Assembly: GCA_963831295.1 (NCBI GenBank)
Contig: CAWHPR010000003.1
Span: 387,746 to 451,745 of the forward strand
Reading direction: 5' to 3'
From: an uncultured Thermoleophilia bacterium
GTDB taxonomy: Bacteria > Actinomycetota > Thermoleophilia > UBA2241
Length of the DNA: 64,000 nucleotides
Shown here: one piece after another, positions 1 through 64,000 of the stretch
Position numbering within the stretch: the first letter of the stretch is position 1
Layout of the letters: each line of letters starts with the position of its first letter
Program-made: the position numbers and the translations under genes
Notes under the pieces: generated by a model
The model's database searches: none
What the model was told of the DNA's origin: nothing
The model's input: only the letters and a program-made list of their open reading frames with translations

Positions 1-9986: not shown

Positions 9987-10420
9987 GCCTGCGCCTCCGC
10001 AGTCGCCGTCTCGGCGTCGGCGGACGGCACCTCCGGCGGTCGAGCCTCGATCGCGTCGACCGGGCAGTTGCGGGCACATGTGCCGCAGCCGATGCAGCGG
10101 TCGCCGTCGAAGAGGATCGTGCGGTAGACGGTCACGCGCGGCGGCACCTCGACGGGGCCGACCGGCTCGTCGCGCATGAGGCGGCGCAGCGCGACGCCGA
10201 GCTGGCCGCGGCGGCTGTCGGCCGGCGCGTCGAGCAGCTGGTGCACGTCGAAGGTCTCGCCGCGCCGGCTCGCGCCGGTCGGACAGTCCTTGGCGCACGT
10301 GCCGCAGCCGATGCAGAGGTCTTCGTGGCGGACGATCTCGCAGCCGATGCTGCCGCTCGAGCTTGCGTGGGTCGCGGGCAGACGCCTGAAGATCGCGCGG
10401 CCGCGGTCGGTGAGCGGCAT
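9983..10420 (-). CDS. 4Fe-4S dicluster ferredoxin-domain protein
   Basis: Intact 145-aa ORF with CIGCGTCAKDCP and CIGCGTCARNCP. Its stop overlaps the downstream GTG (GTGA), and its start overlaps the upstream stop by 1 nt. Confidence 0.8.
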   Translation of the reverse strand: MPLTDRGRAIFRRLPATHASSSGSIGCEIVRHEDLCIGCGTCAKDCPTGASRRGETFDVHQLLDAPADSRRGQLGVALRRLMRDEPVGPVEVPPRVTVYRTILFDGDRCIGCGTCARNCPVDAIEARPPEVPSADAETATAEAQA

Positions 10421-10935
10421 CAGCGCTCACCTCCTGCGCTGGCCGCCACGACGTCCTCGCCGGCCGGTCGTCGCTCGAGCGGCGGCAGGGCGCCGACGAC
10501 GCGGTCCATCTCTCTGACCGCGGCGACGAATCTCGGCGGCTCACCGGCGCTCATCGTGAACATGCGGCAGCGCTCGGGCTCGACGCCGACGCTCTCGAGC
10601 AGACGCTGCACGAACTTGACGCGGTCGATGGCGTTGAAGTTGCCCTCGCGGTAGTGGCACTGGCCCTCGAGGCAGCCCGCCACCATGACTCCGTCGGCGC
10701 CCTCGGCGAGGGCGCTCAGCAGGTGCAGCGGGCTGACCCGGCCGGTGCAGGGCAGCAGGATGAGCCGCACCGTCGGCGGCAGGGGGGTGCGGGCGTTGGC
10801 GCTGGTGTCGGCGGCCGCGTAGGCGCACTCGCGGCAGCAGAAGGCGACGATCGAGCGCTCGCCCTCCGCGGCCGCCACTGCGGCGGCCTCGCGAGGCGCC
10901 GTCAGGGCCGTCGCGCCCTGTGCGGCCGCGGTCAT
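10420..10935 (-). CDS. MvhD-like (F420-non-reducing hydrogenase delta / HdrA-associated) protein
   Basis: The last 171 aa of ORF 10420..15225: MTAAAQGAT..IVAFCCRECAYAAAD..ILLPCTGRVSPLHLLSALAEGADGVMVAGCLEGQCHYREGN. ATGA overlap with the upstream stop at 10932-10935. Confidence 0.8.
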   Translation of the reverse strand: MTAAAQGATALTAPREAAAVAAAEGERSIVAFCCRECAYAAADTSANARTPLPPTVRLILLPCTGRVSPLHLLSALAEGADGVMVAGCLEGQCHYREGNFNAIDRVKFVQRLLESVGVEPERCRMFTMSAGEPPRFVAAVREMDRVVGALPPLERRPAGEDVVAASAGGER

Positions 10936-13900
10936 ACCGTCGCCTCCGCCAGGACCTCGGCGTCCGAGTAGCGGCCGAGCTGCATCGCTCCCGTCGGGCA
11001 CTCGGCCGCGCAGATGCCGCAGCCGCGGCAGATGTTGGGGTCGACGACCGAGTGCGCGTCTGTCCCGGTCGTCAGGTGGATCGCCCCCTGCGGGCAGGCG
11101 TCCTCGCACACGCCGCAGGCGATGCACGCCTCGGGGTCGCTGGCCGCCACCTGGGCGGCGGTCATGGTGTAGCCGCTCGCCAGCATGGCGACCACGCGCG
11201 CGGCCGCCGCCTTCGCCTGGGCGATCGAGTCGGGGATGCTCTTCGGGCCCTGCGCGGTGCCGGCCACGAACATGCCGGCGCGCTGCGTGTCGACTGGGGC
11301 GAGCTTGGGGTGGTACTCGCGGATGAAGCCCGCGGCCCCGGTCTGCACGCCGGCGACGTGGGCGATGTCGCGCGTGCCCTCGCTGGCCTCGAGCCCGGCG
11401 GAGAGCACGACGAGGTCGTAGAGGTCCTCCTGCTTGCGCCCGGTCATCGTGTCCTCGAGGCGGACGCGCAGGCTGCCGTCCTTCTCCTCGAGGATCTCGC
11501 CGACGCGCCCGCGCACGTAGCGCACGCCGCGCTCCTGTACGAGCCGGTAGTACTCCTCGTGGGCCTTGCCGGGCGCGCGCAGGTCGGTGTACCCGATCGT
11601 GACCTCGGCGTCGGGGTAGTGCTGCTTGATGAGCGACGCGTTGAGGGTGGCGAAGAGACAGCAGACGGCGGAGCAGTGCTGGTTGCCGGTGCTCGAGACG
11701 TCGCGCGAGCCGACGCACTGGAGCATGAAGATGCGCTTGGGGACGGCGCCGTCCGACGGCCGGTAGAGCTCGCCCTCGGTCGGGCCGGCGGCCGAGAGGA
11801 GCCGCGAGAGCTGGCCCTGGGTGAGGACGTTGGCGTGACGCCCGTAGCCGAGCGGCGCCTTGCGGGCGGCGTCGAACTGCTGGTGGCCGGTCGCGAGGAT
11901 GACGGCGCCGACGGAGAGCTCCTCGACGGTCTCGGTCTGGTCCCAGTCGATCGCCCCGGACGGGCAGGCGCGGACGCAGGAGTCGCACTCGGAGCAGACC
12001 GCGCAGTTGAGGCAGCGCTGCGCCTCGGCGACGGCCTCCTCGGCCGTGTACCCGCGGCTGACCTCGGCCCAGTCGGTCCGTCGCCGTCACCCCGTCGACC
12101 ATCGCCATCGGCACGCGCTGGCCGGGCTCGATGGCGGCCAGCTCCTCGTCGGTCGGGCGCGCCTCGGGGCGGGCGTCGTCCCAGACGGGCAGCAGGCGCT
12201 CGCCGCGCAGGTGGTTGTGGATGGCGGCGGCGCCGCGGCGGCCGGCGGCGATCGCCTCGATGGCCGTGTAGAAGCCGACGGCCGCCGCGTCGCCGCCGGC
12301 GAAGACGCCCTCGCGGGTCGTCATCATCGTGTCGCGGTCGACGCAGATCTGGCCGTCCTTCAGCTCGAGACCTTCGCAGCCCCGGGCGAAGTCGTCGACC
12401 AGCGCCTGGCCGACGGCGAAGATCACCGAGTCGGCGGCGAGCTCGAACTCGGAGCCCTCGACGGGGACCGGCTGACGCCGACCCGAGGCGTCGGGCTCGC
12501 CGAGCTCGCAGCGCTGTAGCTTGATGCCGGCGACGCGGCCGTCGCCGAGGATCTCGAGCGGCTGGACCAGGAACTCGACCGTGAGGCCCTCCTCGCGCGC
12601 CTCTTCGAGCTCGCTCGCGTTGGCCGGCATCTCGACCTCGGTGCGCCGGTAGACGAGGGTGACGTCGGGCTCGTGTCCGGCGGCGGCCTGCAGGCGGATC
12701 GCGAGCTGCGGGCGGCGTCGAGGGCGACGTCGCCGCCGCCGATGACGACGACCTTCTCGCCGACCGCCGGCGTACCGCCGAGGTTCAGCTCGCGCAGCAT
12801 CTCGACGGCGCGCGTGACGCCGTCGAGGTCGCCGCCGGGGAGGTCGACCTCGGCGCTCTTCTGCAGGCCGGTGGCGAGGTAGACGGCCTTGTAGCCCTGC
12901 TCGAACAGGCCGTCGATGGTGAAGTCGGTCCCGGCCCGCTGCCCGAGCTTGAGCTCGGGGCCGAGGGCCAGCACCTGCTCGATCTCGCGCTGGATCACGT
13001 CGTGCGGCAGGCGGTAGTCGGGGATGCCGGTGCGCAGCATGCCGCCGGCGACCGGCTGGGCCTCGAAGACGGTGACCTTGTAGCCCAGGTTCGCGAGGTC
13101 GCGGGCGCAGGTGAGGCCGGCGGGGCCGGCGCCGACGATCGCGACGGGCTCGTCGTGCACGAGCGGCGCCGGCTGTACCGGCAGCGTCGGGCCGACGCTG
13201 TCGGCGACGAAGCGCTTGAGGCCGGCGATGGCGATCGGCTCGTCCACCGACCCCCGCGCGCAAGCGGTCTCGCAGAGCGCTGTGCAGACGCGCCCGCAGA
13301 CGCTGGGGAAGGGGTTCGGTTCGCTGGCCACGCGGTAGGCGTCCTCGAAGCGGCCGGCCGCCACGAGCGCGACGTAGCCCTGCGCCGAGGTGTGCACCGC
13401 GCAGGCGCTCTTGCAGGGGCTCCAGCCCTTCTTGTCGACGGCGAAGATGCTGGGCACGGCGTTGGCGAAGGGGCGGTAGATCGCCGTGCGCTCGGCGACG
13501 CCCTCCTCGTACGAGCTGGGGTAGTGCACCGGGCAGACGGGCACGCACTCGCCGCAGCCGACGCAGGCCTCGGTGACGTAGCGCGGGTGGTGGCGCAGCG
13601 TGACGCGGAACTCGCCGGGCGGGCCCGAGATCTCGTCGACGTCGGTCAGGGTGTGGATGTGGATGTGACCGTTGAGCGCCGTCGAGGTCAGCCGCGGCGC
13701 CAGCGAGCACATCGCGCAGTCCTCGGTGGGGAAGGTCTTGGCGAGCTTCGCCATGTAGCCGCCGAGCGACTGCTCGCGCTCGACGAGGTGGACGTCGATG
13801 CCGGCCGCGGCGAGCTCCTCGGCGGCGCTCATGCCGGCGATGCCGCCGCCGACGACCAGCGCGGAGCGGCTGAGGAAGGTGCGGCGGCGGGGCAGGTCGC

Positions 13901-14288
13901 TCTGGTGGCGCGCCCGCGCGACGGCGCCCTCGACGATCTTCTTCGCCTTCTCCTGGGCGCGCTCGGGCTCGTGGCGGTGCACGAACGAGCAGCCCTCGCG
14001 GATGTTGGCGAAGGCGACCGCGTTCTCGCCGAGCTTCAGCTCGCGGGCGATGCGGTCGAAGGTCGGGCCCTGGAAGCGCTGCGAGCAGGAGGCGATGACG
14101 ACGTGGTCGAGGCCGCGCTCTTCGACCGCCTCGGCGATGAGCTCGCGGCCCTCGGTGCCGCACATGAACTGGTTGACCGCGACCTCGACGACGCCGTCGA
14201 GGGTGCGGGCGTGGGCGGCGAGCGGCTCCATCTCGACGACGCCGGAGATGTTGCCGCCGCACTCGCAGAGGAAGACGCCGGCTCTCAT
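10932..14288 (-). CDS. Large HdrA-like protein with an inserted GltD/NfnB-like NAD(P)H:FAD module (HdrL-type architecture); 2 frameshifts (near 12705 and 12082)
   Basis: The pieces are:
- MRAGVFLCECGGNISG..ALVVGGGIAGMSAA..TEDCAMCSL..CVGCGECVPVCP
- GltD-like SVCGRVCTALCETAC..VAIVGAGPAGLTCA..VVVIGGGDVALDAAR (ORF 12423..14582)
- AIRLQAAAGHEPDVTLVYRR..VFAGGDAA..AIAAGRRGAAAIH (frame of 10420..15225)
- WAEVSRGYTAEEAVAEAQRCLNCAVCSECDSCVRACP..MLQCVGSRD..CSAVCC..CIACGVCEDACP..CRGCGICAAECP (ORF 10932..11726 and its upstream extension). Confidence 0.8.
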
Positions 14289-15225
14289 CGCGCACCCCCG
14301 GCCTTCGTCGTGGCCCTCGTGGACGAGGTCTTCGCGAGGCGCCGATGCGCTCGAGGAGCGGCTCGACGTCCTGTGAGTGCGTCTCGACGCCGAGCACCGT
14401 GTCGGGGTCGGCGCCCAGCGCCAGCGCCAGGAGCTGCTGCACGTGCAGGTGCACGAACGGGTACTCCTCGTGCGTCGTCGCCGAGATGATGTCGTGGTAG
14501 CGGTCGAACTGCACGTGGCAGTTGGGGCACATGTGCACGCAGACGTCGACCTTCTCCTCGGCCAGCCGGCGCAGTTTCTCACGCGTCACCGCGACCGAGA
14601 TCGACGGGTTCACGAAGCGCTGGCGGAAGCCGGCGCCGCAGTGCGTGGTCTTCTCGTTGTAGGCGCCGGTCGGGACCGCGCCGGCCGGAATCAGGAGCTC
14701 CTCGGGGACCATGAAGTTCTCGCTGCTGCCCATGGTCTCGTCGGGGAAGACCTTGCAGTAGTGGCAGGCCGGGTGGGTCGCGACCTTGAGGCCGTCGAGG
14801 CGACGGCGCACGAGCCCGGGGATGCTCTCGTGCGCCCCCCACAGGATGTCGAGCGCGTGCCGGTGCTCGACGGCGCCGGCCACGCGGTCGTCGTAGCGGC
14901 GGCCGACCTTGGCGAGCACGGCGTTGGTCTGCGCGCGGTACTCGTCGACCTCGAGGATGTTGCGCGCCTTCTTGTTGACCGCGTAGCAGGTCGAGCAGAG
15001 GTAGCTGACGATGGGGTGACCGTCGTCGACGGCGACGCACGCGTTGCGGGCGGCGAGGCCGACGGTCGTCTCGATCGGGATGAGGTCCGAGTAGTACCCG
15101 AGCCCGGTGCAGCAGGTCTGCTGGGGGTTCACCGTGTACTCGATGCCGAAGCGCTCGAAGAGCCACTTCGTCGACGCTTCGACGCCGGGGTACTCGGCGG
15201 AGACCAGGCAGCTGCGGAAGATCAT
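14285..15225 (-). CDS. HdrB-like CCG-domain protein; probable frameshift near 14340
   Basis: MIFRSCLVSAEYPGVEAS..QQTCCTGLGYY..SYLCSTCY..THPACHYC..THCGAGF..VHMCPNCH..VEPLLERIGAS. The listed ORF then reads through 1300 further codons of other genes. One frame gives a TGA at 14285 that overlaps the next ATG (ATGA), matching the coupling pattern of this operon. Confidence 0.75.
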
Positions 15226-15300
15226 GCACGCCGCCGTCCGTTCGGGCGACGTCGGGGGTCTTGGCGAAGCGCGCGCTCATCGGGCTCCCTCGGTCGATGC

Positions 15301-15390
15301 CAGCGTCCTATTCTGAATAACTCGTAGCTAATCCTGCAAATCATCAATCGCTTATAGTATACGTCCCACTGATAAGGCTTGGGATGAGCG
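15301..15390. promoter_or_regulatory. AT-rich island in the 610-bp divergent region between the hdr-like operon and hemE (probable promoter region)
   Basis: cctattctgaataactcgtagctaatcctgcaaatcatcaatcgcttatagtatacgtcccactgataagg is the only strongly AT-rich stretch for many kb. It contains TATAGT/TATACT-like hexamers, but I could not pair them with a convincing -35. Confidence 0.3.
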
Positions 15391-15632
15391 CGCCATCTCC
15401 CGGCAGACGCTGGTCGCGGGGGCATCCGGGTGCCGTCTGCGAGGTTTTGCGAGAAGCGGCAGGGGTACTCTCGACAAGCAGTACGCCCCCGCTCCCGCAC
15501 GGGGATCACGCCCCGCGAGAGCCAGGTCATCAGGAGGAACGATGGGCCAGGTCTCTCCGCTTCCGTCTTCGCGACCAGCGACGTCCTCCGACGTCGCGCC
15601 CGCAGGCGTCTCGGCCTGCGTCCCCGGTGCGC

Positions 15633-15792
15633 ATGATCGCGACCGACGCGCTGCGCGCTGTGCGGCGCCCGGCTCGAGGAGGGCACACAGCGCTTCATGG
15701 TGGTGTCGCCGCAGTCGGTCGACCGGCCGCTCACCGTGTGCCACACCTGCCGCAACGCGGCGCTGACCGAGGGGTACCGGCCCGCGGGCTGA
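15633..15792 (+). CDS. Small CxxC...CxxC zinc-ribbon-like protein (start uncertain)
   Basis: One frame reads [47 protein letters not shown]-stop (TGA 15790-15792), which is protein-like, unlike the surrounding frames. No clean start exists in that frame. The options are:
- ATG 15633 plus a 1-nt indel
- the strong SD-ATG at 15542 (AGGAGGaacgATG) plus an indel and read-through of an in-frame TGA at 15634. Confidence 0.3.
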
Positions 15793-15835
15793 GGCCTTCT
15801 TGCTAGAATGGGCCACCCGACCAGAGGGTGAGCCC

Positions 15836-16920
15836 ATGCGTTTCCTCGATGCCTGCGCCCGTCGTCCCGTTGACGCCACGCCCGTGTGGCTGATGCGCCA
15901 GGCCGGACGGTACCTTCCCGAGTACCGCGCCATCCGCGAGCGCCTTGCCTTCATCGAGATGTGCAAGCGCTCCGACGTGGCCGCCGAGGTGACGCTGCAG
16001 CCGCTGCGCCGCTTCGAGCTCGACGCCGCCATCGTCTTCGCCGACATCCTCCTGCCGCTCGAGCCGATGGGCATCGGCTTCACCTTCACGGCCGAGGGCG
16101 GCCCCGTCATCGACCACCCGATCCGCAGCGGCCGCGACGTCAAGGGCGTGCGCGCCATCGACCCGCGGGAGCGAGCTCGGGTACGTGATGGAGACGCTTC
16201 GCCTGGTGCGCCGCGAGCTGCCCGAGACGACGGCGCTCATCGGCTTCGCCGGAGCGCCGTTCACGCTGGCGAGCTACGTGGTCGAGGGCGGGCACTCACG
16301 CAACTACGCGCGCGTGAAGCAGCTCATGCTGGACGAGCCTGTGACGTTCACCCACCTGATGGGCCTGCTCTCCGAGGTCGTCACGGGGTACCTGCTGGCG
16401 CAGATCGAGGCCGGCGCCCAGGCGGTGCAGCTCTTCGACTCCTGGGCCGGCTGGCTCTCGCCCTTCGACTACGAGCACGCCGTGCTGCCGCACGTGCGCT
16501 ATGTGGTCGACAGCGTGCGCGGGCACGGCGTCCCCGTCATCTACTTCGCCAACGGCGCCGCCGGCATGCTGCCGCTGGTCGCGCAGGCCGGGCGCCGACG
16601 TCATCGGCGTCGACTGGCGGGTCGACCTCGACACCGCCTGGGCCCAGCTCGACGACGCGGCCGTCCAGGGCAACCTCGATCCGGCCGCGCTGCTCGGGCC
16701 GACCGAGGCCATCGAGGAGCGCATCGCGGACGTGCTGCGACGGGCGGGCGGCAGGCCGGGGCACATCTTCAATCTCGGGCACGGCCTGCTGCCCGAGACG
16801 CCGCCGGAGCACGTCGGCTACCTCGTCGACGCCGTGCACCGGCTGTCGGCACGCGGGTCCGAGGCGGCCGGCGGGCCGGACGGACCGGCCGCGGCGCAGG
16901 CCGCGAAGGAGGACGCATGA
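15836..16920 (+). CDS. hemE: Uroporphyrinogen decarboxylase; 2 frameshifts (near 16170 and 16592)
   Basis: [47 protein letters not shown], then (E)[36 protein letters not shown], then [28 protein letters not shown]. Confidence 0.9.
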
Positions 16921-17864
16921 CCGACAGCCTCGTCGACGTCGCCCTGCTCGCCTTCGGCGGTCCGACCGACCTGACGCGCATCCCCGACTTCCTCCAGCGC
17001 ATGACGGGGCGTGAGCCCACACCCGAGACGCTGAAGTTCGTCGAGGGTCGCTACGAGACCATCGGCGGCGGCTCGCCGCTCCCCGAGATGACGCGCCGTC
17101 AGGCTCGCGCCCTGCAGGCGCGGCTCGTCCAGCAGCTCGCCTTCCCGCTGCGCGTGCGGCACGGCTTCCTCTACGCCGAGCCGAGCGTCACCGAGTGTCT
17201 CGCCGAGCTCGATGGCGAGGTGGTCGTGGCGCTGCCGCTCTCGCCCTTCGGCTCGCGCCTCACCTCCGACAAGTACCGCGCCGCGCTCGACGCGGCCGGG
17301 GCGGAGCATGTCCCGCTGCTCCAGGGGTGGTATGCGGGCGCGGGCTTCGTCAAGGCGATCAGCAAGCGCATCGCCGAGGCTCTCGACGGGTGCGACGCCG
17401 GCGAGTGGGCGGTGCTCTTCACCGCCCACAACGTCCCGGTCGAGAACGTCCTCGAGGGCGATCCCTACGTCGACCAGCTGCAGCAGACCATCGCGCAGCT
17501 GATCCCGCTGATCATGCCGGGCGACTGGCGCTTCGCGTTCCAGAGCAAGGGGCGCGGCGGCGGCGAGTGGCTCGAGCCCGAGGCGGAGGACGCGGTCAGG
17601 GTCCTCGCCGGCGACGGCTGGGAGAAGCTGCTCGTCGTGCCCGTCGGGTTCGTCAGCGACAACATCGAGACCCACTACGATCTCGACATCGAGCTGAAGG
17701 CGTTCGCCGAGGACTTGGGTATGGAGTACCGGCGCTCGGCGGCGCCGAACGACTCGCCGTTCTTCATCGAGGCGCTCGCCGACGTCGTCGTCGAGCACCT
17801 CGCGCACCGCCCGCTGGAGCAGGGGCCGCGCGCCTCCGGCGAGTCGCACACGCACGGTGGTTGA
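16917..17864 (+). CDS. hemH: Ferrochelatase (HemH/CpfC type), intact
   Basis: The ATG at 16917 overlaps the hemE stop (ATGA). Sequence: [74 protein letters not shown]. Confidence 0.9.
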
Positions 17865-17867
17865 ACT

Positions 17868-19444
17868 GTGAGCGACGCACCCCCGCGCCCGCCGCACCCG
17901 GATCGTCGTCGTCGGCGGCGGGATGACGGGTCTCGGGGCGGCGCGCGCCCTCGAAGACGCGCGCGCCGCGGACCCCTCCGTCGACTGGGTGCTCTACGAG
18001 GCCGAACCGCGCCTCGGCGGCAAGGTCCAGACCGTGCGCCGCGACGGCTTCGTGGTCGAGGGCGGCCCCGACTCGGCCATCATCGAGAAGCCGTGGCCGA
18101 TCCAGATGGCACGCCGGCTCGACATCGGCGACCGCCTGCTCGACTCCAACGAGGACGTGCGCCGCAGCTTCGTCTTCGCGCGCGGCCGTCTTCACGAGCT
18201 GCCCGAGGGCATCATCCTCATGGTGCCGACGCGCATCGTGCCCTTCGCGCTCAGCGGCCTCATCAGCTGGCCCGGCAAGCTGCGCATGGGGATGGACCTG
18301 GTGCTGCCGCGCGGGGGCGAGGACGAAGACGAGAGCCTCGCGCGCTTCGTGCGGCGGAGGCTCGGCGACGAGGCGCTGGCGCGCATCGCCGAGCCCATCG
18401 TCGCCGGCATCCACGCCGGCGACCCCGAGACGATGAGCGTCGCCGCGACCTTCCCGATGTTCCGGCAGATGGAGCGCGAGCACCGCAGCCTGATCGTCGG
18501 GATGCTCGCGCGGCGCAAGGCGCGGGAGCGGGCGAAGGCGGCGGGGACGGCCGGGGGGCGGCGCCGGGGCGCCGAGCGGCGCTCCCGCGAGCGGGCGCGA
18601 GCCCTCGCTCGATACTTCTACTCGTTCGCCACCGGCCTCGGCGACCTGAGCGACGCGATGGCGGCCTCGCTGCCGGCCGAGCGGCTGCGCGCGGGCGTCT
18701 CGGTCGAGACGATGACGCGCCGCGGCGCCGGCTCCGGGGAGGGCGCCGACGGGCCGCGGTACTCGCTCGACCTCGGCGACGGTACCCGCGAGCTCGCCGA
18801 CGCCGTCGTGCTGGCCGGGCCGGCCTTCGCGAGCGGCGCTCTGCTGCGCGCGGTCGCGCCGCTCGCCGCCCGCGACCTCGAGTCGATCGAGTACGTGACG
18901 ACGGCGACCGTGTCGCTGGCCTTCAGGCGCGACCAGATCGCGCATCCCTTGCGCGGCTTCGGCTACGTCGTCCCGCGCGCCGAGGGTCGCGGCGTGATGG
19001 CGACCACGTGGAGCTCGAGCAAGTTCCCGGGCCGCGCGCCCGAGGGGCACGTCCTCCTGCGCAGCTTCCTCGGCCGGGCCGGGCTCGAGGCTGCGGCGCA
19101 GCTCGACGACGCGGAGATGACGACGCTCGTGCGCCGCGAGCTCCGCGACGTGCTCGGCATCGCCGCGGAGCCCGAGTTCGTCGAGATCTTCCGCTGGCCG
19201 CGCGGCATGCCGCAGTACCGGGTCGGCCACGCGGCCCTCGTCGACGGCATCGAGCGACAGCTCGCTGCCGTCGCCCGGCGTCGAGCTCGCCGGCGGCGCC
19301 TACCACGGCATCGGCATCGGCGACTGCCTCAGGGAGGGCGCCGCCGCGGCCGAGCGCGCCCTCGAGCACGTGCGCGGTCTGCCCGAGGACGAGCCGCCGT
19401 CGGCCCTGCCCGACGTGCCGGCGGCCGACGGCGTCGAGGACTGA
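17868..19444 (+). CDS. hemY: Protoporphyrinogen/coproporphyrinogen III oxidase (HemY/CgoX); frameshifts near 17885 and 19265
   Basis: RIVVVGGGMTGLGAARAL..LGGKVQTVRRDGFVVEGGPDS..GIHAGDP..(ORF 17923..19656), then PGVELAGGAYHGIGIGDCLREG..-stop at 19444. The only usable start is GTG 17868, in another frame. A C5 run lies between them. Confidence 0.85.
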
Positions 19445-19488
19445 GGCGACGACGAGGGACGACGACCGCTCAGCGGCAGACGGCCGGA

Positions 19489-19518
19489 GGGGCCGGGACT
19501 CGACAGAGTCCCGGCCCC
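19489..19518 (+). terminator. Intrinsic-terminator-like hairpin after hemY
   Basis: Perfect 13-bp stem ggggccgggactc / gagtcccggcccc with loop gaca, followed by ttcggcg (weak U tract). Confidence 0.55.
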
Positions 19519-19639
19519 TTCGGCGTCAGGCCTCAGGCGGCCGGACGAGGTCCGTCTCGCGGGGTCGTCCTCAAAGGACCTCGCTCACGTGGCCTGCTCT
19601 CGCCGGCCACCCCGGAAAGCGTCCGTCACGTGACGTCCC

Positions 19640-22080
19640 TCACGGCGCCACCGTGAAGATCGAGTTGGACAGCATCCTGAAGCCGTTCTTGATGTGGGCC
19701 CTGAACACGGGGTCGTTGCCGAAGCACGACGGCGTTGCCGTTGCGCACCGCCGCCGCCTGTCCGTCGATGGCCTCGTAGCCGGGCATGAAGCCGGAGATG
19801 AAGGCGTCGTCCGGATAGGTGGCCAGTACCTCGAGCCCCGTCGTGTCGGTGAAGTAGGCGGGGAAGTAGTCGAACAGGTAGTCCTCCTCGGGGTAGCAGC
19901 CGGTGATCGGGTTGTCCCTGCGCGAGCACCGCGTTCGACGATGCCGTTGCTCTCCGACGTCGACGTCAGCGACAGATACGAGGCGACGACCCCGAAGGTC
20001 CTGGCGAACGAGGCGCCACCGGAGCCCGTGGTCACGAGCCCGCCACCTCCCGCAAGGAACTCGCTGACGAGCGGTCGGGCATCCACGTCGCGGGCGCCGA
20101 CTCGCCGGACACGATCACGTCGTAGTCGGCAAGGGCGCCGGCAAGGATGTCGGCGTCACGCACGATGGTGACGTCGAAGCCGAGCTCCTTGAGCACGAAC
20201 ACCATCGGGCCGACGGTGGCGTTGCCGGCCGTGCCGGATGAGCCGTAGTTGATGCGCGTGCCGTCCGGCCAGAAGCGCGGCAGCGAGCCCCACCAGACGG
20301 GGTTGCCGTCGGCGTCGAGCGGCACGTTCGGCGCGTTCACGTCGGCCGGCGTGGCGGGCGCGTCGCTGCGCCGCGTGAAGGCGGCGATCTTCACCGGGGC
20401 GAGCTCCTTGAGGCAGGCCGCGTCGGGTGGGCTGATGCCGGTGAACGTCAGGCCGTACTCCTTGGCCAGCGGCAGCAGGCTCTGGCCGGCGGCGCGCACG
20501 ACGAACGTGCCCGCCGGCCAGCAGCCGGCGTCGGTCTGGAGCATGGCGACGCCGCAGCCGCCGGCGAGCAGCTTGTTGACTGCGACGACGGCGTCGTTCG
20601 TGTCGTTGCGCAGCGCGAAGGTCGTGCAGGCCGGGCGCTTGACGGCCCCGGCCGGGTACGCCGCCCGCTTGACGTTACGCAGCGACGCCGCGAAGGGCTC
20701 CTCGGCGATCACCCGGGTGAAGCCCCAGAGCTCGGGGTAGCTCACCGCGGCGATGTCGTACATCGGGATGCCGGGCTCGTAGGTCAGGTTCTCGCCCTCC
20801 CAGAGCAGCGAGTTGGCGATGCCGGCGAAGGGCTGGTTCAGCGGCACGACGTAGCTGCCCTTCGGGTACCAGACGCCGTCGTAGCAGAAGGCCTTCTTCG
20901 CGACCTTGACCTGGATCTCGTAGCCGATCAGCTGGTCGACCGTCTTGGCGGCCTCGATCGGGTTCTTCTGCAGGCCGCCCATCGGGATGATGTGGGCGAA
21001 CGGGTACTCGCCGCCCTCGGGCCCGCCGAAGTTGGTGCCGCGACGGTAGATCTCGATCTGGGAGCGGAACATCTCCTCGCGGTTCTCGGCGGCGAAGAGC
21101 ATGGCCGCCCACGTCGACCAGAAGTGCCCCTCGACCCCGCGCCAGTCGCGCGGGCCGGTCTCGATGGTCTGCGCGCTCAGCCCGTAGTACAGGCCGAACA
21201 TCGGGATGTAGATGGGCGCGTAGTCGTCCCAGCCGCCCTCGACGTCGTAGTCACGGTAGGGGATCTGCGCGAAGGGGAAGTCCTCCGGCATCTCGGCGGC
21301 GAGGCGCGCCTCTTGGGCCTCGGCCTGCTGCAGCATCCAGTCGAGGTAGATGTCCTCCTCGTAGTTCGGGTTGTGCGGCATCGAGCAGGGCTCGATGAGG
21401 ATCGGCTTGACGAAGCCGTGGTTGTCGCAGCTCACCATCGGCTTCCACGTCGTGTACATCTTGGCGATCACGCGCGCCTCGGGCTGCGAGAGCGTGATCA
21501 GGTCGCGGTTGCAGTCGAAGCCGTTGGCGTTCTGCCGCCAGCCGTCGATGCGCCCGTCCGGGTTGGCGACGACGTTGATGACGACGATGCAGTTCTCGAG
21601 GATCTTGCAGACCTCTTCGTCGTTCTCGAAGGCGAGCTTCTGCGCCATCCAGATGCCGGCGTCGACCCCGGTCGTCTCGAAGCCGTGGATGCTCGAGTTG
21701 ATGAACACCGGGACCTTGTAGTCGTAGTCGCGCTCGATGACCTCGAGCGCCTTCTCCGGATTCCTGATCATCAGCTTGCGCAGGCTCTGGTACTTGCCGT
21801 ACTTGCCGTGCGCGGTCGGCTCGCTGATGACCATCTGCCAGATCGGGCGGCCGCCGGCGGAGGTGCCGACCTCGGTCACCTTGACGCGCGGCGACATCTC
21901 GAGACCGGCCAGGTAGCCGGGCAGCTCGGAGTAGTAGATGTGGTCGTAGTTGAGGTTGGGCCACTCGTAGTCCTCCTGCGCGAACGCGGGCGCGGCGAGC
22001 CCCGCGGACACGGCCGCGAAGAACGCGAGCAGCAGGAGCAGGACGAGTGGCACGGCGAAGACGTGGCGGTCGACCCTCAT
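19640..22080 (-). CDS. Secreted M14-family zinc carboxypeptidase with extra C-terminal domain; 3 frameshifts in the last ~450 nt
   Basis: Signal peptide MRVDRHVFAVPLVLLLLLAFFAAVSAGLAAPAFAQ. Also SSIHGFETTG (HxxE zinc motif) and VANPDGR. The C-terminal part is reconstructed from ORF 19640..20086 plus a third frame (DNPITGCYPEEDYLFDYFPAYF..), ending ..NSIFTVAP-stop. Confidence 0.8.
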
Positions 22081-22336
22081 GGCGATCCATCCCCCTTTGG
22101 TCACTGGACGGGAGGGCGCGCGGGCGCCGGCGGTCGCGCGAGAGAGCCGGCGCGAGGCGCGCCAAGAGTGGTCCCATAGCACCCCCTTCTCGCGCCCGAT
22201 CCGTGACGCCGCCGGTCCCCTCGTACGGCGACGATGGGCGCGCGAGGAGAGTCTTATCACTCGCCGCGGCGAGGGTACATAGTCACCGCCGTTTAGGTCC
22301 TATGCGGCCGGCTCTGGGAGCCGCGAGCCGCGCTTC

Positions 22337-22774
22337 TCAGTACTTGCCGAGCAGCTTCCAGATCCAGCGGTGCGGGGCGTGCATGCTGAAGCCGGGCTCG
22401 TTGTACATCACCGCGCAGTGCCCGGTGATGACCTTGAGGCCGCGCTCCTTCGCGGCGGCGAGGGCCTCCGGCGTGTCGGTCATCTGGTGGAGCCAGATCT
22501 CGGTGATGCCGGCGTCGGCCGCCTTGGCGACCCAGTCGGCGGTCTCCTCCTTGGGCAGCTCGAGGACGGCGGCGTCGACCTTCGCCGGCAGCGCGGCGAA
22601 GTCGGGCCAGGCCTGGTCGCCCTCGACCGTCTCGGCGCCGGGGTCGACGGCGTACACGGTCTTGCCGCGCTTCTTGAGGGCGTTGTAGGTGAGCTTGGGG
22701 AAGGCGCGCTTCTCGCCGTGGCCGACCACGGCGTAGCTCTCGCGCTCCCAGAAGCGTTCGCACTCGGAGGGCAT
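22337..22774 (-). CDS. CoA-binding domain protein (YccU-like)
   Basis: MPSECERFWERESYAVVGHGEKRAFPKLTYNALKKRGKTVYAVDP..LPAKVDAAVLELPKEE..AGITEIWLHQ. AAGGAG lies 6 nt upstream of ATG 22774. Confidence 0.75.
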   Translation of the reverse strand: MPSECERFWERESYAVVGHGEKRAFPKLTYNALKKRGKTVYAVDPGAETVEGDQAWPDFAALPAKVDAAVLELPKEETADWVAKAADAGITEIWLHQMTDTPEALAAAKERGLKVITGHCAVMYNEPGFSMHAPHRWIWKLLGKY

Positions 22775-22849
22775 CGCGTCTCCTTCTCGTCGGCGGGTGG
22801 GTCGTCGCGGTCCGGCGGTCTCGACAGGCAAGCGCCAGGGACGGGCGGG

Positions 22850-23773
22850 TCAGGCGCCGGCCGGCCCGTAGCAGGCGGCCGGCGCCAGGACGTCGGGGAA
22901 GCGGTCGCGCAGGGCGAGGCGCGTCTCGAAGCAGAGGTGGCAGGCGTCGGCGTAGCGCTCGCGCGCCGGCTTCGACGTCGTAGGCGCGGGCGAGCTCGAG
23001 CGGGCCGCCGCGGAGCAGCTCGCGCACGACCGGCAGGTCGTGCGGGTCGTAGCGCTCGACCACGGCGGCCAGGCCGTCGCGCCAGACGTTGCCGGCGCTG
23101 ATCCCCTGGCAGAGCTGCAGCTCGCCGTCGGGGCCGAGGTGGGCGCGCCCGGGCTCGACGAAGTCCTCGTGGGGGCACTCGGTGAAGGCGTCGGGCGGGC
23201 GGCCGTCGAGCTCGGCTCGCTCCGCGGCGAGCTCGACGGCCGCCCGCCCCTTGTACATGATCTCGCCGACGTCGCCGGTGCAGACGCCCGGCAGGTCGAG
23301 CATCGCTTCGGCGCCGACCTCGAGCAGGCCCATCGGCAGCTCGAGCTCGAGCGCCGCCTCGACGGCGTTGCGCAGCAGGCGCTCCTCGAGCTTGTCGCTC
23401 CTCGGCGAAGTACGCGTACGACGAGAGCGAGAGGTCGGCGACGCCGAGCTCCTTGAGCGGCGCGAGCCAGACCTTGGCGTCCTCGACCGACTCGGCCCAG
23501 TGGCAGTTGGTCACGACGCCGACGTCGAGGCCGCGCGCCCGTGCGTACCGCGCGGCCTCGAGCACGACCGGCCAGTACAGCGTGGGCTCGCCGCCCTCGA
23601 AGTAGACGGTGTCGATCGCGGGCACGTCGCGCGGTCTGGTCGATGGCGTCGCGGAGCTGCGCCAGCGTGAGCGTGCCCTCGGCCTCGGGCCCGCCGAAGA
23701 CGAAGCAGTGGTCGCAGGCGTAGATGCAGCGGTACGTGACGAGGAAGTGGATGGCGCTCAGCGACATCGGCAT
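22850..23773 (-). CDS. Radical SAM protein with SPASM/twitch-like C-terminal Cys motifs; 3 frameshifts
   Basis: MPMSLSAIHFLVTYRCIYACDHCFVFGGPE (CX3CX2C), then IDTVYFEGGEPTLYWP..GVVTNCHWA, then FTECPHEDFVEPGRAHLGPDGELQLCQGISAGNVW, then ERYADACHLCFETRLAL..-stop. These are pieces of ORFs 22850..23830, 22480..23625 and 22293..23333. Confidence 0.7.
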   Translation of the reverse strand: MPMSLSAIHFLVTYRCIYACDHCFVFGGPEAEGTLTLAQLRDAIDQTARRARDRHRLLRGRRAHAVLAGRARGRAVRTGARPRRRRRDQLPLGRVGRGRQGLARAAQGARRRRPLALVVRVLRRGATSSRSACCATPSRRRSSSSCRWACSRSAPKRCSTCRASAPATSARSCTRGGRPSSSPRSEPSSTAARPTPSPSAPTRTSSSPGAPTSAPTASCSSARGSAPATSGATAWPPWSSATTRTTCRSCASCSAAARSSSPAPTTSKPARERYADACHLCFETRLALRDRFPDVLAPAACYGPAGA

Positions 23774-23912
23774 GTGCGGCAGTATAGACGCGCCGGGCAG
23801 ACAAGGCAGGGAGCGCGTTCGTCGCGCCATGCCCTATCGGTCAGCCGGCGGGAGCGGCGGCGGGGCCGGCGGCGCGGCGCTCCGGTCGCACGATCCGGTT
23901 CAGACGCCGGCG

Positions 23913-25076
23913 CTACTTGTTGTGGCACTCCTCGCAGACGCCGCGGTCGTCGAGCCGGAGGAAGGCGTTCTTGGTGCCCGGCGGCACGGAGCCGTCGTCG
24001 CTGTCGGGCTCGGGATCGGTGGCGTCCGCGACGTCGGCGAAGCCGGTCATCACGGCGTCCGAGCCGTGGGCGCGATGGCAGGTGAGGCAGTCCATCCAGT
24101 CGTCGGTGCGCGCCTCGGGCGTCCACTCCCCGTACTCCTGGGCGAGCGGCAGCTGCAGGGCCTTGAGGCGGAGCGGACGAGCCCCGAGGTACTCGGCGAG
24201 AGGGACGTTCAAGGGGTGGCGGTAGCGCATGACGTCACCGAAGCCGTCCTCGGCGTCGTACCGGCTCGACGTGTCGAGATCGGCGCGGTGATACTCGGTG
24301 TGGCACGCCGCGCACCAGGCGCTGATCCCGCGCGTCCGGTCCTCGCCGGGAGCCTTGGCGTACATCGGCGTCGTGTAGTCGGGCTCGTACTCCGTCGATC
24401 TGCGCGGCGCCGGCGTCGTGCAGCAGCCAGCCCTCGTCCGGGTAGCCGGGCTCGTTGGAGATCACGAACGGGTCGGGGGCGTACTCGCCGGGGCCGGTCG
24501 CCACGTAGCCGCCCGACCTCGACGCCGTTCACGACGTCCTTGAGCAGGCGGTAGTTCGAGCTGCCGTGCACGTCGTGGCAGGAGCAGCAGGTCATGACGA
24601 CCGTCGCCCTCCCCGCCGCAGGGGCTCGCGAGCGTCGCCGTCACAGTTGTGGTGGTTGTCGCCGACGACGTGCGCGCCGAAGGCGCCTCCGTTGAGGGCG
24701 GCGCCGAGCGTCCCGTACCCGTCGGCCTCGTAGACACCGTCGTCGACGTTCGTCGCGGCGCCGGCCGCGTGCGCCGCCGTGACACGAGAAGCAGAACTGG
24801 CACGAGTCGTGTCTCGGTCCCGAGCAGGAGTGCGCGCCGTTGCTCGCCGGGTGTCGCTCCACGTGATGCTGCTGGCGGCCGTGTGCGCACGGTGGCACCC
24901 GGCGCAGGCGCCTGGGAGTCCATGGAGTAGCCGCCGTGGATCCCGAAGTTCGCGAGGGCAACGCCGGGGAGCAGGCACAGCACGCGGCGACGGCCGTCGA
25001 TGCCGAAGATGCGCAAGAGGGCCGGCGACGACCACCGCCGGCAGCCCGCGACAAGAGTACGCCCCAAGTACCCCAC
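23913..25076 (-). CDS. Hexahaem c-type cytochrome, OmcS-like, paralog A; at least 4 frameshifts in the N-terminal two thirds, start uncertain (GTG 25076 or TTG ~25008)
   Basis: Reconstructed as ..VLCLLPGVALANFGIHGGYSMDS..CAGCHRAHTAASSITWS..CQFCFSCHGGA..AGAATNVDDGVYEADGYGTLG..VMTCCSCHDVHGSSNYRLLKDVVNGVEVGGYV..EPGYPDEGWLLHDAGAAQI..ISAWCAACHTEYH..VMRYRHPLNV..DCLTCHRAHGSDAVMTGFADV..RGVCEECHNK-stop. It has six CXXCH motifs. Confidence 0.75.
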
Positions 25077-25299
25077 AGCCCCCGTGCTCCGTGCCCCGGC
25101 ACCGTGCCCCGGTACCGAGTGTACGGTCAGACGTTAGGGGCGTACGAGGAGGTTCGCAAGCATCTCGCGTGTACAAGTCTGTATACGGGGGCGCCGCCGA
25201 CGCGGTGCGGCACGACGAAGCCCGAAGCGCGGCCGCGGCACGCGAAGGGCGGCCGTCCGGGCGGGGCTCGAGCGGCACGGCGATGCGGGCAGCGAAGAC

Positions 25300-25328
25300 G
25301 GGAGGGCCGGGCATCGCCCGGCCCTCCC
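25300..25328 (-). terminator. Hairpin after OmcS-like gene B
   Basis: Perfect 13-bp stem gggagggccgggc / gcccggccctccc with a 3-nt loop, about 40 nt downstream of the stop at 25368. On the coding strand it is followed by gtcttcgc (poor U tract). Confidence 0.45.
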
Positions 25329-25367
25329 TCGTACACGCCTTCGGCGCGCCGTCGCTTGGCGCCGCCG

Positions 25368-26477
25368 CTACTTGTTGTGGCACTCCTCGCAGACACCGCG
25401 GTTGTCGAGCCGGAGGAACGCGTTCTTCGTGCCCGGCGGCACGGAGCCGTCGTCGCTGTCGGGCTCGGGGTCGGTGGCGTCGGCGACGTCGGCGAAGCCG
25501 CTCATCCGCCTTGTCCGAGCCGTGGGACTGGTGACAGGTGAGGCAGTCCAGCCAGTCGTTCGGGCCGGCCTCGAGGCGTCCAGTCTCCGTACTCCTGCGC
25601 GACGGGGAGCGTCAGGTTCGTGAGGTTGAGCGCGCGAGCGCCCGAGGTAGTCGCTGAGCGGGACGTTCACCGGGTGAGGGTAGCGCATGACGTCGCCGAG
25701 ACCGTCGTCGGCGTCGTACTGGCTCGGCCCACGTGCCGTGATATCTGGTGTGGCACGCCGCGCACCAGGCGCTGATGCCCTTGTCCGGGTCCTCATCGGG
25801 CGCCTTGGCGTACATCGGCGTCGTGTAGCTGGGCTCGTACGCCTCGATCTGCGCCGCACCGGCGTCGTGCAGCAGCCAGCCGTCCTCCGGGTAGCCGGGC
25901 TCGTTGGAGATCACGTACGGGTCGGGGAGGAAGTCGCCGCCGGCCGTCTCGACGTAGCCCCCGACGTCGACGCCGTTCACGACGTCCTTGAGCAGGCGGT
26001 AGTTGGAGCTGCCGTGCACGTCGTGGCAGGAGCCGCAGGTCATGACGATGTCGCCGTCACCGCCGTGGGCGGTCGACGGAGCTCCCGTCGTAGGTGTGGT
26101 GGTTCTCGCCGACGACGTCCTCGCTGAAGGCGCCGCTGTTGAGCTCAGCGCCGAGCGTGCCGTAGTCGCTAGCCTCGTAGACGCCGTCGAAGACGTTCGT
26201 CGCGGCGCCGGCAGCAGCGCTGCCGTGGCAGGTGAAGCAGAATTCGTAGAGCTCGGTCGCGGTCGACAGCAGGAGCGCGCTGCTGCTGCTCGCTCGCCGA
26301 GTTCGTCCACGTGATGCTGCTGGCGGCGGTGTGCGCGCGGTGGCAGCCGGCGCACGTGTGGGTGTCCATGGAGTAGCCGCCGTGGATGCCGAAGTTCGCA
26401 AGGGCGATGCCGGGGGTCAGGAGCAGCACGGACGCGCTGGCTGCCACTGCCAGTATCGAGTCGAGACGTTTCCGCAC
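25368..26477 (-). CDS. Hexahaem c-type cytochrome, OmcS-like, paralog B; at least 5 frameshifts
   Basis: GTG 26477 follows GAGGGGGAAAC. Reconstructed as VRKRLDSILAVAASASVLLLTPGIALANFGIHGGYSMDTHTCAGCHRAHTAASSITWT..LYEFCFTCHGSAAAGAATNVFDGVYEASDYGTLG..IVMTCGSCHDVHGSSNYRLLKDVVNGVDVGGYV..ISAWCAACHTRYH..VMRYPHPVNV..DCLTCHQSHGSDK..GFADVADATDPEPDSDDGSVPPGTKNAFLRLDNRGVCEECHNK-stop. Confidence 0.75.
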
Positions 26478-26594
26478 GTTTCCCCCTCGCACTTCTGCGG
26501 GTCTATCGGTGTTCATCTGGGCGGCGGTGCGATCACCACAAGACAAGCGACCAGCCGGAACTGCCAACACGGGCGCCCCTCGGCGCATGTGCGC

Positions 26595-26623
26595 ATTATA
26601 GGGTCACCACACTAGGGTGACAA
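26595..26623 (-). promoter_or_regulatory. Near-consensus sigma-70-type promoter (TTGTCA-N17-TATAAT) in front of OmcS-like gene B
   Basis: On the minus strand the sequence reads TTGTCA ccctagtgtggtgaccc TATAAT, starting 3 nt after the NHL gene's stop codon (26626-26628). It sits in a locally AT-richer patch and also contains GTCACC..GGTGAC dyad symmetry. The predicted leader to GTG 26477 is ~110 nt. Confidence 0.5.
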
Positions 26624-26625
26624 CA

Positions 26626-28191
26626 TTACGCGCCGCGGCCTCGCGTGTGCTCGCGACCCGACCGCCCCTTGTCGAGGAAGCGCTCCACGAACAGCCGCGC
26701 GTCGTACGCGTCCACTCCCAAAGCCCGAGCGGTCGAGGCCAGCGAGGGGGCCTGCGTGCACAGCGTCCCGGCGCGCCTGGCGACGGTGAGCAGCACCGCG
26801 GTCGGGTGCTCCACGCCGATCCGCTCCATGAGGTCCTTGGCATCGGACTCCGAGTGCGCCTGGGCGGTCAGGAGCGCGTCGAGAGACACCCCGCCGAGCT
26901 CGCGACCCTCGTAGCGAGGGGACTCCTCGGCGGGCACGATCCACATCCAGCGCCTTCTGGACCACGCCCAGCGCGTCCCGGCCTCCATGTACTCGATGAG
27001 GCCGGCGACGGTCATCGCCTCGAGGAAGTCCTCGGTGACCACGAAGCGGCGGCGGCGGAGCAGCAGCAGCAGCGGCAGGAGCAACAGACTCAGCAGAGGC
27101 CAGAGGACGGGCCCGTCGGATATCTCCGAGACGATGGACTGCGGTTCGGGCCACCCCCACACCTGCACCCGACCATTGACGCGATCGGTGAGGTAGATGA
27201 AGCCGCGCCGGTCGAGCGCGAGGTCGTTGGCGAAACGGAACTGGCCCGGGCCGGCGCCCGGGCCGCCGAAGCTGGCGATACGCTCGCCGGACGCGCGGTA
27301 GACGTCTGCCTGGTGCGCGAGCGCGTCGGCCACGTAGAGGCGGCCCTGGTCGTCCATGTCGAGACCGCGCGGGATCCCCGACGTGTTGATGACGCGATCG
27401 AAGTCTCCCTGCTCGCTGAAGACCTGGACCCGCTGGTTGTTGCTGTCGGCCACGTACACGACGCCCTTGCGTACGACGAGGCCGTTGGGGAACAGGAACC
27501 TGCCGGGCACGTCGGTCACCCGCTCGGCCTGCCCCGACCCCCCGAACCGCCGGATCTCGTCGCCCTCTCGATCGAACTCGATGACCTGGTGGAGGTCGCT
27601 GCGGCCCACGTCGCTCACCCAGAGGTTGTCGTCCTCGTCGAAGGCCAAGGCGAGGGGGCCCCACACTGCGGCCTCGTCGGCGTCGGCGGGTGCGACCTTG
27701 CGCAGGTACTCCCCGTCGGCCGAGAACACGTAGACGGCGCGGTGGCCGCGGTCGCTGACGAAGACCTCCCCGATCGAGTTCAGCTCGACGTAGACGGGCG
27801 TGGTGAGGGCGGTCCTGTCGCCGTCGGCGATCTCGGAGAACGAGAAACGGTAGTCGCCCTCGACGGTGTAGACGCGGACCGCTCCGGCGGCCGCGTCGGT
27901 GACGTACACGAGGTCGTCCGCGGACACGTCGACGCCGAGCGGCTGGGTGAGCGCGTCGCGGCCCCCAGGCCCGCTGATCGAGTACAGGTACTCAGGGGGC
28001 GAGACGATCCCTCCGGCGCCGAGGATCGGACCCGGGGCCGACGTGTCGCGGGAGCTGTTGTAGTAGTAGATGGCGCAGAGCGTCAGCACGAGCAGGAGGA
28101 GGGCGGCGAGAAGCGCGACGATCTTGCGCCGCGACGTCCTGCGCTCGGCCCTGCCGAACGGCCCCTGCTCGTGCTGTGCGTCGGTCGCCAT
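26626..28191 (-). CDS. NHL-repeat beta-propeller membrane protein (TM - NHL repeats - TM - ~170-aa cytoplasmic domain), intact
   Basis: The ATG at 28191 is preceded by GGAG. TM1 is KIVALLAALLLLVLTLCAIYYY. Repeated blades: LVYVTDAAAGAVRVY, VFVSDRGHRAVYVF, LWVSDVGRSDLHQVIEF, VYVADSNNQRVQVF, LYVADALAHQADVY, IYLTDRVNGRVQVW. TM2 is VLWPLLSLLLLPLLLLL, followed by RRRRFVVTEDFLEAM... Confidence 0.8.
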   Translation of the reverse strand: MATDAQHEQGPFGRAERRTSRRKIVALLAALLLLVLTLCAIYYYNSSRDTSAPGPILGAGGIVSPPEYLYSISGPGGRDALTQPLGVDVSADDLVYVTDAAAGAVRVYTVEGDYRFSFSEIADGDRTALTTPVYVELNSIGEVFVSDRGHRAVYVFSADGEYLRKVAPADADEAAVWGPLALAFDEDDNLWVSDVGRSDLHQVIEFDREGDEIRRFGGSGQAERVTDVPGRFLFPNGLVVRKGVVYVADSNNQRVQVFSEQGDFDRVINTSGIPRGLDMDDQGRLYVADALAHQADVYRASGERIASFGGPGAGPGQFRFANDLALDRRGFIYLTDRVNGRVQVWGWPEPQSIVSEISDGPVLWPLLSLLLLPLLLLLRRRRFVVTEDFLEAMTVAGLIEYMEAGTRWAWSRRRWMWIVPAEESPRYEGRELGGVSLDALLTAQAHSESDAKDLMERIGVEHPTAVLLTVARRAGTLCTQAPSLASTARALGVDAYDARLFVERFLDKGRSGREHTRGRGA

Positions 28192-28199
28192 GGGCTCCG

Positions 28200-29207
28200 T
28201 CAGTCCTCGGCCTGAAGGCGCTTGAGCGCGGCGACGGCCTCGGGCTCGTCGGGCCACAGGGCGAGCACCTTCTGCCAGGCCTCTTCAGCCGAGCCGGGGT
28301 CGCCCGTACGCAGGTAGAGCTTGGCGACCAGCTTGGCGGCGGCCGGGCTGCCGGGGTCGAGGGCGCGGGCCACTCGGGCCTCGACGAGCGCGGCCGAAGC
28401 GTCGGTCTTGGCCAGCCGTCTCGCGGCGGCGAAGCGCTCCTCGAACGGCCCCAGCCGGACGAGCTCATCGCCCGGCTCCGTGATCCCCTCGGGAGCGTTG
28501 TCGGCCGAGGTGCGGAAGTGCTCGGCTGCTCCGGCGACGTCGTCGTCGGCGAGCAGCAGCAGACCGTAGTCGTAGTTGGCCTCGGGCATCAGCGGGTCGA
28601 ACATGAGCGCCCTCTCGAGGTGGAGACGCTGGTTGGCGACCGAGGCGCGTTCGCGATATGCGACCGCGAGCGCGTAGTGCGTGTCCGCGGCGGTGCGGCG
28701 GATCTTCAGCGCTTCGTGCAGGTACTTGACCGCCTCTCTGTACTTCTCGCGTTCGATGAGCGTCACGCCGAGCTGATGGTAGGCCACGGCGAGGCGCTGG
28801 TCGAGGCCGGCATACTGCCCCGTCCCGATCTCACCGACGACGCGGCGCCAGTACTCCTCGGCGCTCTCCCACTCGCCCTCGTACATGGCGATGAGGCCGA
28901 GACCCGTGAGCGCGTCGGGGTTGTTCTCGTCGAGTTCGAGCACGACGCCGAACTGCTCGATGGCGTCGTCGACCTGGCCGGCCGCGGCGTAGGCCTCGGC
29001 GAGCGTCAGCCGCAAGCTGAGGTCGTTGGGGTTCTCCTCGATGGCGGCGATGAGGTCTGTGATGACTCTGGACGCCGCCGCCGATTCGCGCTCCCGCGAC
29101 TGTTCCGTGAGGACGGTGTAGGCGAGATACCCGATGGCGACCACGGCCAGCAGCACGACCACTTTGAGGGCCACGTCGATCCACCGCGTGTCCCGCAGGG
29201 CCCTCAC
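28200..29207 (-). CDS. Membrane-anchored TPR-repeat protein, intact
   Basis: 335-aa ORF with N-terminal TM WIDVALKVVVLLAVVAIGYLAYTVL, followed by TPR-like helices (LAEAYAAAGQVDDAIEQFGVVLELDENNPDAL.., AVAYHQLGVTLIEREKYREAVKYLHEALKI..). Confidence 0.8.
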   Translation of the reverse strand: MRALRDTRWIDVALKVVVLLAVVAIGYLAYTVLTEQSRERESAAASRVITDLIAAIEENPNDLSLRLTLAEAYAAAGQVDDAIEQFGVVLELDENNPDALTGLGLIAMYEGEWESAEEYWRRVVGEIGTGQYAGLDQRLAVAYHQLGVTLIEREKYREAVKYLHEALKIRRTAADTHYALAVAYRERASVANQRLHLERALMFDPLMPEANYDYGLLLLADDDVAGAAEHFRTSADNAPEGITEPGDELVRLGPFEERFAAARRLAKTDASAALVEARVARALDPGSPAAAKLVAKLYLRTGDPGSAEEAWQKVLALWPDEPEAVAALKRLQAED

Positions 29208-29253
29208 GCGTCGCTCGTCACGTCGGCAAAGGCATGACCCGTCGCGAGGGCGA

Positions 29254-30852
29254 TCACAGGTGCGGCCCGGTGTGACAGCGCTTGCACAGGTCGGATCCCG
29301 GCCACGGCGCGATCTGGTCGCCGCGGGAGTCCGCGGCGCCGTGGCAGTCGTAGCAGATGCGGATGTCGTGCCCCCCGATCTCGGCGGACTGCTGACCGGC
29401 GTGCTGTACCCGCGCCGCCGTCAGCTTGAGATGGCAGTCGTCGCAGCGGTGCGGCCTGCCGACGTGTTCTTCGACATCGAAGTGCGCGGCGTGCTCGGCG
29501 AGCTTCGCCACCTTGATCTCACTGGGCCGTCTGCGCATCTCGGGATGACAGTTCACGCAGTTCTCGGCCCGCAACTCCTGACTGCGGTCGGGATCGTGGT
29601 GGCACTCCTGACACCAGTTGCGGTCCGAGTGGCACACGCCGCAGTCGTCGGGCATGAAGCCGCTGGACGTGTGCGACGCGAGCCAGGTCGTCGGGTGCGG
29701 CATGACAGTCGGGTGGCACCGGCTGCACGACTCGTTCGTGTGGCAGATCGAGCACGTGGCTTCTCCGCTGAGAAGGAACGGCTCGCCGTGCTCGGCCATC
29801 CACGCGGCGGTCTGGTGGTCGTCGGGGATCACCTCTTTGCTGTACGAGCCGTCCGGCAGCCGCTTCTCGCTGCGGTGACACTCCGCGCAGAACGCCGAAG
29901 CGTGGCAGGTCGTGCAGTCGAGCAGGTCCTCGGCGCCCGGCTTGCGGTGACTGCTCGCGATGAACGCCGCCGTGTGATCGGCCGGCACGAGCTCGAAGCC
30001 CGGCGGATGACACGCCCCGCACTCGTCGGGAGCGGCCTCGCCGTCCTCGGTGTGCTGAACGCCGTGGCAGCGATAGCACGACGACATGTCGGGGCGGTCG
30101 GTGGCGCCGGCGCGGTGCGGGAACCTCTCGTGGCACACCTCGCAATCGTAGTCGCGTTCGAAGTGCACGGCGTGCGTGAAGAGCAGGCCGTCCCCCTCGC
30201 TCCTGTCGATGTCGGGGTGGCAGAAGACGCACTGCCCCATCGTGACAGGCCCGTCCACACTGATCGTGAGGGGCGGCCGCGACTCGGGCAGGGGGACGTT
30301 GCGCAGATAGCCCGGTGCGGCAAGCGGCGTGTCGACCCCCTGTTCCCTGTGGCAGGCATCGCAGTGCGCGCGCGCCTCGTGGCACATCATGCAGCCGTTC
30401 GAGCCTCCGCGCTCCACGGCGCCGGCGTGCGGCTCCTCGGTCCAGTCCTCGCTGTGATCCGCGGGCCTGAGCTCGAAGGCCTGCGTGTGGCAGGTGTCGC
30501 ACGAGTCGGCGGCCATGACGCCGTCGGAACCGTGAACGAGCCCGTGACAGGCGAAGCACGTCTCCATCGGCGGCACGTGCGTTGCGCCGCCCTCGTGCGC
30601 CGAACGCACGTGGCACACGCTGCAGTCGACGGTGGCGTGCGCATCGTGTGCGAAGACGAGGCCGGGGTCGCGAGACTCGGCGATGCGCTGGTGACAGGGA
30701 CTGCACGACTCGATGCGCACCGGGCCGGTCAGATCGATCTCGGTGGGCTGTGTCGCGCCCACGCCCGGCTGCAGCGTGCCGGCCAGCACGACGACGACGA
30801 CGGCGATGGCGGTCGCCGCTGTCAGGTACGCGTGTCGGCGGGTCGGTCGCAT
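29254..30852 (-). CDS. Multihaem c-type cytochrome with 20 CXXCH motifs, N-terminal membrane anchor/signal, intact
   Basis: 532-aa ORF. I count 20 CXXCH motifs: CSPCH, CSVCH, CFACH, CDTCH, CMMCH, CDACH, CVFCH, CEVCH, CYRCH, CGACH, CTTCH, CAECH, CSICH, CSRCH, CGVCH, CQECH, CVNCH, CDDCH, CYDCH, CKRCH. The N-terminus is MRPTRRHAYLTAATAIAVVVVVLAG. Confidence 0.9.
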   Translation of the reverse strand: MRPTRRHAYLTAATAIAVVVVVLAGTLQPGVGATQPTEIDLTGPVRIESCSPCHQRIAESRDPGLVFAHDAHATVDCSVCHVRSAHEGGATHVPPMETCFACHGLVHGSDGVMAADSCDTCHTQAFELRPADHSEDWTEEPHAGAVERGGSNGCMMCHEARAHCDACHREQGVDTPLAAPGYLRNVPLPESRPPLTISVDGPVTMGQCVFCHPDIDRSEGDGLLFTHAVHFERDYDCEVCHERFPHRAGATDRPDMSSCYRCHGVQHTEDGEAAPDECGACHPPGFELVPADHTAAFIASSHRKPGAEDLLDCTTCHASAFCAECHRSEKRLPDGSYSKEVIPDDHQTAAWMAEHGEPFLLSGEATCSICHTNESCSRCHPTVMPHPTTWLASHTSSGFMPDDCGVCHSDRNWCQECHHDPDRSQELRAENCVNCHPEMRRRPSEIKVAKLAEHAAHFDVEEHVGRPHRCDDCHLKLTAARVQHAGQQSAEIGGHDIRICYDCHGAADSRGDQIAPWPGSDLCKRCHTGPHL

Positions 30853-30874
30853 ACGTCCCTGCGGGCGGCCCGGT

Positions 30875-31745
30875 CTATCCGCCGAACAGTCCGGCGATGG
30901 CGCCCCCGACCCACTTGAGGGTCGAGTAGAGCGGGTTGGCCTCGAGCACGTCGCGCTTGCCGTGGATCAACTCGGTGTACTCGAGGAAGCCCTCGTTGAC
31001 GTCACCCTTGTGACAGGCGCCGCACGTGTCCGCCAGCCGGCTCTGGTGAACAGGCGACCGGGGATCGGACGACGGGTAGACGTCATGGTAGCCGTGGCAG
31101 TCCCAGCACGCCGGTGCGTCTGTTGCTCCCCGACGGTACGCGCGCCCGTGGTAGTAGTCGTCGTAGCTGTTCCACTCGTCTTCGTGGCACCTGCCGCAGA
31201 CCTCCCAGCCGTCGGCGTGCAGGGCGCGGCGGCCTTCTGGGCTGTCCGCGAGCGCGACGACGCCGTGGCTGCCGTGGCAGTCACCGCAGAGCGGGAACTC
31301 GGCTCCTTCGGGGACGGCGCCGGCATGGTCCTCGACCTTGCCCCGGTGGACGCTGGCCCAGTATGCGCGGCTCTCTTGCTGATGGCAGTTCTTGCAGGCC
31401 AGGCGTGAAACGTGGTCCCAGTTCTCGGACGGCTGGGTGTGCGGCGCCGTGAAGGCGAAGTCGATGTGACAGCCGATGCACTGCACGTCCGCGTGCGGGC
31501 TGGCCGCGAGCTCGTCGGTGTCGACGTAGTAGCTCACGATCTCTCCGCCCTCCGGCCGGACCGAGGTCCTCGTCGTCATGGCAGACGAGGCATCCGGCCC
31601 GCGACGCCGTGGGCAGCGTGAAGTCGACGTCGTATCCGCCGACCTGAGGATCGGTGTCACCGCTCTCGGCGAGCGCCGGGGTCGCCGACGAGAGCGCCAT
31701 CACGCACGCCAGGGCGACGAGCAGGAGCATCTTGCGGGTCGTCAT
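30875..31745 (-). CDS. Heptahaem c-type cytochrome with signal peptide and C-terminal hydrophobic anchor (CbcA-like); 1 frameshift near 31560
   Basis: MTTRKMLLLVALACVMALSSATPALAES..CLVCH (ORF 31281..31745) joins ORF 30875..31660 (CIGCH, CKNCH, CGDCH, CGRCH, CWDCH, CGACH), ending ..LKWVGGAIAGLFGG-stop. ATGA overlap with the cytochrome b stop. Confidence 0.8.
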
Positions 31746-32761
31746 TCGGTGTCACCTGCAGACGGCCCGCTCACGTGCGTCGACTGCATCGGCGTCAGGA
31801 CCCCCACCTTCTGACGCGAGTCTTGGTGTGGTGGCTGGACGTGAGTCGGAGCGGGTGCCGGGTGCGACTGCTCCTCAGGGCGGCTGTCGCCGGGCGTTCC
31901 TTGCGACTCCTGCGACGCGCGCCGGGACGGTCGCGAGCGCTTCAGGATGCCGAAGAAGTCACGGACCGCGGGGAAGTCCTCAGTCACGCAGAGGTACGCA
32001 TGGACGGTCGTGAGGATGATGAACAGCCACGTGATCGCGTAGTGGAGGGAGCGCGCGTACCATCCGGCGAGGTCGGTCGAGCCCACGAGCGCGCCAAGCC
32101 ACCAGCCGAGCAGCAGGTCGCGCGGGCTGTAGCCGAAGATGAACGGCGTGACGACGAGCGAGAATCCCGTGAGCGCCTGCAGGGTCATGAGCGGCACGAA
32201 CAGGATGTACGTGGCCTTCTGCATGACGTTGTACTTGCAGAGATGCGGTTTCGAGCTCTTGATGAACACGTAGTAGAGGGCGCACTTGGGCGCCGAGCAG
32301 ACATCCTGCTTCGTGATGGCGAACTCCTTGTAGTCACGCCGCTTCGAGAAGAACGCGCACCATATGCGCCACGCGAAGTTGACCGTGACGACGATCATGA
32401 ACACGTAGTGGACGCCGCGCATCGCGCTGCGGCCGCCGTCGAAGAACGGGAAGCGGATGTAGAGACCGGTGAATCCCAGCGCGAACATCGAGAACACGTG
32501 CTGGAAGTGCAGGAACTTGTTGAGGAGTGGGATCGGCGGCCCGTCGTGGTCGGGCCACTGCTTGTTCACGTACCGGGCCTTGAGGCGCCCGGTGAGCAGG
32601 TTGCCGACGAGGTGCGCCGACAACGCGGCGACGACGAGCACGTACAGCGTGGTGAAGCCGACATCGAGCCAGACGTTCAGTTCTGACAGTGGTATTACTG
32701 ACCCCCCCTCGGGTGTCCGCCCATAATACCGCGTCCGGAGTGCTCCAGGGCCCCGACGCAC
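31742..32761 (-). CDS. Membrane b-type cytochrome (PhsC / formate-dehydrogenase gamma / Ni-Fe hydrogenase cytochrome b family; CbcB-like)
   Basis: Polytopic protein with conserved His residues in TM helices (LNKFLHFQHVFSMFALGFTGLYIRFPFF, RGVHYVFMIVVTVNFAWRIW, SLHYAITWLFIILTTVHAY). The listed GTG 32761 lies inside a strong hairpin. An alternative start is an ATA codon at 32695, which sits 6 nt after GAGGGGGGG. Confidence 0.75.
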   Translation of the reverse strand: MRRGPGALRTRYYGRTPEGGSVIPLSELNVWLDVGFTTLYVLVVAALSAHLVGNLLTGRLKARYVNKQWPDHDGPPIPLLNKFLHFQHVFSMFALGFTGLYIRFPFFDGGRSAMRGVHYVFMIVVTVNFAWRIWCAFFSKRRDYKEFAITKQDVCSAPKCALYYVFIKSSKPHLCKYNVMQKATYILFVPLMTLQALTGFSLVVTPFIFGYSPRDLLLGWWLGALVGSTDLAGWYARSLHYAITWLFIILTTVHAYLCVTEDFPAVRDFFGILKRSRPSRRASQESQGTPGDSRPEEQSHPAPAPTHVQPPHQDSRQKVGVLTPMQSTHVSGPSAGDTE

Positions 32762-32788
32762 TCGTCAGCACGCTTCGGGGCCCTGGAG
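32743..32788. other. Perfect 14-bp inverted repeat (hairpin) between the S9 peptidase gene and the cytochrome cluster
   Basis: ctccagggccccga - 18 nt - tcggggccctggag. It lies 78 nt downstream of the S9 peptidase stop and is followed on the minus strand by TATTAT (32728-32723). Confidence 0.5.
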
Positions 32789-32865
32789 CAGCGCTGCGCC
32801 CACGCGCCGACGGGCGTGTGCCTTCTGCAACGCTCGCCACTCTGAAGGGTTACAGGCGAGCGAGG

Positions 32866-34961
32866 TCAGCCCAGGTTCTCGACCTCCACCGGGTCGATGA
32901 CATCGGCCGGCGTGAAGCCGAGGACCTGCCCGTAGAACGAGAGCTCGGCCTCGAGGCTGCGCACGATGTTCTCGGCCTTGCGGAAACCGTGCTGCTCGCC
33001 CTCGAAGGTGAGATAGGCGTACGGCAGGTGGTTGCGGCGCAGGGCGGCGACGATGATCTCCGCCTGCGCGGGAGGCACGATGGCGTCCTCGAGACCCTGC
33101 AGGACGATGACCGGGCAGCGAAGGCCGTCGACGTGGTGGATCGGCGAGCGCTCGCGGTAGATGTCGATCCGCTCCGGATAGGGACCGACGAGCTGGACGA
33201 GGTAGCGCTCCTCGAACTTGTGGGTGCCACCACCGACGAACATCTCGAGGTCGGCGAGGCCGAAGTAGGAGGCGCCGGCGGCGAAGACGTCGTGGCGCGT
33301 CAGCGCGTTGAGCGTCGTGTAGCCGCCGGCACTGCCGCCGCGGATCGCGAGCCGTTCCGGATCCGCGTCTCCGCGCCCGGCGAGGAACCGCGCCGCATTG
33401 ATGCAGTCGACCGTGTCGACGACGCCCCAGTTGCTCTTGAGCCGGTCGCGATAGCGCGCGGCCGTAGCCGGAGGAGCCGCCGTAGTTCACGTCGACGACG
33501 GCGAAGCCGCGCGAGGTCCAGTACTGGATGGAGAGGCTGAGCGTGGCTTCGGCCGCCGCGGTCGGGCCGCCGTGGCTGATGACGAGCAGCGGCGGCCGCC
33601 CGCCCGGCGCCACGACGTCGGGGTTGTGCGGTGCGTAGTAGAGGGCGTGGGCCGTGAGCGGAGCGGTCTCGTCGCACAGCGGCCCCGTCACCGATCCGGG
33701 CTCGTACGAGGTCGGGAACTCGATGGACCGCGGCACGGACAGGTACGCCGCGGACGGCTCCCACGAAAGGCTCGAGCGCACGGTCTCGACCGCGCCGCTC
33801 TCGGGGTCCACGAGAGCGACGCGGGCGGCCAGCGTCGGCGCCGCCGCCGACGACGCCGAGCCGGTCGCCGACCGCGACGAGAGAGGAGATGCTGGTGAGC
33901 TCGCAGTCGAGTTCGCGGACGTCGCCGCCCTGCTCGATCACGACGAGGCGGTCGAGGCCGTCGCGGCTGCAGAACGCCGCCAGCCTGCCGTCCGGCAGGA
34001 ACACGGCGTTCTGCAGTCCGAACACCCAGTGCGGCTTGGCGAACTCGGCGGCCATCGGGAGGAGCGGGGCGGCCGGAGGCGCGGGTGGCGGTGTGACTGC
34101 CGAGCCGTCGCCGGGCGTGTCACCGGCCGCGCGGTTCAACGCCTCCGCGAGCTCGTCGGGTCCGATGCGGTACAGGTTCCACCATCCGCTGCGGTCGCTG
34201 ACGAAGAGCAGGCCGCCGTCGGGCGCCCAGAGCGGCTGCACGACCGACTCCTGCTCGCCGCCGGCCACTCGTACCGCCGCCGTCTGGTCGCCGTCCTCAC
34301 CGAGCGCGGCGACCCAGAGCTCGGTGCCGTCCCAGGGCATGCGTGGGTGGTCCCAGCAGAGGCGGGCGAGCAGGCCGCCGTCGGGGCTCGGGCGCGGGCT
34401 CGAGAAGAAGTCGTGCCCCGAGGCCACGACGAGCGGTTCGCGCCCGCCCTCGGCCGGCAGCGTGACGATGTCGTTCACCACTCCCGTGTCGAGGTGACGC
34501 TCCCGGACGCTGAAGAACGACCGGCGGTCCGCCGCCACGCGACCGTCGGCGTAGCGGGTCGCTCGCGGCGCCGGCGGCGCGGCCGTGAGCGGCCACGGGG
34601 CGCTCCAGAGGGCCGCGCGTCCGCGCGATCCGGTATCGTCCAGGTCCTGCCGGTAGAGCCGTTGATCTTCGAGCTCGCTGAAGATGACCGACTCGCCGCC
34701 GTCCACCCGGGCGAAGGCCTCGTACATCCCGCCGCCGTACTCGTGCACCAGGGTCCTTGCGGCCCAGTCGCCGGGGGTCACGTCGGCGATGCGGCCGTCG
34801 GGCGCGCGGCGTACGACCACGTAGCGTCCGCTCTCCCTGGGCCTCATCTCCACCCAGAACAGGGTCTCGCCGATCGCCTGCGGCCAGCCGAGGGCGATGG
34901 CGCCCTCGGCGACACGGGTCGCCGTGATCGGTGAACGCCAGGAGCCGTACGGAGCCTTCAC
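32866..34961 (-). CDS. S9 family (prolyl oligopeptidase / dipeptidyl aminopeptidase-like) serine peptidase; 2 frameshifts (near 33830 and 33470)
   Basis: N-terminal beta-propeller part: [28 protein letters not shown] (ORF 33300..34961). Then ..[32 protein letters not shown] (ORF 32765..33811). Then ..[13 protein letters not shown] (GxSxGG nucleophile) and ..[24 protein letters not shown] (ORF 32866..33243). Confidence 0.85.
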
Positions 34962-35066
34962 GAAGCCCTCCTCGCAGGTGGACGCCGGGGATCGCCGGAA
35001 CGGGAAGAGCCTACCGCCCTGGGGCCTGGAGGAGTACCATGAATGCAGCGTCTCCAGGGGAGAGTG

Positions 35067-35180
35067 ATGAAACGAGTGCTGCCCAGGCCGAACGCCGCGT
35101 GCTGCATCGCCATCTTCACGGCTGTGTCGGCGCTGATCATGGTGCTGGCGCTCTGCGCCTCCTGCATCTTCCCTGACTGA
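35067..35180 (+). CDS. Possible 37-aa Cys-rich hydrophobic peptide (below the ORF-track size cutoff)
   Basis: ATG 35067 follows GGGGAGAG. The sequence is MKRVLPRPNAACCIAIFTAVSALIMVLALCASCIFPD-stop (TGA 35178-35180). It lies in the 275-bp gap between two minus-strand genes. Confidence 0.25.
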   Translation: MKRVLPRPNAACCIAIFTAVSALIMVLALCASCIFPD

Positions 35181-35236
35181 CGATTTGCGTCGCTCGATCG
35201 CGCTCGCGCGGAGTCCCGTGCTCTACGGCCGACCGC

Positions 35237-37642
35237 CTACGCCCTGCCGTCCGTGTCTGTGCGGCCGTCTTGGTTGCGGCCGCGCCCTATCCTGAAGACG
35301 TGGTGCGAGCGCGCGCTGCGCGCGAAGTCGAGCGGCAGCGTCGAGCGTGACAGGTCCGTGACCTCGAGGCCGGCGAGGGCACCAGCGTCGAGCTCGAAGT
35401 CGCGTCGGTTGCTCGAGAAGAGCAAGATGCCGTCCGGCGCGAGGAAGCGACGTACGACCATGCGCACGAGGTCGGCGTGGTCGCGCTGCGCGTCGAAGGT
35501 CGCCCCTCCCATGCGCGCCGAGTTGCTGAAGGTCGGCGGGTCGAGCCAGATGAGGTCGAACTCGCCGCCCACCTCGGCGATCCAGCGCAGGCCGTCGGCC
35601 TGTACGAGGAGGTGGCGCGCGGCGGCCGGCGGCCCCGCGCGCCTGCCCGCGGGTCGCGGGTCGGGCCGGCGTTCGCGGCCGGGTGCGGCCGGCGACCGGA
35701 CCGGCGACTCGGCCGCAGGCCAGCGTTCGAGCGCCACGCCGCCGATCCCGTTAGCCGCCAGGTTGCGCTCGGCCCACTCGAGGTAGGTGCGCGAGAGGTC
35801 GACGCTCACGCTCGACAGCGCCCCGCCCGCCACCGCGCTGACCGTGGTCGCGGCGGTGTAGGCGAACAGGTTCAGGAAGCGGCGGCCGCCGGCCAGCGAG
35901 CGCACGAGCCGGCGCGTCTCGCGCTGGTCGAGGAAGAGGCCGGTGTCGAGGTAGTCCGTGAGGTTGACGAGGTAGGTGAGGTCGTCCTCCTCGACGGGGA
36001 TGAGGTCGCCGCCGGCAGCGCGGCGCTCGTACTGCGCCGCACCGCGCTGCCGGCGGCGCTGCTTGACGACCACGTGCGCCTGGTCGACGCCCACCGTGTC
36101 GGACACGATCGTCACGGCTCGCGCGAGGCGTGCGGCGGCGAGCTCGGGCGGGACCTCGCGCGGCGGCGCGTACTCCTGCACGTGCGCCCAGTCGTCGTAC
36201 ACGTCGACGGCGAGGTTGTAGTCGGGCAGGTCGGCGTCGTAGAGGCGGTAGCAGGCGATGCCCTGGCGGCGCATGGTCCGCCCGATGTGGCGGAGGTCGC
36301 GGCGCAGGCGGTTGGCGAACTGCTCGGCGCCGGCGTCGAGGGATCGGTCCGGCACGGATGCGGCCAGCGCGGAGGTGGCCGGCGCGGAGGTGGCCGGCGC
36401 GGACTGCTCGCCGCCCGTCGCCGACGAACGCGCCGCCGGCCGCTCGCCTCGCGTCTCGTCGTGCCGCCCTCCGACGATGAGCCGGCAGCGGATCGGTCCG
36501 TTCGAGAGCTGTGGTCCGGCGGAGCCGACGCCGAGGAGTCGCGCGGCGCCGGGGTGGGCCGAGAGCACTGCGGTCTTCCACCCTCCGAACTCGGTGCGCA
36601 GGCGCTCGCCGAGGAGCTCGTAGAGGCGCTCCAGATCGCGTCGCTCGCCGAGACGCTCGCCGTAGGGCGGGTTGCAGGCGACGAGGCCGGCGGGGATCTG
36701 CGGCGGCGCAGCCAGCGCGGCGAGTTCGGAGCGCTCGATCGCGACGAGGCCCTGAAGGCCGGCGCGCTCGACGCAGGCGCGGGCGATGCGCACCGCGGCG
36801 GCATCGTGGTCGGAGCCGAGGAAGACGGGTGGGCGGCGGAGCGCCGCGAGACGGGCGAGGCCCGCCTCGCGGCGCTCCGCCGCCTCGTCGACGAGCCCGC
36901 GCCACACGGCCTCGTCGTGTCCGCGCCAGCGCAAGAACCCGAAGCCGCCCTTCTCGACGCGGCTGACGAGCCCGGGCGCGATGTCGGCGGCCGTGAGCGC
37001 CGCCTCGATCGGCAGCGTCCCCGATCCGCACAGCGGGTCGACGAAGGAGCCGTCACGGGCGGCCAGAGCGGGCCAGCCGGTCAGCGCGAGGATCGCGGCC
37101 GCCAGGTTCTCCTTGAGCGGCGCCTCGACCTGCACGCGCTCGGCGCGATAGCCGCGGCGGTGCAGGCTCTCGCCCGAGAGGTCGAGGGACAGCGCGGCGC
37201 GGTCGGCCTCGAGGTGCACGTTCACGCGCACGTCGGGCGTGTGCGTGTCGACCGACGGGCGGGAGCCGGTCGCGGCACGGATCTGGTCGACGATCGCGTC
37301 CTTGGTCTTGAGGGCTCCGAAGCGCGTGTCACGGATCGTCTCGCTCGTGCCGGTGAAGTTCACCGCAAGGGTGGAGGCAGGACCGAGGTGGTCGCTCCAG
37401 TCCACGGTCTGGACGCCCGCGTACAGCTGGTCGGCCGAACCGGCGGGGAAGCGCGCAAGGTGGAGAAGCACCCGGGTGGCCAGCCGCGACCAGAGGCAGG
37501 CGCGGTAGCCGGTCGCCAAGGGGCCCCCGAAAGAGACGCCGCCGCGAGCCTCGCGGACGTGCTCGCCGCCGAGGGTGCGGAGCTCGCTCGCGAGGACTCG
37601 TTCGACGCCACGCGGCGTCGTCGCGAAGAACGTCAGGTCCAC
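35237..37642 (-). CDS. rlmL: Bifunctional 23S rRNA methyltransferase RlmKL (THUMP + two SAM-methyltransferase domains), intact
   Basis: 801-aa ORF with FATTPRGVERVLASEL.., APLKENLAAAIL.., DPLCGSGTLPIEAA.., LVACNPPYGERLG.., YRLYDADLPDYNLAVDVY.., FLNLFAYTAATTV.., WLDPPTFSNS. Confidence 0.85.
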   Translation of the reverse strand: MDLTFFATTPRGVERVLASELRTLGGEHVREARGGVSFGGPLATGYRACLWSRLATRVLLHLARFPAGSADQLYAGVQTVDWSDHLGPASTLAVNFTGTSETIRDTRFGALKTKDAIVDQIRAATGSRPSVDTHTPDVRVNVHLEADRAALSLDLSGESLHRRGYRAERVQVEAPLKENLAAAILALTGWPALAARDGSFVDPLCGSGTLPIEAALTAADIAPGLVSRVEKGGFGFLRWRGHDEAVWRGLVDEAAERREAGLARLAALRRPPVFLGSDHDAAAVRIARACVERAGLQGLVAIERSELAALAAPPQIPAGLVACNPPYGERLGERRDLERLYELLGERLRTEFGGWKTAVLSAHPGAARLLGVGSAGPQLSNGPIRCRLIVGGRHDETRGERPAARSSATGGEQSAPATSAPATSALAASVPDRSLDAGAEQFANRLRRDLRHIGRTMRRQGIACYRLYDADLPDYNLAVDVYDDWAHVQEYAPPREVPPELAAARLARAVTIVSDTVGVDQAHVVVKQRRRQRGAAQYERRAAGGDLIPVEEDDLTYLVNLTDYLDTGLFLDQRETRRLVRSLAGGRRFLNLFAYTAATTVSAVAGGALSSVSVDLSRTYLEWAERNLAANGIGGVALERWPAAESPVRSPAAPGRERRPDPRPAGRRAGPPAAARHLLVQADGLRWIAEVGGEFDLIWLDPPTFSNSARMGGATFDAQRDHADLVRMVVRRFLAPDGILLFSSNRRDFELDAGALAGLEVTDLSRSTLPLDFARSARSHHVFRIGRGRNQDGRTDTDGRA

Positions 37643-37791
37643 GCGGCAACGCTACCATGTGCGGGACGGCTCGCCCCCGCGGGGTACGCCCTGGCGTGGA
37701 GCCGGCGAACGGCGAACGGCGAACGGAGGCGAAGTGGCTCGGGCGGCGATCATCGTCCCGCCGCCGGCGTCTCGACCATGAGGAGGTCACC

Positions 37792-38238
37792 GTGAAGTAT
37801 GCGAGCGCCAGGCTCGGTCGCGCCTTGGTCGTCCGTCTCGAGGATGGCGACGTCGTGCACGAGTCGATAGAGGAGGCGGCGCGGGCCGTGGGCATCAGCC
37901 GCGCCGCCGTGCTGCTGCTGGGCGGCGTCGACGACGGCAGCCTCGTGGTCGTGGGTCCGGAGCAGGGGAGAGCGGAGACCATCGTGCCGATGGAGCGAGT
38001 GCTGCGGGGCGCTCACGAGGCCGCCGGCGTCGGCACGATCTTCCCGGACGAGACGGGCCGGCCGGTGCTCCACCTGCACGCGGCCTTCGGTCGCGACGAC
38101 AAGGTCGTCGCCGGCTGCATTCGCAAGGGCGTGCTCACCTGGGTCGTCGGCGAGGTGATCGTCCTCGAGCTGCTCGACAGCGCGGCCGAGCGGCGGGTGG
38201 ACCCGGCGACCGGCTTCGAGCTGCTCGACCTCTCCTAG
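37792..38238 (+). CDS. PPC/DUF296 domain protein
   Basis: GTG 37792 lies 5 nt after GAGGAGG. Sequence: LGRALVVRLEDGDVVHESIEEAARAVGISRAAVLLLGGV..HLHAAFG..VVAGCIRKG..VGEVIVLEL. Confidence 0.7.
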   Translation: MKYASARLGRALVVRLEDGDVVHESIEEAARAVGISRAAVLLLGGVDDGSLVVVGPEQGRAETIVPMERVLRGAHEAAGVGTIFPDETGRPVLHLHAAFGRDDKVVAGCIRKGVLTWVVGEVIVLELLDSAAERRVDPATGFELLDLS

Positions 38239-38316
38239 CGTTCGTCCGGGCGCCCCTCGGCCGGCAGGGCGGCGCGCGCCCAGCGGGGCGACGGCAGGAT
38301 GCCCGTGCCGGCCTCC

Positions 38317-40231
38317 CTAGGCGTCGTCGTGCCCGGCGATGGCCTCGAGGAAGGCGTCGCCGTAGCGCTCGAGCTTGGCCTGACCGACCCCGTTCACGGC
38401 GAGCAGATCGACATTCGTGCGAGGCCTGCGCGCCGCCATCTCCGCCAGCGTCGCGTCGCTGAAGACCACGTAGGCGGGCACGCGCCGCTCGTCGGCGAGG
38501 CGCTTGCGCAGGGCGCGGAGGCGCGCGAAGAGGGCCTCGTCGACCTCGAGGTCGGCGAGGCCGGCCACGCGCGCCACCCGCTCCGCGGCCAGACGCTGCT
38601 TCTTCGTGGGGACCCTCGTGCGCGGCTTGGCGAGCACGAGCCGCTCCTCGCCGTTGAGCAGATCCCGGGCCTTGGGCGTGAGGCACAGGGCCGAGTAGCG
38701 GGCGATGTCCTGCACGAGGTAGCCGCGGTGGACGAGCTGACGGATGAGGCTCATCCAGTGATCCCGGCCGACGTCGGCGCCGATCCCGTAGGTGCTGAGC
38801 CGGTCGTGGCCGCAGCGCAGGACCTTCTCGCTCTCGCTGCCGCGCAGCACGTCGACCACGTGCGCCGATGCCGAAGCGCTGCCCCGTGCGGTAGACGCAG
38901 CTCAGGGCCATCTGTGCGTGCTCGGTCGCGTCGTAGGTCTCGGGAGGATCGAGGCAGACGTCGCAGTTGCCGCAGTCGTGGCCGAGCTCCTCGCCGAAGT
39001 AGCCGAGGAGCGCGCGCCGGCGGCAGGAGCGCGCTTCGGCAAGGCCGACCATCGCGTTCAGCTTGTGCAGCTCGATGCGGACCTGCTCGGGGTCGCGCTC
39101 GTACTCGGGCGCGCCGTTGCCGCCGCGCCCGCCGCCCTCGATGAGCGAGCGCACGACGGCGGCGTCGCCGAGGCCGAAGAGGAGCAGGGCCTCGGCCGGC
39201 AGGCCGTCGCGCCCCGCCCGCCCCGTCTCCTGGTAGTAGCTCTCGATCGTCTTGGGCAGGTCGTAGTGGACGACGAAGCGCACGTTGCTCTTGTCGATGC
39301 CCATGCCGAACGCGACCGTGGCCACGACGACGAGGACGTCGTCGCGGGCGAAGGCATCCTGCACGCGCCGGCGCTCGGGTGCGGGCAGGCCGGCGTGGTA
39401 GGCCGCGGCCGAGACGCCGGCCGCGGCCAGCCTGCCGGCCACCTCTTCGGTGCGCTTGCGCGAGAGGCAGTAGACGATGCCGGATTCGCCCTCGTGCACG
39501 GCGAGGAAGGCCTGGAGCTGACGCAACGGCTCGCGCTTCTCGACGACCGTGTAGCGGATGTTCGGGCGGTCGAACCCGGTGACGAACACCGGGGCGTCGG
39601 CGAGCCCGAGGCGCAGGCGCACATCGTCGCGGGTCTGCGGGTCGGCCGTCGCCGTGCAGGCGAGTACGGGGACGCCGGGGAAGAGCCCGCGCAGCTCGCC
39701 GAGCTGCACGTACTCGGGGCGGAAGTCGTGCCCCCACTGGCTGACGCAGTGGGCCTCGTCGATGGCGAAGAGGGCGATGCCGGCGTCGCTGCCTTCGCCC
39801 CCGCCGAGACTTCGCAGCCGCTCGAGGAACGAGGCGGTCATCAGGGTCTCGGGGGCGACGTAGAGCAGGTCGAGCTCGCCGCTGTGGAGCTGTGCCAGCA
39901 CGCGGCGGGCCTCGTCCCCATCGAGAGACGAGTTGTAGGCGGCGGCACTGACGCCGGCCGCCCGCAGCGCGTCGACCTGGTCCTTCATGAGTGAGATGAG
40001 CGGGGAGACGACGATGCCGGCGCCCGGGCGCAGCAGGGCCGGCAGCTGGTAGCAGAGCGACTTGCCGCCGCCCGTCGGCATGAGGACGAAGGCGTCGCCG
40101 CCTCCGGCGAGGTGCTCGACGATCTCGCGCTGGTGCGGCCGGAACTCGCGGAAGCCGAAGACGTCGCGCAGCAGGCCGGAGGCGCTGCGCGGAGCGAGGC
40201 GGGGCGGCGTGGAAGTGGGGTCGGGCGTCAC
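38317..40231 (-). CDS. recQ: ATP-dependent DNA helicase RecQ; 1 frameshift near 38860
   Basis: FGFREFRPHQREIVEH..LMPTGGGKSLCYQLPAL..AIDEAHCVSQWGHDFRPEY..ACTATA..VATVAFGMGIDKSNVRFVVHYDLP..YYQETGRAGRDG..CGNCDVC. Then an HRDC-containing tail in ORF 38317..38859 (AYVVFSDATLAEMA..LLAVNGVGQAKLERYG). Confidence 0.9.
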
Positions 40232-40249
40232 CGTCCGAGTCTAACAAGG

Positions 40250-40280
40250 TTGACGGACGGCTCCGCCCTGCGTCCGTCAA
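40250..40280. promoter_or_regulatory. Perfect 10-bp inverted repeat in the recQ / AAA-ATPase divergent region
   Basis: TTGACGGACG - 11 nt - CGTCCGTCAA, starting 19 nt upstream of the recQ GTG (40231). Confidence 0.3.
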
Positions 40281-40386
40281 AGCTCGCCGTGCTTCTGGCC
40301 GCCCTCTGCCGCATCACCGTCAGATTCTCCACGTCACCGTTGACAATACCTTGCAAAAGCACCACCGGGCGTGCAATATGCACGAT

Positions 40387-41670
40387 ATGGGCCTTCTACC
40401 ACGCCATGCCACAGAGGTGGTGCTCAAGCGCCTCGACTCCTTCCGTGTCGTCGTCGTGACCGGCGCCCGCCAGGTGGGCAAGTCGACGCTCGCTCGCCTG
40501 GTGCTCGACCGCGTCGGCGGCACTTACCTGACGCTCGACGATCCTTTGACGCTCGCCGAGGCGACGGAGGACGCGGACGGGCTGGTGGCCGGCGCGCGCG
40601 GGCTGACGGTCATCGACGAAGTGCAGCGCGCCCCCGACCTCCTGCGCGCGGTCAAGCTCGCCGTCGATCGCGACCCCCGGCCCGGGCGCTTCCTCCTCAC
40701 GGGCTCGGCGAACCTGCTCGGTATGCGTACGGTCACGGAGTCGCTCGCCGGCCGCGCCGCCTACCTTGAGTTGCTCCCGCTCTCGTGGTCCGAGATCGTC
40801 GGCGCACCGCGCCCGCGCACCGTGGACGCCGCCTTCGACGCCGCCTCGGCGGAGGACTTCCTGGCCGGGCTGGCGTCTCCGCCACCTGAGGCCGCCGAGG
40901 TCGCGCGCGAGCGCGCCCTCGGCGGCGGTATGCCTGAGGCATTCGCGCTCGGCACCGAGGACCGCCGGGCCTGGTACGAGAGCTACCGCGTGACCTTCCT
41001 CGAGCGCGATCTGCGCCAGCTCTCGGAGATCACGAAGGTGCCCGAGTTCGGGCGTGTCACGAGTCTCGCCCTGCTCCGGACGGCCGGCCTCTTGAACAAG
41101 AGCGACCTCGCCGCCGATGCGCGCGTCGCGCCCCCCACGGTCGACCGCTATCTCGGCCTTCTGCAGGTCGCCTATCAGATCCGCCTGCTGCCGCCCTTCT
41201 TCCCCAACGTGGCGAAGCGTCTCGTCAAGTCGCCGCGGGTGTTCGCGGTCGACAGCGGCGCGGCAGCTTGGGCCGCCAATGCTTACGACTGGCGCGCAGC
41301 GATGGCCGCCGGCAAGGACGGTGCGCTGCTCGAGACCTTCGCGCTCTCCGACCTCATCGCCTGGGACGGACTCGCCGGCGCGTCGCGCTACCACTTCTGG
41401 CGCACGGGCGCCGGCGCCGAGGTCGACATCGTCGTTGAGCGCGGCGAGCACGTGGTGGCCATCGAGGTGAAGGGCGCCGCCAAGCTCGGGCGGCACGACG
41501 TGAGCGGCCTGCGGGCCTTGCGCGGCGACCTAGGGAGGCGGTTCCGGCTCGGGATCGTGGCCTATCTCGGTGACGAGCTCAGGGTCATCGACGAGACCCT
41601 GGCGGCGGTGCCGCTCGCTTCGCTGCTGGGCGTTGGGGTCGCCGGCTTCCCGGAGAGCGCCGCGGTCTGA
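40387..41670 (+). CDS. AAA+ ATPase with DUF4143-type C-terminal domain, intact
   Basis: VVVVTGARQVGKSTL (Walker A), LTVIDEVQRAPDLL (Walker B), RFLLTGSANL, then ..HFWRTGAGAEVDIVVERGEHVVAIEVK. A possible TTGCAA-N17-CAATAT promoter ends ~8 nt before the ATG (leaderless start?). Confidence 0.8.
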   Translation: MGLLPRHATEVVLKRLDSFRVVVVTGARQVGKSTLARLVLDRVGGTYLTLDDPLTLAEATEDADGLVAGARGLTVIDEVQRAPDLLRAVKLAVDRDPRPGRFLLTGSANLLGMRTVTESLAGRAAYLELLPLSWSEIVGAPRPRTVDAAFDAASAEDFLAGLASPPPEAAEVARERALGGGMPEAFALGTEDRRAWYESYRVTFLERDLRQLSEITKVPEFGRVTSLALLRTAGLLNKSDLAADARVAPPTVDRYLGLLQVAYQIRLLPPFFPNVAKRLVKSPRVFAVDSGAAAWAANAYDWRAAMAAGKDGALLETFALSDLIAWDGLAGASRYHFWRTGAGAEVDIVVERGEHVVAIEVKGAAKLGRHDVSGLRALRGDLGRRFRLGIVAYLGDELRVIDETLAAVPLASLLGVGVAGFPESAAV

Positions 41671-42031
41671 CCGACCGACGCCGCGTGGTCGCCGGGGCTA
41701 CTCGACCCGCTTCAGAAGCAGCGCGTTGCTCCTCCTTGAAGAAGTGCATGATGAGGTCGTCGCCCTTCATCTCGAGGACGATGGTCGGGTCGTCGAAGGG
41801 AGCGAACACCGCGTCGTCCTCCATCTGTCCCACGTACGTCTTGTTGGGGAGCTTGATGGTGAAGTCGCCGCCGTCCCTCGAGACGGTGACGACCGCGTCG
41901 CCCATGGCCTCGCTGGTCCAGTCGCCCACGATCGCGTCGCCCGTGTCGCCGCCGCATGCCGCGGCGAGGACCAGGATCATGACGAGGACGATCGAGGACG
42001 GCGGCAGAAGCCCGCCTCGAAGCCCGAGCAC
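41585..42031 (-). CDS. Small lipoprotein (the true end may be 41699 after a frameshift)
   Basis: MLGLRGGLLPPSSIVLVMILVLAAACGG has a lipobox LAAAC. The mature part is DWTSEAMGDAVVTVSRDGGDFTIKLPNKTYVGQMEDD... The Arg/Pro-rich tail looks off-frame. A 1-nt shift near 41735 gives ..HFFKEE.NALLLKRVE-stop. Confidence 0.6.
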   Translation of the reverse strand: MLGLRGGLLPPSSIVLVMILVLAAACGGDTGDAIVGDWTSEAMGDAVVTVSRDGGDFTIKLPNKTYVGQMEDDAVFAPFDDPTIVLEMKGDDLIMHFFKEEQRAASEAGRVAPATTRRRSVRPRRSPGSRRPQRPAAKRAAPPPGSRR

Positions 42032-42221
42032 GACCTGGCATTGCCCCTCCCAAAGGATCGATCTGGCCGCTCACTGCCGCCACAGCAGCGGCCGCTGGCC
42101 TGTCGGCGATCTCGCCACTGGAAGGCAACATAGCGCAGGGCGCGTCTGATGTCACGGCGCCCAGGCTCGGGCGGCGGAGGCCGTTGAGGACCAGATCCTG
42201 TCGCACCGGGCGGGGCTCGAC

Positions 42222-42260
42222 GCGAAGAGGGGCGGGCCGTGAGGCCCGCCCCCTCTTCGC
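42222..42260. terminator. Strong GC hairpin (17-bp stem) between the convergent/adjacent transcription units
   Basis: gcgaagaggggcgggcc gtga ggcccgccccctcttcgc. It is perfect except for one extra C in a C run of the right arm. Confidence 0.5.
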
Positions 42261-42333
42261 GTCTCTGGCCGCGCACGCGCGCGGCCTGCGGCCCGGCGCT
42301 CGCTCAGATACCCAGAGCGGCCCGCTTCTCGTT

Positions 42334-42371
42334 GATGCAGGGGGCGCACCTCATGGCGCGCCCCCTGCATC
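42334..42371 (-). terminator. Hairpin immediately downstream of cooS
   Basis: 14-bp stem gatgcagggggcgc / gcgccccctgcatc with a 10-nt loop, 23 nt after the cooS stop (42394). There is no clear U tract. Confidence 0.45.
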
Positions 42372-42393
42372 GTCCGCTTGCGTGGGCGTTTGG

Positions 42394-44257
42394 CTAGATG
42401 CCCAACGCCTCGCGCTTCGCCGCGATGTGCGCCAGCATCCCGGCGACCGCCTCCTTGGCGTCGGTCTCGACGGCGAGCTTGCCGCCGGTCACGCCGGGGA
42501 GGTCCTGCGTCACGAGCTGCACGAGCCGCGGCGCGCCGGTCACGAAGGGCACCGGGCTCACGTGCGTGTAGAGGCCGAAGGCCAGCGCCGCCATGGCGTC
42601 GATGGTCGCCTTCTGCTCCATGTACTCGGGAGCCGTTGCCACGACTGGCAACGCCGGCACGTCGACGCCGAGAGCGTCGGCGATGGCGCCGACGAGCACC
42701 AGGATGCGGCCGGTGTCGGTGCAGGTGCCGAAGCTCAGCACCGGCGGGATCCCGAGGAGCTCGCAGACGGCCTTCAGGCCGGGCCCGGCGAGCTCCTTCG
42801 CCTCGAGCGTCTCGAGGCCGGCGACCTGGACGGCGGCGTTGCCGCAGCCCATGGCCAGCACGAGGACGTCGTTCTTGATGAGCTCCTTCGCGACCTCGAC
42901 CGTCATGCAGTCCTGCCCGGAGTCGCGCAGCGTGGTGCAGCTGACGAGTCCGGCGACGCCCTTGAGGGTGCCGTTCTTGATCACGTCGAGCAGCGGGTCG
43001 AGCGAGCCGCCGAGGGCGCCGAGGATGCTCTCCGTCGAGAAGCCTGCGACGGCGTCGCCGGTGCGCAGCTTGGGCGCGCCGTTGCCCATCGCCTTGCGCT
43101 TTGGGTAGTTGGCGACGGCCATGTCGATGAGCTGCTGCGCCTGACCGGCGGCCTTGGCGGCGTCGAAGATGACGCCCTCGTCCATGCCGGGGACGTTGAC
43201 CAGGTCGCTCACGGGCACGAGCAGCGTGCCGTGCCGGTGGCAGGTGTCGGCCAACGTCGGCACGGTGCAGTTCATGTCGGCGGCGAACACGTCGAGGCCG
43301 CCGGTCGCCACGGCGAGTTCCTCGTTCAGCCAGTTGCCGGTGAGGCCGACGAAGACGTCGTCCACCTCGAAGCGCTGGACGAGCTCCTGGCCGGTCTCGA
43401 TGGAGCCGACGATGCGCAGGCCCTTGGCGCCGGCCGCCTTGGCCTTCGCCTGGGCGGCCTCCATGCGGGCCGCGTCGATCAGCGCTGCGCCCATCATGGG
43501 CTCGTGACCGTTCACGGCGATGTTGACGTAGTCGCCGTCGATGATGCCGAGGTCGGTCTTGATCGCGTGCGGCGTCGGCGTGCCGAAGAGGGCGTCCTGG
43601 ACGAACTCGAGCGGCACCTGCACGCCGTAGGCGGTGGCGATGCCGAGGCGCAGACCTTTGAGGGCGAGCGAGACGTAGTCGCCGTTGACGTTGGTGAGGC
43701 AGTTGGCGGTCGCGACCGTGTTCTCCTGGAGGGCGCCGCCGGGGAAGATGCCGAGCTCCTCCCACACCTTCTGACGCGGCGCCGGGGCGAAGGCCTTGAC
43801 CAGCGGCGAGGGATCCTTGTGGTCGCGCGCCAGCTCGGCGATGAGCGCGGTCGAGAGCCGCTTGGGCAGCGTGTCCCGGGGCTCGACCGCGCGTGCCGAC
43901 GACGCCGGCGAGCGTCTCGAGCTTGCTCCAGTCCTTGACCTCGAACGTACCGCCCGGCTTGGCCTCGGCGAGCGTCTTGAACACTTCGTTGGCGTGGTAC
44001 ATGTACGTCGCGGTGCCCATCGTGTTCTGCAGCAAGAAGTTGCGCATCGCCATGCCGTCGGCGTCGATGCCGCAGACGCCGCGCGGCGCTTTGGCTGTGA
44101 TACGGCACGGACCCTGCGAGCAGAGCGAGCAGCGGATGCCGCCCTCGCAGAAGCTGCAGCGCTTGCCCTGCGCCTCCATGCGGTCCCAGACCGTCTCCTC
44201 GCCGGCGGCGCGGGCCCTCTCGACCATGGTGTTGACTGAGCCGTGGTAACTGTCCAT
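42394..44257 (-). CDS. cooS: Anaerobic Ni-Fe carbon monoxide dehydrogenase catalytic subunit CooS; 1 frameshift near 43890
   Basis: ATG 44257 lies 4 nt after GGAGG. MDSYHGSVNTMVERARAAGEETVWDRMEAQGKRCSFCEGGIRCSLCSQGPCRI..GVCGIDADGMAMRNFL (frame of 42152..44719) joins ORF 42394..43767 (..NIAVNGHEP..VSCTTLRD..LAMGCGNAA..SFGTCTDTGR..ATAPEYMEQKA..). Confidence 0.9.
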
Positions 44258-44384
44258 CGGACCTCCGGTTCTTGGGCGACCCGTCATGGGCGCCGGGTGG
44301 GTGCGGTGAGTGCGATCGTGCGTGGGCACGGGTGCGGAGTCTACGACCGGGTCAACGGACGCAGGCTCGGGTGGGGTCGGCCGG

Positions 44385-44768
44385 TCAGCCGTGGATGAGC
44401 TGCGGCAGGCATTTGGCGCAGGCCCAGAGGCTCTCGCCCTTGAGGCGGCAGGGGAAGAGGACGCCGTCCATCTCGCTGCGCCCGCAGGTGAAGCAGGTCT
44501 GCTGGAGCGTGACGGCCGCGGCCAGCTTCGCGGCCATCTTCTCGGCCGCCGCCTCCTCGTCGAACTCGGGCGCCTCGCGCTTCTCGACGGTGAGCGCCCC
44601 TTCCGGGCAGACCGCGAGGCAGAAGCCGGCGCCGTCGCAAAGCTCCTCTTTGATGACCTTGGCCTTGCCGTCGACGATCTCGATGGCGCCCTCGGCGCAC
44701 GGGGTGACGCAAAGGCCACAGCCGTTGCAGAGCTCTTCGTCGATCTTCACGATGCTGCGTAGGGCCAT
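44385..44768 (-). CDS. 4Fe-4S dicluster ferredoxin with Cys-rich C-terminal extension, first gene of the cooS operon
   Basis: 127-aa ORF with CNGCGLCVTPCAEGAI and CDGAGFCLAVCPEGAL, then ..CFTCGRSE..FPCRLKGESLWACAKCLPQLIHG. Confidence 0.8.
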   Translation of the reverse strand: MALRSIVKIDEELCNGCGLCVTPCAEGAIEIVDGKAKVIKEELCDGAGFCLAVCPEGALTVEKREAPEFDEEAAAEKMAAKLAAAVTLQQTCFTCGRSEMDGVLFPCRLKGESLWACAKCLPQLIHG

Positions 44769-44876
44769 CTCTCGTCCTCTCGTCTCGTCGGTCCGGTCGC
44801 ATCCTCAGACGCGACGCGCCGACGGATAAACACTTCACGTGTGGTGCTTACTCTACGGGGATGGTGCGGTCGCCGC

Positions 44877-44890
44877 CATTGACGTGCGTC
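44877..44890. promoter_or_regulatory. Crp/Fnr-type palindrome TTGAC-N4-GTCAA upstream of the ferredoxin-cooS operon
   Basis: TTGACGTGCGTCAA is a perfect dyad. On the minus strand a TAGAGT -10-like hexamer lies at 44855-44850. This places the dyad centre about 40-41 nt upstream of the predicted start site (class II geometry). It also lies 60 nt upstream of the divergent thrE-like gene. Confidence 0.45.
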
Positions 44891-44949
44891 AACTGCGGCG
44901 CCCGCCGCGCGTACCGCCGCCGGCCGCGCCCTGACGATAGACTTACCCG

Positions 44950-46164
44950 GTGGAGAGCGACGTACGCATCGAGTTCCTGAGTGCCATGGCCGGCGCGCTC
45001 ACGCGGTACGGCCTGAATGCCGACGCGACCGAACGCGGTCTGGGGGACGCCGCCGCCGCTCTCGGGCTGCGCGCCGGGTTCCACGTGACGCCGACCTCGA
45101 TCATGGCCTCGTTCGGGGTCCCCGGGCGGCAGCGCGTGGTGCTGCTCCGTACCCACGAGGCGAGCATCGACCTGCAGAGCCTCTCGCTGGTGTCGGGCGT
45201 GCTCGACGGCGTCACGGCACGCCGGCTGACCGCCGAGCAGGCGCTCGCCGAGCTCAACCTGATCACCCGGTCCCCAGTGCGGTTCCCGTGGTTCATGGGC
45301 GTGCTCGCCTCGGGGGTCGGGGCGATGGCCTTCGCGCTGCTGCTCAGCGGCAGCTGGGTCGACGCCGCCGTGGCGGCGGAGGTCGGGCTCGCCGTCGGTG
45401 TGATGATCGTGCTCGGGCGGCGCTACAGCCGGCTCGCTCGCCTCACCGAGTTGCTCGCCGGTCTGCTCGCCGCCCTGCTCGCGCTGGCCGCCGGCCACCT
45501 CGTGCCCGAGATCAGGCCGGCCAATGTCGCCCTCGCCAGCGTGATCCTGCTTCTGCCGGGCCTCGGCATCACACTCGGTGTCGCCGAGGTCGCAGCCCGC
45601 CATCTGACGGCCGGCACGGCGCGCCTCGCCGGTGCGATGATGACCCTCCTCAACCTGAGCATCGGCTCGTTTCTGGGCTTCAGGGTGATGGCGGATCTCG
45701 ACCTGGTGCCGATCACGAGCGCGCCCGGTCGCCCTGCCACTATCGGTATGCTCATCGCCGCCGCCGCTCTCTCCAGCGTCGCGCTCCTGATCTCCACCAA
45801 CTCGCGGATGGCCGACGTGTGGCTCGTCGGGATCTCGGTGGTGATCGCCCTGATCGGCGCGCGGTTCGGGGCGTGGCTTCTCGGGGCGACGCTCGGCGTC
45901 GCGCTCGCCAGCCTGATGCTCGGCCTCTGGAGCAACGCCTACGCGCGCCTCTCCCGGCGGCCGGCGGCGCTCGCTTTGCTCCCTGGCCTCGCCGTGCTGG
46001 TGCCCGGCTCGCTCGGGCAGCGCGGTGTCTCGGCCGCCCTCATGGGGGCGAGCGCCGGGGTCGAACTCCTGGTCGCGGCGCTCGTGATCGCCGCGGGCCT
46101 CGTGGTCGGGCTTCTGGTGGCCGACGCGACCCTGGCGCCGTCGGGCGGGTACGAGGACGCCTGA
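44950..46164 (+). CDS. ThrE-family (DUF1212/DUF3815) putative threonine/serine exporter, intact
   Basis: 404-aa ORF. N-terminal soluble part: FLSAMAGALTRYGLNADATERGLGDAAAALGL.., followed by ~10 hydrophobic helices. Confidence 0.7.
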   Translation: MESDVRIEFLSAMAGALTRYGLNADATERGLGDAAAALGLRAGFHVTPTSIMASFGVPGRQRVVLLRTHEASIDLQSLSLVSGVLDGVTARRLTAEQALAELNLITRSPVRFPWFMGVLASGVGAMAFALLLSGSWVDAAVAAEVGLAVGVMIVLGRRYSRLARLTELLAGLLAALLALAAGHLVPEIRPANVALASVILLLPGLGITLGVAEVAARHLTAGTARLAGAMMTLLNLSIGSFLGFRVMADLDLVPITSAPGRPATIGMLIAAAALSSVALLISTNSRMADVWLVGISVVIALIGARFGAWLLGATLGVALASLMLGLWSNAYARLSRRPAALALLPGLAVLVPGSLGQRGVSAALMGASAGVELLVAALVIAAGLVVGLLVADATLAPSGGYEDA

Positions 46165-46222
46165 CCTACATCGCGGCGGGGTCCTCCTCGGCCGCTCCCG
46201 ACAGCACAGGTCGAGGCTCCCG

Positions 46223-46924
46223 CTACTCCTGCGCGATCCGCTGCAGCTTCTCGAAGCTCAGGATCTCGATGAGCTCGTGGTCGCCGCTCAGGCGCAGCAC
46301 CTCGCCGCGCTTCAGGCGATCGAAAGTGCGGCTCAGGGTCTCGGGGACGGTGCCGAGGCGCGCCGCCAGCTCGCGCTTGGTGGTCGGCAGACGGACCACC
46401 CGCGGTCCCGCGCGGCCGTGGGACGCCACCGCCGGCTCGAGCTGCTCGTCGGCGAGCTCGAGCAGATACCGCGCCAGGCGCGCGGGCACCGGCAGAAGCA
46501 GCTCTTCGACGCGACGGTTGAGCAGCACCAGCAGGCGCGCCATCGCGGCGATCAGGTTGACGGCGATCTCCGGGCACTCGAGGCAGACGGCGAGGAAGTC
46601 GTCGGTGCCGAAGCGCAGGAGGCGACTCGGCGCCATCGCCTCGGCGCTGGACGGGTACGTCTCGTGGAAGAGGACGGACTCGCCGAAGGTCTCGCCGGCG
46701 TCGACGTGCCGCAGGGTGGCCGTGCGCCCGTCGCGGAAGGACTTGTGGACCTTGATCCGGCCTTCGGCGACGAGGAACAGGGCCTCGGCGGCATCGCCTT
46801 GAGTGAAGACGGGCTGTCCCGCGGGCAGGTCGCGCGGCTGTGCGATCGACGCCAGGCGCTCGAGCTGCTCCTCGGGCAGACTGCCGAAGAGGCGGGCGGC
46901 GCGGAGATCGTCGACGGTGCTCAC
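46223..46924 (-). CDS. Crp/Fnr family transcriptional regulator (cNMP-binding-like domain + HTH)
   Basis: LFGSLPEEQLERLASIAQPRDLPAGQPVFTQGDAAEALFLVAEGRIKV.., then ..LPTTKRELAARLGTVPETLSRTFDRLKRGEVL. GTG 46924 overlaps the stop of the upstream polyferredoxin gene (GTGA). An alternative ATG is at 46969. Confidence 0.85.
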   Translation of the reverse strand: MSTVDDLRAARLFGSLPEEQLERLASIAQPRDLPAGQPVFTQGDAAEALFLVAEGRIKVHKSFRDGRTATLRHVDAGETFGESVLFHETYPSSAEAMAPSRLLRFGTDDFLAVCLECPEIAVNLIAAMARLLVLLNRRVEELLLPVPARLARYLLELADEQLEPAVASHGRAGPRVVRLPTTKRELAARLGTVPETLSRTFDRLKRGEVLRLSGDHELIEILSFEKLQRIAQE

Positions 46925-48598
46925 GGCCGCCGCCGGACGACGATGGCCGACACGCCCTCGACGGGGCACTTCGTCTCACAGACGCCGCAGCCTATGCAGA
47001 GGTCGCCGACCACCTTCGGTCGCGCCACGCGCTCGAGGAGACCGTCCTGGGCGAGGCCATCGCCGAGAGCGTCCGCGCCGGTCTCGCCGAGGCCGTCCGT
47101 CCCCGAGTTGTCGAGGCAGGTCCCGTCGCCCTGCCCGAGTCGCCCTGCCCGAGTCCCTGCCCCTGACCTTGCCCACCCCCGCCGCCGCGCCCCTGTCCGG
47201 TCAGCCGGATCGCCTTGTCGGGCACGGGGCACATCTCCTGGCAGACGCTGCAGGGCGTGTTCTGCGCCCACGGCAGGCAGCGCGTCTGATCGATGATGGC
47301 AAGGCCGATCACCTGCCGGCGCTTCTCCTCGAGCGGGAGCGCCGGGATCGCCCCGGAGGGGCAGACCTCGCCGCAGGCGGCGCAACCGTAGTCGCAGTAG
47401 CCGATCCGGCGGGACCAGGACGGGTGTCCAGAACCCTCGATGCCCGGCCTGTCCGAGCGTGGGCTGCAAGCCCCGAGGTCGGGCAGACCTTCATGCACTC
47501 GCTGCAGCGCAGGCAGCGGGACAGGAACTCCGCTTCGTCGTCGACGCCCGGCGGCCGCAGCAGGCGCGGGTCGGCCTCGGCGCGGCGCACGCCCACCGGA
47601 GGAGGGCGCCGGCCGCGAGGCCGCCGGCGCCCGCGGCGATCACCGCGCGCCGGCCCCGGGTCGTACGTCGCGCCACGGCCCGCGCCTGCACGTCCCCGCC
47701 GATGCCCACCACGCCGGTGCTCGGGCAGCGCGACGAGGCAGTCGAGGCACATGGTGCACTCCGAGCTCGTGACACGCGCTCGTGCCTTCGCGGCAGCTCG
47801 ATCGCGCCGAGACGGCAGGAGTCGGCGCAGGGGCCGCAGCGGACGCAGCCGTCGCCGACGAGCGGCCGCAAGATCTGCACCTTGGCGATGAGCCCGAGCA
47901 GGGCGCCGAGCGGGCACAGGTAGCGGCACCAGAAGCGGTCGGCCAGCAGCGTTGAGGGCGACGACCGCGAGGAAGACGACGAGGAGGATCGAGCGGACTG
48001 CTCGAAGCGCGGCGGCGTGATCGGCAGCACGCTGCCGCGCAGATGTCGTGTCGACCCAGTCGACGACCGGGTCGAGCGCCGGCCACTGCAGGGCGATGCC
48101 GCTGCGCCTCGGTGACGAGGAAGTCGAAGGCCGGCAGCAGCGAGGCCGTGGCCGTCCGCGTGAGGATCGTGATCGGATCGAGCACGAGGAGGGTAGCACG
48201 CCGAACAGCCGCCATGCCCGGCGATCGCGAGCAGGAGCACGTACTTCGTGACGCGGAGGCGCGGCGGTAGGCGCGCCTCGAGCGCGCCGCGCCGTGCCGA
48301 AGCGGAACCAGCCGAGGAGCGTCCCCAGCGGGCAGATCCAGCCGCACCAGACACGACCGACGATGAGTGTGACGCCGATGGTGACGAGCCCCAGCGCGAG
48401 GCGGCCGAGCCACTCGCGCGCGGCGAGCATGGTGGCGAGGGCGGTCAGCGGGTCGAAGCGGAAGAAGAGGTCGGTCCACGGCAGCGGGTCGCGCCGCTGC
48501 AGGCCGCCGAAGAGCAGGACGATGAAGGCGGCGAGGGCAGCGACCTGAACGGCGCGGCGCACCAGGCGGAGTCTCCGCCACGTGCGATCGCCTCGCAT
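46921..48598 (-). CDS. Membrane-bound polyferredoxin (NapH/MauN/NosR-type TM region plus several 4Fe-4S motifs); at least 6 frameshifts
   Basis: The pieces are:
- AVQVAALAAFIVLLFGG..FRFDPLTALATMLA..GRVWCGWICPLGTLLGW
- LLVLDPITILTRTATASLLPAF
- ADRFWCRYLCPLGALLGLI..CVRCGPCADSCRLGAI
- CTMCLDCLVAC
- CLRCSECMKVCPTSG
- YCDYGCAACGEVCPSGAI..CSVCQEMCPV
- CIGCGVCETKCPVEGV..-stop at 46921. Confidence 0.65.
47125..47166. repeat. Short tandem repeat (14-nt unit, 2 perfect copies + 1 degenerate) inside the polyferredoxin gene
   Basis: gtcgccctgcccga gtcgccctgcccga gtccctgcccctga. On the coding strand it encodes a Gly/Gln-rich linker (..GQGQGQGLGQGDSGQGD..). Confidence 0.7.
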
Positions 48599-48800
48599 GC
48601 CGGCCCTCGTCCATCGACTCACCCTGCCTTGGCTGCCGCGCCACCGTGTCGGTCCACCGGCGTGTCGCGGAGCAGCGTCTCGCTGCTCCTCATGGTAGAG
48701 GCAGGCCGGCGTTCGCGCATCCCTTCAGGGCGAGTCGCAGTGACGAGAAGGGGGCGGGGCCGCAAAAGCCCGCCCGTCGCCTCACGATCGTGCGCGGTGC

Positions 48801-49250
48801 TCAGCCGAGAAGCGCACGGACCTGGGCGGCCGCGGCGCGCGCCTGTTGCGCCGACTTCTCGAACGACCCGGGCTGGGCGCCGAGGGCGTCCGCGGCGTGC
48901 GCGACGAAGGTCTCGTGATACGCGGCGATCGTGTCCTCGACCGCCGCCACTTGCTCGGCGGCCGCCGGCCAGGTGGTGGCCGGCTCGCCACCGAGCACGG
49001 CCGCGAACCCGGTCCCGTCGAGGCCGCGCAGGGCCTCGAGCGTCATCCCGTCGGCCTGCGGCCGGACCCTCGTCAGCTTCTCGACGCGGTCGTCGTGCGT
49101 GCAGACGAGCTCCTCGAGCTTCGCCTGCCATACCGCGTCCGGCGCGATCACCTCGGCCGCCGCGGCGGTGTCGGCTCCGGCCCGCTCGGCCTCGAGGGCG
49201 AAGCCGAAGGCGGACGCGAAGTCCACGATGCTGGGGAACTCGCGAGCCAC
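48801..49250 (-). CDS. Hypothetical protein (149 aa, predicted helical), intact
   Basis: The ORF has a normal amino-acid composition (MAREFPSIVDFASAFGFALEAERAG..LEELVCTHDDRVEKLTRV..AAYHETFVAHAADALG..). A GC hairpin lies downstream at ~48750-48776. I recognise no family. Confidence 0.55.
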   Translation of the reverse strand: MAREFPSIVDFASAFGFALEAERAGADTAAAAEVIAPDAVWQAKLEELVCTHDDRVEKLTRVRPQADGMTLEALRGLDGTGFAAVLGGEPATTWPAAAEQVAAVEDTIAAYHETFVAHAADALGAQPGSFEKSAQQARAAAAQVRALLG

Positions 49251-49399
49251 TCTGATCTCCTCTGCCTGTGCGTTGGCTGGTCGGTCAGCACTCTACCCAT
49301 CGCGGCCGGAGACGAAGAGAGGGGGAGGGCAGGTCCTCTCGGACCTGCCCTCCCCCTCGAGCGTGCGGGAAGTGGCGGCGTGCTCGTGCCGTCAGCCTC

Positions 49400-50921
49400 T
49401 TACCACTGCTTGTTGACGGTGCCCTCCCAGGTGCCGACCTTCTTCTCCTTCTTCTCCGCCTCGGTGAACCAGCGCGAGGTGACGCACTTGCTCTCGGTGA
49501 AGAAGCGGATGCCGTCGAGGCCGAACACGTGGCTCTCGCCGAAGAACGAGTCCTTGTGGCCGGCGAACGGGAAGAAGCTCACCGGCACCGGGATGCCGAC
49601 GTTGATGCCGACCATGCCGGCGTGCGTGCGCTTGGCGAACTCACGCGCGTAGTAGCCGCTCTCGGTGAAGATGCAGGAGCCGTTGGCGAAGCGGCTGTCG
49701 TTCATGATCGTGATGCCCTCTTCGAAGTCCTCGACGCGCTTGATCCCGAGCACCGGGCCGAAGATCTCCTCGCGGCCGATCTCCATGTCTTCGGTCACGT
49801 TGTCGAAGATCGTGGGGCCGACGAAGAAGCCGTTCTCGAAGCCGGGGACGACGAGGTCGCGGCCGTCGAGGATGAGCTCCGCGCCTTCCTCGACGCCCTT
49901 GTCGATCCAGCCCTTGACGAAGGCCTGGTGACTCGGCCGAGACGACCGGGCCGAGCTCGGTCTTGGGATCGTACGAGCAGCCGACGACGCGCTGCTCGGC
50001 GAACTTCATCATGTAGCCGATGAACTCGTCGGCGATAGTTCTCGACCACGATCACGGGCAGCGCCATGCAGCGCATGCCGGCGCAGCCGAAGGTCGAGTT
50101 GATGATGCCGGCGGCGGCGCGCTCGAGCGAGGCGTCGGCGAGCACGAGGCCGTGGTTCTTGGCCTCGGTCTGGGCCTGGACGCGCTTGCCGTGGGCGGCA
50201 GCCAGCGAGTAGACGTGCTTGCCGACGCTGGTCGAGCCGACGAAGCTCACGCCGCGCACCAGCGGATGGGTCATCATGAGCTCGGCCTCGGTGCGCGAGC
50301 AGGTCACGACGTTGACGACGCCCTTGGGCAGGCCGGCCTCGTAGAGCAGCTCGAGCAGGCGCATGCCGGTCGTCGGCACCATGCTGGCCAGCTTCAGGAC
50401 GAGGGTGTTGCCGGTGACGATGCAGAGCGGCAGCATCCAGCCGAAGGGGATCATGCCGGGGAAGTTGAACGGCGCGATGCCGGCGAACACGCCGATCGGC
50501 TCGCGGTAGCTCACGGTGTCGTGCCCGGTGGACACGTTCATGAGCGACTCGCCCTTCATGGTCATCGGGGCGGAGACGCCGACCTCGCAGCCCTCGATGA
50601 TCTTGATGACCTCGCCGCGCGCCTCGTCGAGGTTCTTGCCGAGCTCGCGCGAGCAGAGATACGTGATCTCCTCGGCGTGCTCCTCGAGCAGGGCCTTCCA
50701 GCGGTAGAGCACCTGGGTGCGCTTCTGGATCGGCGTCGTCGACCAGGTCTGGAACGCCTTGTGGGCGCTCTCGATGGCGGCCTCGACCTCTGCGGCCGTG
50801 CAGCACGGCGCCTCGGCGAACACCTCGCCGGTGGACGAGTCGGTGACCGGCATGTACTTGTCGGTCTCGACTCGCGCCACTCGCCGTCGATGCAGTACTT
50901 CAGCGTCTTCACTTCTGCCAT
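49400..50921 (-). CDS. mmsA: Methylmalonate-semialdehyde dehydrogenase (CoA-acylating), ALDH family; 3 frameshifts (near 50880, 50030 and 49930)
   Basis: MAEVKTLKYCIDGEW.., ..VFAGIAPFNFPGMIPFWM.., ..VSFVGSTSVG.., ..EAKNHGLV.., ..FGCAGMRCMALP.., ..GREEIFGPVLGI.., ..GINVGIPVPVSFFPFAGHKDSFFGESHVFGLDGIRFFTESKCVTSRW. GAGAGGA precedes ATG 50921. Confidence 0.85.
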
Positions 50922-51456
50922 CTCGTTCCTCTCGTATCGTCCGTCTTCACGTCGCCGTGAAGCGGCACGGGGCCGGACATTCTCCTTCGAACAGACAGGC
51001 ATCGCCTCGACGTGTCTTTCGGGAGCCTGGCATCGGTTTCAGTGGACGACCGATGGACAGGTCGGGGCGCGGAACTGCGTGTCGCATGCGTTCGTGCACC
51101 GGGCATGGTCTGCCGGGCGCCGCACGCCGTTACCACCTCCCACCGGGGCTCGGATTCGGAGGAGCACTACGAGAGCCTTGACTCCATCTTCTGCGCAGCG
51201 CGAGCGCTCCGGGCGGAGCGCCGCAGGCGAATAGTGTACGTGCGCGCGCGAGCCGCGTAAACCCCGCGGTAGAGAAAAGTGCGGCGTTCGTCGCCGTCGC
51301 CTGCCCAAACGGCGAAAATCGTAGCGACCGGGAAGCTCGTCGGGTGAAGGCGCGCGCCAGCGCCGGCTGCTGCCACGTCGGGTCACGTGTGGGCGGTGGC
51401 GCCGGGTCGCGCGGGCGTCAGGTCGCCGCGTCGGCGCCGGCGCGGCGCGGAGAGGC

Positions 51457-51948
51457 CTAGCGATAGTTGACGAACTGCAGAGGCTGGCCGAAATCCTGGT
51501 CCCTGAGGAGCGACATCACGGCCTGCAGGTCATCCTTGCTCTTGGCGTACACGCGCAGGCTGTCGCCCTGGATGACCACTTTCACGCGCTTGAACTCCTT
51601 GCGGATGAGCTTGTTCATCGCCTTGGCCTTCTCGTCGGGGATGCCGGCGGCGAGCGTGACCGTCTGGCGGACGGTGCCGCCGAGCGCGCTCTCGATCTTC
51701 TCGTACTGCAGCGCCTTGAGCGGCACCTTGCGCCGCACGAGCTTCGCCTCGAGCACGTCGATCACCGACCTCAGCTTGCCCTCGTCATCGCTGACGAGGA
51801 CGAGGCTGTGCTCCTCAAGGGCGACACTGCTCACCGATCCCTTGAAGTCGAAGCGTGAGGCGAGCTCCTTCTGTGTCATCTGCACGGCGTTGCGGACCTC
51901 GTTCATGTCGACCTGGCTGACCACGTCGAAGGACGATTCAGCGGCCAT
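51457..51948 (-). CDS. yajQ: YajQ family nucleotide / cyclic-di-GMP-binding protein (UPF0234), intact
   Basis: MAAESSFDVVSQVDMNEVRNAVQMTQKELASRFDFKGS.. ..VVIQGDSLRVYAKSKDDLQAVMSLLRDQDFGQPLQFVNYR. Confidence 0.85.
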   Translation of the reverse strand: MAAESSFDVVSQVDMNEVRNAVQMTQKELASRFDFKGSVSSVALEEHSLVLVSDDEGKLRSVIDVLEAKLVRRKVPLKALQYEKIESALGGTVRQTVTLAAGIPDEKAKAMNKLIRKEFKRVKVVIQGDSLRVYAKSKDDLQAVMSLLRDQDFGQPLQFVNYR

Positions 51949-51978
51949 GGGTACCTCCCTCGTTCGGCGCAGTGTGGC

Positions 51979-52747
51979 TCACGTGACCGCGTGGGCGCCG
52001 GCGTCGACGTGCACGACCTCGCCGGTGATGGCGCGCGCGAAGTCGCTGAGCAGGAAGACGCTGGCGTCGGCGACCTCGTCGGCGGTCACGTTGCGGCGGA
52101 GCGGCGCGTGGCTCGCGAGCAGGTCGAGCATGCCGCTGAAGTCCTTGATGGTACGGGCCGCCACGGTGGCGATGGGGCCGGCCGAGACGGCGTTCACGCG
52201 GACGCCGGCCGGTCCCAGATCGGCGGCCAGGTAGCGCACCGAGCTCTCGAGGCTGGCCTTGGCGGGTCCCATCACGTTGTAGTTCGGGACCACTCGCCAG
52301 GAGCCGGCGTAGGTCATCGTCACGATCGCGCCGCCGTTCGTCATGAGACGGCGCGCCTCGCGCGCGATCGCGATCAGCGAGTACGAGCTGATGTCGTTGG
52401 CCTGAGCGAAACCCGTGCGGGTGGTCTCGACGAAGCTGCCCTGCAGGTCCTCGGCCGGCGCCCAGGCGATGCTGTGGGCGATCCCGTGCAGGACCGGCAT
52501 GGTCTCGGCCAGCCGGTCGACGGCGCGTCGCACGGCGTCGTCGTCGGCCACGTCACACTCGATCATGGGCGCGCCGCCGAGCTCGTCCGCCAGCCGGGTG
52601 ACCCGTCCCTTGAGGCGCTCCGCTTGGTAGGTGAGGGCGACGCGGCCGCCCTCGCGGTGAATGGCCTCCGCGATCGCCCAGGCGATCGAGCGCTCGTTGG
52701 CAGCGCCCATGACGAGGATGTTCTTGTCCTGCAGCAGATCCGCTCAT
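51979..52747 (-). CDS. fabI: Enoyl-[acyl-carrier-protein] reductase (NADH) FabI; 1 frameshift just after the start (near 52738)
   Basis: ATG 52747 (MSG) is followed by a 1-nt shift into LLQDKNILVMGAANERSIAWAIA..HSIAWAP..MTYAGSWRVVPNYNVMGPAKASLESSVRYLAADLGPAGVRVNAVSAGPI. Confidence 0.85.
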
Positions 52748-52855
52748 GCGCCCCCGTCCATCCGTCCGACTCTCGCAGGAGTCCCCTCTCGAGAAGGAGG
52801 AGTCTACCAGCCGCCGCACCGACCGGGCGGCGCCTGTCGGCCACGCTCGTCCGGG

Positions 52856-53000
52856 TCAAAGCGCGAAGGGGTGAAGCTCCTCTGGCACGGCGGTCACGGC
52901 ACCCACGATCGTCAGGCCGGCCAGGAGACGTGCGCGTCTTCACGATGGGCCCCCTGTCGATGTGATGTCCTGCGCCGAACGACGTTGCTCGCTTGCTCAT
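52856..53000 (-). CDS. Possible small membrane protein translationally coupled to the anti-sigma gene (needs one frameshift)
   Basis: GAGGAGG lies 5 nt before ATG 53000. The sequence is MSKRATSFGAGHHIDRGPIVKTRT, then after a shift LLAGLTIVGAVTAVPEELHPFAL-stop (52856). In one frame the upstream gene ends in a TGA overlapping this ATG (ATGA). Confidence 0.25.
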
Positions 53001-53892
53001 CTGCGCCTCCTCGCGTGGCTGCGGTCCAGTCCGGAGACGCGCAGAGGCCGCCGGTTCGTCGGCCCGGCAGTAGGGCAGGAGCTCGTCGAGGTCGACGTCG
53101 GCCGGCAGCGGGCGCGCCACGACCTCGACGCCCTGATAGCCGAAGGCGATGAAGCCGGCCGGCCTGAGCTCTTGCAGCGCTTCGTCTCCGGGGGCGCTCG
53201 GGGCCGGTATCGGCGTCTCGCCGGCGGCGCCGACCGAGACGGATCCCAGCATGACGAGCGCCAGGGCGTCCATGGCGACCGGCTCGTCGATGACCTCGAG
53301 ATAGATGTCGTCGGTGACGAGGCCCTTGATCCGGCGGACCACGGTGAAGTGCTGCGTGCCGTCGCTGACCTCGCCGGCCCGGGCGACGAAGGCGGTCCGG
53401 TAGAGCTCGAGATCGGCGGCCAGCGCCTCGGCGCCGTAGGTCGCCTTCGAGGCGTCCGTTTCTGCTGTGGCCGCGCGGAGCGAGTCGGCGGACTCGGCCC
53501 CTCCGTCGCCGGCCATCTGCGAGTCGAGCGGGCCTGAGCGCAGGGCGAGGGCGCCGACGACGGCGACGGCGAGGATCGCGCCGAGGGCCGGCACGAGCAC
53601 GCGCCAGCGGCCGCGCGAGGGTCGGCGCTCGGGCGGCGGCGCGAAGAACGGGCGCAGCCCGTCCCAGCGCGCCGCCGCCGGGTCGGCGTACGTGTCGTCG
53701 GGCGCCGGGACGAGGCGCTCGAGGCCGCCCCCGACGTCGCCGAGGTCGGCTTGCAGCGCCTCCAGCCGGCGCCGCAGCTCTTCGTCGACGGCCAGCGCCG
53801 CCCGGAGCTCGGCGTCGTCCTCGAGCCCGAGGGCGAAGGCGAGCAGGCGGTCCTCGTCGAAGCGGTGCGTTCTTGTCCGGCAAGTCAGTCAT
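52997..53892 (-). CDS. Anti-sigma factor (single-pass membrane protein); frameshift near 53862, 3' end uncertain
   Basis: ATG 53892 overlaps the sigma gene end by 8 nt. MTDLPDKNAP is followed in the frame of ORF 52563..53600 by FDEDRLLAFALGLEDDAELRAALAVDEELRRRLEALQADL.., then the TM VLVPALGAILAVAVVGALAL, then an extracytoplasmic domain. Confidence 0.6.
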
Positions 53893-54421
53893 GGACGAAC
53901 CCGTGGGTCGTGAGCGCCGTGCGCAGCCGCTTCATCGCGGTGTGCAGGCGCGACTTGACGGTCCCGAGCGGCACCTCCTGGACGGCCGCGATCTCCTCGA
54001 GCGGCAGGTCGGCGAAGTAGCGCAGGGCGACGACCTCGCGGAGCTCCGGGGCGAGGTCCCCGAGCGCGGCCCGCAGCGCCGGATCGGCCGCGACCCGCGG
54101 CTCGTCGGCGTGCAGCCGCGCCGGCGCGACCTGCTCGAGCCGCTGCGCGAGGCCCTGCCGGGTGCGGCGACGTCGCCCGGCATCGCGTCCGGTGTTGAGG
54201 ATCAGCCGGTAGAACCAGCCGAGGAACACCTCCTCGGCGGGGAGGTCGGCTCTGAAGACCTTGATGAACGCTTCCTGCACGGTGTCGTCCACTTCGTCGC
54301 AGTATCCCTGGAGGAAGAGGATGCGGTGCACCTGCGGCGCGTACCGGCGAAAGAAGGCGGTGCGCGCCTCGGGCTGCGCCCGGCGGAGCCGGTCGACCAG
54401 GCCGGGGGGCAGCTCGTCGAT
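53885..54421 (-). CDS. ECF-type sigma-70 family RNA polymerase sigma factor (start codon uncertain)
   Basis: ..ELPPGLVDRLRRAQPEARTAFFRRYAPQVHRILFLQGYCDEVDDTVQEAFIKVFR.. ..LREVVALRYFADLPLEEIAAVQEVPLGTVKSRLHTAMKRLR. There is no ATG/GTG/TTG in frame upstream of MHRIL. An ATC codon (54421) lies 6 nt after GAGGAGG, and a TATACT hexamer lies ~60 nt upstream. Confidence 0.75.
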   Translation of the reverse strand: MDELPPGLVDRLRRAQPEARTAFFRRYAPQVHRILFLQGYCDEVDDTVQEAFIKVFRADLPAEEVFLGWFYRLILNTGRDAGRRRRTRQGLAQRLEQVAPARLHADEPRVAADPALRAALGDLAPELREVVALRYFADLPLEEIAAVQEVPLGTVKSRLHTAMKRLRTALTTHGFVHD

Positions 54422-54540
54422 CGTCGACCTCCTCAGAGAGAGACGCGTCTCGGGCGCCGGCGGTTCGCCGCCGCCGGCGTCAGTATAGCCGGGCGGCCGG
54501 AGGGTCGAGGCCCGGGCGGCACGAGGCCGAGCGCCGGCGG

Positions 54541-55470
54541 TCAGGCGGGGTCGCCGGCTGCGTCGAAGCCGAGCCGGCGCACCTCTTCGACGAGCTCGAC
54601 CCCGCGCTGCTCGCGCACGCGGCGCCTGACCTCGTTGGAGAGGGCGAGCACGTCGTCGGCCTTCGCGCCCGGCAGGGCGACGAGGAAGTTGGCGTGCTTG
54701 GTGCTCACCTGCGCCCGGCCCAGGGTGAGACCCTTGAGCCCGGCCTCCTCGATCAGCTTGGCCGCGGGGAGCTCACGGGACGGGTTCTTGAAGTAGCTCC
54801 CGCAGGAGCCGTACTCGAGCGGGTGCTTGCCGCGGCGCAGCTCGGCGTCGCGGGCGATCTCTTCGAGCAGCGCGCTGCGCTCGCCGCCGTGGAGCGCGAA
54901 GCTCGCCTCGAGCACGACGACGTCGCGACGGCGCTTGAGGAGGCTGGTGCGGTAGCCGAAGTCGAGATCCTCGGGGCCGACGTCGCGGATCACCCCGCCG
55001 TCGAGCAGGCGCGCGCGGACGAGCACGTCGCCCACCGCGCGCCCGTACGCCCCGGCGTTGCCGACGACGGCGCCGCCGACCGAGCCGGGGATGTTGCCCG
55101 CGTACTCGAGGCCGGCCAGGCCGCCTTCGGCGAGGCCGGCCACGACGTCGTGCAGGTTCGCCCCGGCCCCCACGGTCAGCACCTCGCCGTCGAGTCGCTG
55201 CGCGTCGTTGCGGGCGAGGACGATGAGGCCGGCCAGGCCGGCGTCGGCGACGAGCACGTTGGTGAGCCTGCCGAGCACGGTCAGCGGCATGGCGAGGTCG
55301 CGCGCGACGGCGACCGCGCGCACGAGCGCGTCCGTCGTCGTCGCGCGGTAGAGGAACTCGGCCGGACCACCGACGCCGTAGGTGCAGAGGGGCGCGAGCG
55401 GGACGGCCTCTTCGAGGCCGGGGAGCTCGCGCCTCAGAGTCTCCCTGAGTTCGCTCACGGGGCTCATCAT
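54541..55470 (-). CDS. murB: UDP-N-acetylenolpyruvoylglucosamine reductase MurB, intact
   Basis: The last 310 aa of ORF 54541..56715: MMSPVSELRETL..PLAPLCTYGVGGPAEF..TVLGRLTNVLVAD..GLEYAGNIPGSVGGAVVGNAGAYG..GSCGSYFKNP..STKHANFLV. Confidence 0.85.
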   Translation of the reverse strand: MMSPVSELRETLRRELPGLEEAVPLAPLCTYGVGGPAEFLYRATTTDALVRAVAVARDLAMPLTVLGRLTNVLVADAGLAGLIVLARNDAQRLDGEVLTVGAGANLHDVVAGLAEGGLAGLEYAGNIPGSVGGAVVGNAGAYGRAVGDVLVRARLLDGGVIRDVGPEDLDFGYRTSLLKRRRDVVVLEASFALHGGERSALLEEIARDAELRRGKHPLEYGSCGSYFKNPSRELPAAKLIEEAGLKGLTLGRAQVSTKHANFLVALPGAKADDVLALSNEVRRRVREQRGVELVEEVRRLGFDAAGDPA

Positions 55471-55521
55471 ACCTGCGCGAGGGGGTATGCTTCGCTGGTC
55501 AGTCACGGGACGGAGCGGCTC

Positions 55522-56883
55522 ATGAGCGACGAGGACACGAGGGCGAACGCGGGCTCGATCGACGCCGAGGGGGCCGCGAGCGGTGGGCAGGGCTTCGAGA
55601 CGCTCGCGCTGCACGCCGGGCACACGCCCGACGCGGCGACGGGCGCGCGCGCGGTGCCGATCTACCAGTCGACCTCGTTCGTCTTCGACGACGCGGAACA
55701 AGCCGCGAAGCTCTTCGCCCTCGAGGCGGAGGGCCACATCTACACGCGCATCTCGAACCCGACGACCGCCGTGCTCGAGGAGCGCGTGGCGGCGCTCGAG
55801 GGCGGGGTCGCGGCGGTCGCCTTCTCGTCGGGCCAGGCCGCCCTGACGGCCGCCGTCCTCAACCTGGCCGGCGCCGGCGACCACTTCGTCTCCGCCGCCG
55901 CCGTCTACGGCGGCACCCACACGCTCTTCCGCCACACCCTGCGCCGTCTCGGCATCGAGGTCGCCTTCGTCGACGGGACCGATGCCGAGGCGTTCCGCGC
56001 GGCCATCCGGCCGAACACGCGCTTCGTCTACGCGGAGACGGTCGCGAACCCCAAGCTGGACACGCTCGACATCGCGGCGGTCGCCGAGGTCGCGCACGAC
56101 GCCGGCCTGCCGCTGATCGTCGACAACACGATGCCGACGCCGTACCTGCTGCGGCCGCTCGAGCACGGCGCGGACATCGTCTTCCACTCGCTGACCAAGT
56201 TCCTCGGCGGCCACGGCACGTCGATCGGCGGCGCCCTGGTCGACGGCGGCCGCTTCGACTGGGCGTCGAGCGGCCGCTTCCCCGGCTTCACCGAGCCTGA
56301 CGAGTCCTACCACGGCCTCGTCCACTGCGAGGCTTTCGGGGCGGCCGCCTTCGCCGGCAAGGTGCGCACGCAGCTGCTGCGCGACATGGGCGGCAGCCTG
56401 TCGCCCCTCAACGCCTTCCTGATCCTTCTCGGCGTCGAGACGCTGTCGCTGCGCATGCAGCGCCACAGCGAGAACGGGCTGGCGGTGGCGCGGGCACTCG
56501 AAGCGGACCCGCGCGTGCGTCGCGTCCTCTACCCCGGCCTCGCCTCGCACCCCACGTACGAGACGGCGCGACGCTACCACCACCGCGGTCTCTACGGCGC
56601 GATGATCGGTATCGAACTCGTGGGCGGGCGCGACGCCGGCCGCTGCTTCGTCGAGACGCCCGGCCTCTTCTCGCACCTCGCCAACATCGGCGACGCCAAG
56701 TCGCTCGCCATCCACCCGGCCTCAACGACGCACTCGCAGCTCAGCGCGCAGGAGCTCGAGGCGGCCGGCGTGAGCGAGGCTTTCGTGCGCCTCTCGATCG
56801 GCCTCGAGACGCTCGACGACATCCTCGCCGATCTCGATGCGCGGCTGGTCTCGTGCGCCGCAGGCAGGAAGGCGCCCGGATGA
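55522..56883 (+). CDS. metY: O-acetylhomoserine sulfhydrylase (PLP-dependent, MetY/Cys-Met family), intact
   Basis: [93 protein letters not shown]. Confidence 0.85.
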
Positions 56884-58088
56884 CGTCGCCGGGGCACAGC
56901 GGCAAGGCGATCGGCGACGTGCCCGGCGGGACCGATCCCGACGCGGGCTCGGCCGGCATCGTCCGCACGAAGCACGTCACCTTCGACGAGCCGGGCCGGG
57001 CGCTCGAGCTCGAGGGCGGGGGGGCGCTCTGGCCGCTGACCATCGCCTACGAGACCTACGGCACGCTCAACGCGGCGCACGACAACGCCATTCTCGTCTG
57101 TCATGCCCTGTCGGGCGATGCGCACGCCGCCGGCCGCCACAGCGCCAACGATCGGCGCGCCGGGTGGTGGGACATGCTGATCGGGCCCGGCAAGGGTCTC
57201 GATACCGAGCGCTACTTCGTCATCTCGACCAACGTCATCGGCGGGTGCAGCGGCTCGACCGGGCCGGCGTCGATCGACCCGGCCACGGGCAAGCCCTACG
57301 GCACCCGGTTCCCGATGATCACCATCGCCGACATGGTCGACGCCCAGGCGATGCTGCTCGACCACCTCGGCATCCCCAAGCTGCTGGCCGTGGTCGGCGG
57401 CTCGATGGGCGGGATGCAGGTGCTGCAGTGGGCGATCGCGCACCCCGAGCGCGTGCACGTGGCGATCCCGCTGGCGACGGCCGCCCGGCAGCCGACGCAG
57501 GCGATCGCCTTCAACGAGGTCGGGCGCCAGGCGATCATGGCCGACCCGGACTGGCGCGGCGGCGACTACTACGGCGGTAGGCCGCCGTCGAAGGGGCTCG
57601 CCGTCGCCCGCATGGTCGGCCACATCACCTATCTCTCCGACGAGGCCATGCAGGAGAAGTTCGGCCGCCGTCTGCGCGACATCCACGACTACTCGTTCAC
57701 CTTCTCGGCCGATTTCGAGGTGGAGAGCTACCTGCGTCACCAGGGGCTCTCGTTCACGAGCCGCTTCGACGCCAACAGCTACCTGTACATCTCGCGCGCG
57801 CTCGACTACTTCGACCTCGCGCGCGGCAGCCGCAGTCTCGTCGACGCCTTCCGCGACGTCACCGCGCGCTTCCTCGTCATGGCCTTCTCGAGCGACTGGC
57901 TGCACCCCCCGTACCAGCTCAAGGAGATCGTGGGGGCGCTGCGCGCGACCTACAAGCACGTGAGCTACTACGAGGTCGAGTCGCACTACGGGCACGACGC
58001 GTTCCTGCTCGAGCGCGAGAAGATGGAGGGCATCATCGGCACCTTCCTCGCGAGCGGGGCGCGCAGCTTCACGCCGCCCGGCGAGTGA
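56880..58088 (+). CDS. metX: Homoserine O-acetyltransferase MetX, intact
   Basis: ATG 56880 overlaps the metY stop (ATGA). Sequence: [85 protein letters not shown]. Confidence 0.9.
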
Positions 58089-58110
58089 GGTCGCGCCGGG
58101 GGCGCCGCCG

Positions 58111-59893
58111 ATGACGCGCGCCGGGCGACTCGGTCTGATCGCGGCCGTCTGCCTGCCGGCCGCACTCGCGGGCGGTCTCGCGACCGCGTTCGCGGAGAGC
58201 CCGTCGCCGTCGCCTGCCGGCAAGGTCGTGCTTCGTCTCGGCTGGACGGAGGAGCCCGACACCCTGAACCCCTACCTGAGCGCCGCTCGCACGAGCCGCG
58301 AGATCTGGGGTCTCGTCTACGACACCCTCGTCGACTACGATGCGGCGACCCTCGACGCGGCGCCCGGGCTGGCAACGACCTGGGAGCACTCGAGCGACGG
58401 GCTGATCTGGACCTTCAGCCTGCGCGACGGCGTGCGCTGGCAGGACGGGCAGCCCTTGCGGGCGCAGGACGTGGCCTGGACGTACACGTTCGCCCTGAGA
58501 CATGACGTCCCGCTCTGGCGGGACGCGCTCCAGGGTGTCTCGAGCGTCAAGGCCGTCGACGACCGCACGGTGCGCATCCGCTGCAGCCGGCCCAAGGCGG
58601 ACCTGGTCGACCTGCGTCTGCCGGTGCTGCCCGCCCACGTGTGGGGCAAGGTCGACGCCGAGGAGGTGCTGGCGGGGCTCGGGGGGGCGCCGCCGCTCGT
58701 CGGGAGCGGCGCCTTCCGCATCGTGACGTGGCGGCCCGGCAGGTCGATCCGGCTGGTCGCGAACGACGACTACTGGGGAGGGCGGCCGGCGGTCGACGAG
58801 GTCGTCTTCCGCGTCTACGACGATGCCGGCGCGATGGCCGACGACCTCGAAGCCGGCCGCCTCGACGGCGCCTGGGGGGTGCCGCGCGAGCGCTTCGGCG
58901 CGCTTGACGGCGGCGGCCGCACGGCGGCCGCCGCCGTGACGCCGGAGCTCGAGGCGCTGACCTTCAACTGCGCCGCGAAGGGCGGCCATCCGGCGCTGCG
59001 CGACGCCGCCGTACGGCGTGCGCTGGTCTGGGCGATCGACCGCGATTTGCTCGCAGAGACTGCGTACGGACCGGCGGCGAGGCCGGCGGGGAGCTTGCTC
59101 CCCGCCGGCCTCGCCGCCGGTCCCATCGACTACCACCGCGAGCTGCCCGAAGAGGCCACGGCCTTCGACCCCGCACGGGCGCGCGCCGCGCTCGACGCGG
59201 CGGGTTACCTTGACCGTGACGACGACGGCCGGCGGGAGGACGCTCTCCGGCCGTCCGCTCGAGCTTCGCCTGCTCGTCCGCGCCGCCTCGCCCGAGGGCT
59301 GCGTCGCCGCGGGGCAGATCGCCCGGTGGCTCGTCGCGGTCGGGGTGGCCACCGAGGTCGAGGAGCTCGATGACGCCGCTCTCGCGGCGCGCGTCTGGCG
59401 GACGATCGGGGGCGAGCCGCAGCCCGACTTCGACATGCTGCTCTGGGGCTGGCGCGGCGACATCGACCCGGACTTCCTGCTGTCGACGCTCTCGTCGCGC
59501 GCCGTCGGCGGCTGGAACCAGTCGGGCTGGTCCTCGCCCGCCTACGACCGGCTCTTCAGGGAGCAGGCCCAGACCCTTGACCGCGTGGCGCGCCGCGACC
59601 TGGTCTGGAGTCTGCAGGACCTGATCGTCGCGGAGGCGCCGGTGGTCCCCCTGGTCTACAGGCGCGTCCTCTTGGCGTACGATACGAGGCACTGGAGCGG
59701 CTGGACGCCGTCGCCCGCTGCGGAGGGCGGCGTCTTCTGCAGCTTCCAGATCGACTCCTACCTGCGGCTGCGGCCGCAGGACCCGGGGTTCGTCTGGGGG
59801 CTTCCGCTCTGGGCGGCGGCCGCGGCGGCGGCCGCGGCTCTCGGACTGGCGCTCGCGCTCGCCGTCGTCCTGTGGCGACGAGCGCGTCGCTGA
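58111..59893 (+). CDS. ABC-transporter family-5 (peptide/nickel-type) substrate-binding protein with C-terminal TM anchor; 1 frameshift near 59235
   Basis: Signal peptide MTRAGRLGLIAAVCLPAALAGGLATAFA. Then LRLGWTEEPDTLNPY..WTFSLRDGVRWQDGQPL..GSGAFRIVTWRPG..LVANDDYWGG. Then ORF 59018..59893 (..LSGRPLELRLLV..WGWRGDIDPDF..), ending in LPLWAAAAAAAAALGLALALAVVLWRRARR. Confidence 0.8.
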
Positions 59894-59911
59894 AGCGACG
59901 GGAGGCTGACG

Positions 59912-60505
59912 GTGGCCCGGCTCGACTACGAACTGATCGAGAGTCTCGTCCCCGAGGGGACCACGGTCCTCGACCTGGGCTGTGGCGACGGGCAGCTGCT
60001 CGAGGAGCTGATCGCCAAGCGGCGCGTGCGCGGCAGCGGCGTCGACGTCTCGCAGGCCGCGGTCGAGGCCTGCGTCGCGCGCGGCCTGCCGGTGTTCCAT
60101 GGAGACCTGGATGAGGGCCTGCACGGTTACGCAGACGACTCGCAGGACGTCGTCATCCTCAGTCTCAGCCTGCAGCAACTGCGGCGGCCACGGATGGTCG
60201 TGCGCGAGATGGTCCGCGTCGGCCGTCTTGCCATCGTCAGCTTCCCGAACTTCGCGCACTGGTCGCTCCGCTCCCAGTTGTGGTTCCGTGGCCGTATGCC
60301 GGTGTCGAAGGACCTGCCCTTCCAGTGGTGGGACACGCCGAACATCCACCTGTGCACGATCCGTGACTTTCGCGCCCTCTGTCGTGAGGAGGGGCTCTGC
60401 ATCGAAGACGAGATCGCGCTGCGCTCGCTCGACCGGGCGCCCACCCGCCTGCGACGTCCCAATCTCACGGCGCGCATCGCCATCTTCTCGGTGCGTCGCT
60501 GCTGA
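59912..60505 (+). CDS. metW: Methionine biosynthesis protein MetW, intact
   Basis: LIESLVPEGTTVLDLGCGDGQLL..VDVSQAAVEACVARGLPVFHGDLDEGL..SFPNFAHWSLRSQLWFRGRMPVSKDLPFQWWDTPNIHLCTIRDF. Confidence 0.85.
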   Translation: MARLDYELIESLVPEGTTVLDLGCGDGQLLEELIAKRRVRGSGVDVSQAAVEACVARGLPVFHGDLDEGLHGYADDSQDVVILSLSLQQLRRPRMVVREMVRVGRLAIVSFPNFAHWSLRSQLWFRGRMPVSKDLPFQWWDTPNIHLCTIRDFRALCREEGLCIEDEIALRSLDRAPTRLRRPNLTARIAIFSVRRC

Positions 60506-60638
60506 CGCGAGAGGGCGGGCGCGCCGCGCCGTGACCGCCTCCCTCCGGCATCGACTAGCAAGTCAGTACAGAGGGTAGGCTGGCAGGCGAGGCATCGCCG
60601 CCCTGGCGCCGGAGTACGCCGTCGTGTAGGAGGGGCTC

Positions 60639-61277
60639 ATGGTCGAGGACATCCACTGGCTGGGCCACGACTGCTTCCGGGTCGAAGGCACACACACCGT
60701 GTACTTCGACCCGTGGAGACTCGCCGCCGACGCCCCGCCCGCCGACATCGTCCTGGTCACCCACGATCACTACGACCACTTCGATATGGACGACATCCGC
60801 AAGATCGCCGGCGAGGGCACCGTGGTCGTGGGACCGCAGGTCGTGACCGATCAGGTCGCAGGGTTCGAGACGGTCACGGTGGCGCCGGGCGACACGGTCG
60901 AGGTCAAGGCTGCCAGGATCACGGCAGTCGCCGCCTACAACCTGACGAAGTTCCGCGAGCCCGGCGTGCCGTACCACCCGAAGGAGGCGGGCTACGTCGG
61001 CTACATCCTCGACATGGACGGCCGCACGATCTACCACGCCGGCGACACCGACGAGATCCCCGAGATGAGGGGGATCGAGGCCGACGTCGCGCTGCTGCCG
61101 GTCAGCGGCATCTACGTGATGACCGGCGCAGAGGCCGCAGAGGCCTGCACCGTCATCAAGGCCGACGTGGCGATCCCGATGCACTACGGCCTCGGGATCG
61201 GCAGCGAGGGCGACGGCCGGCGCTTGCGGCGCCTCTGCAAGATCCCCGTGCAGGTCCTCGAGATGGAGACCCGGTGA
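60639..61277 (+). CDS. Metallo-beta-lactamase-fold hydrolase (UPF0173-like), intact
   Basis: MVEDIHWLGHDCFRVEG..DIVLVTHDHYDHFD..YHAGDTD..DVALLPVSG..IPMHYG. GTAGGAGG precedes the ATG. Confidence 0.8.
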   Translation: MVEDIHWLGHDCFRVEGTHTVYFDPWRLAADAPPADIVLVTHDHYDHFDMDDIRKIAGEGTVVVGPQVVTDQVAGFETVTVAPGDTVEVKAARITAVAAYNLTKFREPGVPYHPKEAGYVGYILDMDGRTIYHAGDTDEIPEMRGIEADVALLPVSGIYVMTGAEAAEACTVIKADVAIPMHYGLGIGSEGDGRRLRRLCKIPVQVLEMETR

Positions 61278-61690
61278 CGGATGCCGCCTCGGATGCTGCA
61301 CCCAGAGTGGTGCGCATCGCTCCGAACGAGCAACTTAGCGTGCAGCTCAGCGTCGCCCGGCTGGGCGCCGCGCTCGGCATGGAGCAGCTGCGCGCGAACG
61401 TCTACTCGCTCGCGGAGGGCTCGATGTCGCAGCACCTCCACCGCCGGCAGGAGGAGCTCTACATCGTGCTCGACGGCACGGCCATGATCGACGTCGAGGG
61501 CGGCAAGCACAAGGTCGGGCCACGGGAGGCCATCGCCGTGCCGGCGCGGACGTGGCGCAAGGTGTCCAACGCGGGCGTTGGCCCGCTCATCTTCCTCTGC
61601 GTGGCCGCGTCGGCAGTCGATGACGACTCCGAGATCTCCCCGAGCGAGGACCCGGAGGCGGTGCGTCGTCTCTGGGGTCTGCGAAGCTGA
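61274..61690 (+). CDS. Cupin domain protein
   Basis: GTG 61274 overlaps the upstream stop (GTGA). Sequence: ..ANVYSLAEGSMSQHLHRRQEELYIVLDGTAMIDVEGGKHKVGPREAIAVPARTWRKVSNAG. Confidence 0.7.
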   Translation: MTDAASDAAPRVVRIAPNEQLSVQLSVARLGAALGMEQLRANVYSLAEGSMSQHLHRRQEELYIVLDGTAMIDVEGGKHKVGPREAIAVPARTWRKVSNAGVGPLIFLCVAASAVDDDSEISPSEDPEAVRRLWGLRS

Positions 61691-61721
61691 GCCAACCGCG
61701 TCGACCGAGAGAGGAGCCAGC

Positions 61722-62171
61722 ATGCTGAAAGAGGGCGACAGGGCGCCGGCCGTGACCGGCGCATCCTACGACGGGCGCGCCTTCGACCTGGGTTCGCCCG
61801 GCGTTCGGACCGTCCTGTTCTTCTACCTCAAGGCCGCGACCGGGGGCTGAACGACCGAAGCCGTTGAGTTCAACGGTCTGATCGACGAGTTCGAGGCGCT
61901 CGGCGCCCAGGTGATCGGCGCCAGCGTGGACCAGCCCGCGGCGAACGAACGCTGGGCACAGAAGCACGATCTGCGGATGCCGCTGATCAGCGACCCCGGG
62001 GAGCACGCGGTGGCGACCGCCTTCGGCGTCGCGCGGCCGCTCGTCGGCGTCGCCAAGCGGACGACGTGGCTGATCGACCCCGACGGCACCCTGCGCAAGG
62101 TCTACCCGAAGGTCACGCCCAAGGGCCACGCGGCCGACGTGCTCGCCGCGGCGAAGGAGATCTGGGGCTAG
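61722..62171 (+). CDS. bcp: Bcp-type peroxiredoxin with in-frame TGA (61848-61850) at the peroxidatic-Cys position: candidate selenocysteine peroxiredoxin
   Basis: ATG 61722 lies 5 nt after GAGAGGAG. MLKEGDRAPAVTGASYDGRAFDLGSPGVRTVLFFYLKAATGG-TGA-TTEAVEFNGLIDEFEALGAQVIGASVDQPAANERWAQKHDLRMPLISDPG..WLIDPDGTLRKVY. ORFs 61578..61850 and 61911..62171 are in the same frame (offset 63 nt). Bcp homologues carry ..GC(T/P)xE.. at this point. Confidence 0.7.
61861..61876 (+). other. Putative bacterial SECIS hairpin
   Basis: ccgttg agtt caacgg is a 6-bp stem with apical loop AGUU. It starts 11 nt after the UGA, which is the spacing of characterised bacterial SECIS elements. Confidence 0.4.
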
Positions 62172-62190
62172 CGAAGGTCGCCGGCCGCCC

Positions 62191-63282
62191 TCACCCTTCG
62201 TCGGGGAAGAGCAGGCGCCCGTCGCCGGGCGGGTCGCTCGCGTCAGCGTCGCTCGACGTCGCTTCGCTCGCGGCCCCCTCGCCCAGATAGACGAAGGTGT
62301 CGAGCATACGGCTGAAGGCCGACCAGCGCTCGCCGGCGCCGGCGGCGCGCTCGGCGTCGTCGACCGCCGCGACGCGCGCCGTCATGTCGTCGCAGTAGTG
62401 GACGACGACCGCCTCGCGCGTCATCGGCACGACGGGGCTGCCCTTCTCCTTCTCGCCGTGGTGAGCGACGATGATGTGACGCAGCCGCGAAGAGAGCTCG
62501 GCGGGAAAGCCGCCGATCTCGCCGATCAGCCCCCGGACCATGTCATGCCCGAGGACGATCTCGCCGTGCAGCCGCCCCACGTCGGTGAACCCGGGGGCGA
62601 GGGGGTCGGTCGAATAGCTCACTACCTTGCCGATGTCGTGCAGCAGCCCGCCGGCGACCACCAGGTCGCGGTCGACGGTCGGCAGACGCTCGGCCACGCC
62701 GGCTGCCACCTCGGCGACGACCACGGAGTGCTCGAACAGGCCGTGGCGATACGCGTGGTGGTTGCGCACCGCGGCCGGGGCGATCAGGAAGGTGGCGCCG
62801 GGCTCGCGGCCCGGGTCGAGAGCACGCTCGAGCAGGGCACGGACGTGCGGCTCGACCACGCTCCCGATGAGCGCCGCGAGCCGCTCGCCGAGCTCGTCGA
62901 CGCCGATCGGCGACACGGGTATCAGGGCGGCGGCGTCGTACTCGCCGTCATCGAGCGTCCTCAGACGGTCGACGACCAGCTGCGCCCCCCACTTGGGGTC
63001 GATCTTGTAGCGACCGCGGACCTTGACCACGCGCCCCGGGGCGAGCGTCGCGAGCACCTCCTCGGACGGGTCGAAGTGCACACCCTTCACCTGCCCCGTG
63101 GCGTCGAGGAGGGTGAGATTGACCATCGTGCCGCCGTTCTTGGTGGTCCTGACCTCGCGCTCCGGGCAGATGAAGTAGCTCGTCACCGTCTGTCCGTCGA
63201 CGAGGTCGGTGACACTTGTCCGCCCCGCCCCGGCGTCATCCTGATCTCGTGCCCCCTCGGGCCACGCGTCGCTCAGCTTCAT
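62191..63282 (-). CDS. OB-fold + HD-domain protein (YhaM-like 3'-5' exoribonuclease family), intact
   Basis: ..DGQTVTSYFICPEREVRTTKNGGTMVNLTLLDATGQVKGVHFD (OB fold). Then ..HHAYRHGLFEHSVVV..GGLLHDIGK..RLRHIIVAHHG (HD motifs). Confidence 0.75.
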   Translation of the reverse strand: MKLSDAWPEGARDQDDAGAGRTSVTDLVDGQTVTSYFICPEREVRTTKNGGTMVNLTLLDATGQVKGVHFDPSEEVLATLAPGRVVKVRGRYKIDPKWGAQLVVDRLRTLDDGEYDAAALIPVSPIGVDELGERLAALIGSVVEPHVRALLERALDPGREPGATFLIAPAAVRNHHAYRHGLFEHSVVVAEVAAGVAERLPTVDRDLVVAGGLLHDIGKVVSYSTDPLAPGFTDVGRLHGEIVLGHDMVRGLIGEIGGFPAELSSRLRHIIVAHHGEKEKGSPVVPMTREAVVVHYCDDMTARVAAVDDAERAAGAGERWSAFSRMLDTFVYLGEGAASEATSSDADASDPPGDGRLLFPDEG

Positions 63283-63365
63283 CCCGCCTCCTTGGTCGCG
63301 GCGAGACTAGCAGACGCGCGGCAGCGCTCCGAGCCTCGCGACGGTGACGTTCGTGTCTCCCGCGC

Positions 63366-63644
63366 TCAGTCGCCTTCGGCGCGGATCGCCGCGATCTCGG
63401 CCTCCTTGTCGGCCACGATCTGCTTGGCCTCGCGCACCTTCGCGATCGCGTCCTCGAGGCCGGGGTGGGTGAGCTCGCCGGCGTCGATGAGGCCGAAGGC
63501 GTCGTGTCCGAGCTGGTCGATGGCCTTCTCGACGTCTCCCTGCAGGGACTTCAGCTTCACCTGCGCGGCCGTCACCTTGCCGGCGCGACCGGCATCGTCG
63601 GCGAGGTCCCCTGCCTTCTCCTTGATCGTGTCGAAGATCCCCAT
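63366..63644 (-). CDS. Small helical protein of unknown function (92 aa)
   Basis: AGAGGAGG lies 5 nt before ATG 63644. The sequence is MGIFDTIKEKAGDLADDAGRAGKVTAAQVKLKSLQGDVEKAIDQLG..KEAEIAAIRAEGD. Confidence 0.55.
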   Translation of the reverse strand: MGIFDTIKEKAGDLADDAGRAGKVTAAQVKLKSLQGDVEKAIDQLGHDAFGLIDAGELTHPGLEDAIAKVREAKQIVADKEAEIAAIRAEGD

Positions 63645-63742
63645 GCGTCCTCCTCTGTCGTGGTGCGTACAGTATGACACCGCGCGGCGAGCGTGGCGGC
63701 GTCGGTCTCCCCTACGTACCCATCTCGGGCTTCATCCTGACC

Positions 63743-64000
63743 TCACGCTCGCGCGAGCGGCTTCGGCCGCCACACCAGCAGCACTACAAGAAGACCGGCG
63801 GCGACGCCGGCGACGAGGGCGAAGGGCAGGGCGGCGCCGGCACGGAAGAGGGCCCCGCCGAGCACCGCGCCGCCCGCCATGGGCAGCCCCATCATCGTGT
63901 CGAAGAGGGCGTAGCCCCAGGGCAGCGGGATCGGCCCGAATGAGCGTCCCACGACGCCGGTGGCGAGGAAGCGGAAGGCGTCGTAGCCGCCGCAGAGGAA
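63743..64000 (-). CDS. Membrane protein, 5' end beyond the window
   Basis: The frame is open to the window edge: ..FLCGGYDAFRFLATGVVGRSFGPIPLPWGYALFDTMMGLPMAGGAVLGGALFRAGAALPFALVAGVAAGLLVVLLVWRPKPLARA-stop. Confidence 0.5.
   Translation of the reverse strand, partial: FLCGGYDAFRFLATGVVGRSFGPIPLPWGYALFDTMMGLPMAGGAVLGGALFRAGAALPFALVAGVAAGLLVVLLVWRPKPLARA

Follow-up and report, generated by a model that had tools for sequence, protein, structure and literature searches.

How could respiratory electrons reach acceptors outside a cell that has no outer membrane? This question is raised by a locus of an uncultured Thermoleophilia bacterium, contained in a 64-kb stretch of DNA that was analysed as a whole (the window). 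A sequence-only reading had described a nine-gene cluster rich in c-type cytochromes and had proposed that it encodes an electron conduit from the quinone pool to the outside. Our analysis supports this proposal by homology to OmcS, an architecture shared with CbcBA, synteny and the monoderm lineage, whereas the outward direction is something that we infer. We consider it fairly likely that the locus is the Thermoleophilia version of a multihaem cluster of anaerobic Actinomycetota, by which respiratory electrons would pass from the quinone pool to acceptors outside the monoderm cell.

Organization of the cluster

Nine co-directional genes, whose content was assigned with Pfam, span positions 22337-32761 of the minus strand (Table 1), as previously described. 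A six-frame scan detected 40 CXXCH motifs in the window. Thirty-nine of them map to positions 23936-31592 of the minus strand, distributed over four cytochrome genes in the numbers reported earlier (7 + 20 + 6 + 6), and the sole other motif is at 14529. The cytochrome b and 7-haem genes share an ATGA overlap, the ATG of the latter lying on the stop codon of the former, and gaps of 22, 46 and 8 nt separate the 7-haem, 20-haem, TPR and NHL genes. The gap between the NHL gene and hexA measures 148 nt, that between hexA and hexB 291-315 nt, varying with the hexB start codon chosen (GTG at 25052 or 25076), and that between hexB and the radical SAM gene 139 nt. These are the three long gaps of the sequence-only reading, which had put one of them at 290 nt; a further gap of 75 nt, between the radical SAM and CoA-binding genes, had escaped its list. 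In agreement with the same reading, no beta-barrel or porin gene is present in the cluster interval, where all long coding ORFs are accounted for. Elsewhere in the window, the hemE-hemH-hemY order noted earlier is found at 15836-19441 of the plus strand.

Table 1. Features of the cluster, with positions in the window
Feature	Position	Strand	Evidence
Dihaem cytochrome b, putative menaquinol-oxidising membrane subunit	31742..32761	-	PF01292
7-haem c-type cytochrome with Sec signal peptide	30875..31745	-	7 CXXCH; Cytochrome_C7, c3 Pfam matches
20-haem c-type cytochrome	29254..30852	-	20 CXXCH
Membrane-anchored TPR protein	28200..29207	-	TPR Pfam matches
NHL-repeat beta-propeller membrane protein	26626..28191	-	PF01436
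hexA promoter TTGTCA-17-TATAAT	26595..26623	-	Near-consensus sigma-70-type
hexA, hexahaem cytochrome A	25368..26477	-	6 CXXCH; OmcS-like profile
Terminator-/attenuator-like hairpin 3' of hexA	25300..25328	-	Fold of 25230-25372
hexB, hexahaem cytochrome B	23913..25052	-	6 CXXCH; hexA paralogue
Radical SAM protein	22850..23773	-	PF04055
CoA_binding_2 protein	22337..22774	-	PF13380

Lineage and conservation

All related loci come from MAGs of Actinomycetota, the nearest being from Thermoleophilia, with 93% nucleotide identity. The organism belongs to class Thermoleophilia of the monoderm Actinomycetota, which bears out the previous hint of a high-GC Gram-positive-like organism. Synteny, a check that had been proposed for related genomes, was assessed in the 51 related loci whose upstream sequence extends over 8.5 kb or more, and the core is kept: the 20-haem, TPR and NHL genes adjoin the OmcS-like gene in 45 of them. 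The TPR and NHL proteins, the only non-haem proteins of this core, are both detectable beside the OmcS-like gene in 50 of these 51 loci. One relative (L001) has every gene of the cluster intact. The cytochrome b and 7-haem head is retained from Thermoleophilia to Anaerosomatales, where the order is cytb-7haem-MHC-20haem-TPR-NHL, and the cytochrome b orthologue is intact and directly upstream of the 7-haem gene in both L001 and the Anaerosomatales locus L079.

The last two genes are a different matter. The radical SAM protein has a CxxxCxxC motif, lacks a SPASM domain and gave only far sub-threshold NCBIfam matches; its gene follows the hexahaem genes in L001, L002, L003, L005 and L008 and in no other related locus. 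The CoA-binding protein (E 1e-17 for its Pfam match, 96% identical to the L001 orthologue) is missing from the Coriobacteriia loci. Their earlier inclusion in the cluster is doubtful because they are neighbours within the Thermoleophilia clade only, conserved there and outside the conserved core.

Frameshifts and selection

Several genes of the cluster are interrupted by frameshifts: the 7-haem gene has one, hexA six, hexB about 7-10 small indels and the radical SAM gene three (+1 insertions). The +1 insertions of hexA lie near 26284, 26079, 25732, 25641, 25574 and 25510 and spread its six CXXCH motifs over three frames. The 20-haem, TPR, NHL, cytochrome b and CoA-binding genes have no frameshifts. 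The previous reading had warned that real frameshifts would mean a decayed locus; on that view, hexA, hexB and the radical SAM and 7-haem genes would be pseudogenes. We find this very improbable, even though at least 17 small indels fall within 22.8-26.5 kb and one more at about 31562, hexA and hexB, with about 6 indels per kb, are hit more densely than other regions, and a truncated 7-haem product stands in the deposited record. The indels are nearly all single-base insertions, and they also affect housekeeping hemE (2) and hemY (1), an S9 peptidase (2) and an aldehyde dehydrogenase. The close relative L003 carries an error-rich patch elsewhere, in its hem genes, and the tandem repeat formed by hexA and its paralogue hexB (89% mean column identity at the DNA level) is hard to polish. 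Moreover, the frame-projected cluster genes have zero in-frame stops, projected hexA and hexB keep six CXXCH each, and hexB, like the other affected genes, has intact orthologues (L001, L002 and L005). The cluster is under purifying selection, with dN/dS values against the L001 orthologues of 0.19 for hexA and 0.29 for hexB, similar to hemH (0.21), in a cluster range of 0.19-0.40. Hence, the frameshifts are probably assembly errors rather than signs of decay.

A proposed path from the membrane to the wall

The cytochrome b matches PF01292 (Ni_hydr_CYTB, E 2e-16) and has 4-5 hydrophobic helices containing His, its start being uncertain between 32761 and about 32650. In the adjacent 7-haem gene, the single +1 frameshift near 31562 places one of the seven CXXCH in a different frame; the deposited product (P0211) is truncated to 234 aa, and the L001 orthologue is intact at 293 aa. 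A C-terminal anchor had been attributed to this cytochrome, but its tail is only weakly hydrophobic, Gly-rich, with a mean hydropathy of 0.8-1.1. The two proteins share the published architecture of CbcBA, which favours the quinol-oxidising module suggested earlier. This pair of a 4-5-TM dihaem cytochrome b and a secreted 7-haem cytochrome c would oxidise menaquinol.

The 7-haem cytochrome also shows weak sub-threshold matches to NapC/NirT and NrfB-like proteins, as might be expected if the cluster served to reduce a soluble substrate (nitrite, sulfite, hydroxylamine or tetrathionate type). Such a system is extremely improbable here, as the cluster has no catalytic subunit, Pfam and NCBIfam searches gave zero matches to NrfA, HAO or MccA, and the NrfA matches in the PDB are insignificant (E 0.23-0.26). 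In addition, all haem motifs of the cluster are of the standard type, with no CXXCK among them, and its His suffice for all-bis-His ligation. The possibility of a nitrite, sulfite or hydroxylamine reductase, which the sequence-only reading had named as a potential refutation of its own proposal, is effectively refuted at the sequence level by Pfam, NCBIfam, PDB and haem-motif data, none of which carries a signature of these enzymes.

The intact 20-haem ORF encodes an N-terminal membrane anchor or signal sequence, c7/ActA-like modules and 47 His. Its best PDB matches are the ActA subunit of ACIII (6lod, E 1.3e-5) and PpcA-type c7 cytochromes, and its family is narrow, comprising 86 matches that are nearly all 515-545 aa long and, when named, mostly from Actinomycetota. 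This membrane-anchored cytochrome would take electrons from the membrane across the wall zone, and the two Sec-secreted hexahaems would form the distal element.

The TPR protein has one N-terminal TM helix (residues 16-34) and a TPR domain predicted to lie outside, with many TPR Pfam matches and a sub-threshold match to the apocytochrome-chaperone TPR domain of CcmH/CycH; it is a putative chaperone or scaffold. In the NHL protein (E 2.5e-24), TM helices span residues 24-42 and 360-378, with the propeller between them, and the C-terminal part, a cytoplasmic domain of some 140 aa, has no family match. Since the OmcS and OmcE clusters of Geobacter also have beta-propeller proteins, the TPR and NHL proteins may, by analogy, assist assembly as chaperones or scaffolds. 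Geobacter makes use of an outer-membrane pore, whereas the cluster described here has none, and a beta-barrel is unneeded because there is no outer membrane. The combination, in a monoderm, of a membrane quinol oxidase, a 20-haem cytochrome, helper proteins and OmcS relatives therefore probably serves electron export without such a pore.

Hexahaem cytochromes and OmcS

The tandem hexahaems had been called OmcS-like, and this designation is well founded. A family profile built from 48 sequences and searched against PDB sequences matched OmcS (6ef8) almost over its full length with E 9.9e-11, profile positions 39-364 corresponding to OmcS residues 7-369 and five haem motifs being aligned. Next came two further filament cytochromes, namely 9yuq (E 3.5e-5), whose PDB entry has 16 chains, and OmcE (7tfs, E 1.3e-3). 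In a Foldseek search with an AF2 model (pLDDT 80, pTM 0.78, the N-terminal 55 residues of low confidence), OmcS was the sole real PDB match (probability 0.96, TM 0.40/0.37), with 16-17% identity in the structural alignment and a TM of 0.40 that is below the usual same-fold threshold. Exactly 12 His are invariant across 116 family members, six in CXXCH and six others, which is enough for six bis-His haems. The invariant His of CxxCHxxH aligns with OmcS His16, and an invariant His is equivalent to the inter-subunit ligand of OmcS. Corrected HexA has 366 aa, six CXXCH and 17 His; its signal peptide ends in ALA|NF, giving the mature N-terminus NFGIHGGY, comparable to FHSGGV at the N-terminus of OmcS. 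Judged from these profile and fold matches, hexA and hexB are distant OmcS homologues, and the homology is real beyond size and haem count.

As the sequence-only reading had noticed, a near-consensus promoter precedes hexA in the 148-nt gap. It has 11 of 12 consensus matches around a 17-nt spacer, only 0.2 sites of this kind are expected from shuffled versions of the region, and it is kept in the two nearest relatives, L003 and L008. Transcripts starting from it would have a 5' UTR of about 110 nt ahead of the GTG start at 26477, with GGAGGGGG just before it. Roughly 40 nt past the hexA stop, the hairpin consists of a perfect 13-bp G+C stem, then GUCUUCG. Its counterparts 3' of hexA in L001, L002 and L005 have stems of 15-17 bp with pairing-preserving base changes, and folding of these regions gave z-scores between -3.6 and -5.5. 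This layout is as expected of an abundant structural subunit.

HexA, the putative major filament subunit, would probably polymerise in the fashion of OmcS, so that a His from one subunit would ligate a haem in its neighbour; that hexahaem filaments are formed we rate slightly below an even chance. The conduit could also be outward without a nanowire, the hexahaems remaining monomeric as wall-associated terminal reductases or diffusible shuttles, a reading modelled on OcwA and the Smh cytochromes of Gram-positive Firmicutes. Among the numerous multihaem cytochromes, few are known to polymerise, and the structural match to OmcS is moderate. OmcS filaments are about 4 nm wide. The appendages of Parvivirga hydrogeniphila (Anaerosomatales), with a reported width of 0.8-0.9 nm, misfit this value. 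However, we regard monomeric hexahaems as rather unlikely, given that the top three PDB matches of the profile are all filament-forming and OcwA gave no match even at E 10, that the inter-subunit ligand is invariant, that hexA has the layout of a structural subunit, and that a beta-propeller protein accompanies them, just as in the clusters of OmcS and OmcE. Neither a sortase signal nor an SLH or CWB2 domain, any of which would serve as a wall anchor, was found on the hexahaems.

Direction of electron flow

The same parts might also work inwards, which we judge distinctly unlikely. The hexahaems would then be c3-like, with extracytoplasmic dehydrogenases as their electron source or else a solid one such as a cathode, Fe(II) or a syntrophic partner. 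By way of the 20-haem and 7-haem cytochromes, the electrons would arrive at cytochrome b, which would reduce menaquinone; alternatively, the system would supply a hydrogenase or formate dehydrogenase making H2 or formate. Most relatives in Coriobacteriia do encode a formate-dehydrogenase-like enzyme or else a [NiFe] hydrogenase directly upstream of the OmcS-like gene. The former, present in 36 of the 51 loci, is a TAT-exported selenocysteine molybdopterin enzyme (motif ARIUHSSTVAG) accompanied by an FeS subunit; in a second cluster type, the small and large hydrogenase subunits take its place. Moreover, PF01292 cytochromes b are bidirectional, those of hydrogenases and formate dehydrogenases reducing quinone and CbcB oxidising quinol, and the relative Coriobacteriaceae bacterium EMTCatB1 (L024) comes from an electromethanogenic biocathode. 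Nevertheless, no such dehydrogenase is present in the cluster, nor was any found by tblastn across the window, and 39 haems plus an OmcS homologue far exceed the needs of a dehydrogenase-to-quinone link. Both directions may be used, direction being beyond what sequence can fix.

Characterized relatives are in line with electron export. The cultured P. hydrogeniphila depends on Fe(III) reduction, uses H2 or formate to reduce ferrihydrite, forms appendages that are induced by ferrihydrite, and carries a multihaem plus molybdopterin cluster. A Coriobacteriales MAG with an OmcS homologue, reported in 2020, was the fourth most abundant genome in an anode biofilm, and HGW-Actinobacteria are predicted iron reducers. 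The earlier impression that the gene set had not been described as a unit needs qualification, as this homologue and the multihaem clusters of Anaerosomatales had already been noted, so that the set is not wholly undescribed.

The hexahaem cytochromes and their relation to OmcS

Two tandem genes of the cluster, hexA and hexB, encode the hexahaem cytochromes that the sequence-only reading had described as OmcS-like. After correction of the reading frames, their products comprise 366 aa and about 374 aa, each with six CXXCH motifs, and the signal peptide, as judged by eye, ends at ALA|NF. A single-sequence phmmer search of a stitched hexahaem protein against PDB sequences returned nothing relevant. 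A profile built from 48 family members matched OmcS (6ef8_A) over nearly its full length with an E-value of 9.9e-11 (profile positions 39-364, OmcS residues 7-369), and haem motifs 1-5 align between the two. The next and weaker matches were both to filament-forming cytochromes, namely 9yuq (E 3.5e-5), a filament of the D. soudanensis type deposited with 16 chains, and OmcE 7tfs (E 1.3e-3).

A first AlphaFold2 model, from an alignment of 48 sequences, was too poor (pLDDT 66), with OmcS as top match at E 0.04. The model was therefore redone with 116 sequences and, built without haems, reached a pLDDT of 80.3 and a pTM of 0.78. Among 350,542 PDB chains, OmcS was its sole meaningful Foldseek match (E 1.4e-3, probability 0.96). 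The agreement of this haem-free model with OmcS is moderate (TM 0.40/0.37, rmsd 11.7, 16-17% identity in the structural alignment). Exactly twelve His residues are invariant across the 116 sequences, six within CXXCH motifs and six others, which is enough for six bis-His haems. One of them, H48 (the second His of CxxCHxxH), aligns with OmcS His16, which we take to be the ligand of the neighbouring subunit's haem in the OmcS filament. From this conservation, all haems of the family are predicted to be bis-His, including one served by the equivalent of the inter-subunit ligand. Altogether, profile and model argue that the hexahaem cytochromes are genuine but distant homologues of OmcS. That they form true filaments is slightly less likely than not, close to an even chance.

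The family is large. A word-indexed search retrieved more than 900 matches from Coriobacteriia, Anaerosomatales and Actinomycetota MAGs, which carry the names 'cytochrome c3 family protein' or 'hypothetical'. Searched exhaustively with the profile, the family amounts to 1,509 clusters at 50% identity for an E-value limit of 1e-3 and to 240 for a limit of 1e-30.

Gene content and transcription signals

A six-frame scan placed 39 of the 40 CXXCH motifs of the 64-kb window on the minus strand between 23936 and 31592, as 6+6+20+7, in agreement with the count obtained earlier from the sequence alone. Since the G+C content of the window is about 71%, coding frames were assigned from third-position G+C. 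Pfam agreed on all nine of the consecutive, co-directional minus-strand genes that had been proposed, and every coding ORF in 22337-32761 could be assigned, none of them to a porin-like beta-barrel, whose absence had also been noted. From the cytochrome b gene to the CoA_binding_2 gene, the junctions consist of an ATGA overlap and gaps of 22, 46, 8, 148, about 291-315, 139 and 75 nt. The overlap, the short gaps and the three longer ones (139, 148 and ~290 nt) were as first listed, and the 75-nt gap before the CoA_binding_2 gene has to be added. The gene upstream of cytochrome b encodes an S9 peptidase, and no regulator gene is adjacent.

Features of the cluster, with the evidence for each
Feature	Position	Strand	Evidence
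Cytochrome b	31742-32761	-	PF01292, E 2e-16
7-haem cytochrome	30875-31745	-	Pfam; 7 CXXCH; start overlaps cytochrome b stop
20-haem cytochrome	29254-30852	-	Pfam
TPR protein	28200-29207	-	Pfam
NHL beta-propeller	26626-28191	-	Pfam
Hexahaem cytochrome hexA	25368-26477	-	Pfam; 6 CXXCH
Hexahaem cytochrome hexB	23913-~25052	-	Pfam; 6 CXXCH
Radical SAM protein	22850-23773	-	Pfam
CoA_binding_2 protein	22337-22774	-	Pfam
Near-consensus promoter TTGTCA-17-TATAAT	26623-26595	-	11/12 matches, in 148-nt gap
Perfect 13-bp G+C hairpin, then GUCUUCG	25328-25300	-	~40 nt past hexA stop

The near-consensus promoter previously seen in one of the longer gaps withstood scrutiny, as only 0.2 sites this good are expected in shuffled sequence, and it is retained in the two closest relatives. 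Downstream of it lie the ribosome-binding site GGAGGGGG and the GTG start codon of hexA at 26477. The hairpin on the 3' side recurs after hexA in a related JGI metagenome contig (L001) and in two further related loci (L002 and L005), with base changes that preserve the pairing. A strong promoter, a hairpin and read-through into a paralogue would be the layout of an abundant structural subunit, an arrangement that presumably resembles that of omcS-omcT. Riboswitches control extracellular electron transfer genes in Geobacter. For the 5' UTR of hexA, Rfam gave nothing at gathering score within the window, and over 22000-33200 it returned only two chance-level matches (E above 0.9).

Integrity of the locus

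Several genes of the cluster are interrupted in the assembly. There are six +1 insertions in hexA, about seven to ten small indels in hexB, three frameshifting events in the radical SAM gene and one in the 7-haem gene, and almost all of these indels are single-base insertions. If the breaks were real, the locus would be a decayed one, as the sequence-only reading had cautioned. However, the alignment of proteins from a related intact contig to the window revealed that housekeeping genes are broken as well (two breaks in hemE, one in hemY and two in the S9 peptidase gene), and an aldehyde dehydrogenase gene at 49403-50946 is split in two. When projected on the orthologous frame, hexA and hexB contain zero stop codons, and each copy retains six CXXCH motifs and 17 His residues. 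Their dN/dS values against the L001 orthologues (0.19 for hexA and 0.29 for hexB, with 0.21 for hemH) are lower than those of the intact 20-haem (0.35) and NHL (0.40) genes. Moreover, several related assemblies carry intact orthologues of the frameshifted genes, and the closest relative, L003, has an indel-rich patch of its own located elsewhere, in the hem genes. Pseudogene decay is unlikely in view of the broken housekeeping genes, the predominance of single-base insertions, the lack of stops and the dN/dS values after projection, and the intact orthologues. These four lines of evidence indicate that the frameshifts are probably assembly errors. The truncated 234-aa product of the 7-haem gene (P0211) already stands in the public entry for the source contig, and the errors therefore belong to the deposited assembly.

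The indels of the window, mostly +1, fall in patches (15836-19441, 22850-26477, ~31562, 32875-34973 and 49403-50946), a pattern that looks like the uneven consensus quality of a long-read metagenome assembly. hexA and hexB are repeated in tandem, with a mean column identity of 89% in their DNA, and this may explain the local density of errors. The tandem could itself be suspected of being an assembly artefact, a possibility ruled out by the orthologous pairs in L001, L002, L005 and L008. In L003, the stretch 10001-12160, compared with 22842-26477 of the window, holds a single hexahaem gene whose body corresponds to hexA and is directly followed by sequence found downstream of hexB. This single copy reflects either a recombination deletion between the nearly identical 3' ends or an assembly collapse.

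Other proteins of the cluster

The cytochrome b has 4-5 hydrophobic helices carrying His. The C-terminal anchor once attributed to the 7-haem cytochrome finds no support in hydropathy, as the last 14-19 residues form a Gly-rich, just weakly hydrophobic tail with a mean hydropathy of 0.8-1.1, against a transmembrane threshold of 1.6; this tail is kept in L001. The 20-haem protein has an N-terminal anchor and 47 His residues. It belongs to a narrow family of uniform length (86 matches). In the PDB it matched best the ActA subunit of alternative complex III and PpcA-type c7 cytochromes. The TPR protein has one N-terminal helix. In the NHL protein, the propeller lies between two helices and precedes a C-terminal domain of ~140 residues, predicted to be cytoplasmic. 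This domain (26626-27060, RRRRFVVTEDFLEAM...) matched nothing in Pfam or NCBIfam, is kept in L001 and appears faintly PIN-like by eye.

Multihaem cytochromes could also belong to a nitrite, sulfite or hydroxylamine reductase, the alternative raised when the cluster was first read. Such an enzyme was rejected. The CXXCK, CX3CH and CX4CH motifs of catalytic haems are absent from the cluster proteins, none of these matched the NrfA, HAO or MccA families of Pfam and NCBIfam, and in the PDB search NrfA appeared at just E 0.23. A porin-cytochrome conduit of the MtrCAB/Pcc type was not found in the cluster either, as there is no barrel and the DmsE/MtrC models of NCBIfam scored 14-30 bits against cut-offs of about 190-209. 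Because hem genes lie nearby, the radical SAM protein was considered as an AhbD/NirJ-type haem enzyme, a reading without support, with NCBIfam scores of about 18-28 bits against cut-offs of at least 500. A second radical SAM domain, fused to DUF2064, is encoded at the window edge (1-1653, minus strand); its similarity to the N-terminus of the radical SAM protein in the cluster is weak (38% over 61 residues).

Lineage and conservation in relatives

Among species-representative genomes, those nearest to the window (L003, L008, L002, L004 and L005) are without exception labelled as Thermoleophilia MAGs, with nucleotide identities of about 93% for L003 and 85-94% for L008. As a class, Thermoleophilia belongs to the monoderm Actinomycetota, so the high-GC Gram-positive-like lineage hinted at by the window's gene content is borne out. 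In L001 (78-90% nucleotide identity) the whole cluster is intact and its order unchanged. L001 differs from the window in an additional HtrA protease gene, which precedes the radical SAM gene, and in the lack of the M14 peptidase gene. The HtrA (trypsin-PDZ) gene, located between hexB and the radical SAM gene, is also found in L005 and is absent from the window. The M14 gene (20035-22299, minus strand) encodes a secreted zinc-carboxypeptidase-domain protein of ~680-750 aa between the CoA_binding_2 gene and hemY, and represents an insertion relative to L001 and L003.

Hexahaem relatives are encoded in 409 stretches of the species-representative genome collection, and synteny was counted over the 51 retrieved loci whose upstream flank reaches at least 8.5 kb. 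The 20-haem, TPR and NHL genes precede the OmcS-like gene in 45 of these 51 loci, and TPR and NHL do so in five of the remaining six. The radical SAM and CoA_binding_2 genes follow the hexahaem genes in five Thermoleophilia-like loci only and are therefore excluded from the conserved system. Conservation of the gene set as originally delimited thus extends to its 20-haem/TPR/NHL/OmcS-like core and not to these two genes. In one Anaerosomatales locus, L079, the order reads FKBP-type PPIase, cytochrome b, 7-haem, a 413-aa multihaem cytochrome, 20-haem, TPR and NHL. The PPIase gene of L079 (8571-9005), 146 nt upstream of cytochrome b, brings to mind OscH, a PPIase chaperone encoded in the osc operon of Geobacter.

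The NHL gene and the OmcS-like gene are separated in 36 of the 51 loci by two genes, which encode a TAT-exported molybdopterin enzyme and its FeS subunit. The former contains an in-frame TGA within ARIUHSSTVAG, typical of selenocysteine formate dehydrogenases. An example of this pair is found in L024 (5635-9947), and others occur in L006, L012, L021 and further loci of Coriobacteriia/Anaerosomatales. A second type of cluster, often in the same genomes, carries at that position the small (TAT-exported) and large subunits of a [NiFe] hydrogenase. Hydrogenase-type loci include L075 (6403-9933), L064 (6402-9974) and L059 (6495-9975), and their OmcS-like gene is more divergent, with about 40% identity; downstream in L059 is a 13-haem, 1013-aa cytochrome with FG-GAP repeats. 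On the 3' side of the OmcS-like gene, Coriobacteriia loci (L024 11089-18384; L075 11428-17251) encode two proteins with no Pfam match (~440-500 aa and ~270 aa), followed by a second NHL propeller and a CWB2 cell-wall-binding-repeat protein of ~1,220-1,260 aa. The Thermoleophilia version is without the no-Pfam pair, the second NHL and the CWB2 protein.

The presence of either a dehydrogenase or a hydrogenase gene at the NHL/OmcS-like junction suggests, therefore, that a wire module (20-haem, TPR, NHL and OmcS-like) combines with different redox partners. Such modularity fits the physiology of cultured Anaerosomatales, which use H2 or formate only and in which no quinones were detected; one of them, an obligate Fe(III) reducer, forms appendages that ferrihydrite induces (PMC9686372). 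No such formate-dehydrogenase-like enzyme was found anywhere in the 64-kb window, whose only candidate donor module is the pair of cytochrome b and 7-haem cytochrome, similar to CbcBA.

Comparison with known systems

The closest counterparts of the hexahaem proteins are OmcS and OmcT of Geobacter sulfurreducens. Both systems share a hexahaem subunit of ~370-400 aa with full-length homology at the profile level, predicted all-bis-His haems, a conserved His aligned with the inter-subunit ligand and a tandem paralogue comparable to omcS-omcT. They differ in that the host of the window is a monoderm actinobacterium and in the low identity of the structural alignment. Known nanowire clusters of the Geobacter group combine the subunit with multihaem cytochromes, beta-propellers and a large beta-barrel or channel, plus a PPIase for OmcS, according to Shen et al. 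2025, as summarised in PMC13194489, and bioRxiv 10.1101/2025.10.22.684050. As in the osc operon, the window's cluster encodes further large multihaem cytochromes and a beta-propeller protein. Unlike the osc operon, it has neither the channel-like OscEFG nor a beta-barrel, nor a PPIase, and it encodes a TM-anchored TPR protein instead. The propeller differs as well, with a TM helix on either side in place of a lipoprotein or periplasmic form; all Osc proteins were compared by description. The absence of OscEFG and of a barrel is expected in a monoderm host, and the lack of the barrel and PPIase, together with the added TPR protein, is plausible as a monoderm adaptation.

The layout of the window also resembles the minimal one of OmcE clusters, with two multihaem cytochromes, one propeller, the TPR protein and the subunit, but OmcE is a tetrahaem and the window's subunit a hexahaem protein. 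The OmcE clusters of Desulfuromonadia comprise two multihaem cytochromes, two beta-propeller lipoproteins and the nanowire subunit, always with a large beta-barrel; OmcE homologues have been reported from five diderm phyla, Actinomycetota not among them (bioRxiv 10.1101/2025.10.22.684050). CbcBA of Geobacter, an inner-membrane quinol oxidase, consists of a hydrogenase-type 4-TM dihaem cytochrome b and a separate seven-haem c subunit (bioRxiv 10.1101/2021.04.15.440034). In the window, a PF01292 cytochrome b with 4-5 TM helices adjoins a separate 7-haem gene, a likeness of architecture to a system known to us by description. Differences from CbcBA are that the cytochrome b gene comes before the c gene, that a sigma-54/BccR regulator was not seen and that a C-terminal anchor on the 7-haem cytochrome is doubtful.

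Multihaem electron transfer across a monoderm envelope is shared with OcwA of Thermincola potens and OmhA/SmhA-C of Carboxydothermus ferrireducens. These cytochromes have been described as wall-associated or secreted monomers. No sequence relation to these Firmicutes cytochromes was detectable, and OcwA gave no match to the family profile even at E 10. In sulfate reducers, NHL propellers are co-encoded and co-expressed with large extracellular multihaem cytochromes (Desulfovibrio ferrophilus DFE_448-465; PMC5815863) and lie beside large multihaem cytochromes in SEEP-SRB operons (cited in PMC12246660). These propellers have been proposed to stabilise the complex. Compared with the window, these hosts have a diderm envelope, their cytochromes are of other families, and an OmcS-type subunit has not been reported from them.

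Within Actinomycetota, an anode-enriched 'S27 Coriobacteriales' MAG was found to encode one OmcS homologue with 28% identity and six CXXCH (Arbour et al. 2020, PMC7399161), a multihaem and molybdopterin cluster of Parvivirga hydrogeniphila has been listed (MCL4079376-90; Khomyakova et al. 2022, PMC9686372), and iron reduction was predicted for multihaem-rich HGW-Actinobacteria (Hernsdorf et al. 2017, PMC5520028). None of these three papers describes the cluster as a unit, nor its TPR and NHL genes. The Parvivirga cluster, we infer, probably corresponds to the molybdopterin-type (type-1) cluster. Clusters of Coriobacteriia/Anaerosomatales have the same families and order as the window, cytb-7haem-(MHC)-20haem-TPR-NHL-...-OmcS-like, and insert the selenocysteine formate-dehydrogenase-like enzyme or the [NiFe] hydrogenase before the OmcS-like gene; the Thermoleophilia version has a tandem duplicate instead. 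The sequence-only reading was aware of no description of this exact gene set as a unit. In the literature consulted we found no account of the cytb-7haem-20haem-TPR-NHL-OmcS-like unit, of its modular partners or of its presence in Thermoleophilia (Shen et al. 2025 may cover part of this), but an actinobacterial OmcS homologue and multihaem clusters were already published. The system is not categorically new, since OmcS-type cytochromes and propeller clusters are known and one actinobacterial homologue had been noted.

A putative electron conduit in monoderm Actinomycetota

The original interpretation of the cluster, an electron conduit from the quinone pool to the outside, is supported as far as sequence analysis allows. 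We lean towards an outward electron conduit of a monoderm actinobacterium, with the OmcS homologue as its distal element, as the best explanation. The main alternative is that the same hardware runs inward, or serves as the partner of a dehydrogenase. The modularity of partners leaves room for it, with a c3-like role of the hexahaem proteins and inward electron flow. A broader proposal, which we put forward tentatively and regard as somewhat improbable, is that monoderm Actinomycetota (Thermoleophilia and Coriobacteriia/Anaerosomatales) build true OmcS-type nanowires without an outer-membrane secretion pore, on a membrane platform with swappable partner modules. The base of the filament would be formed at the cytoplasmic membrane by the two-TM NHL propeller, the TM-anchored TPR protein and a wall-crossing 20-haem cytochrome. 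This wire module would plug into an interchangeable donor or acceptor, namely the CbcBA-like quinol oxidase here and the formate-dehydrogenase-like enzyme or [NiFe] hydrogenase in relatives.

To our knowledge, structural proof of cytochrome nanowires is limited to diderm bacteria and archaea, and the assembly of Geobacter nanowires is thought to depend on outer-membrane channel proteins. If the proposal is true, Gram-positive-type bacteria would have their first cytochrome-nanowire system, and with it a quinone-independent route from H2 or formate to minerals. The partner genes of relatives suggest a direct link of H2 or formate to minerals or electrodes. The cluster offers a minimal, barrel-free setting for the study of nanowire assembly and Gram-positive extracellular respiration. 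With one TPR protein and one NHL propeller, the conserved cluster of the OmcS homologue has a small and clearly bounded set of accessory proteins, which makes it a simple system for addressing the minimal needs of filament assembly and the passage of electrons through a thick Gram-positive wall. P. hydrogeniphila, a cultured family-level relative in which we presume the cluster to be present, makes the hypothesis experimentally testable. Members of the hexahaem family turn up commonly in metagenomes from the subsurface, sediments, soils and electrode biofilms, and Actinomycetota may therefore contribute more than currently assumed to iron cycling, corrosion and interspecies electron transfer.

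Genomic surroundings

The flanks of the cluster encode an HdrA/MvhD-like protein, FeS proteins, a CCG-domain protein, a Prismane/CODH-family protein, a Crp/Fnr-type regulator and hemE-hemH-hemY, a content that would suit an anaerobe. The Prismane/CO-dehydrogenase-family protein (42397-44283, minus strand; PF03063, E 5e-113) is encoded near the Crp/Fnr-type regulator (46226-46975, minus strand), which fits an anaerobic lifestyle. A run of redox genes at 7575-15261 (minus strand) includes an HdrA-like flavoprotein fused to an MvhD/FlpD domain with several 4Fe-4S clusters, together with ferredoxin-domain, GltD/pyridine-nucleotide-disulfide-oxidoreductase-like and CCG-domain (HdrB-like) proteins. 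The CCG-domain protein carries the one remaining CXXCH motif of the window, at 14529.

Follow-up and report, generated by a model that had tools for sequence, protein, structure and literature searches.

Can a tandem pair of genes that is riddled with frameshifts in a genome assembly encode relatives of OmcS (GSU2504), the filament-forming hexahaem cytochrome of Geobacter, in an uncultured monoderm-type (Gram-positive-type) soil actinobacterium of the Thermoleophilia? The pair, genes A and B, lies on the minus strand of the window (the whole 64-kb stretch of DNA that was analysed). To our knowledge, all cytochrome nanowires of solved structure come from diderm bacteria (OmcS, OmcE, OmcZ) or archaea. 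In contrast to Geobacter, the monoderm-type host would leave electrons with no outer membrane to cross. The analysis makes it very likely that A and B encode Sec-secreted, bis-His hexahaem cytochromes, divergent members of the OmcS family, situated at the end of a monoderm electron-export cluster. The filaments of OmcS are established; a wire made of A and B is a more tentative proposal.

Reconstruction of the two cytochrome genes

Gene A (25368..26477, minus strand) starts with GTG at 26477, with a GGGGGA Shine-Dalgarno sequence 5 nt upstream, and its stop codon ends at 25368. Removal of six inserted bases (near 26282, 26080, 25722, 25643, 25576 and 25507) yields an OmcS-like hexahaem c-type cytochrome of 370 aa (stop-free frame of 367 codons). 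Its tandem paralogue, gene B (23913..25076, minus strand), has a stop codon ending at 23913 and gives a product of about 367 aa (stop-free frame of 365 codons) once at least eight inserted-base frameshifts are removed; the outer limits of the pair are thus those given in the original prediction, 23913-26477. The start of gene B is uncertain, either GTG at 25076 or TTG at 25016, because the signal-peptide stretch 'IFGIDGRRRVLCLL' probably hides two further compensating shifts. The frame changes needed, six in A and eight in B, skip one nucleotide per junction (in one case two), and both corrected frames are free of stops. At the DNA level the two genes are 89% identical.

The protein plan proposed originally was confirmed in both corrected products: a Sec signal peptide ending in ALA, before NFG, followed by six CXXCH motifs in the order CAGCH, CF(T/S)CH, C(G/C)SCH, CAACH, CLTCH and CEECH. 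The first haem motif of gene A, with the histidine three residues beyond it, was read from the sequence and occupies 26331..26354 (minus strand; C42-A-G-C45-H46-R47-A-H49, the His49 codon being 26333..26331); in gene B the corresponding CAGCHRAH occupies 24883..24906 (minus strand). The reconstruction is backed by independent sequences, since corrected A and B align end to end with intact proteins of 358-383 aa from other assemblies, at a best identity of 90-91%.

The frameshifts in A and B stem from errors in the assembly consensus and have no biological origin. Identical +1 insertions disrupt the genes for an S9 peptidase, a radical-SAM protein, hemE, a HemY-like protein and a multihaem protein in the same window, and the inserted base usually adjoins an identical base. 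Orthologues at a related locus (L001) are intact, and dN/dS between corrected A or B and intact orthologues is 0.21-0.26. Between the paralogues A and B the value is 0.51, matching 0.50 for the intact L001 pair. Long-read Thermoleophilia MAGs make up the nearest relatives, and one of them (L010) is fragmented in similar fashion. The treatment of the frameshifts as errors, adopted from the outset, was therefore justified by the same insertions in housekeeping genes, the intact orthologues and the low dN/dS. Were both genes true pseudogenes instead, with real frameshifts in a lineage losing its cytochrome pair, one would understand why at least 14 frameshifts fall within 2.2 kb, about 10 times as densely as in the other syntenic genes that were analysed, and why the closest relative (L004) has only a single copy. 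Against such decay, all shifts are insertions of 1 nt (once 2 nt), of a class found in at least five other genes, and A and B show no in-frame stops, no deletions and no loss of motifs; together with the dN/dS values and the fragmentation of L010 this led us to reject the pseudogenes as highly improbable. Programmed frameshifting was considered as well, the shifts being all in one direction, and was dropped because the intact orthologues carry no shifts and identical insertions hit unrelated genes. Errors of this kind in long-read MAGs conceal genes like A and B from gene callers.

Relation to OmcS and the conserved histidines

The homology to OmcS, as judged from sequence comparisons, is real but distant. 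A phmmer search of the PDB with the single sequence of protein A produced no OmcS match even at E ≤ 10. With a profile built from 81 homologues, OmcS (6EF8/6NEF) became the top match among 177,635 PDB sequences (E 2.1e-11, haems 1-5 aligned), and with a profile of 59 diverse representatives it was again the best (E 4.4e-21), the six CXXCH motifs being collinear over OmcS residues 8-405. In hhalign comparisons the family matched OmcS at 98.6% and the OmcS-family alignment at 99.3% (E 9e-21), the latter pairing H32 with OmcS H2, H49 with OmcS H16, and haems 1-4. Values for OmcT (98.8%) and OscC (98.1%) were similar, and by these alignments the actinobacterial family is equidistant from OmcS, OmcT and OscC. 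Contexts outside the haem motifs are also shared with OmcS: A(N)F..HGG at the mature N-terminus, GG.F, CHD.HG..YR and G(I/M)S.WCA.CHT. Domain libraries add little. The doubled-CXXCH families PF09699 and TIGR01905 match with 48.5 and 44.0 bits (cut-off 20.6) and with 41 and 36.9 bits (cut-off 25.2), a generic multihaem label that is functionally uninformative, and the remaining Pfam/NCBIfam matches, weak ones to MtrC/MtrF and c7, are generic too.

An AlphaFold model of the cytochrome (pLDDT 79.6, pTM 0.76) was used as a Foldseek query, and the sole significant PDB match was 6ef8_A (E 1.3e-4, probability 0.99, 17% identity over the structural alignment). Superposition of this haem-free model on 6ef8_A gave a TM-score of only 0.37 (RMSD 12.3 Å), whereas a model of an OmcS-family control reached 0.88/0.93, so the overall architecture is predicted to differ from that of OmcS. 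The N-terminal arm bearing haem motif 1 and the +3 histidine is placed with pLDDT below 50 (residues 25-51), as it is in the OmcS control (residues 19-39). The likeness to OmcS noticed at first reading therefore proved significant by family profiles, hhalign and Foldseek and was invisible to the single-sequence search; the HMM alignments did not reproduce one of the motif pairs then proposed, MRY(P/R)HP with LRHP.

Could the resemblance be convergent, a product of CXXCH/His spacing and composition without common descent? The silence of the single-sequence search, the high HMMER bias terms (22.9 and 16.9 bits) and the low TM-score would all suit this explanation, as would a 15-sequence profile that did not have OmcS among the best 60 matches listed, a list crowded by matches to its artificial linker. 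Chance similarity of multihaem proteins should not, however, single out OmcS above all PDB chains, where many other multihaem cytochromes trail it by 10 orders of magnitude or more; nor does it sit well with six collinear motifs aligned together with non-haem contexts, with the 99.3% hhalign match, or with an upstream NHL gene and a tandem paralogue common to the window and Geobacter. We consider convergence extremely improbable.

The haem ligands are strongly conserved. Twelve histidines are invariant in the 81 homologues, six of them proximal and six distal (H32, H49, H128, H157, H270 and H320). Among the 59 diverse representatives, which reach down to 30% identity, ten of these histidines, H49 among them, never vary, and conservation is 90% or higher at H157 and H368. 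H49 aligns with OmcS His16 in both profile and hhalign alignments, and H16 is likewise invariant across the OmcS family. In the published OmcS structure, His16 reportedly ligates haem 5 of the next subunit. The original prediction had taken the +3 histidine as the equivalent of His16 and had staked this on its conservation in orthologues; found in 81/81 and 59/59 sequences, the residue does not contradict the claim.

In several other respects A and B are like OmcS. All are secreted proteins (for A and B, by prediction) of ~370-407 aa with little secondary structure and six collinear CXXCH motifs with six distal histidines; each has a histidine at the mature N-terminus followed by CXXCH-x-x-H, and each ends a few residues past haem 6. 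The inter-haem loops of A and B are, in contrast, shorter. OmcT (GSU2503) and OscC (GSU2501) are not known to form wires; OmcT is a tandem second copy, as is gene B. These two arose by duplications internal to Geobacter, and the duplication that produced A and B was independent, since both copies fall among actinobacterial sequences, where sub-clades resembling A and resembling B can also be told apart in relatives.

The N-terminal three-haem part of A and B also appears to resemble OmcE weakly in sequence. The match is limited to the N-terminal ~170 residues (haem motifs 1-3, including CXXCH-x-x-H and CSSCHDVHG). OmcE of Desulfuromonas soudanensis (9YUQ) was found at E 7.7e-6 and 3.4e-4 in alignments that take in the signal peptide, and OmcE of G. 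sulfurreducens (7TFS) at E 1e-3 and 5.4e-6, and at E 1.4e-4 with a linker-containing profile free of the signal peptide. A search with the OmcS-family profile gave no match to OmcE. The proteins differ in size, OmcE having four haems in ~220-230 aa and A and B six in ~370 aa, so that A and B do not have the four-motif make-up of OmcE. OmcE homologues have been reported from five diderm phyla only, and their clusters, by the same report, invariably contain a pair of multihaem cytochromes along with a pair of beta-propeller lipoproteins (bioRxiv 10.1101/2025.10.22.684050). The cluster around A and B similarly combines multihaem cytochromes with a beta-propeller protein but does not contain the large beta-barrel of OmcE clusters.

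The gene cluster and its relatives

Genes A and B come last in a co-oriented cluster on the minus strand. It begins with a membrane b-type cytochrome of the Ni_hydr_CYTB/hydrogenase cytochrome b family (31742..32761; at least four predicted TM helices), a candidate for the quinol-side entry of the chain. Two multihaem cytochrome genes follow: one with six CXXCH motifs (30875..31730), an orthologue of a 293-aa protein with one inserted-base frameshift at 31561, and one encoding 532 aa with 20 CXXCH motifs and a predicted N-terminal TM anchor (29254..30852). Next are a TPR-repeat protein with a predicted N-terminal TM anchor (28200..29207) and, directly upstream of gene A, an NHL-repeat beta-propeller protein (26626..28257; Pfam NHL E 3e-24) with two predicted flanking TM helices and a C-terminal uncharacterised domain of ~140 aa. 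Other neighbours in the window are a radical-SAM protein and a CoA-binding protein.

The spacer between the NHL gene and gene A carries a sigma-70-like promoter, TTGTCA-17-TATAAT (26595..26623, minus strand), with 11 of 12 matches (one found, against 0.1 expected in shuffles). Between A and B, ~40 nt past the gene A stop, there is a perfect 13-bp G+C hairpin (25300..25328, minus strand) followed by GUCUUCGCU; terminator- or attenuator-like, it has a dG of -46.6 kcal/mol (z -4.55), and none of 200 shuffles was as stable. Given its own strong promoter and the downstream hairpin, the gene A product is probably the abundant component.

The Geobacter locus (L002) has a comparable order, as had been proposed at the outset: a 315-aa protein with a weak NHL match (Pfam, 20.7 bits) directly precedes omcS, which is followed by omcT, just as NHL, A and B follow one another here. 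The 315-aa protein matches the window NHL protein in BLASTP (E 2e-8). The remaining neighbours differ, those of A and B being the TPR, TM-anchored NHL, 20-haem and b-type cytochrome genes. L002 also holds a YNCE/lactonase propeller, a 718-aa protein and an LpoB-like protein; at the window cluster we found no YncE-type propeller and no 718-aa or LpoB-like neighbour, and the window NHL protein has no similarity to the propeller in the OscD position of Geobacter. The osc companions of Geobacter comprise the YncE-type propeller OscD, OscEFG and the prolyl isomerase OscH. NHL propeller genes have been found co-expressed or co-located with those for extracellular multihaem cytochromes, and their products proposed to stabilise cytochrome complexes (PMC5815863, PMC12016550). 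Desulfovibrio ferrophilus IS5 and Geoalkalibacter ferrihydriticus, like the window, have NHL propeller genes beside multihaem cytochromes; unlike it, they are diderm hosts with cytochromes that are not OmcS-like and with porin-type components.

Sequence searches place A and B in a large Actinomycetota family (Thermoleophilia, Coriobacteriia/Anaerosomatales) distantly homologous to Geobacter OmcS/OmcT/OscC. A search of 1.84 billion representatives (E ≤ 1e-3) divides it into 1504 clusters at 50% identity, too many for a chance find; its named matches are Coriobacteriia and Actinomycetota MAGs, and its members go by the labels 'cytochrome c3 family' or 'hypothetical'. A bioanode MAG, 'S27 BJP Coriobacteriales', was reported to encode an actinobacterial OmcS homologue that has each of the six CxxCH motifs at 28% identity (Arbour et al. 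2020, PMC7399161); this protein very probably belongs to the family. PMC7399161 devotes one sentence to it and is silent about the size of the family, its conserved histidine set, the TPR-NHL module, the formate dehydrogenase (FDH) linkage and the Thermoleophilia tandem pair. The order Anaerosomatales, whose MAGs carry the family, includes a cultured obligate reducer of Fe(III) in which appendages form on ferrihydrite and not otherwise (PMC9686372); cultured members are a possible test bed.

Across 80 related loci, a homologue of the NHL protein is present in 72 and one of the TPR protein in 60, and the order TPR, NHL, cytochrome is preserved in the common layouts (~70 of the 80 actinobacterial loci). 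In 58 of the 80 the cytochrome gene comes directly after an exported FDH-like alpha/beta pair, which forms a 3-6 kb insert in most related loci. The alpha subunit is a Tat-exported FdnG-like molybdoenzyme (TIGR01553, E 3e-102), and the best NCBIfam match of the FeS subunit is FDH3_beta. This adjacency suggests that the family acts as a redox partner. The window itself has no homologue of the molybdoenzyme or of the FeS subunit anywhere in its 64 kb, so A and B do not adjoin the fdhA/fdhB-like genes expected beside a dedicated FDH cytochrome c partner in an FdhABC3-like arrangement.

Proposed electron export and the question of polymerisation

In the working that we propose, electrons of the quinol pool would exit via the membrane cytochrome b and be carried across the wall zone by the anchored multihaem proteins. 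The secreted OmcS-like proteins would serve as the outermost part of the haem conduit, in contact with an acceptor or donor outside the cell, and the TPR and NHL proteins may anchor or organise this conduit.

How A and B would serve in such a conduit can be read in two ways. By analogy with OmcS, they may polymerise head to tail through the N-terminal arm, with His49 as ligand to a haem in the adjoining protomer; we offer this tentatively, as a possibility that falls well short of an even chance. They may instead be pictured as hexahaem carriers that work in the wall zone as monomers or small oligomers, do not polymerise, and shuttle electrons between anchored cytochromes and extracytoplasmic redox enzymes or soluble/solid acceptors, in the manner of OmcT/OmcJ/OscC or a periplasmic-FDH cytochrome c, with all six distal histidines binding haems of the same chain. 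To such carriers we give almost an even chance. The position of the gene immediately after a Tat-exported FdnG-like enzyme and its FeS subunit in 58/80 loci fits them well, although the clade of the window is without the FDH pair, lost or never acquired, and has nonetheless kept and duplicated the cytochrome. The TM-score of 0.37 and the lack of osc-type assembly genes in the cluster point the same way. So does the finding that, among its paralogues, OmcS alone has been proven to polymerise, and wires reportedly cannot be predicted from homology (bioRxiv 10.1101/2025.11.06.686851). The layout of the protein speaks against simple carriers: a His-bearing arm at the start and an end right after haem 6, as in OmcS, with an arm that monomer modelling leaves unplaced here just as it does for the OmcS control. 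If the haem order of OmcS holds, the +3 histidine and haem 5 would moreover be at opposite ends of the chain, out of reach of each other in cis, as the published OmcS structure suggests.

A broader proposal, which we regard as rather unlikely in its entirety, would make the whole family a nanowire subunit of monoderm Actinomycetota. Polymerisation would proceed through the CXXCH-R-x-H arm, with the TPR and two-TM NHL proteins providing assembly or anchoring instead of osc or porin components, and electrons would be fed in by the 20-haem cytochrome or, in Coriobacteriia, by the exported FDH; OmcS and OmcE might then be linked via an ancestral N-terminal three-haem module.

The locus bears on how Gram-positive-type bacteria pass electrons beyond the wall. 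It delineates an extensive actinobacterial branch within the OmcS family, with the full histidine set and its own TPR and NHL module, free of outer-membrane components, and supplies concrete candidates for asking if monoderms have OmcS-type wires and what minimal assembly machinery these would need. If its members do not polymerise, the family would still be a widespread, unannotated electron carrier, tied in most genomes to an exported FDH-like enzyme.

Reconstruction of the cytochrome gene pair

Two tandem minus-strand genes, A (25368–26477) and B (23913–~25076), occupy the stretch between 26477 and 23913 and share 89% DNA identity; the G+C content of the window is ~71%. Neither gene is an open frame: three-frame translation reveals six changes of coding frame (0→1→2→0…) in A and eight in B. 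Joining the frames yielded proteins of 370 aa (A) and 367 aa (B), and a scripted reconstruction, in which each junction skips exactly one base (two bases once), left no stop codon. Both stitched proteins begin with a signal peptide that ends in ALA|NFG and carry six CXXCH motifs apiece, exactly in the order listed in the original prediction of two tandem hexahaem cytochromes (CAGCH, CF(T/S)CH, C(G/C)SCH, CAACH, CLTCH and CEECH). A near-consensus promoter (TTGTCA-17-TATAAT) precedes gene A, and a perfect 13-bp hairpin lies downstream of it.

The frameshifts in genes A and B are assembly errors. The indel correction already made in the original prediction is justified by intact orthologues, by the same kind of break in other genes and by purifying selection. 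Intact proteins of 358–383 aa from other assemblies align end to end with stitched A and B, at up to 90–91% identity, and these relatives include both A-like and B-like sub-clades. The syntenic JGI metagenome contig L001 carries the whole cluster with all genes intact; used as probes elsewhere in the window, its proteins revealed breaks of the same type in genes for an S9 peptidase (two), a multihaem protein (one), a radical-SAM protein (three), a HemY-like oxidase (one) and hemE (two). In a base-level alignment with the closest relative, the Thermoleophilia metagenome-assembled genome (MAG) L004 (93% DNA identity to the window), each break site has one extra base in the window, mostly beside an identical base. 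The corrected genes have dN/dS values of 0.21–0.26 against their orthologues, indicative of purifying selection, and the value between paralogues A and B (0.51) is the same as that of the intact L001 pair. The nearest relatives are Thermoleophilia MAGs, of which L010 shows the same fragmentation.

Every frame shift in the window is in the same direction (+1). Single-base insertions are about ten times denser in A, B and the adjacent radical-SAM gene (22800–26500) than in the other syntenic genes (the rest of 14000–36000). L004 carries one copy of the cytochrome gene; our guess is that at 22.8–26.5 kb almost identical tandem copies, in a region that varies between strains, defeated polishing.

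Homology to OmcS and the conserved histidines

Pfam and NCBIfam assigned the cytochromes nothing beyond a generic doubled-CXXCH label, and a single-sequence search of the PDB gave no match to OmcS, the hexahaem nanowire subunit of Geobacter sulfurreducens. With a profile of 81 homologues, OmcS (6EF8/6NEF) ranked at the top of 177,635 PDB sequences (E 2.1e-11, haem motifs 1–5 aligned). With 59 representatives of <50% mutual identity as the profile, the E-value fell to 4.4e-21 and the alignment ran collinearly through all six motifs (OmcS residues 8–405); the remaining PDB multihaem cytochromes trailed by ten orders of magnitude or more. The hhalign probabilities of the family profile were 98.6% against OmcS (its sequence confirmed identical to 6ef8_A), 98.8% and 98.1% against the OmcS paralogues OmcT and OscC, and 99.3% (E 9e-21, 227 columns) against a 55-member OmcS-family alignment. 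The mature N-terminus ANFGIHGG of the family pairs with AFHSGG of OmcS, CAGCHRAH with CEGCHTMH, CGSCHDVHGSSNYR with CSSCHDPHGKYR and GISAWCAACHT with GMSEWCANCHT. Because OmcS leads the PDB in the family profiles, hhalign gives 98.1–99.3% and other multihaem cytochromes fall far behind, homology of the A/B family to OmcS is established at the sequence level, though it is distant. The same comparisons place the family outside the Geobacter OmcS/OmcT/OscC group, not beside OmcS itself.

The actinobacterial family profile also matches both solved filaments of the tetrahaem nanowire cytochrome OmcE (PDB 7TFS and 9YUQ), with modest scores and a 9YUQ alignment that is partly signal peptide; for the OmcS-family profile OmcS was the only match, OmcE not being among them. 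The actinobacterial family may therefore be a sequence bridge between OmcS and OmcE, nanowire families described as unrelated.

Exactly twelve histidines are invariant in the 81-sequence alignment, the six of the CXXCH motifs together with H32, H49, H128, H157, H270 and H320, which is the count required for six bis-His haems. In the 59 diverse representatives, with identities as low as 30%, H49, three residues past the first CXXCH (CAGCHRAH), and R47 are again invariant, and conservation of H157 and H368 is 90% or more. In the hhalign alignment with the OmcS family H49 pairs with His16, itself invariant within that family, and H32 with His2, so that the correspondence of this +3 histidine to OmcS His16, proposed in the original prediction, holds in a real alignment and the residue is conserved in all orthologues compared. 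As Wang and colleagues are said to have described in 2019, His16 is the inter-protomer histidine of OmcS and a ligand of haem 5. Reviews describe OmcS protomers as joined by a coordination bond from a haem to a distal histidine of the adjacent subunit (PMC12307469). Its conservation shows that H49 is a haem ligand; ligation in trans does not follow.

The AlphaFold2 model built with the 81-sequence alignment has a pLDDT of 79.6 and a pTM of 0.76, with residues 25–51, including haem motif 1 and H49, below 50. Its single significant Foldseek match in the PDB was 6ef8_A (E 1.3e-4, probability 0.99), yet with TM scores of 0.37/0.34 and an RMSD of 12 Å. A control OmcS orthologue modelled in the same way (pLDDT 83) reached TM 0.88/0.93 to 6ef8; the method therefore reproduces OmcS, and, as far as models go, the poor fit of the window protein to it is genuine. 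The overall architecture is accordingly predicted to have diverged from that of OmcS. The sole low-confidence segment of the control is the equivalent N-terminal arm (19–39); an arm that is floppy in both models is compatible with docking in trans, and no more.

Gene neighbourhood and related loci

The genes of the cluster (23913–32761) are all co-oriented on the minus strand. Upstream of the pair they encode a b-type membrane cytochrome (31742–32761), a six-haem cytochrome (30875–31730), a 20-haem cytochrome with an N-terminal TM anchor (29254–30852), a TM-anchored TPR protein (28200–29207) and an NHL beta-propeller between two TM helices (26626–28257). The C-terminal ~140 aa of the NHL protein (26626–27050, minus strand) form a predicted cytoplasmic domain past the second TM helix, with no family match.

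Downstream of the pair lie the radical-SAM gene (22850–23830, minus strand; CxxxCxxC near the N-terminus) and a CoA-binding-domain gene (22337–22831), both also found past the cytochromes in the Thermoleophilia-type loci L001, L004, L005, L007 and L010. The minus-strand gene at 20032–22260, whose 742-aa M14 zinc-carboxypeptidase-like product carries a TM or signal segment at its N-terminus, has no counterpart in syntenic L001 and L004; in its place L001 has an HtrA-like Trypsin-PDZ protease directly after the second cytochrome gene. Genes for haem biosynthesis (15836–19441, plus strand), namely hemE/UROD, ferrochelatase and the HemY-like FAD oxidase, are separated from the cytochrome cluster by a few kb, as in L001. 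The flanks (7572–15261 and 42394–43767, both minus strand) encode anaerobe-type redox proteins: a 990-aa HdrA/MvhD(FlpD)-like protein, a glutamate-synthase-like FAD/FeS oxidoreductase, a CCG-domain protein and a hybrid-cluster (prismane) protein seemingly truncated at its N-terminus. These are consistent with an anaerobic lifestyle.

The order TPR, NHL, cytochrome is kept in the common layouts of 80 related actinobacterial loci, 72 of which have an NHL homologue and 60 a TPR homologue. At the Geobacter locus we found both the omcS–omcT tandem, omcT coming after omcS, and the adjoining NHL gene that the original prediction had named: the gene immediately before omcS encodes a 315-aa protein whose NHL repeats are weak and which resembles the window's NHL protein. 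The osc companions described for OmcS (the YncE-type propeller OscD, OscEFG and OscH; second-hand from PMC13194489 and bioRxiv 2025.11.06.686851) are absent from the window's cluster. The OmcE layout likewise combines two multihaem cytochromes, beta-propeller proteins and the subunit (bioRxiv 10.1101/2025.10.22.684050); it has a beta-barrel, whereas the window's cluster has none, as expected without an outer membrane.

A rival reading casts the A/B family as a redox partner, either in place of a wire or in addition to one. In 58 of the 80 loci (Coriobacteriia and others) the NHL and cytochrome genes are 3–6 kb apart, and the insert codes for a Tat-exported formate-dehydrogenase-N-like (FdnG-like) molybdoenzyme and an FeS subunit (best match FDH3 beta). 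A single in-frame stop, which probably encodes selenocysteine, breaks the molybdoenzyme alpha gene. Immediately after the molybdoenzyme and FeS genes comes the OmcS-like gene (L026:3635–12646 and 57 other loci), and it is this position after the formate-dehydrogenase-like insert that supports the redox-partner role, suggesting that electrons from an exported formate dehydrogenase pass to the hexahaem protein in most carriers. Further downstream there are a 12-TM protein (no family match), a 273-aa lipoprotein-like protein and a second NHL protein, also with two TM helices. In the window's clade none of the molybdoenzyme, FeS subunit, 12-TM, lipoprotein-like and second NHL genes is present.

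Relation to known OmcS-type cytochromes

Arbour et al. (2020; PMC7399161) noted a single OmcS homologue, with six CxxCH and 28% identity, in a Coriobacteriales MAG from a bioanode, and OmcS homologues were found to be widespread in diverse bacteria by Portela et al. (2024), in whose paper the term 'Actinobacteria' is absent. The present finding therefore does not represent a new category but a divergent OmcS-type variant with a different envelope type and a different accessory set. OmcE homologues were reported from five diderm phyla (bioRxiv 10.1101/2025.10.22.684050). Cultured Anaerosomatales have multihaem-plus-molybdoenzyme clusters, and among these organisms is an obligate Fe(III) reducer whose appendages are induced by ferrihydrite (PMC9686372). 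According to a 2025 preprint (bioRxiv 2025.11.06.686851), OmcS is the sole known wire among its paralogues and homology is no predictor.

Overall, the observation and the core interpretation of the original prediction are supported. We regard OmcS-style polymerization via His49 as plausible but less likely than not. Most likely, and with fairly high confidence in identity and class of role, the cluster would provide an electron-transfer chain to the outside of the cell, with secreted OmcS-family cytochromes as its terminal members.

Follow-up and report, generated by a model that had tools for sequence, protein, structure and literature searches.

A 20-haem c-type cytochrome in a conserved Actinobacteria gene cluster, a candidate segment of an electron relay outside the membrane

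We analysed a 64,000-nucleotide stretch, hereafter the window, of the genome of an uncultured Thermoleophilia bacterium (assembly GCA_963831295.1; contig CAWHPR010000003.1, here C3). It contains an intact gene for a c-type cytochrome with 20 haem-binding motifs, whose family, so far uncharacterised, spans about 100 species of Coriobacteriia and one Thermoleophilia genus. We read the protein, with a probability of roughly 0.55, as a secreted, non-catalytic haem relay that would form the middle segment of an extracytoplasmic electron path in a cell that has no outer membrane. Its location, its partners, the direction of electron flow and any wall-spanning geometry are what we infer from the comparisons below.

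Results

The 20-haem gene and its product

The 20-haem reading frame is a genuine, intact gene. It lies on the minus strand at 29254..30852, starts with ATG and encodes 532 aa, with a calculated mass including haems of 70 kDa in full and 67 kDa if cut after Ala33. The first-pass annotation had counted 20 CXXCH motifs, about one haem per 27 residues, and this was borne out: there are exactly 20 motifs (one haem per 26.6 residues), and all 40 cysteines fall inside them. In 2000 shuffled versions of the protein, the mean was 0.26 CXXCH and the maximum 3. No CXXXCH or CXXCK variant was present in the 532 residues. The pattern CXXCH..F.H..H..CXXCH occurs at residues 50-81 and 208-241, with an H..HF variant at 454-458. 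The start codon is backed by an AGGGA 5-9 nt upstream of the ATG and by the conserved N-termini of orthologues (MRPTRRH...). The G+C content of the window is 68-74%, and GC3 in the 20-haem frame is 0.88. Comparison with the 93%-identical orthologue (locus L003) gave a dN/dS of 0.21, indicating purifying selection.

The protein has a single N-terminal hydrophobic stretch (residues 9-27), with a modelled helix at residues 5-26, and it lacks a lipobox because its first cysteine is residue 50. These two features had been taken to mean a membrane anchor. The features themselves stand, but an uncleaved anchor is unproven, since the export signal (residues 1-33, MRPTRRHAYLTAATAIAVVVVVLAGTLQPGVGA/TQ, the slash marking the candidate cleavage site; 30754..30852, minus strand) has the Gram-positive Sec form, in which two arginines in the n-region precede about 19 hydrophobic residues and then P-G-V-G-A/T, and since several homologues carry classic AXA-type ends (PASA/Q, AHA/Q, AFA/A). 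The signal-like segment is conserved across the family. The -3/-1 rule found a candidate cleavage site in 72 of 72 homologues, so it cannot discriminate cleaved from uncleaved proteins. Judged by its layout, the segment is probably a cleavable Sec signal peptide; that it acts as an uncleaved signal-anchor is a lesser but substantial possibility. Tat export, suggested by the string TRRHAYL, was rejected because this motif matches weakly and c-type cytochromes leave the cell in unfolded form.

Module plan, haem ligands and fold

The spacing of the motifs repeats along the chain (27, 22, 19, 36, 10 / 44 / 29, 22, 19, 35, 9). Profile-profile alignment with hhalign matched residues 40-195 to residues 196-350 with a probability of 100%, E=5.5e-46 and 41% identity, which confirmed the internal duplication that the motif pairs had suggested. 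By the same kind of comparison, the region of haems 17-20 matched that of haems 1-4 of the six-haem module (E=3e-13), and that of haems 13-16 matched the stretch of the module spanning haems 4-6 (E=2e-7). The haem plan is thus (4+2)+(4+2)+(2+2)+4. On the minus strand, module 1 (residues 38-169, haems 1-6 as 4+2) is encoded at 30346..30741, its duplicate module 2 (residues 196-327, haems 7-12) at 29872..30267, the two CXXCH pairs of haems 13-16 (residues 343-419) at 29596..29826, and haems 17-20 (residues 424-528) at 29269..29583.

In an alignment of 73 sequences, 19 of the 20 CXXCH motifs were fully invariant, and the first cysteine of motif 19 was kept in more than 90%. Outside the motifs, exactly 20 histidines were invariant or nearly so, split 6+6+8 like the haems; those of module 1 are residues 69, 72, 86, 107, 133 and 142. 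This pattern suggests that all 20 haems are bis-His ligated. One conserved candidate distal histidine for each haem points to the absence of a catalytic haem, and the earlier idea of a haem-wire type of protein is supported to the extent that 20 distal histidines for 20 haems fit a chain for electron transfer only. AlphaFold2 models, which were built without haems, reached a pLDDT of 77.7 at full length; the module 1 model reached 89. Foldseek searches of the PDB with the full and module models gave no match at E<1, haem-less models being poor queries; only c3 cytochromes surfaced, at E of about 1. We assume that the haem chain is linear.

Family and distribution

Three Pfam models scored above their cut-offs, namely Cytochrome_C7 (PF14522, 66.3 bits; cut-off 24.8), Cytochrom_c3_2 (PF14537, 50.4; 25) and Cytochrom_CIII (PF02085, 25.2; 22.9), which assign the protein by sequence to the class III multihaem cytochromes c (c3/c7 superfamily). 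An NCBIfam search, which included the MtrA/DmsE type TIGR03508, returned no family for it. The best profile match in the PDB was the Geobacter dodecahaem cytochrome GSU1996 (E=1.9e-12, a local match in five stretches), so that the comparison with this protein proposed at the outset led to the closest solved relative; the 16-haem HmcA (1e-6) and ActA of alternative complex III (ACIII; 4e-6) followed. Two candidate assignments were discarded. For a quinol dehydrogenase of the NapC/NirT/CymA type, the 20-haem protein gave no match to the tetrahaem domain PF03264, which occurs only in distant hits of 24-29% identity, and the matches to ActA were local, about 50 residues long, with act genes absent from the cluster.

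Homology searches retrieved about 75 proteins of 505-565 aa with 42-75% identity. Those labelled with a taxon came from Thermoleophilia or Coriobacteriia, except for one labelled Aeromicrobium, and none bore a functional name. Among species-representative genomes, 113 stretches encode a relative, including those of Anaerosomatales and of the Coriobacteriaceae member EMTCatB1. After clustering at 50%, about a dozen representatives matched over the full length, and 148 modular relatives were found below 1e-30. Within its own genus the gene is present in 6 of 13 genomes and absent from 7, and 18 further genomes from its family or class all lack it. This patchy presence marks it as an accessory trait, and it was possibly acquired from Coriobacteriia. 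Judged by title and abstract, none of the publications in the literature set searched that mention Thermoleophilia together with multihaem cytochromes appears to treat such a protein.

Operon and conserved gene order

The 20-haem gene is tightly packed between its neighbours on the minus strand. A 7-haem cytochrome gene (30875..31745), with one single-base insertion near 31561, ends 22 nt upstream of it, and before that lies a gene for a dihaem cytochrome b of the hydrogenase/formate dehydrogenase (FDH) membrane anchor family (PF01292; 31742..32761). Downstream, after 46 nt, follow a membrane-anchored TPR protein that weakly matches the CcmH/CycH TPR domain (28200..29207), an NHL beta-propeller membrane protein (26626..28257; likely start by homology, 28191) and two tandem genes for OmcS-like hexahaem cytochromes (23916..26450), both broken by single-base indels here. 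From cytochrome b to NHL, the intergenic spaces held no terminator-like site on the minus strand, the sole one lying inside the NHL gene, and a promoter-like site was found downstream of the NHL gene (26595-26623).

We compared gene order around 80 species loci, counting for each neighbour the loci with enough flank. The order is nearly invariant across the family: cytochrome b, 6-7-haem cytochrome, (12-13-haem cytochrome), 20-haem cytochrome, TPR, NHL and OmcS-like hexahaem. The TPR gene directly follows the 20-haem gene in 69 of 70 loci and is itself followed by the NHL gene in all 60; an OmcS-like hexahaem gene occurs within 10 kb downstream in 43/43. Upstream, the 6-7-haem gene was found in 67 of 74 loci and cytochrome b in 56 of 66. 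The 12-13-haem protein is an extra of the Coriobacteriia, with an N-terminal half resembling the six-haem module and a C-terminal half resembling the 7-haem protein. The fixed place of the 20-haem gene, between cytochrome b with the 6-7-haem protein on one side and TPR, NHL and hexahaem on the other, fits a relay role.

Several details vary around this core. The 93%-identical relative has one OmcS-like gene (L003:14479-15474) where the window has two, and other members of the genus have one or two. At about 32703, near the 5' end of the cytochrome b gene, the window carries two extra G in a G-run (GAGGGGG[GG]) compared with L003; this makes the GTG start at 32761 doubtful, and the true start is probably downstream, homology beginning near 32647. 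At about 22841, a 31-nt insertion relative to L003 lies at the start of a CoA-binding gene, with more small insertions nearby. Some of the Coriobacteriia clusters have a gene for an FKBP-type prolyl isomerase directly before cytochrome b (L019:6241-6675 and 13 other loci). In at least 16 loci, the hexahaem gene is followed by one for a conserved protein of 450-500 aa without a Pfam match (for example L019:19909-21414 and L071:19753-21111).

Partner enzymes and the proposed relay

In most relatives, the distal end of the cluster encodes an enzyme. FDH genes were present in 27 of the 44 loci with enough flank and [NiFe] hydrogenase genes in 15, each with the hexahaem gene directly after, and the enzyme-free cluster is found in the Thermoleophilia version only. 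It had been proposed that the 20-haem protein could bridge the membrane module to filament cytochromes. Its fixed position between the modules agrees with a bridge, but the hexahaem gene directly follows FDH or hydrogenase in 42 of 44 relatives, so what stands at the distal end may be a subunit of an enzyme and not a filament.

At L019:14455-19933 and in 26 other Coriobacteriia loci, the hexahaem gene follows that of the FDH beta subunit, nearly always after 0-90 nt; in L019 its start overlaps the beta stop. The hexahaem stands where the cytochrome b subunit of FDH usually would. The FDH alpha gene of L019 has an in-frame TGA in the selenocysteine motif HQARI-U-HSSTVAGLG. A paralogous cluster (L071:14835-19576 and 14 other loci) ends instead in the small and large [NiFe] subunits, then the hexahaem, and in some genomes the two versions lie about 30 kb apart (OW818687.1: L047 and L071). 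A more distant homologue (33% identity) likewise has an NHL gene close by, together with a hydrogenase that precedes a multihaem gene.

In the relay that we favour, the 20-haem cytochrome would be exported by Sec and work at the outer face of the cytoplasmic membrane as the middle segment of a reversible electron relay; the cell itself would lack an outer membrane. On one side, cytochrome b and the 7-haem module would exchange electrons with menaquinone. On the distal side would stand the OmcS-like hexahaems, free in this Thermoleophilia lineage and attached to FDH or [NiFe] hydrogenase in Coriobacteriia, and the TPR and NHL membrane proteins may mature or scaffold the 20-haem protein. The absence of Omp85 from 8/8 high-quality relatives fits a cell without an outer membrane. 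Genomes of the same genus carry Ccm maturation genes. The genome of the window itself yielded no gene for cytochrome c maturation, but at 57% completeness it says little about these genes or about Omp85, so relatives served for both.

Published work on two organisms lends this reading indirect support. EMTCatB1, whose homologue is 48% identical to the 20-haem protein, transcribes the cluster at about 5-12 times the open-circuit level when grown on a poised biocathode; many of its growth genes rise likewise on the poised cathode, so this induction is unspecific (PMC7943316). Its gene 1c0412 in that data set would, by gene order, correspond to the 20-haem gene. In the obligate Fe(III) reducer Parvivirga hydrogeniphila, a cluster of multihaem cytochromes with formate dehydrogenase has been highlighted (PMC9686372), and it is probably equivalent to the cluster described here.

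The enzyme-bearing loci also suggest that the 20-haem protein could be a collector like HmcA, passing electrons inward from extracytoplasmic FDH or hydrogenase to cytochrome b and menaquinone with no extracellular acceptor or filament. The hydrogenase or FDH followed by a hexahaem at the end of the cluster in those 42 of 44 relatives, the membership of cytochrome b in the membrane anchor family of these enzymes, and the local profile match to the 16-haem HmcA all speak for it. We nevertheless think it unlikely, because the lineage of the window has no dehydrogenase in the cluster, a chain of 33-44 haems would be needless if cytochrome b bound the enzymes directly, and the cluster is found in a cathode-associated organism and, with the equivalence just given, an obligate Fe(III) reducer.

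Another reading is a soluble electron store, a capacitor in the wall space that would buffer electrons when acceptors are scarce and have no fixed partners. It would agree with the probable cleavable signal peptide, with the absence of other anchoring motifs and with a haem density equal to that of GSU1996, a protein with a storage role (about 26.5 residues per haem). A gene order that hardly varies, with specific partners, argues instead for a defined complex, and a secreted soluble protein would diffuse away from a cell without an outer membrane unless it were bound; we consider a store improbable.

Frameshifted neighbours

The genes around the 20-haem gene had been described as riddled with frameshifts. 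This holds for five of them: the 7-haem gene has one frameshift, the two OmcS-like genes at least five and at least seven indels, a radical SAM gene three and an S9 peptidase gene one. The TPR and NHL genes, with no indel relative to L003, are exceptions, and so is cytochrome b, which stays in a single frame throughout its homologous part. Nearly all the indels are +1 and specific to the window. Compared with L003, four genes (S9 peptidase, 7-haem, OmcS-like A and radical SAM) and intergenic DNA as well carry single-base insertions, with none from 26579 to 31560. Positions of the +1 insertions include about 31561, 26282, 26080, 25643, 25576, 25507, 23629, 23395 and 22974.

A frame-tracking model placed 480 frameshift-like junctions genome-wide, clustered at contig ends and in C3 at 300-450 kb. 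Per 50 kb in C3:300000-450000 there are 105, 39 and 24 junctions, against a baseline of 4-8, and the window (C3:387746-451745) lies in this error-rich zone. All cluster genes are in one frame in L003 and in three short-read relatives, and the frameshifts of another long-read relative hit different genes. The frameshifts are most likely consensus errors of the assembly. The contrast between the intact 20-haem gene and its neighbours, pointed out in the first-pass annotation, is real but almost certainly an artefact of the same kind: at the local average of 0.55 frameshifts per kb, a 1.6-kb gene escapes with a probability of about 0.4, and since the frameshifts behave like assembly errors, its intactness has no biological meaning.

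Taken as real, the frameshifts in the neighbouring genes would leave this organism with a broken pathway, and the 20-haem frame would be the survivor of a decaying, non-functional cluster. The five frameshifted neighbours are what this reading has in its favour. It is very unlikely given the window-specific +1 insertions, their presence in intergenic DNA and concentration in the error-rich 150-kb zone and at contig ends, the intact genes of the close and the short-read relatives, the different genes hit in the other long-read genome, and the dN/dS of the 20-haem gene itself. Pseudogene calls within the window need caution, as it lies in a poor-consensus zone of a long-read assembly.

Elsewhere in this genome, three overlapping frames at C4:90398-93982 carry 14, 11 and 15 CXXCH motifs and are probably the frameshifted pieces of a single giant cytochrome with about 40 haems; it shares only 23-29% identity with the 20-haem protein. 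A 12-haem ORF is found at C3:58577-59635.

Discussion

The relay outlined above assigns no catalytic role to the 20-haem protein itself. Catalysis, for example as a multihaem reductase of nitrogen or sulfur oxyanions, is hardly credible: weak local profile matches to HAO-like and NrfA chains exist (E=1e-4 to 1e-2) but span haem-binding stretches only, and every haem has its conserved candidate distal histidine, with no CXXCK and no unpaired motif.

Modular multihaem "wire" cytochromes are already known; the 20-haem protein adds one, and alone it would not surprise specialists. GSU1996 of Geobacter sulfurreducens (PDB 3ov0) is likewise made of repeated c7/c3-type haem modules. It consists of four three-haem domains, each of which has one His-Met-ligated haem, whereas the unit of the 20-haem protein is a six-haem 4+2 module instead of tandem three-haem c7 domains, its 20 haems have, as far as the sequence tells, all-His ligands, its host is Gram-positive and its operon context is fixed. 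HmcA of Desulfovibrio (16 haems; PDB 1z1n, 1h29) is likewise a large multi-domain cytochrome of c3 type. HmcA links an extracytoplasmic hydrogenase or FDH to a membrane complex; the 20-haem cluster differs in lacking hmcBCDEF, in its module plan and in having the pair of cytochrome b and 7-haem protein as membrane partner. CbcBA of Geobacter sulfurreducens, a cytochrome b with a 7-haem cytochrome c, is comparable to the gene pair just upstream, whose products would feed or drain the 20-haem protein, and not to the 20-haem protein itself.

Two other systems are alike in concept or in gene content. For the Gram-positive Firmicute Thermincola potens, multihaem cytochromes of membrane, wall and surface have been proposed as a relay (Carlson 2012 and Costa 2019, as cited in PMC7943316). 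The likeness is drawn at the level of concept, with several multihaem cytochromes carrying electrons from the membrane across a thick wall; the Thermincola proteins have 6-10 haems, and the conserved TPR/NHL pair is not described there. The uet cluster of 'Ca. Tenderia electrophaga', which has been tied to electron uptake from electrodes (bioRxiv 10.1101/2022.05.06.490989), combines a long multihaem "wire" cytochrome with NHL beta-propellers and an NrfG-like TPR protein, as the 20-haem cluster does, and includes a prolyl isomerase, as do some of the Coriobacteriia clusters. Here the likeness is one of gene content, and the uet system differs in its Gram-negative host, its outer-membrane barrel and its 11-haem cytochrome.

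A wider proposal, which we put forward tentatively and think rather unlikely as a whole, is that the 20-haem, TPR and NHL proteins form the invariant core of a plug-in, bidirectional, wall-crossing conduit peculiar to bacteria that lack an outer membrane, which the Thermoleophilia genus would have acquired from Coriobacteriia. The proteins with 7, (13) and 20 haems would join at their ends, making a non-polymeric wire of 27-40 haems across the Gram-positive wall. One core could then couple to formate dehydrogenase, to [NiFe] hydrogenase or to free OmcS-like cytochromes, and could run in either direction, with Fe(III) reduction in Parvivirga and cathodic electron uptake in EMTCatB1. The transfer from Coriobacteriia would have been horizontal and into a single Thermoleophilia genus.

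The main value added by this analysis is the fixed core of 20-haem, TPR and NHL proteins with exchangeable enzyme ends. How electrons pass the thick wall of Gram-positive bacteria is known in outline, for a few Firmicutes only. The cluster ranges from soil Thermoleophilia to subsurface Coriobacteriia and probably to a cultured obligate iron reducer, and it also occurs in the organism that dominates a methane-producing cathode. A conserved cluster in Actinobacteria is therefore a concrete, testable candidate for an electron route across the wall.

Follow-up and report, generated by a model that had tools for sequence, protein, structure and literature searches.

The exit of electrons from the quinone pool to extracellular acceptors is poorly known in bacteria of the Gram-positive type. 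In hydrogenase, formate dehydrogenase and the CbcBA complex of Geobacter, the partner of the cytochrome b contributes a C-terminal anchor helix, and in hydrogenase and CbcA this helix carries a histidine. The partner's anchor supplies the fifth helix of the membrane bundle in hydrogenase and formate dehydrogenase. Cytochromes b of the FdnI and HyaC types normally reduce quinone, and OmcS-type cytochromes serve outward electron transfer in Geobacter. CbcB has four helices, and CbcA is anchored by a C-terminal transmembrane (TM) helix with a histidine (bioRxiv 10.1101/2021.04.15.440034). A survey published in 2018 found no CbcL homologue in Actinobacteria, and inward electron uptake was proposed for MtoC and MtrH, the CbcL homologues of iron oxidisers (PMC6295460). 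For Gram-positive iron reducers, a membrane-linked multihaem protein has been proposed as the quinol oxidase, both in Carboxydothermus ferrireducens (PMC7829351) and in Anaerosomatales (PMC9686372). These two studies annotate by best BLAST match, and a separate cytochrome b with five TM helices and a CbcL-like heptahaem partner is not described there.

The window, which is the whole stretch of 64,000 nucleotides analysed here, carries on its minus strand a gene for a membrane dihaem cytochrome b and one for a secreted seven-haem cytochrome c, the first genes of a metal-respiration cluster. The TGA stop of the cytochrome b gene overlaps the ATG of the heptahaem gene at 31745-31742 (31742..31745, minus strand). 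This ATGA overlap had been pointed out in the initial annotation, and an identical overlap of four nucleotides is present in L002 and in L001, a syntenic contig about 91-93% identical to the window. The overlap and the neighbourhood counts given below mark the two genes as translationally coupled and conserved as a pair. Judged by its sequence, the pair has the appearance of a module in which a dihaem b and a heptahaem c connect the cytochrome cluster with the quinone pool. We consider it likely that the two genes of this monoderm actinobacterium encode a bc-type quinol:cytochrome c oxidoreductase of two subunits, which would feed an extracellular electron transfer chain.

The minus-strand open reading frame at 31742-32761 matched the Pfam family PF01292 (Ni_hydr_CYTB, E 2.4e-16) and the cytochrome b is intact. 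The GTG at 32761 chosen by the ORF lister, which gives a protein of 339 aa, is not conserved, and L001 has no canonical start at that position. Further downstream, at the position where the homologues start, GAGGGGG and a spacer of six nucleotides are followed by ATA in the window (32695) and by ATT in L001. Because of the comparison with L001 and the N-termini of the homologues, ATA 32695 is the probable start, and the gene would then occupy 31742..32695 on the minus strand and encode 317 aa. Five TM helices were predicted from hydropathy and AF2 (residues 3-34, 57-81, 89-116, 152-179 and 207-247 in the AF2 model, with pLDDT 80-88 in the TM core), in keeping with the polytopic b-type cytochrome originally annotated. 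The best Foldseek match of the model was FdnI (1kqf_C, prob 1.0), and the best PDB sequence match was HyaC (4gd3). Against the NCBIfam models, the protein scored 67.1 bits for hydrogenase cytochrome b (TIGR02125), below the equivalog cut-off of 121.5, and 16.9 bits for formate dehydrogenase gamma (TIGR01583), far below the cut-off of 115.85.

The histidine ligands to be expected in the TM helices of such a protein were all recovered. The four-helix core of the FdnI/HyaC type (31955..32527, minus strand) holds a bis-His ligand set composed of His63 in TM1, His96 in TM2, and His218 and His232 in TM4, the last two 14 residues apart. These four canonical haem-b histidines were invariant in an alignment of 22 sequences that included Geobacter CbcB and hydrogenase cytochrome b. 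Three others (His66, His50 and His151) were additionally invariant inside the actinobacterial b family. The core is preceded by an extra N-terminal TM helix, TM0 (residues 3-34; 32594..32689, minus strand), recognised in alignments, hydropathy and the AF2 model, with a family-invariant His28. After TM0 come a basic cytoplasmic loop and then an invariant W-P-x-H. In the family alignment TM0 is conserved within the actinobacterial b family, but it is missing from Geobacter CbcB and from hydrogenase cytochrome b, and the hhalign alignment of the b subunit to either of them begins only at residue 59-60. Hydrogenase and formate dehydrogenase obtain the fifth helix of the bundle from a partner; here a fifth helix belongs to the cytochrome b itself. 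Short relatives of this cytochrome b, lacking TM0, occur in other Actinomycetota. In the one neighbourhood of a short relative that was examined, no hydrogenase was found beside it; a TatC gene and a CcmH-like TPR gene were present there.

The heptahaem gene is interrupted by a frameshift. Its 5′ part (31563..31745, minus strand), delimited by ORF 31281-31745 and by tblastn with residues 1-61 of the L001 protein, encodes a Sec signal peptide (MTTRKMLLLVALACVMALSSATPALA followed by E, with an ALA/E cleavage site) and the first haem motif, CLVCH. The 3′ part (30875..31561, minus strand), traced with ORFs, a motif scan and tblastn, encodes motifs 2-7 (CIGCH, CKNCH, CGDCH, CGRCH, CWDCH and CGACH, in this order), the distal histidines and a TAG stop. 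At 31561..31562 (minus strand), the blastn indel list and the tblastn change of frame revealed GG in the window against a single G in the close relative L001 (CTC-G-GTC vs CTC-GTC), where the intact sequence reads DDEDLVRLEGGEIVSYYVD. The extra G places the remainder of the gene in the +1 frame. The initial annotation described a secreted cytochrome with seven CXXCH motifs. The signal peptide is indeed there, and so are the seven motifs, located between 31592 and 31024, but they do not share a single frame: the signal peptide and one motif lie in frame 31745-31563 and six motifs in frame 31561-30878, a split that had gone unmentioned. Intact versions in L001 and L002 are 289-293 aa long (289 aa in L001), and in the family the seven CXXCH histidines are accompanied by seven further invariant distal histidines. 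Anchoring of the c subunit as a lipoprotein was considered and rejected, as no lipobox surrounds the cysteine of the signal peptide and this residue is not conserved. AF2 modelled the c subunit poorly (pLDDT 51.8).

A hydrophobic C-terminal anchor had also been ascribed to this protein. It does end in ...LKWVGGAIAGLFGG, as had been described, but the properties of this tail are not those of an anchor. Across 21 homologues, the best 19-residue Kyte-Doolittle mean past the last CXXCH ranged between -0.01 and 1.5, compared with 2.0 for the CbcA tail, while the last 22 residues held 2-6 charged residues and included no histidine in 19 of the 21. The C-terminal 20 residues (NPLYSTLKWVGGAIAGLFGG; 30878..30937, minus strand) have the family motif NPL...R.AI.GLFGG, and AF2 puts a helix at 271-288 with pLDDT 75-82. 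Past the last distal histidine, the alignment places the tail at the beginning of CbcL's first TM helix. On hydropathy, charge and the model, the tail is predicted to be a short, conserved amphipathic helix and not a membrane anchor.

In a survey of 300 evenly sampled Actinomycetota genomes, the b family was found in 22 besides the source genome. Where the TM0 form was present, the heptahaem gene lay directly downstream on the same strand in 13 out of 16 sampled genomes; the other three had a heptahaem-like domain on the other strand, no more than about 1.5 kb away. The b family was absent from all 21 listed genomes of the source organism's class, and in the source lineage the cluster may have been acquired recently. 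The gene order of the cluster, b, 7-haem, 20-haem, TPR, NHL, hexahaem, recurs in L001, L002 and L119, the last of which is a complete genome from another class-level lineage, and the cluster ends in OmcS-like hexahaem cytochromes.

The source assembly consists of four contigs with an estimated completeness of 57%, and the b subunit is its only PF01292 match above the cut-off. Searches of this partial assembly found no [NiFe] hydrogenase subunits and no exported or periplasmic molybdoenzyme, the sole PF00384 protein being cytoplasmic and FdhA-like. As for the quinone, the one marker that supports menaquinone synthesis is a futalosine-pathway MqnA/D gene (209 bits), the MenB match being below the cut-off. 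A PF01578 cytochrome c maturation gene was not found in the assembly, which would be problematic if the assembly were complete.

In the mechanism that we favour, the b subunit, an FdnI/HyaC-type dihaem cytochrome b (PF01292) with TM0 and its invariant histidine as a fifth, N-terminal helix, would oxidise menaquinol, and its two b haems would carry the electrons across the membrane. The Sec-exported c subunit, with seven bis-His haems, would be docked to the outer side of the b subunit and held by protein contacts, probably including the short C-terminal amphipathic helix. From the heptahaem chain the electrons would pass to the 20-haem cytochrome, the product of the next gene, and from there to the cluster's own OmcS-like hexahaem cytochromes. 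The initial annotation had suggested that the pair gives the cluster its entry point from the quinone pool. As a functional idea, this gains support from the invariant haem ligands (four b histidines, and seven CXXCH with seven distal histidines), from the coupled and conserved pair, and from the assembly, where no other partner was found. The module would fill the job that CbcBA, CbcL and ImcH have in Geobacter, as a separate combination in which c is nearest the CbcL haem domain and b is nearest the hydrogenase type.

The same architecture could also run inward, with electrons from Fe(II), a cathode or a partner organism reducing menaquinone. The sequence does not fix the direction, and quinone reduction is what FdnI- and HyaC-type cytochromes b normally carry out. 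In addition, the c subunit is nearest to CbcL, whose family includes MtoC and MtrH of Fe(II) oxidisers (PMC6295460). However, the cluster ends in OmcS-like hexahaem cytochromes, and related clusters are found in Anaerosomatales, of which one cultured member is an obligate Fe(III) reducer whose cytochrome clusters have been proposed for Fe(III) reduction (PMC9686372). We therefore regard inward flow as unlikely, and the outward route from menaquinol to the hexahaem cytochromes remains our preferred reading.

The initial annotation equated the pair with CbcBA. As a true orthologue of CbcBA (GSU0593/0594), the pair would act as a low-potential quinol oxidoreductase near the thermodynamic limit and serve the respiration of acceptors near -0.2 V, for which CbcBA is required. 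The general make-up of the two is equal, since both are two-gene modules that combine a dihaem b from PF01292 with a seven-haem c and have the proposed job of an inner-membrane quinol oxidoreductase. The four b-haem histidines align with those of G. hydrogenophilus CbcB, and the c family is homologous to CbcA. Its best PDB match was 28pb_A (E 1.5e-4), an entry whose sequence identifies it as a CbcA orthologue's soluble domain (E 5e-159 vs G. hydrogenophilus CbcA), and hhalign to CbcA gave 98.1% (E 1.4e-13) with the first six haems aligned.

The ranking of Geobacter proteins nevertheless argues against orthology. References were taken from G. hydrogenophilus and four other Geobacterales genomes, without G. 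sulfurreducens; CbcA, CbcB and CbcL were recognised in them by architecture and context, and CbcA also by its PDB match. The 618-aa G. hydrogenophilus orthologue (L099:3829-5685, GSU0274 family) served as the CbcL reference. With the heptahaem profile, CbcL-type ORFs scored 54-77 bits and CbcA-type ORFs 29-36 bits, the former outscoring the latter in all five genomes. The b profile picked up only hydrogenase-linked cytochrome b in these genomes and did not retrieve CbcB at E<=1e-3, and the CbcB query had no tblastn match in the source genome at E<=0.01. Reciprocal tblastn agreed with the profiles in ranking CbcL and hydrogenase cytochrome b above CbcA and CbcB. The same order was seen in hhalign, where the c family aligned to CbcL with 99.5% (E 5e-23) over 196 columns and all seven haems, and the b family aligned to hydrogenase cytochrome b with E 4.6e-12 and to CbcB with E 1.3e-8 (95.6%). 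BLASTP of the heptahaem protein against CbcL gave E 1e-22.

The architecture differs as well. An insertion of about 95 aa ahead of haem 7 and a histidine-bearing C-terminal TM helix are features of CbcA that the protein studied here lacks, and CbcB has four helices, whereas this b subunit has five. In G. hydrogenophilus cbcA precedes cbcB and a sigma-54 activator gene is divergent from them, while here b precedes c. No sigma-54 activator domain was found among the genes of the syntenic L001, nor a counterpart of BccR, the sigma-54 regulator next to the Geobacter operon. The equation with CbcBA could thus not be maintained, and orthology seems to us improbable. On these comparisons, the pair is very probably not orthologous to CbcBA, while it probably works like CbcBA or CbcL.

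Because dozens of single-base indels separate the window from L001, including some in RecQ and a peptidase, we read the break in the heptahaem gene as most likely an assembly error. Over 19 kb, 53 indels of a length not divisible by three were counted, mostly insertions of one nucleotide, and several of those in the window hit the RecQ, S9 peptidase and radical SAM genes. They are unevenly spread, and none falls in the 5 kb that follow the frameshift and hold the 20-haem, TPR and NHL genes. Alternatively, the gene could be truly inactivated in the organism and the module decaying. The frameshift does stand in the deposited sequence and several further genes of the cluster are broken. On the other hand, RecQ and the S9 peptidase, housekeeping genes that lie outside the cluster, are broken in the same way, the estimated completeness is low despite there being only four contigs, and the long part of the broken gene still encodes protein 97% identical to the intact L001 relative. 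True inactivation is accordingly hard to credit. With so many single-base indels, the gene breaks of this assembly should not be taken as biology.

Least probable, and very much so, is that the cytochrome b anchors another enzyme on the periplasmic side (a hydrogenase, or else a formate dehydrogenase or thiosulfate/polysulfide reductase, the latter two considered by the first annotators with the catalytic partner encoded elsewhere) and that the heptahaem gene is a mere neighbour: hydrogenase cytochrome b (TIGR02125, HyaC) and FdnI are its nearest named families and the L119 cluster also holds a molybdoenzyme with a Tat signal and an FeS subunit that has a TM tail, but both NCBIfam scores are far under their cut-offs, the gene overlaps the heptahaem gene and adjoins it in 13 of the 16 sampled genomes, and neither a hydrogenase nor an exported molybdoenzyme was found in the assembly.

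A broader proposal is more doubtful, though conceivable. The pair could represent an undescribed class of menaquinol:multihaem-cytochrome oxidoreductase for monoderms, with the anchor helix built into b as TM0 and c keeping a short interfacial helix, and this class could be the standard entry point for OmcS-like clusters in anaerobic Actinomycetota. His28 would then have the depth and the out-to-in orientation of the histidine on the partner's anchor helix. One idea is that the TM0 form of b was derived from the hydrogenase anchor. The conserved, coupled pair heads cytochrome clusters in several anaerobic Actinomycetota families, and it is a concrete candidate for the step of exit from the quinone pool, testable in cultured Anaerosomatales.

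Among known systems, HyaC/HydC (TIGR02125, 4gd3) and FdnI (1kqf chain C) are the closest named sequence families of the b subunit and resemble it in fold and haem ligand pattern. They differ in that the b subunit scores under the equivalog cut-offs and has cytochromes as neighbours in place of a hydrogenase or formate dehydrogenase partner. The isolates C. ferrireducens and Anaerosomatales are likewise monoderm anaerobes having cytochrome clusters with NHL and TPR proteins (PMC7829351, PMC9686372). The L119 cluster, the closest homologue in a complete genome, resembles a molybdoenzyme-containing cluster of Parvivirga, as compared by description only. Within Geobacter, it is the haem c domain of CbcL that comes closest to the heptahaem protein, and the seven haem motifs found here pair with CbcL motifs 1-3 and 6-9. 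The proposed role, quinol oxidation for extracellular electron transfer, would also be the same. Unlike the present pair, however, CbcL is one polypeptide in which nine haems c are fused N-terminally to a b domain with six TM helices; here a separate seven-haem protein is encoded after a PF01292 cytochrome b with five. The CbcL b domain resembles PF01292 only marginally (21-22 bits), and no significant similarity was detected between it and the b subunit. One heptahaem core, joined to different b partners, is thus common to the actinobacterial heptahaem family and to the haem domains of CbcA and CbcL.

The cytochrome b ORF (31742-32761, minus strand) matched Pfam PF01292 (E 2.4e-16), the prokaryotic cytochrome b561/Ni-hydrogenase cytochrome b family. 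The ORF ends in TGA, which forms an ATGA overlap with the start codon (ATG) of the following cytochrome c gene (31745-31742, minus strand). The b-type cytochrome and the overlap reported in the initial annotation were both recovered. All the genes discussed in the window lie on the minus strand. The heptahaem cytochrome gene is followed on its 3′ side by genes for a 20-haem protein, a TPR protein and an NHL-repeat protein and, beyond the NHL gene, by two hexahaem genes and a radical SAM gene.

The second gene had been described as encoding a secreted protein with seven CXXCH motifs. The signal peptide and the motif count were retained, but the motifs following cytochrome b are spread over two frames in the window. 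The frame starting at 31745 includes the signal peptide and CLVCH, and the +1 frame includes the remaining six CXXCH motifs and the C-terminal end ...LKWVGGAIAGLFGG. The locus of a relative, L001, has ~91-93% DNA identity to the window, full synteny and only unbroken genes, and its uninterrupted heptahaem protein (289 aa) contains ...CLVCHDDEDLVRLEGGEIVSYYVD... The gene was likewise intact in a second relative (L002). Positions 31562/31561 of the window read GG, versus a single G in L001. Over 19 kb (window 22000-41000), 53 indels with a length that is not a multiple of three were found between the window and L001, mostly insertions of a single G or C. Genes disrupted in this way are RecQ (e.g. 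38863), an S9 peptidase (33837 and 33455), the radical SAM gene (23629, 23395 and 22974) and both hexahaem genes. This pattern looks like that of an unpolished long-read assembly; the assembly has 1.73 Mb in four contigs. Since the gene is intact in L001 and L002, frame-breaking indels also affect genes such as RecQ and the S9 peptidase, and the completeness score is only 57%, we infer that the frameshift is an assembly error and not biology.

Besides the seven haem-binding motifs, the heptahaem family alignment revealed seven more invariant His residues, and these ligands would thus suffice for seven bis-His haems. In about a third of the members the seventh motif was CX4CH or CX5CH instead of CXXCH. 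The protein begins with a Sec signal peptide and its C-terminal 20 residues are conserved (NPL...R.AI.GLFGG). This C-terminal segment had been considered a hydrophobic membrane anchor. However, across 21 homologues its hydropathy was under the level of a membrane helix, it carried between two and six charges, and His was missing from 19 of the 21 tails, unlike the tail of Geobacter CbcA, which is strongly hydrophobic and contains His. The tail is therefore not such an anchor.

Homologues of cytochrome b begin two to four residues ahead of I-x-L-x-x-L-N-V-W, and no canonical start was found in L001 upstream of this position. In the region 32693-32712, GAGGGGG is followed after six bases by ATA in the window or ATT in L001, the G run being two bases longer in the window. 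Given the homologue N-termini, this spacing and the lack of a canonical start in L001, translation probably begins at a non-canonical ATA (32695), yielding a 317-aa protein. Hydropathy and an AF2 model (mean pLDDT 69; membrane core 80-88) indicated five helices, of which the last four form an FdnI/HyaC-type bundle. FdnI (1kqf chain C) was the top Foldseek match of the model (prob 1.0) and HyaC the top PDB sequence match. The His ligands of the helices are conserved: His63, His96, His218 and His232 were invariant in the family alignment, and all four align with His residues of Geobacter CbcB and of a hydrogenase cytochrome b. His218 and His232 are 14 residues apart, the same spacing as in FdnI. 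The extra N-terminal helix (TM0), absent from CbcB and hydrogenase cytochrome b, contains His28, which is invariant in the family, and a basic loop comes next. The C-terminal ~65 residues (window 31745-31936) are predicted to be disordered (pLDDT < 50); this tail, in which Pro, Ser and Gln are abundant, differs in length and sequence among homologues.

In G. hydrogenophilus, CbcA, CbcB, the sigma-54 regulator, CbcL and a hydrogenase operon were located by architecture and context, and PDB 28pb supported the CbcA assignment (E 5e-159). The pair had been likened specifically to CbcBA (GSU0593/0594), a match that the alignments did not favour. Against five Geobacterales genomes, the heptahaem profile scored 54-77 bits, plus a second stretch, with CbcL-type ORFs and 29-36 bits with CbcA-type ORFs. 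Using hhalign, the family aligned with CbcL over all seven haems (E 5e-23) and with CbcA over the first six (E 1.4e-13). The cytochrome b profile matched the hydrogenase-linked cytochrome b in the same genomes but not CbcB (none at E<=1e-3), and hhalign gave E 4.6e-12 and E 1.3e-8, respectively. Reciprocal tblastn into the window's own genome returned the same ranking. No significant similarity was found between cytochrome b and the b domain of CbcL. The gene order is also reversed, with b preceding c here and cbcA preceding cbcB in Geobacter, and no sigma-54 activator was found near the pair, unlike in Geobacter, where cbcAB neighbours one. CbcL, too, has a match to the CbcA structure (E 4e-6), from which we conclude that the haem domains of CbcA, CbcL and the heptahaem family share a common heptahaem core.

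Among 300 evenly sampled Actinomycetota genomes, the cytochrome b family was found in 22 besides the window's own, 16 of them with the TM0 form. In 13 of these 16 genomes the heptahaem gene immediately followed on the same strand, and in the remaining three it lay on the other strand within about 1.5 kb. All 21 genomes listed for the window's class lack the cytochrome b family, but it is carried by ten other families within the phylum, and this patchy distribution suggests patchy inheritance or lateral transfer. The locus L119, from a complete genome of another actinomycetotal lineage, possesses the same cluster, to which a multihaem gene and the genes for an exported molybdoenzyme and its FeS subunit are added. 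The exported molybdopterin oxidoreductase and the FeS subunit, which has a TM tail, lie between the NHL and OmcS-like genes (L119:2156-6468). Two ORFs, of 227 aa and 915 aa, make up the oxidoreductase, a split that may mark a selenocysteine codon. The added multihaem gene (413 aa, L119:11044-12285) is located between the heptahaem and 20-haem genes, and the C-terminal half of its product is a heptahaem paralogue, including the ...HKK...LLRLVGSILGGRD tail.

A catalytic partner elsewhere in the genome was considered as an alternative. No [NiFe] hydrogenase was found in the window's own assembly (57% complete), its sole molybdoenzyme is a cytoplasmic FdhA-like protein, and no PF01292 protein other than this cytochrome b passed the cut-off. 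Another b + c module may exist outside the window (G000:C3:58574-61237), where a small polytopic, His-bearing membrane protein that matches PF01292 weakly is encoded directly before a 12-haem cytochrome (347 aa). A futalosine-pathway gene (MqnA/D) in this assembly supports menaquinone synthesis. About 4 kb from it, G000:C4:90770-98281, also outside the window, holds 40 CXXCH motifs on one strand. Clustered CXXCH motifs number well over 100 in the whole assembly, yet a search of it for cytochrome c maturation genes of PF01578 (CcsA/ResC/CcmF) found none, which may be due to the assembly state.

Homologues of CbcBA were reported from several phyla but not from Actinobacteria (bioRxiv 10.1101/2021.04.15.440034), and a 2018 survey recorded no actinobacterial CbcL homologue (PMC6295460). 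Studies of Anaerosomatales and Gram-positive iron reducers (PMC9686372, PMC7829351) reported cytochrome clusters that include NHL/TPR genes and putative quinol-oxidising multihaem cytochromes, and did not describe a cytochrome b + heptahaem pair. Our search for literature tying CbcBA to actinobacterial classes returned nothing relevant.

The pair is best read as a two-subunit menaquinol:multihaem-cytochrome oxidoreductase that would feed the cluster's 20-haem and OmcS-like cytochromes, although sequence alone does not tell which way the electrons flow. The proposed entry point from the quinone pool thus stands as a putative function, but the pair is not a CbcBA orthologue. TM0 may substitute for the anchor helix that in hydrogenase, formate dehydrogenase and CbcBA comes from the partner subunit, since it has the same out-to-in orientation and the depth of His28 is similar to that of the His in the tails of CbcA and the hydrogenase small subunit. 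By analogy, the pair would most plausibly work like CbcBA, CbcL or ImcH. Unlike CbcBA and CbcL, however, it combines a hydrogenase-type cytochrome b that has its own fifth helix with an anchorless, CbcL-type heptahaem subunit.

Follow-up and report, generated by a model that had tools for sequence, protein, structure and literature searches.

Peroxiredoxins (Prx) of the COG1225/Bcp type that carry a TxxU motif have been recognised as a bacterial selenoprotein family since 2004–2006 and rank among the commonest, with 43 genes from the Sargasso Sea and 12 from the genomes complete at that time, and they are not confined to the 'few anaerobes' of the initial annotation of the DNA described here (PMC1088965, PMC1794560). 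The family is also listed in current reviews (PMC9312934, PMC13188914), with PrxU of Eubacterium acidaminophilum cited by reviews as the reference selenocysteine (Sec) peroxiredoxin. Decoding of UGA as Sec in bacteria is described by the bSECIS model of Zhang and Gladyshev, whose prototype is E. coli fdhF and in which a stem-loop with a small apical loop, bearing a G followed by a U, stands directly after the UGA. The published limits of this model are a loop of 3–9 nt, a stem of 4–16 bp, a G within loop positions 1–2, a distance of 16–37 nt between the UGA and the loop, and a minimum free energy (MFE) of −7.5 kcal/mol or lower (PMC13188914, Fig. 2).

The gene presented here lies in a 64,000-nt stretch of an uncultured Thermoleophilia genome (assembly GCA_963831295.1, contig CAWHPR010000003.1), referred to below as the window, and very probably encodes a Bcp/PrxQ-type thiol peroxidase with selenocysteine as its peroxidatic residue, the remaining doubt concerning the Sec machinery. 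In common with the Sec-Prx family (COG1225/Bcp, PF00578, TxxU; e.g. WP_011365628.1), it has the same domain, a predicted Sec at the peroxidatic Cys position in T-x-x-U, Cys-form orthologues, and a candidate SECIS directly downstream within the coding region (PMC1088965, PMC9312934, PMC13188914). Set against that family by description, it differs in belonging to a Thermoleophilia-wide clade with TGGU in place of the usual TPGC/U, and in a minimal hairpin that is near-invariant within the clade and sits at the shortest allowed spacing (16 nt). PrxU likewise uses Sec as its peroxidatic residue, however it belongs to another Prx subfamily, with the window protein scoring 36 bits against the PrxU model NF040737 (NCBIfam, cut-off 270) and being ~80 residues shorter. 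The gene adds to the known Prx selenoprotein family a Thermoleophilia clade marked by the motif TGGU and by a minimal SECIS of unusual uniformity, the biological gain being a further member of a well-known selenoprotein family, with concepts unchanged.

Reading frame and active site

Translation of 61722–62171 contains a single internal stop, the TGA at 61848–61850, in the context FFYLKAATGG-*-TTEAVEF. The gene is laid out as follows:

61722..62171, + strand: complete gene for the proposed Sec-containing Bcp/PrxQ-type peroxiredoxin, 149 codons with UGA at codon 43, then TAG
61710..61716, + strand: Shine-Dalgarno-like AGAGGAG, read from the sequence, 5 nt 5' of the ATG at 61722
61722..61847, + strand: N-terminal 42 codons, 5' of the Sec codon, conserved in 62 orthologues (dN/dS 0.21)
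61848..61850, + strand: in-frame UGA, proposed Sec43 (peroxidatic residue), TGA in 62 of 62 aligned orthologues
61851..62168, + strand: C-terminal 106 codons, 3' of the Sec codon (dN/dS 0.29)

The initial annotation had described two open reading frames (ORFs) that share a frame and jointly give a full Bcp-like sequence interrupted by the TGA and nothing else. Both statements hold, with positions 61578, 61722, and 61911 all 0 mod 3 and the 149-codon translation matching Pfam AhpC-TSA over its full length; the N-terminal ORF, on the other hand, was begun at 61578, a spurious TTG within the upstream cupin gene, and the real start is the ATG at 61722, which is common to the orthologues (M/V-LKEGDK). 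TGA terminates 33 of 46 GC3-supported ORFs in this genome, and as TGA is thus an ordinary terminator the genetic code is not globally reassigned.

With Cys replacing the stop, the protein matches AhpC-TSA (PF00578) with an E-value of 2.4e-28 and 99 bits (cut-off 26), the match covering positions 2–123 of the 124 in the profile. The closest solved homologues found in a search of the PDB are the Xanthomonas BCP/PrxQ structures 5iph and 3gkk (E~1e-19), and alignment with Xanthomonas BCP places the TGA codon opposite the peroxidatic Cys in FYPKDSTPGCTTE, in agreement with the position assigned to it originally. The FYPKxxTxGC/U-TTE motif and the active-site Arg both align with X. campestris BCP/PrxQ (PDB 3gkk, 3gkn, 5iiz series), and the active site of the window protein comprises the following features:

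61839..61850, + strand: predicted active-site T-G-G-U (TxxU), from Thr40 (ACC) to Sec43 (UGA), aligned with T-P-G-C of Xanthomonas BCP
62058..62060, + strand: Arg113 (CGG), the conserved peroxiredoxin active-site Arg, invariant in the homologue alignment and aligned with the Arg of ERSTFLL in Xanthomonas BCP
61827..61829, + strand: Leu codon 36 (CTC), aligned in the orthologues with the Pro of PxxxTxxC/U

The known Prx selenoproteins share this TxxU motif (PMC1088965, PMC13188914). Of the PxxxTxxC motif, the window protein has Thr40 and the Cys/Sec position, both of them aligned, and Leu replaces the Pro. This position is Pro in 59 of 62 orthologues and Gly in the other three, with Leu found in the window copy only, and Leu36 may be either a true substitution or a base error. 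The best NCBIfam matches are NF053650 (71 bits, cut-off 260) and NF006960 (69.5 bits, cut-off 140), so that the protein lies in the neighbourhood of PrxQ/BCP but below every curated cut-off, and is no equivalog of those enzymes.

Cys is entirely absent from the window protein, with Val48 at the position of the second Cys in CxxxxC and Ala79 at the position of the second Cys of the Xanthomonas enzyme. In contrast to the window protein, Xanthomonas BCP uses a peroxidatic Cys together with this second Cys, located in the segment DNFCAKQ, which we take to be the resolving Cys. Lacking Cys altogether, the window protein should act as a 1-Sec enzyme. BCPs of the 1-Cys type exist, so the absence of a resolving Cys is compatible with membership of the BCP group. 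Among 63 Sec forms, 22 have no Cys and 39 (~60%) have one, mostly at column 144.

Conservation and selection across the catalytic UGA

Species-representative genomes were scanned using peptide patterns that lie far from the TGA site, yielding 80 loci, with L001–L071 being Thermoleophilia/Actinomycetota metagenome-assembled genomes (MAGs) at 65–91% identity. All 70 of the Thermoleophilia/Actinomycetota loci that cover the site have TGA at the catalytic codon. The more distant homologues (41–47% identity) have Cys in seven cases (within the range L072–L079) and TGA in one, L080, from Terriglobia. Metagenomes were scanned with a pattern permitting TGA, TGC, or TGT ahead of the hairpin, giving at least 120 matches, and in the 120 listed the codon is TGA in every case, with the upstream frame open in all and 109 distinct peptides represented. 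Pairwise protein identity among the Sec forms (63 aligned) ranges from 62 to 89%.

The breadth of this sample bears on whether a TGC or TGT was misread as TGA in sequencing or assembly, a proposition to which we assign a negligible probability. Indel-type frameshifts do occur in the window and in several related long-read MAG loci, and five loci (L030, L067, L068, L070, and L071) carry them within the gene itself, however all five still have the TGA, and the faults of these assemblies are indels rather than a substitution of this kind. The TGA moreover recurs in independent assemblies made from many samples with different assemblers, as evident from contig names of the k141_, k87_, NODE_, and contig_ types.

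Both parts of the gene, 5' and 3' of the TGA, are under purifying selection, with dN/dS values of 0.21 for codons 2–42 and 0.29 for codons 53–149 at a dS of 0.6–0.8 (63 aligned Sec forms). The proportion of synonymous differences (pS) is 0.49 in the flank upstream of codons 46–52, 0.036 within these codons, and 0.42 in the downstream flank; the dN/dS of 0.21 and the pS of 0.49 indicate that the N-terminal 42 codons are translated and selected. Amino-acid change is not elevated in the window copy, whose pN values are 0.16 and 0.14 for the two parts compared with family means of 0.14 and 0.16, and which has only three unique residues.

These values weigh against a pseudogene formed by a TGC-to-TGA nonsense mutation in a genome, or an assembly, rich in broken genes. 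Many genes of the window are indeed split across frames, the HdrA-like region at 10420–15225 spanning three of them, and the Leu in the window copy at the conserved motif Pro could be taken as a further sign of decay. Against this stand the presence of the same TGA in 70 of 70 related genomes and 120 of 120 listed metagenome contigs, dN/dS values of between 0.2 and 0.3 on either side of the codon, and the unremarkable pN of the window copy, and we consider a pseudogene highly improbable.

Similarly slight is the probability that the UGA is a true stop, such that the locus would encode a 42-residue peptide, possibly accompanied by a separately initiated C-terminal redoxin fragment. This is how gene callers annotate the locus, with 118 of the best 120 database homologues being C-terminal fragments of 81–107 aa ('redoxin'), one of them an NCBI MAG protein. 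The starts of these fragments vary, however, being placed at codons 44, 45, 53, 54, 62, or 64, all 3' of the UGA, and no in-frame start in this region is conserved. Post-stop fragments with varying starts are typical of the output of gene callers for a selenoprotein family. Only two of the best 120 homologues are full-length, and both have Cys (GGCTTEA). Furthermore, the catalytic residue would be in neither fragment, purifying selection acts on the N-terminal 42 codons together with the remainder of the gene, and a true stop would explain neither the constrained hairpin described below nor the full-length Cys orthologues. Taken together, conservation of the TGA, selection, and the pattern of homologues exclude a nonsense mutation, a miscalled base, and a split gene. 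The 118 truncated entries, none of which includes the catalytic residue, amount to a systematic annotation error in the databases.

The hairpin downstream of the UGA

A consensus fold of 60 distinct sequences with RNAalifold predicts one 7-bp hairpin downstream of the UGA and nothing else, with an MFE of −8.8 kcal/mol for the hairpin of the window and −10.2 kcal/mol for the consensus. The hairpin overlaps a stretch of seven codons with almost no synonymous variation:

61860..61877, + strand: predicted SECIS hairpin with a 7-bp stem (GCCGUUG/CAACGGU) and apical loop AGUU (61867–61870), supported by RNAalifold and synonymous constraint
61857..61877, + strand: synonymously constrained stretch, codons 46–52 (GAA GCC GTT GAG TTC AAC GGT), from codon entropy and pS

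The initial annotation had noted a hairpin CCGUUG-AGUU-CAACGG beginning 11 nt after the UGA. It lies at 61861–61876, its first base being the 11th nt after the TGA, and the consensus fold reproduces it with one further G-U pair, extending it to 61860–61877. The existence of the hairpin, its spacing, and the G and U of its loop all stand, however in the sequence of the window alone it is not beyond chance, with the fold of 71 nt giving a z-score of −1.67 and a comparable hairpin following ~9.5% of arbitrary positions in the window. As these single-sequence statistics lie within chance, the significance of the hairpin derives only from the comparative data.

Across 71 sequences, the six inner pairs are formed in all 71, the closing pair in 70, and the loop is AGUU in all 71. 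Synonymous codon entropy is ~0 across codons 46–52 compared with ~1 bit elsewhere, and the two Thr codons that separate the UGA from the constrained stretch vary freely at their synonymous sites. The third-position bases of the stem are all those required to pair with fixed first-position bases. For Val48, 71 of 71 sequences use GTT, which is otherwise the least used Val codon of the gene (14 of 845), and the U of this GTT must pair with the A that opens the Asn codon. GCC is the only codon seen for Ala47, where the C pairs with the leading G of the Gly codon, and Gly52 is GGC or GGT in 70 of 71 sequences (C or U pairing with G) and GGA once. The changes seen in the stem (AAC to AAT, AAC to AGC, and GGC to GGT) all give G-U wobbles, with the exception of one G-A at the closing pair. 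The codon usage and the wobbles show a hairpin held at its synonymous sites by base-pairing. On the other side, no compensatory double changes were seen in the stem among these sequences, only wobbles, the hairpin being so nearly invariant that no covariation is visible.

With a 4-nt loop that has G as its second base and U as its third, a stem of 7 bp, a UGA-to-loop spacing of 16 nt, and an MFE of −8.8 to −10.2 kcal/mol, the hairpin lies within all of the published limits of the bSECIS model. The spacing of 16 nt is the lower limit of the bSECIS range. The element, a candidate SelB site, shares with the model a stem-loop directly after the UGA and a small apical loop with G and then U, and differs from the SECIS elements of E. 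coli in having no sequence similarity to them and in its simple form, a 7-bp stem and 4-nt loop with no bulge.

Two Cys-form orthologues, P0001 and P0002, serve as natural controls. Both have TGC at the catalytic codon, so that the TGA codon faces Cys in the alignment with Cys-containing orthologues, and both are 84–85% identical to Sec forms. They are also syntenic with the window gene, in the order MetW, MBL-fold hydrolase, (cupin), Prx, and a convergent HD/YhaM-like gene. On this basis they are true orthologues, and their identity to the Sec forms places them nested inside the Sec clade. In P0001, five substitutions within the constrained stretch (GAG GCG AAG GAG TTC AAC GCC) destroy the hairpin, and this release of constraint after loss of the TGA ties the hairpin to decoding of the UGA. 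P0002 has TGC yet retains an intact hairpin, which suggests a recent Sec-to-Cys conversion. With codons dictated by pairing and two Cys orthologues, one with the hairpin lost and one with it intact, the family offers a natural test set for SECIS prediction.

Selenocysteine machinery and proposed decoding

The selenoprotein call made in the initial annotation is borne out by the occurrence of TGA in 70 of 70 genomes and 120 of 120 listed contigs, by selection, by the Cys orthologues, and by the constrained bSECIS hairpin. By analogy with the established bacterial pathway, a ribosome arriving at the UGA of codon 43 would meet a hairpin 10–27 nt 3' of this codon (GCCGUUG-AGUU-CAACGGU) that would act as a bacterial SECIS and recruit SelB-GTP-Sec-tRNA(Sec), such that Sec would be inserted and termination avoided. 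The full 149-residue enzyme would then reduce peroxides, its selenolate cycling through a selenenic acid. Since the window protein has no Cys and both of the BCP resolving positions are occupied by other residues (Val48 and Ala79), the selenenic acid would presumably be reduced directly by thioredoxin or another external thiol, in a mechanism of the '1-Cys' type.

The machinery for such decoding was sought by tblastn with E. coli SelA, SelB, and SelD in the window and 165 loci (2.0 Mb, all flanking the same locus). Two of the three queries, SelA and SelD, were confirmed against PDB entries 8uzw and 3u0o. No selA, selB, or selD was found in these 2.0 Mb, a result which, with a single locus covered, says little about whole genomes, and ARAGORN found no tRNA-Sec in the same window and fetched loci. 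A SelA match of 23% identity in L053 (14295–15683) was rejected, with NCBIfam assigning it to a DgaE-family lyase, a relative of SelA but not SelA. No actinobacterial SelA is present among the 40 PLSDB matches listed, which are chiefly proteobacterial.

The window and loci were also scanned for further selenoprotein genes, as an in-frame TGA with coding-type GC3 on both sides, and none was found, the other in-frame TGA codons returned being ordinary gene ends that abut the next gene. Within the window itself, no RNA family was detected with Rfam at the gathering thresholds and no tRNA with ARAGORN. The in-frame stop at 15634 was likewise rejected as a candidate, as it lies between a divergent HdrB-like gene (start ~15225, minus strand) and a plus-strand gene from 15800, with no coding evidence seen. 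The HdrA-like protein and two MvhD/FlpD domains encoded in the window have Cys at the relevant positions (CxxC motifs read by eye), and as these are Cys forms they provide no second witness of Sec use in the window.

These searches bear on whether the UGA is recoded by other means, be it a non-canonical decoding system or a read-through stimulated by the hairpin, in which Cys, Trp, or some other residue would be inserted. Such recoding would account for the Sec machinery not being found in the 2.0 Mb around the same locus, and our literature search returned no publication on selenocysteine in Thermoleophilia; the supplements of a tRNA-Sec survey (PMC5330540) likewise mention no Thermoleophilia or Rubrobacter genus. 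On the other side, the UGA occupies the redox-active Cys position in a family for which many Sec forms are on record (PMC1088965, PMC1794560), the hairpin matches the SelB-type bSECIS model including the G and U of the loop (PMC13188914), and Sec use is documented for Rubrobacter, of the neighbouring class (PMC1794560, Table 4). Recoding of this kind is very improbable in our estimation, and equally improbable is its class-wide form, in which Thermoleophilia would decode the catalytic UGA without canonical SelA/SelB/SelC/SelD, by hairpin-dependent insertion of another residue or by divergent machinery. Insertion of Sec remains the preferred reading, and on this reading the milder departure from described systems may be a class-wide, wholly Cys-free '1-Sec' PrxQ with a near-invariant minimal SECIS at the lowest spacing. 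The gene marks its source organism as a probable user of selenocysteine and, by extension, does the same for a large Thermoleophilia clade, most of it uncultured, found in sediments, peat, and sludge.

Active-site and cysteine variation

Two positions of the window peroxiredoxin stand out in the orthologue alignment, one in the active site and one near the C-terminus:

61827-61829, + strand: codon 36 (CTC, Leu), at the proline position of the PxxxTxxU motif
62151-62153, + strand: alanine at alignment column 144

The first of these is occupied by proline in 59 of the 62 orthologues, glycine in three, and leucine in none. The Leu36 of the window could be a true replacement that alters the active site, or it could stem from an erroneous base in the assembly. 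At column 144, approximately half of the distinct orthologue sequences (32/62) carry a cysteine, within the context ADCREIWG, which may represent a clade-specific resolving cysteine. The window protein and 21 further forms with selenocysteine (Sec) at the catalytic position are entirely free of cysteine.

A TGA catalytic codon is also found in a distant Bcp homologue from a Terriglobia MAG:

L080, 5275-5703: Bcp, 41% identity

Here the codon lies in the context TPG-U-TKEACEF, and the predicted hairpin differs from that of the window, with a loop of GUU. Both this loop and the AGUU loop of the window are formed by the codons of the conserved Glu-Phe pair (GAG UUU in L080, GAG UUC in the window), and the EF codons may predispose the Bcp family to the evolution of SECIS elements.

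Further probable Sec-peroxiredoxin loci

An orthologue sharing 81% identity with the window protein, and the same TGA and hairpin, is located on a contig labelled 'Deltaproteobacteria bacterium' (L028, JBLMXT010000053.1), which is probably mis-binned Thermoleophilia, the alternative being horizontal transfer. Two MAGs each hold two Sec-peroxiredoxin copies on separate contigs, DAIQNY01 (L006 and L016, 88% and 81% identity to the window) and CAVOGK01 (L017 and L022, 78% and 77%), and these duplicates represent either paralogues or a strain mixture within one bin. In a Thermoleophilia UBA6103 locus, a SelA-related gene lies ~4 kb downstream of the Sec-peroxiredoxin gene:

L053, 14295-15683, - strand: DgaE-family (TIGR01437) PLP enzyme

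This gene is not SelA itself, as it scores 43 bits where the cut-off is 268.

Redox genes and assembly quality of the window

Families that are often selenoproteins elsewhere, MvhD and HdrA, are encoded in the window within one cluster:

7572-15225, - strand: clustered HdrB-like protein (CCG domain), HdrA-like flavoprotein and two MvhD/FlpD domains (Pfam)

In the sequence, the motifs of both MvhD and HdrA appear in the cysteine form (FCCRECAY, FYCKECAG, EDCAMC, and NDCGQC). One HdrA-like gene spans three reading frames, and therefore contains at least two frameshifts. Across the whole window, numerous ORFs with GC3 support overlap or adjoin one another in different frames, and the peroxiredoxin gene itself is frameshifted in five related MFD MAG loci with contig_ names (L030, L067, L068, L070, and L071). 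This pattern would fit indel-type errors of assembly rather than a general decay of genes.

The initial annotation had listed a second, much weaker in-frame stop at 15634:

15430-15636, + strand: region of the second in-frame stop

This stop is intergenic, with the divergent HdrB-like gene on one side and the following plus-strand gene (from 15800) on the other, and no coding signal was seen around it in 15430-15636 (+).

Two further genes bear on lifestyle:

42394-44283, - strand: Prismane/CO-dehydrogenase family protein (E=1e-112)
29254-30966, - strand: multi-haem cytochrome c

Together with the Hdr/Mvh genes, these suggest that the organism lives anaerobically or as a facultative anaerobe. 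Among the related contigs, some carry a sediment, activated-sludge or bioreactor metagenome label, or belong to MAGs named bog, fen or palsa.
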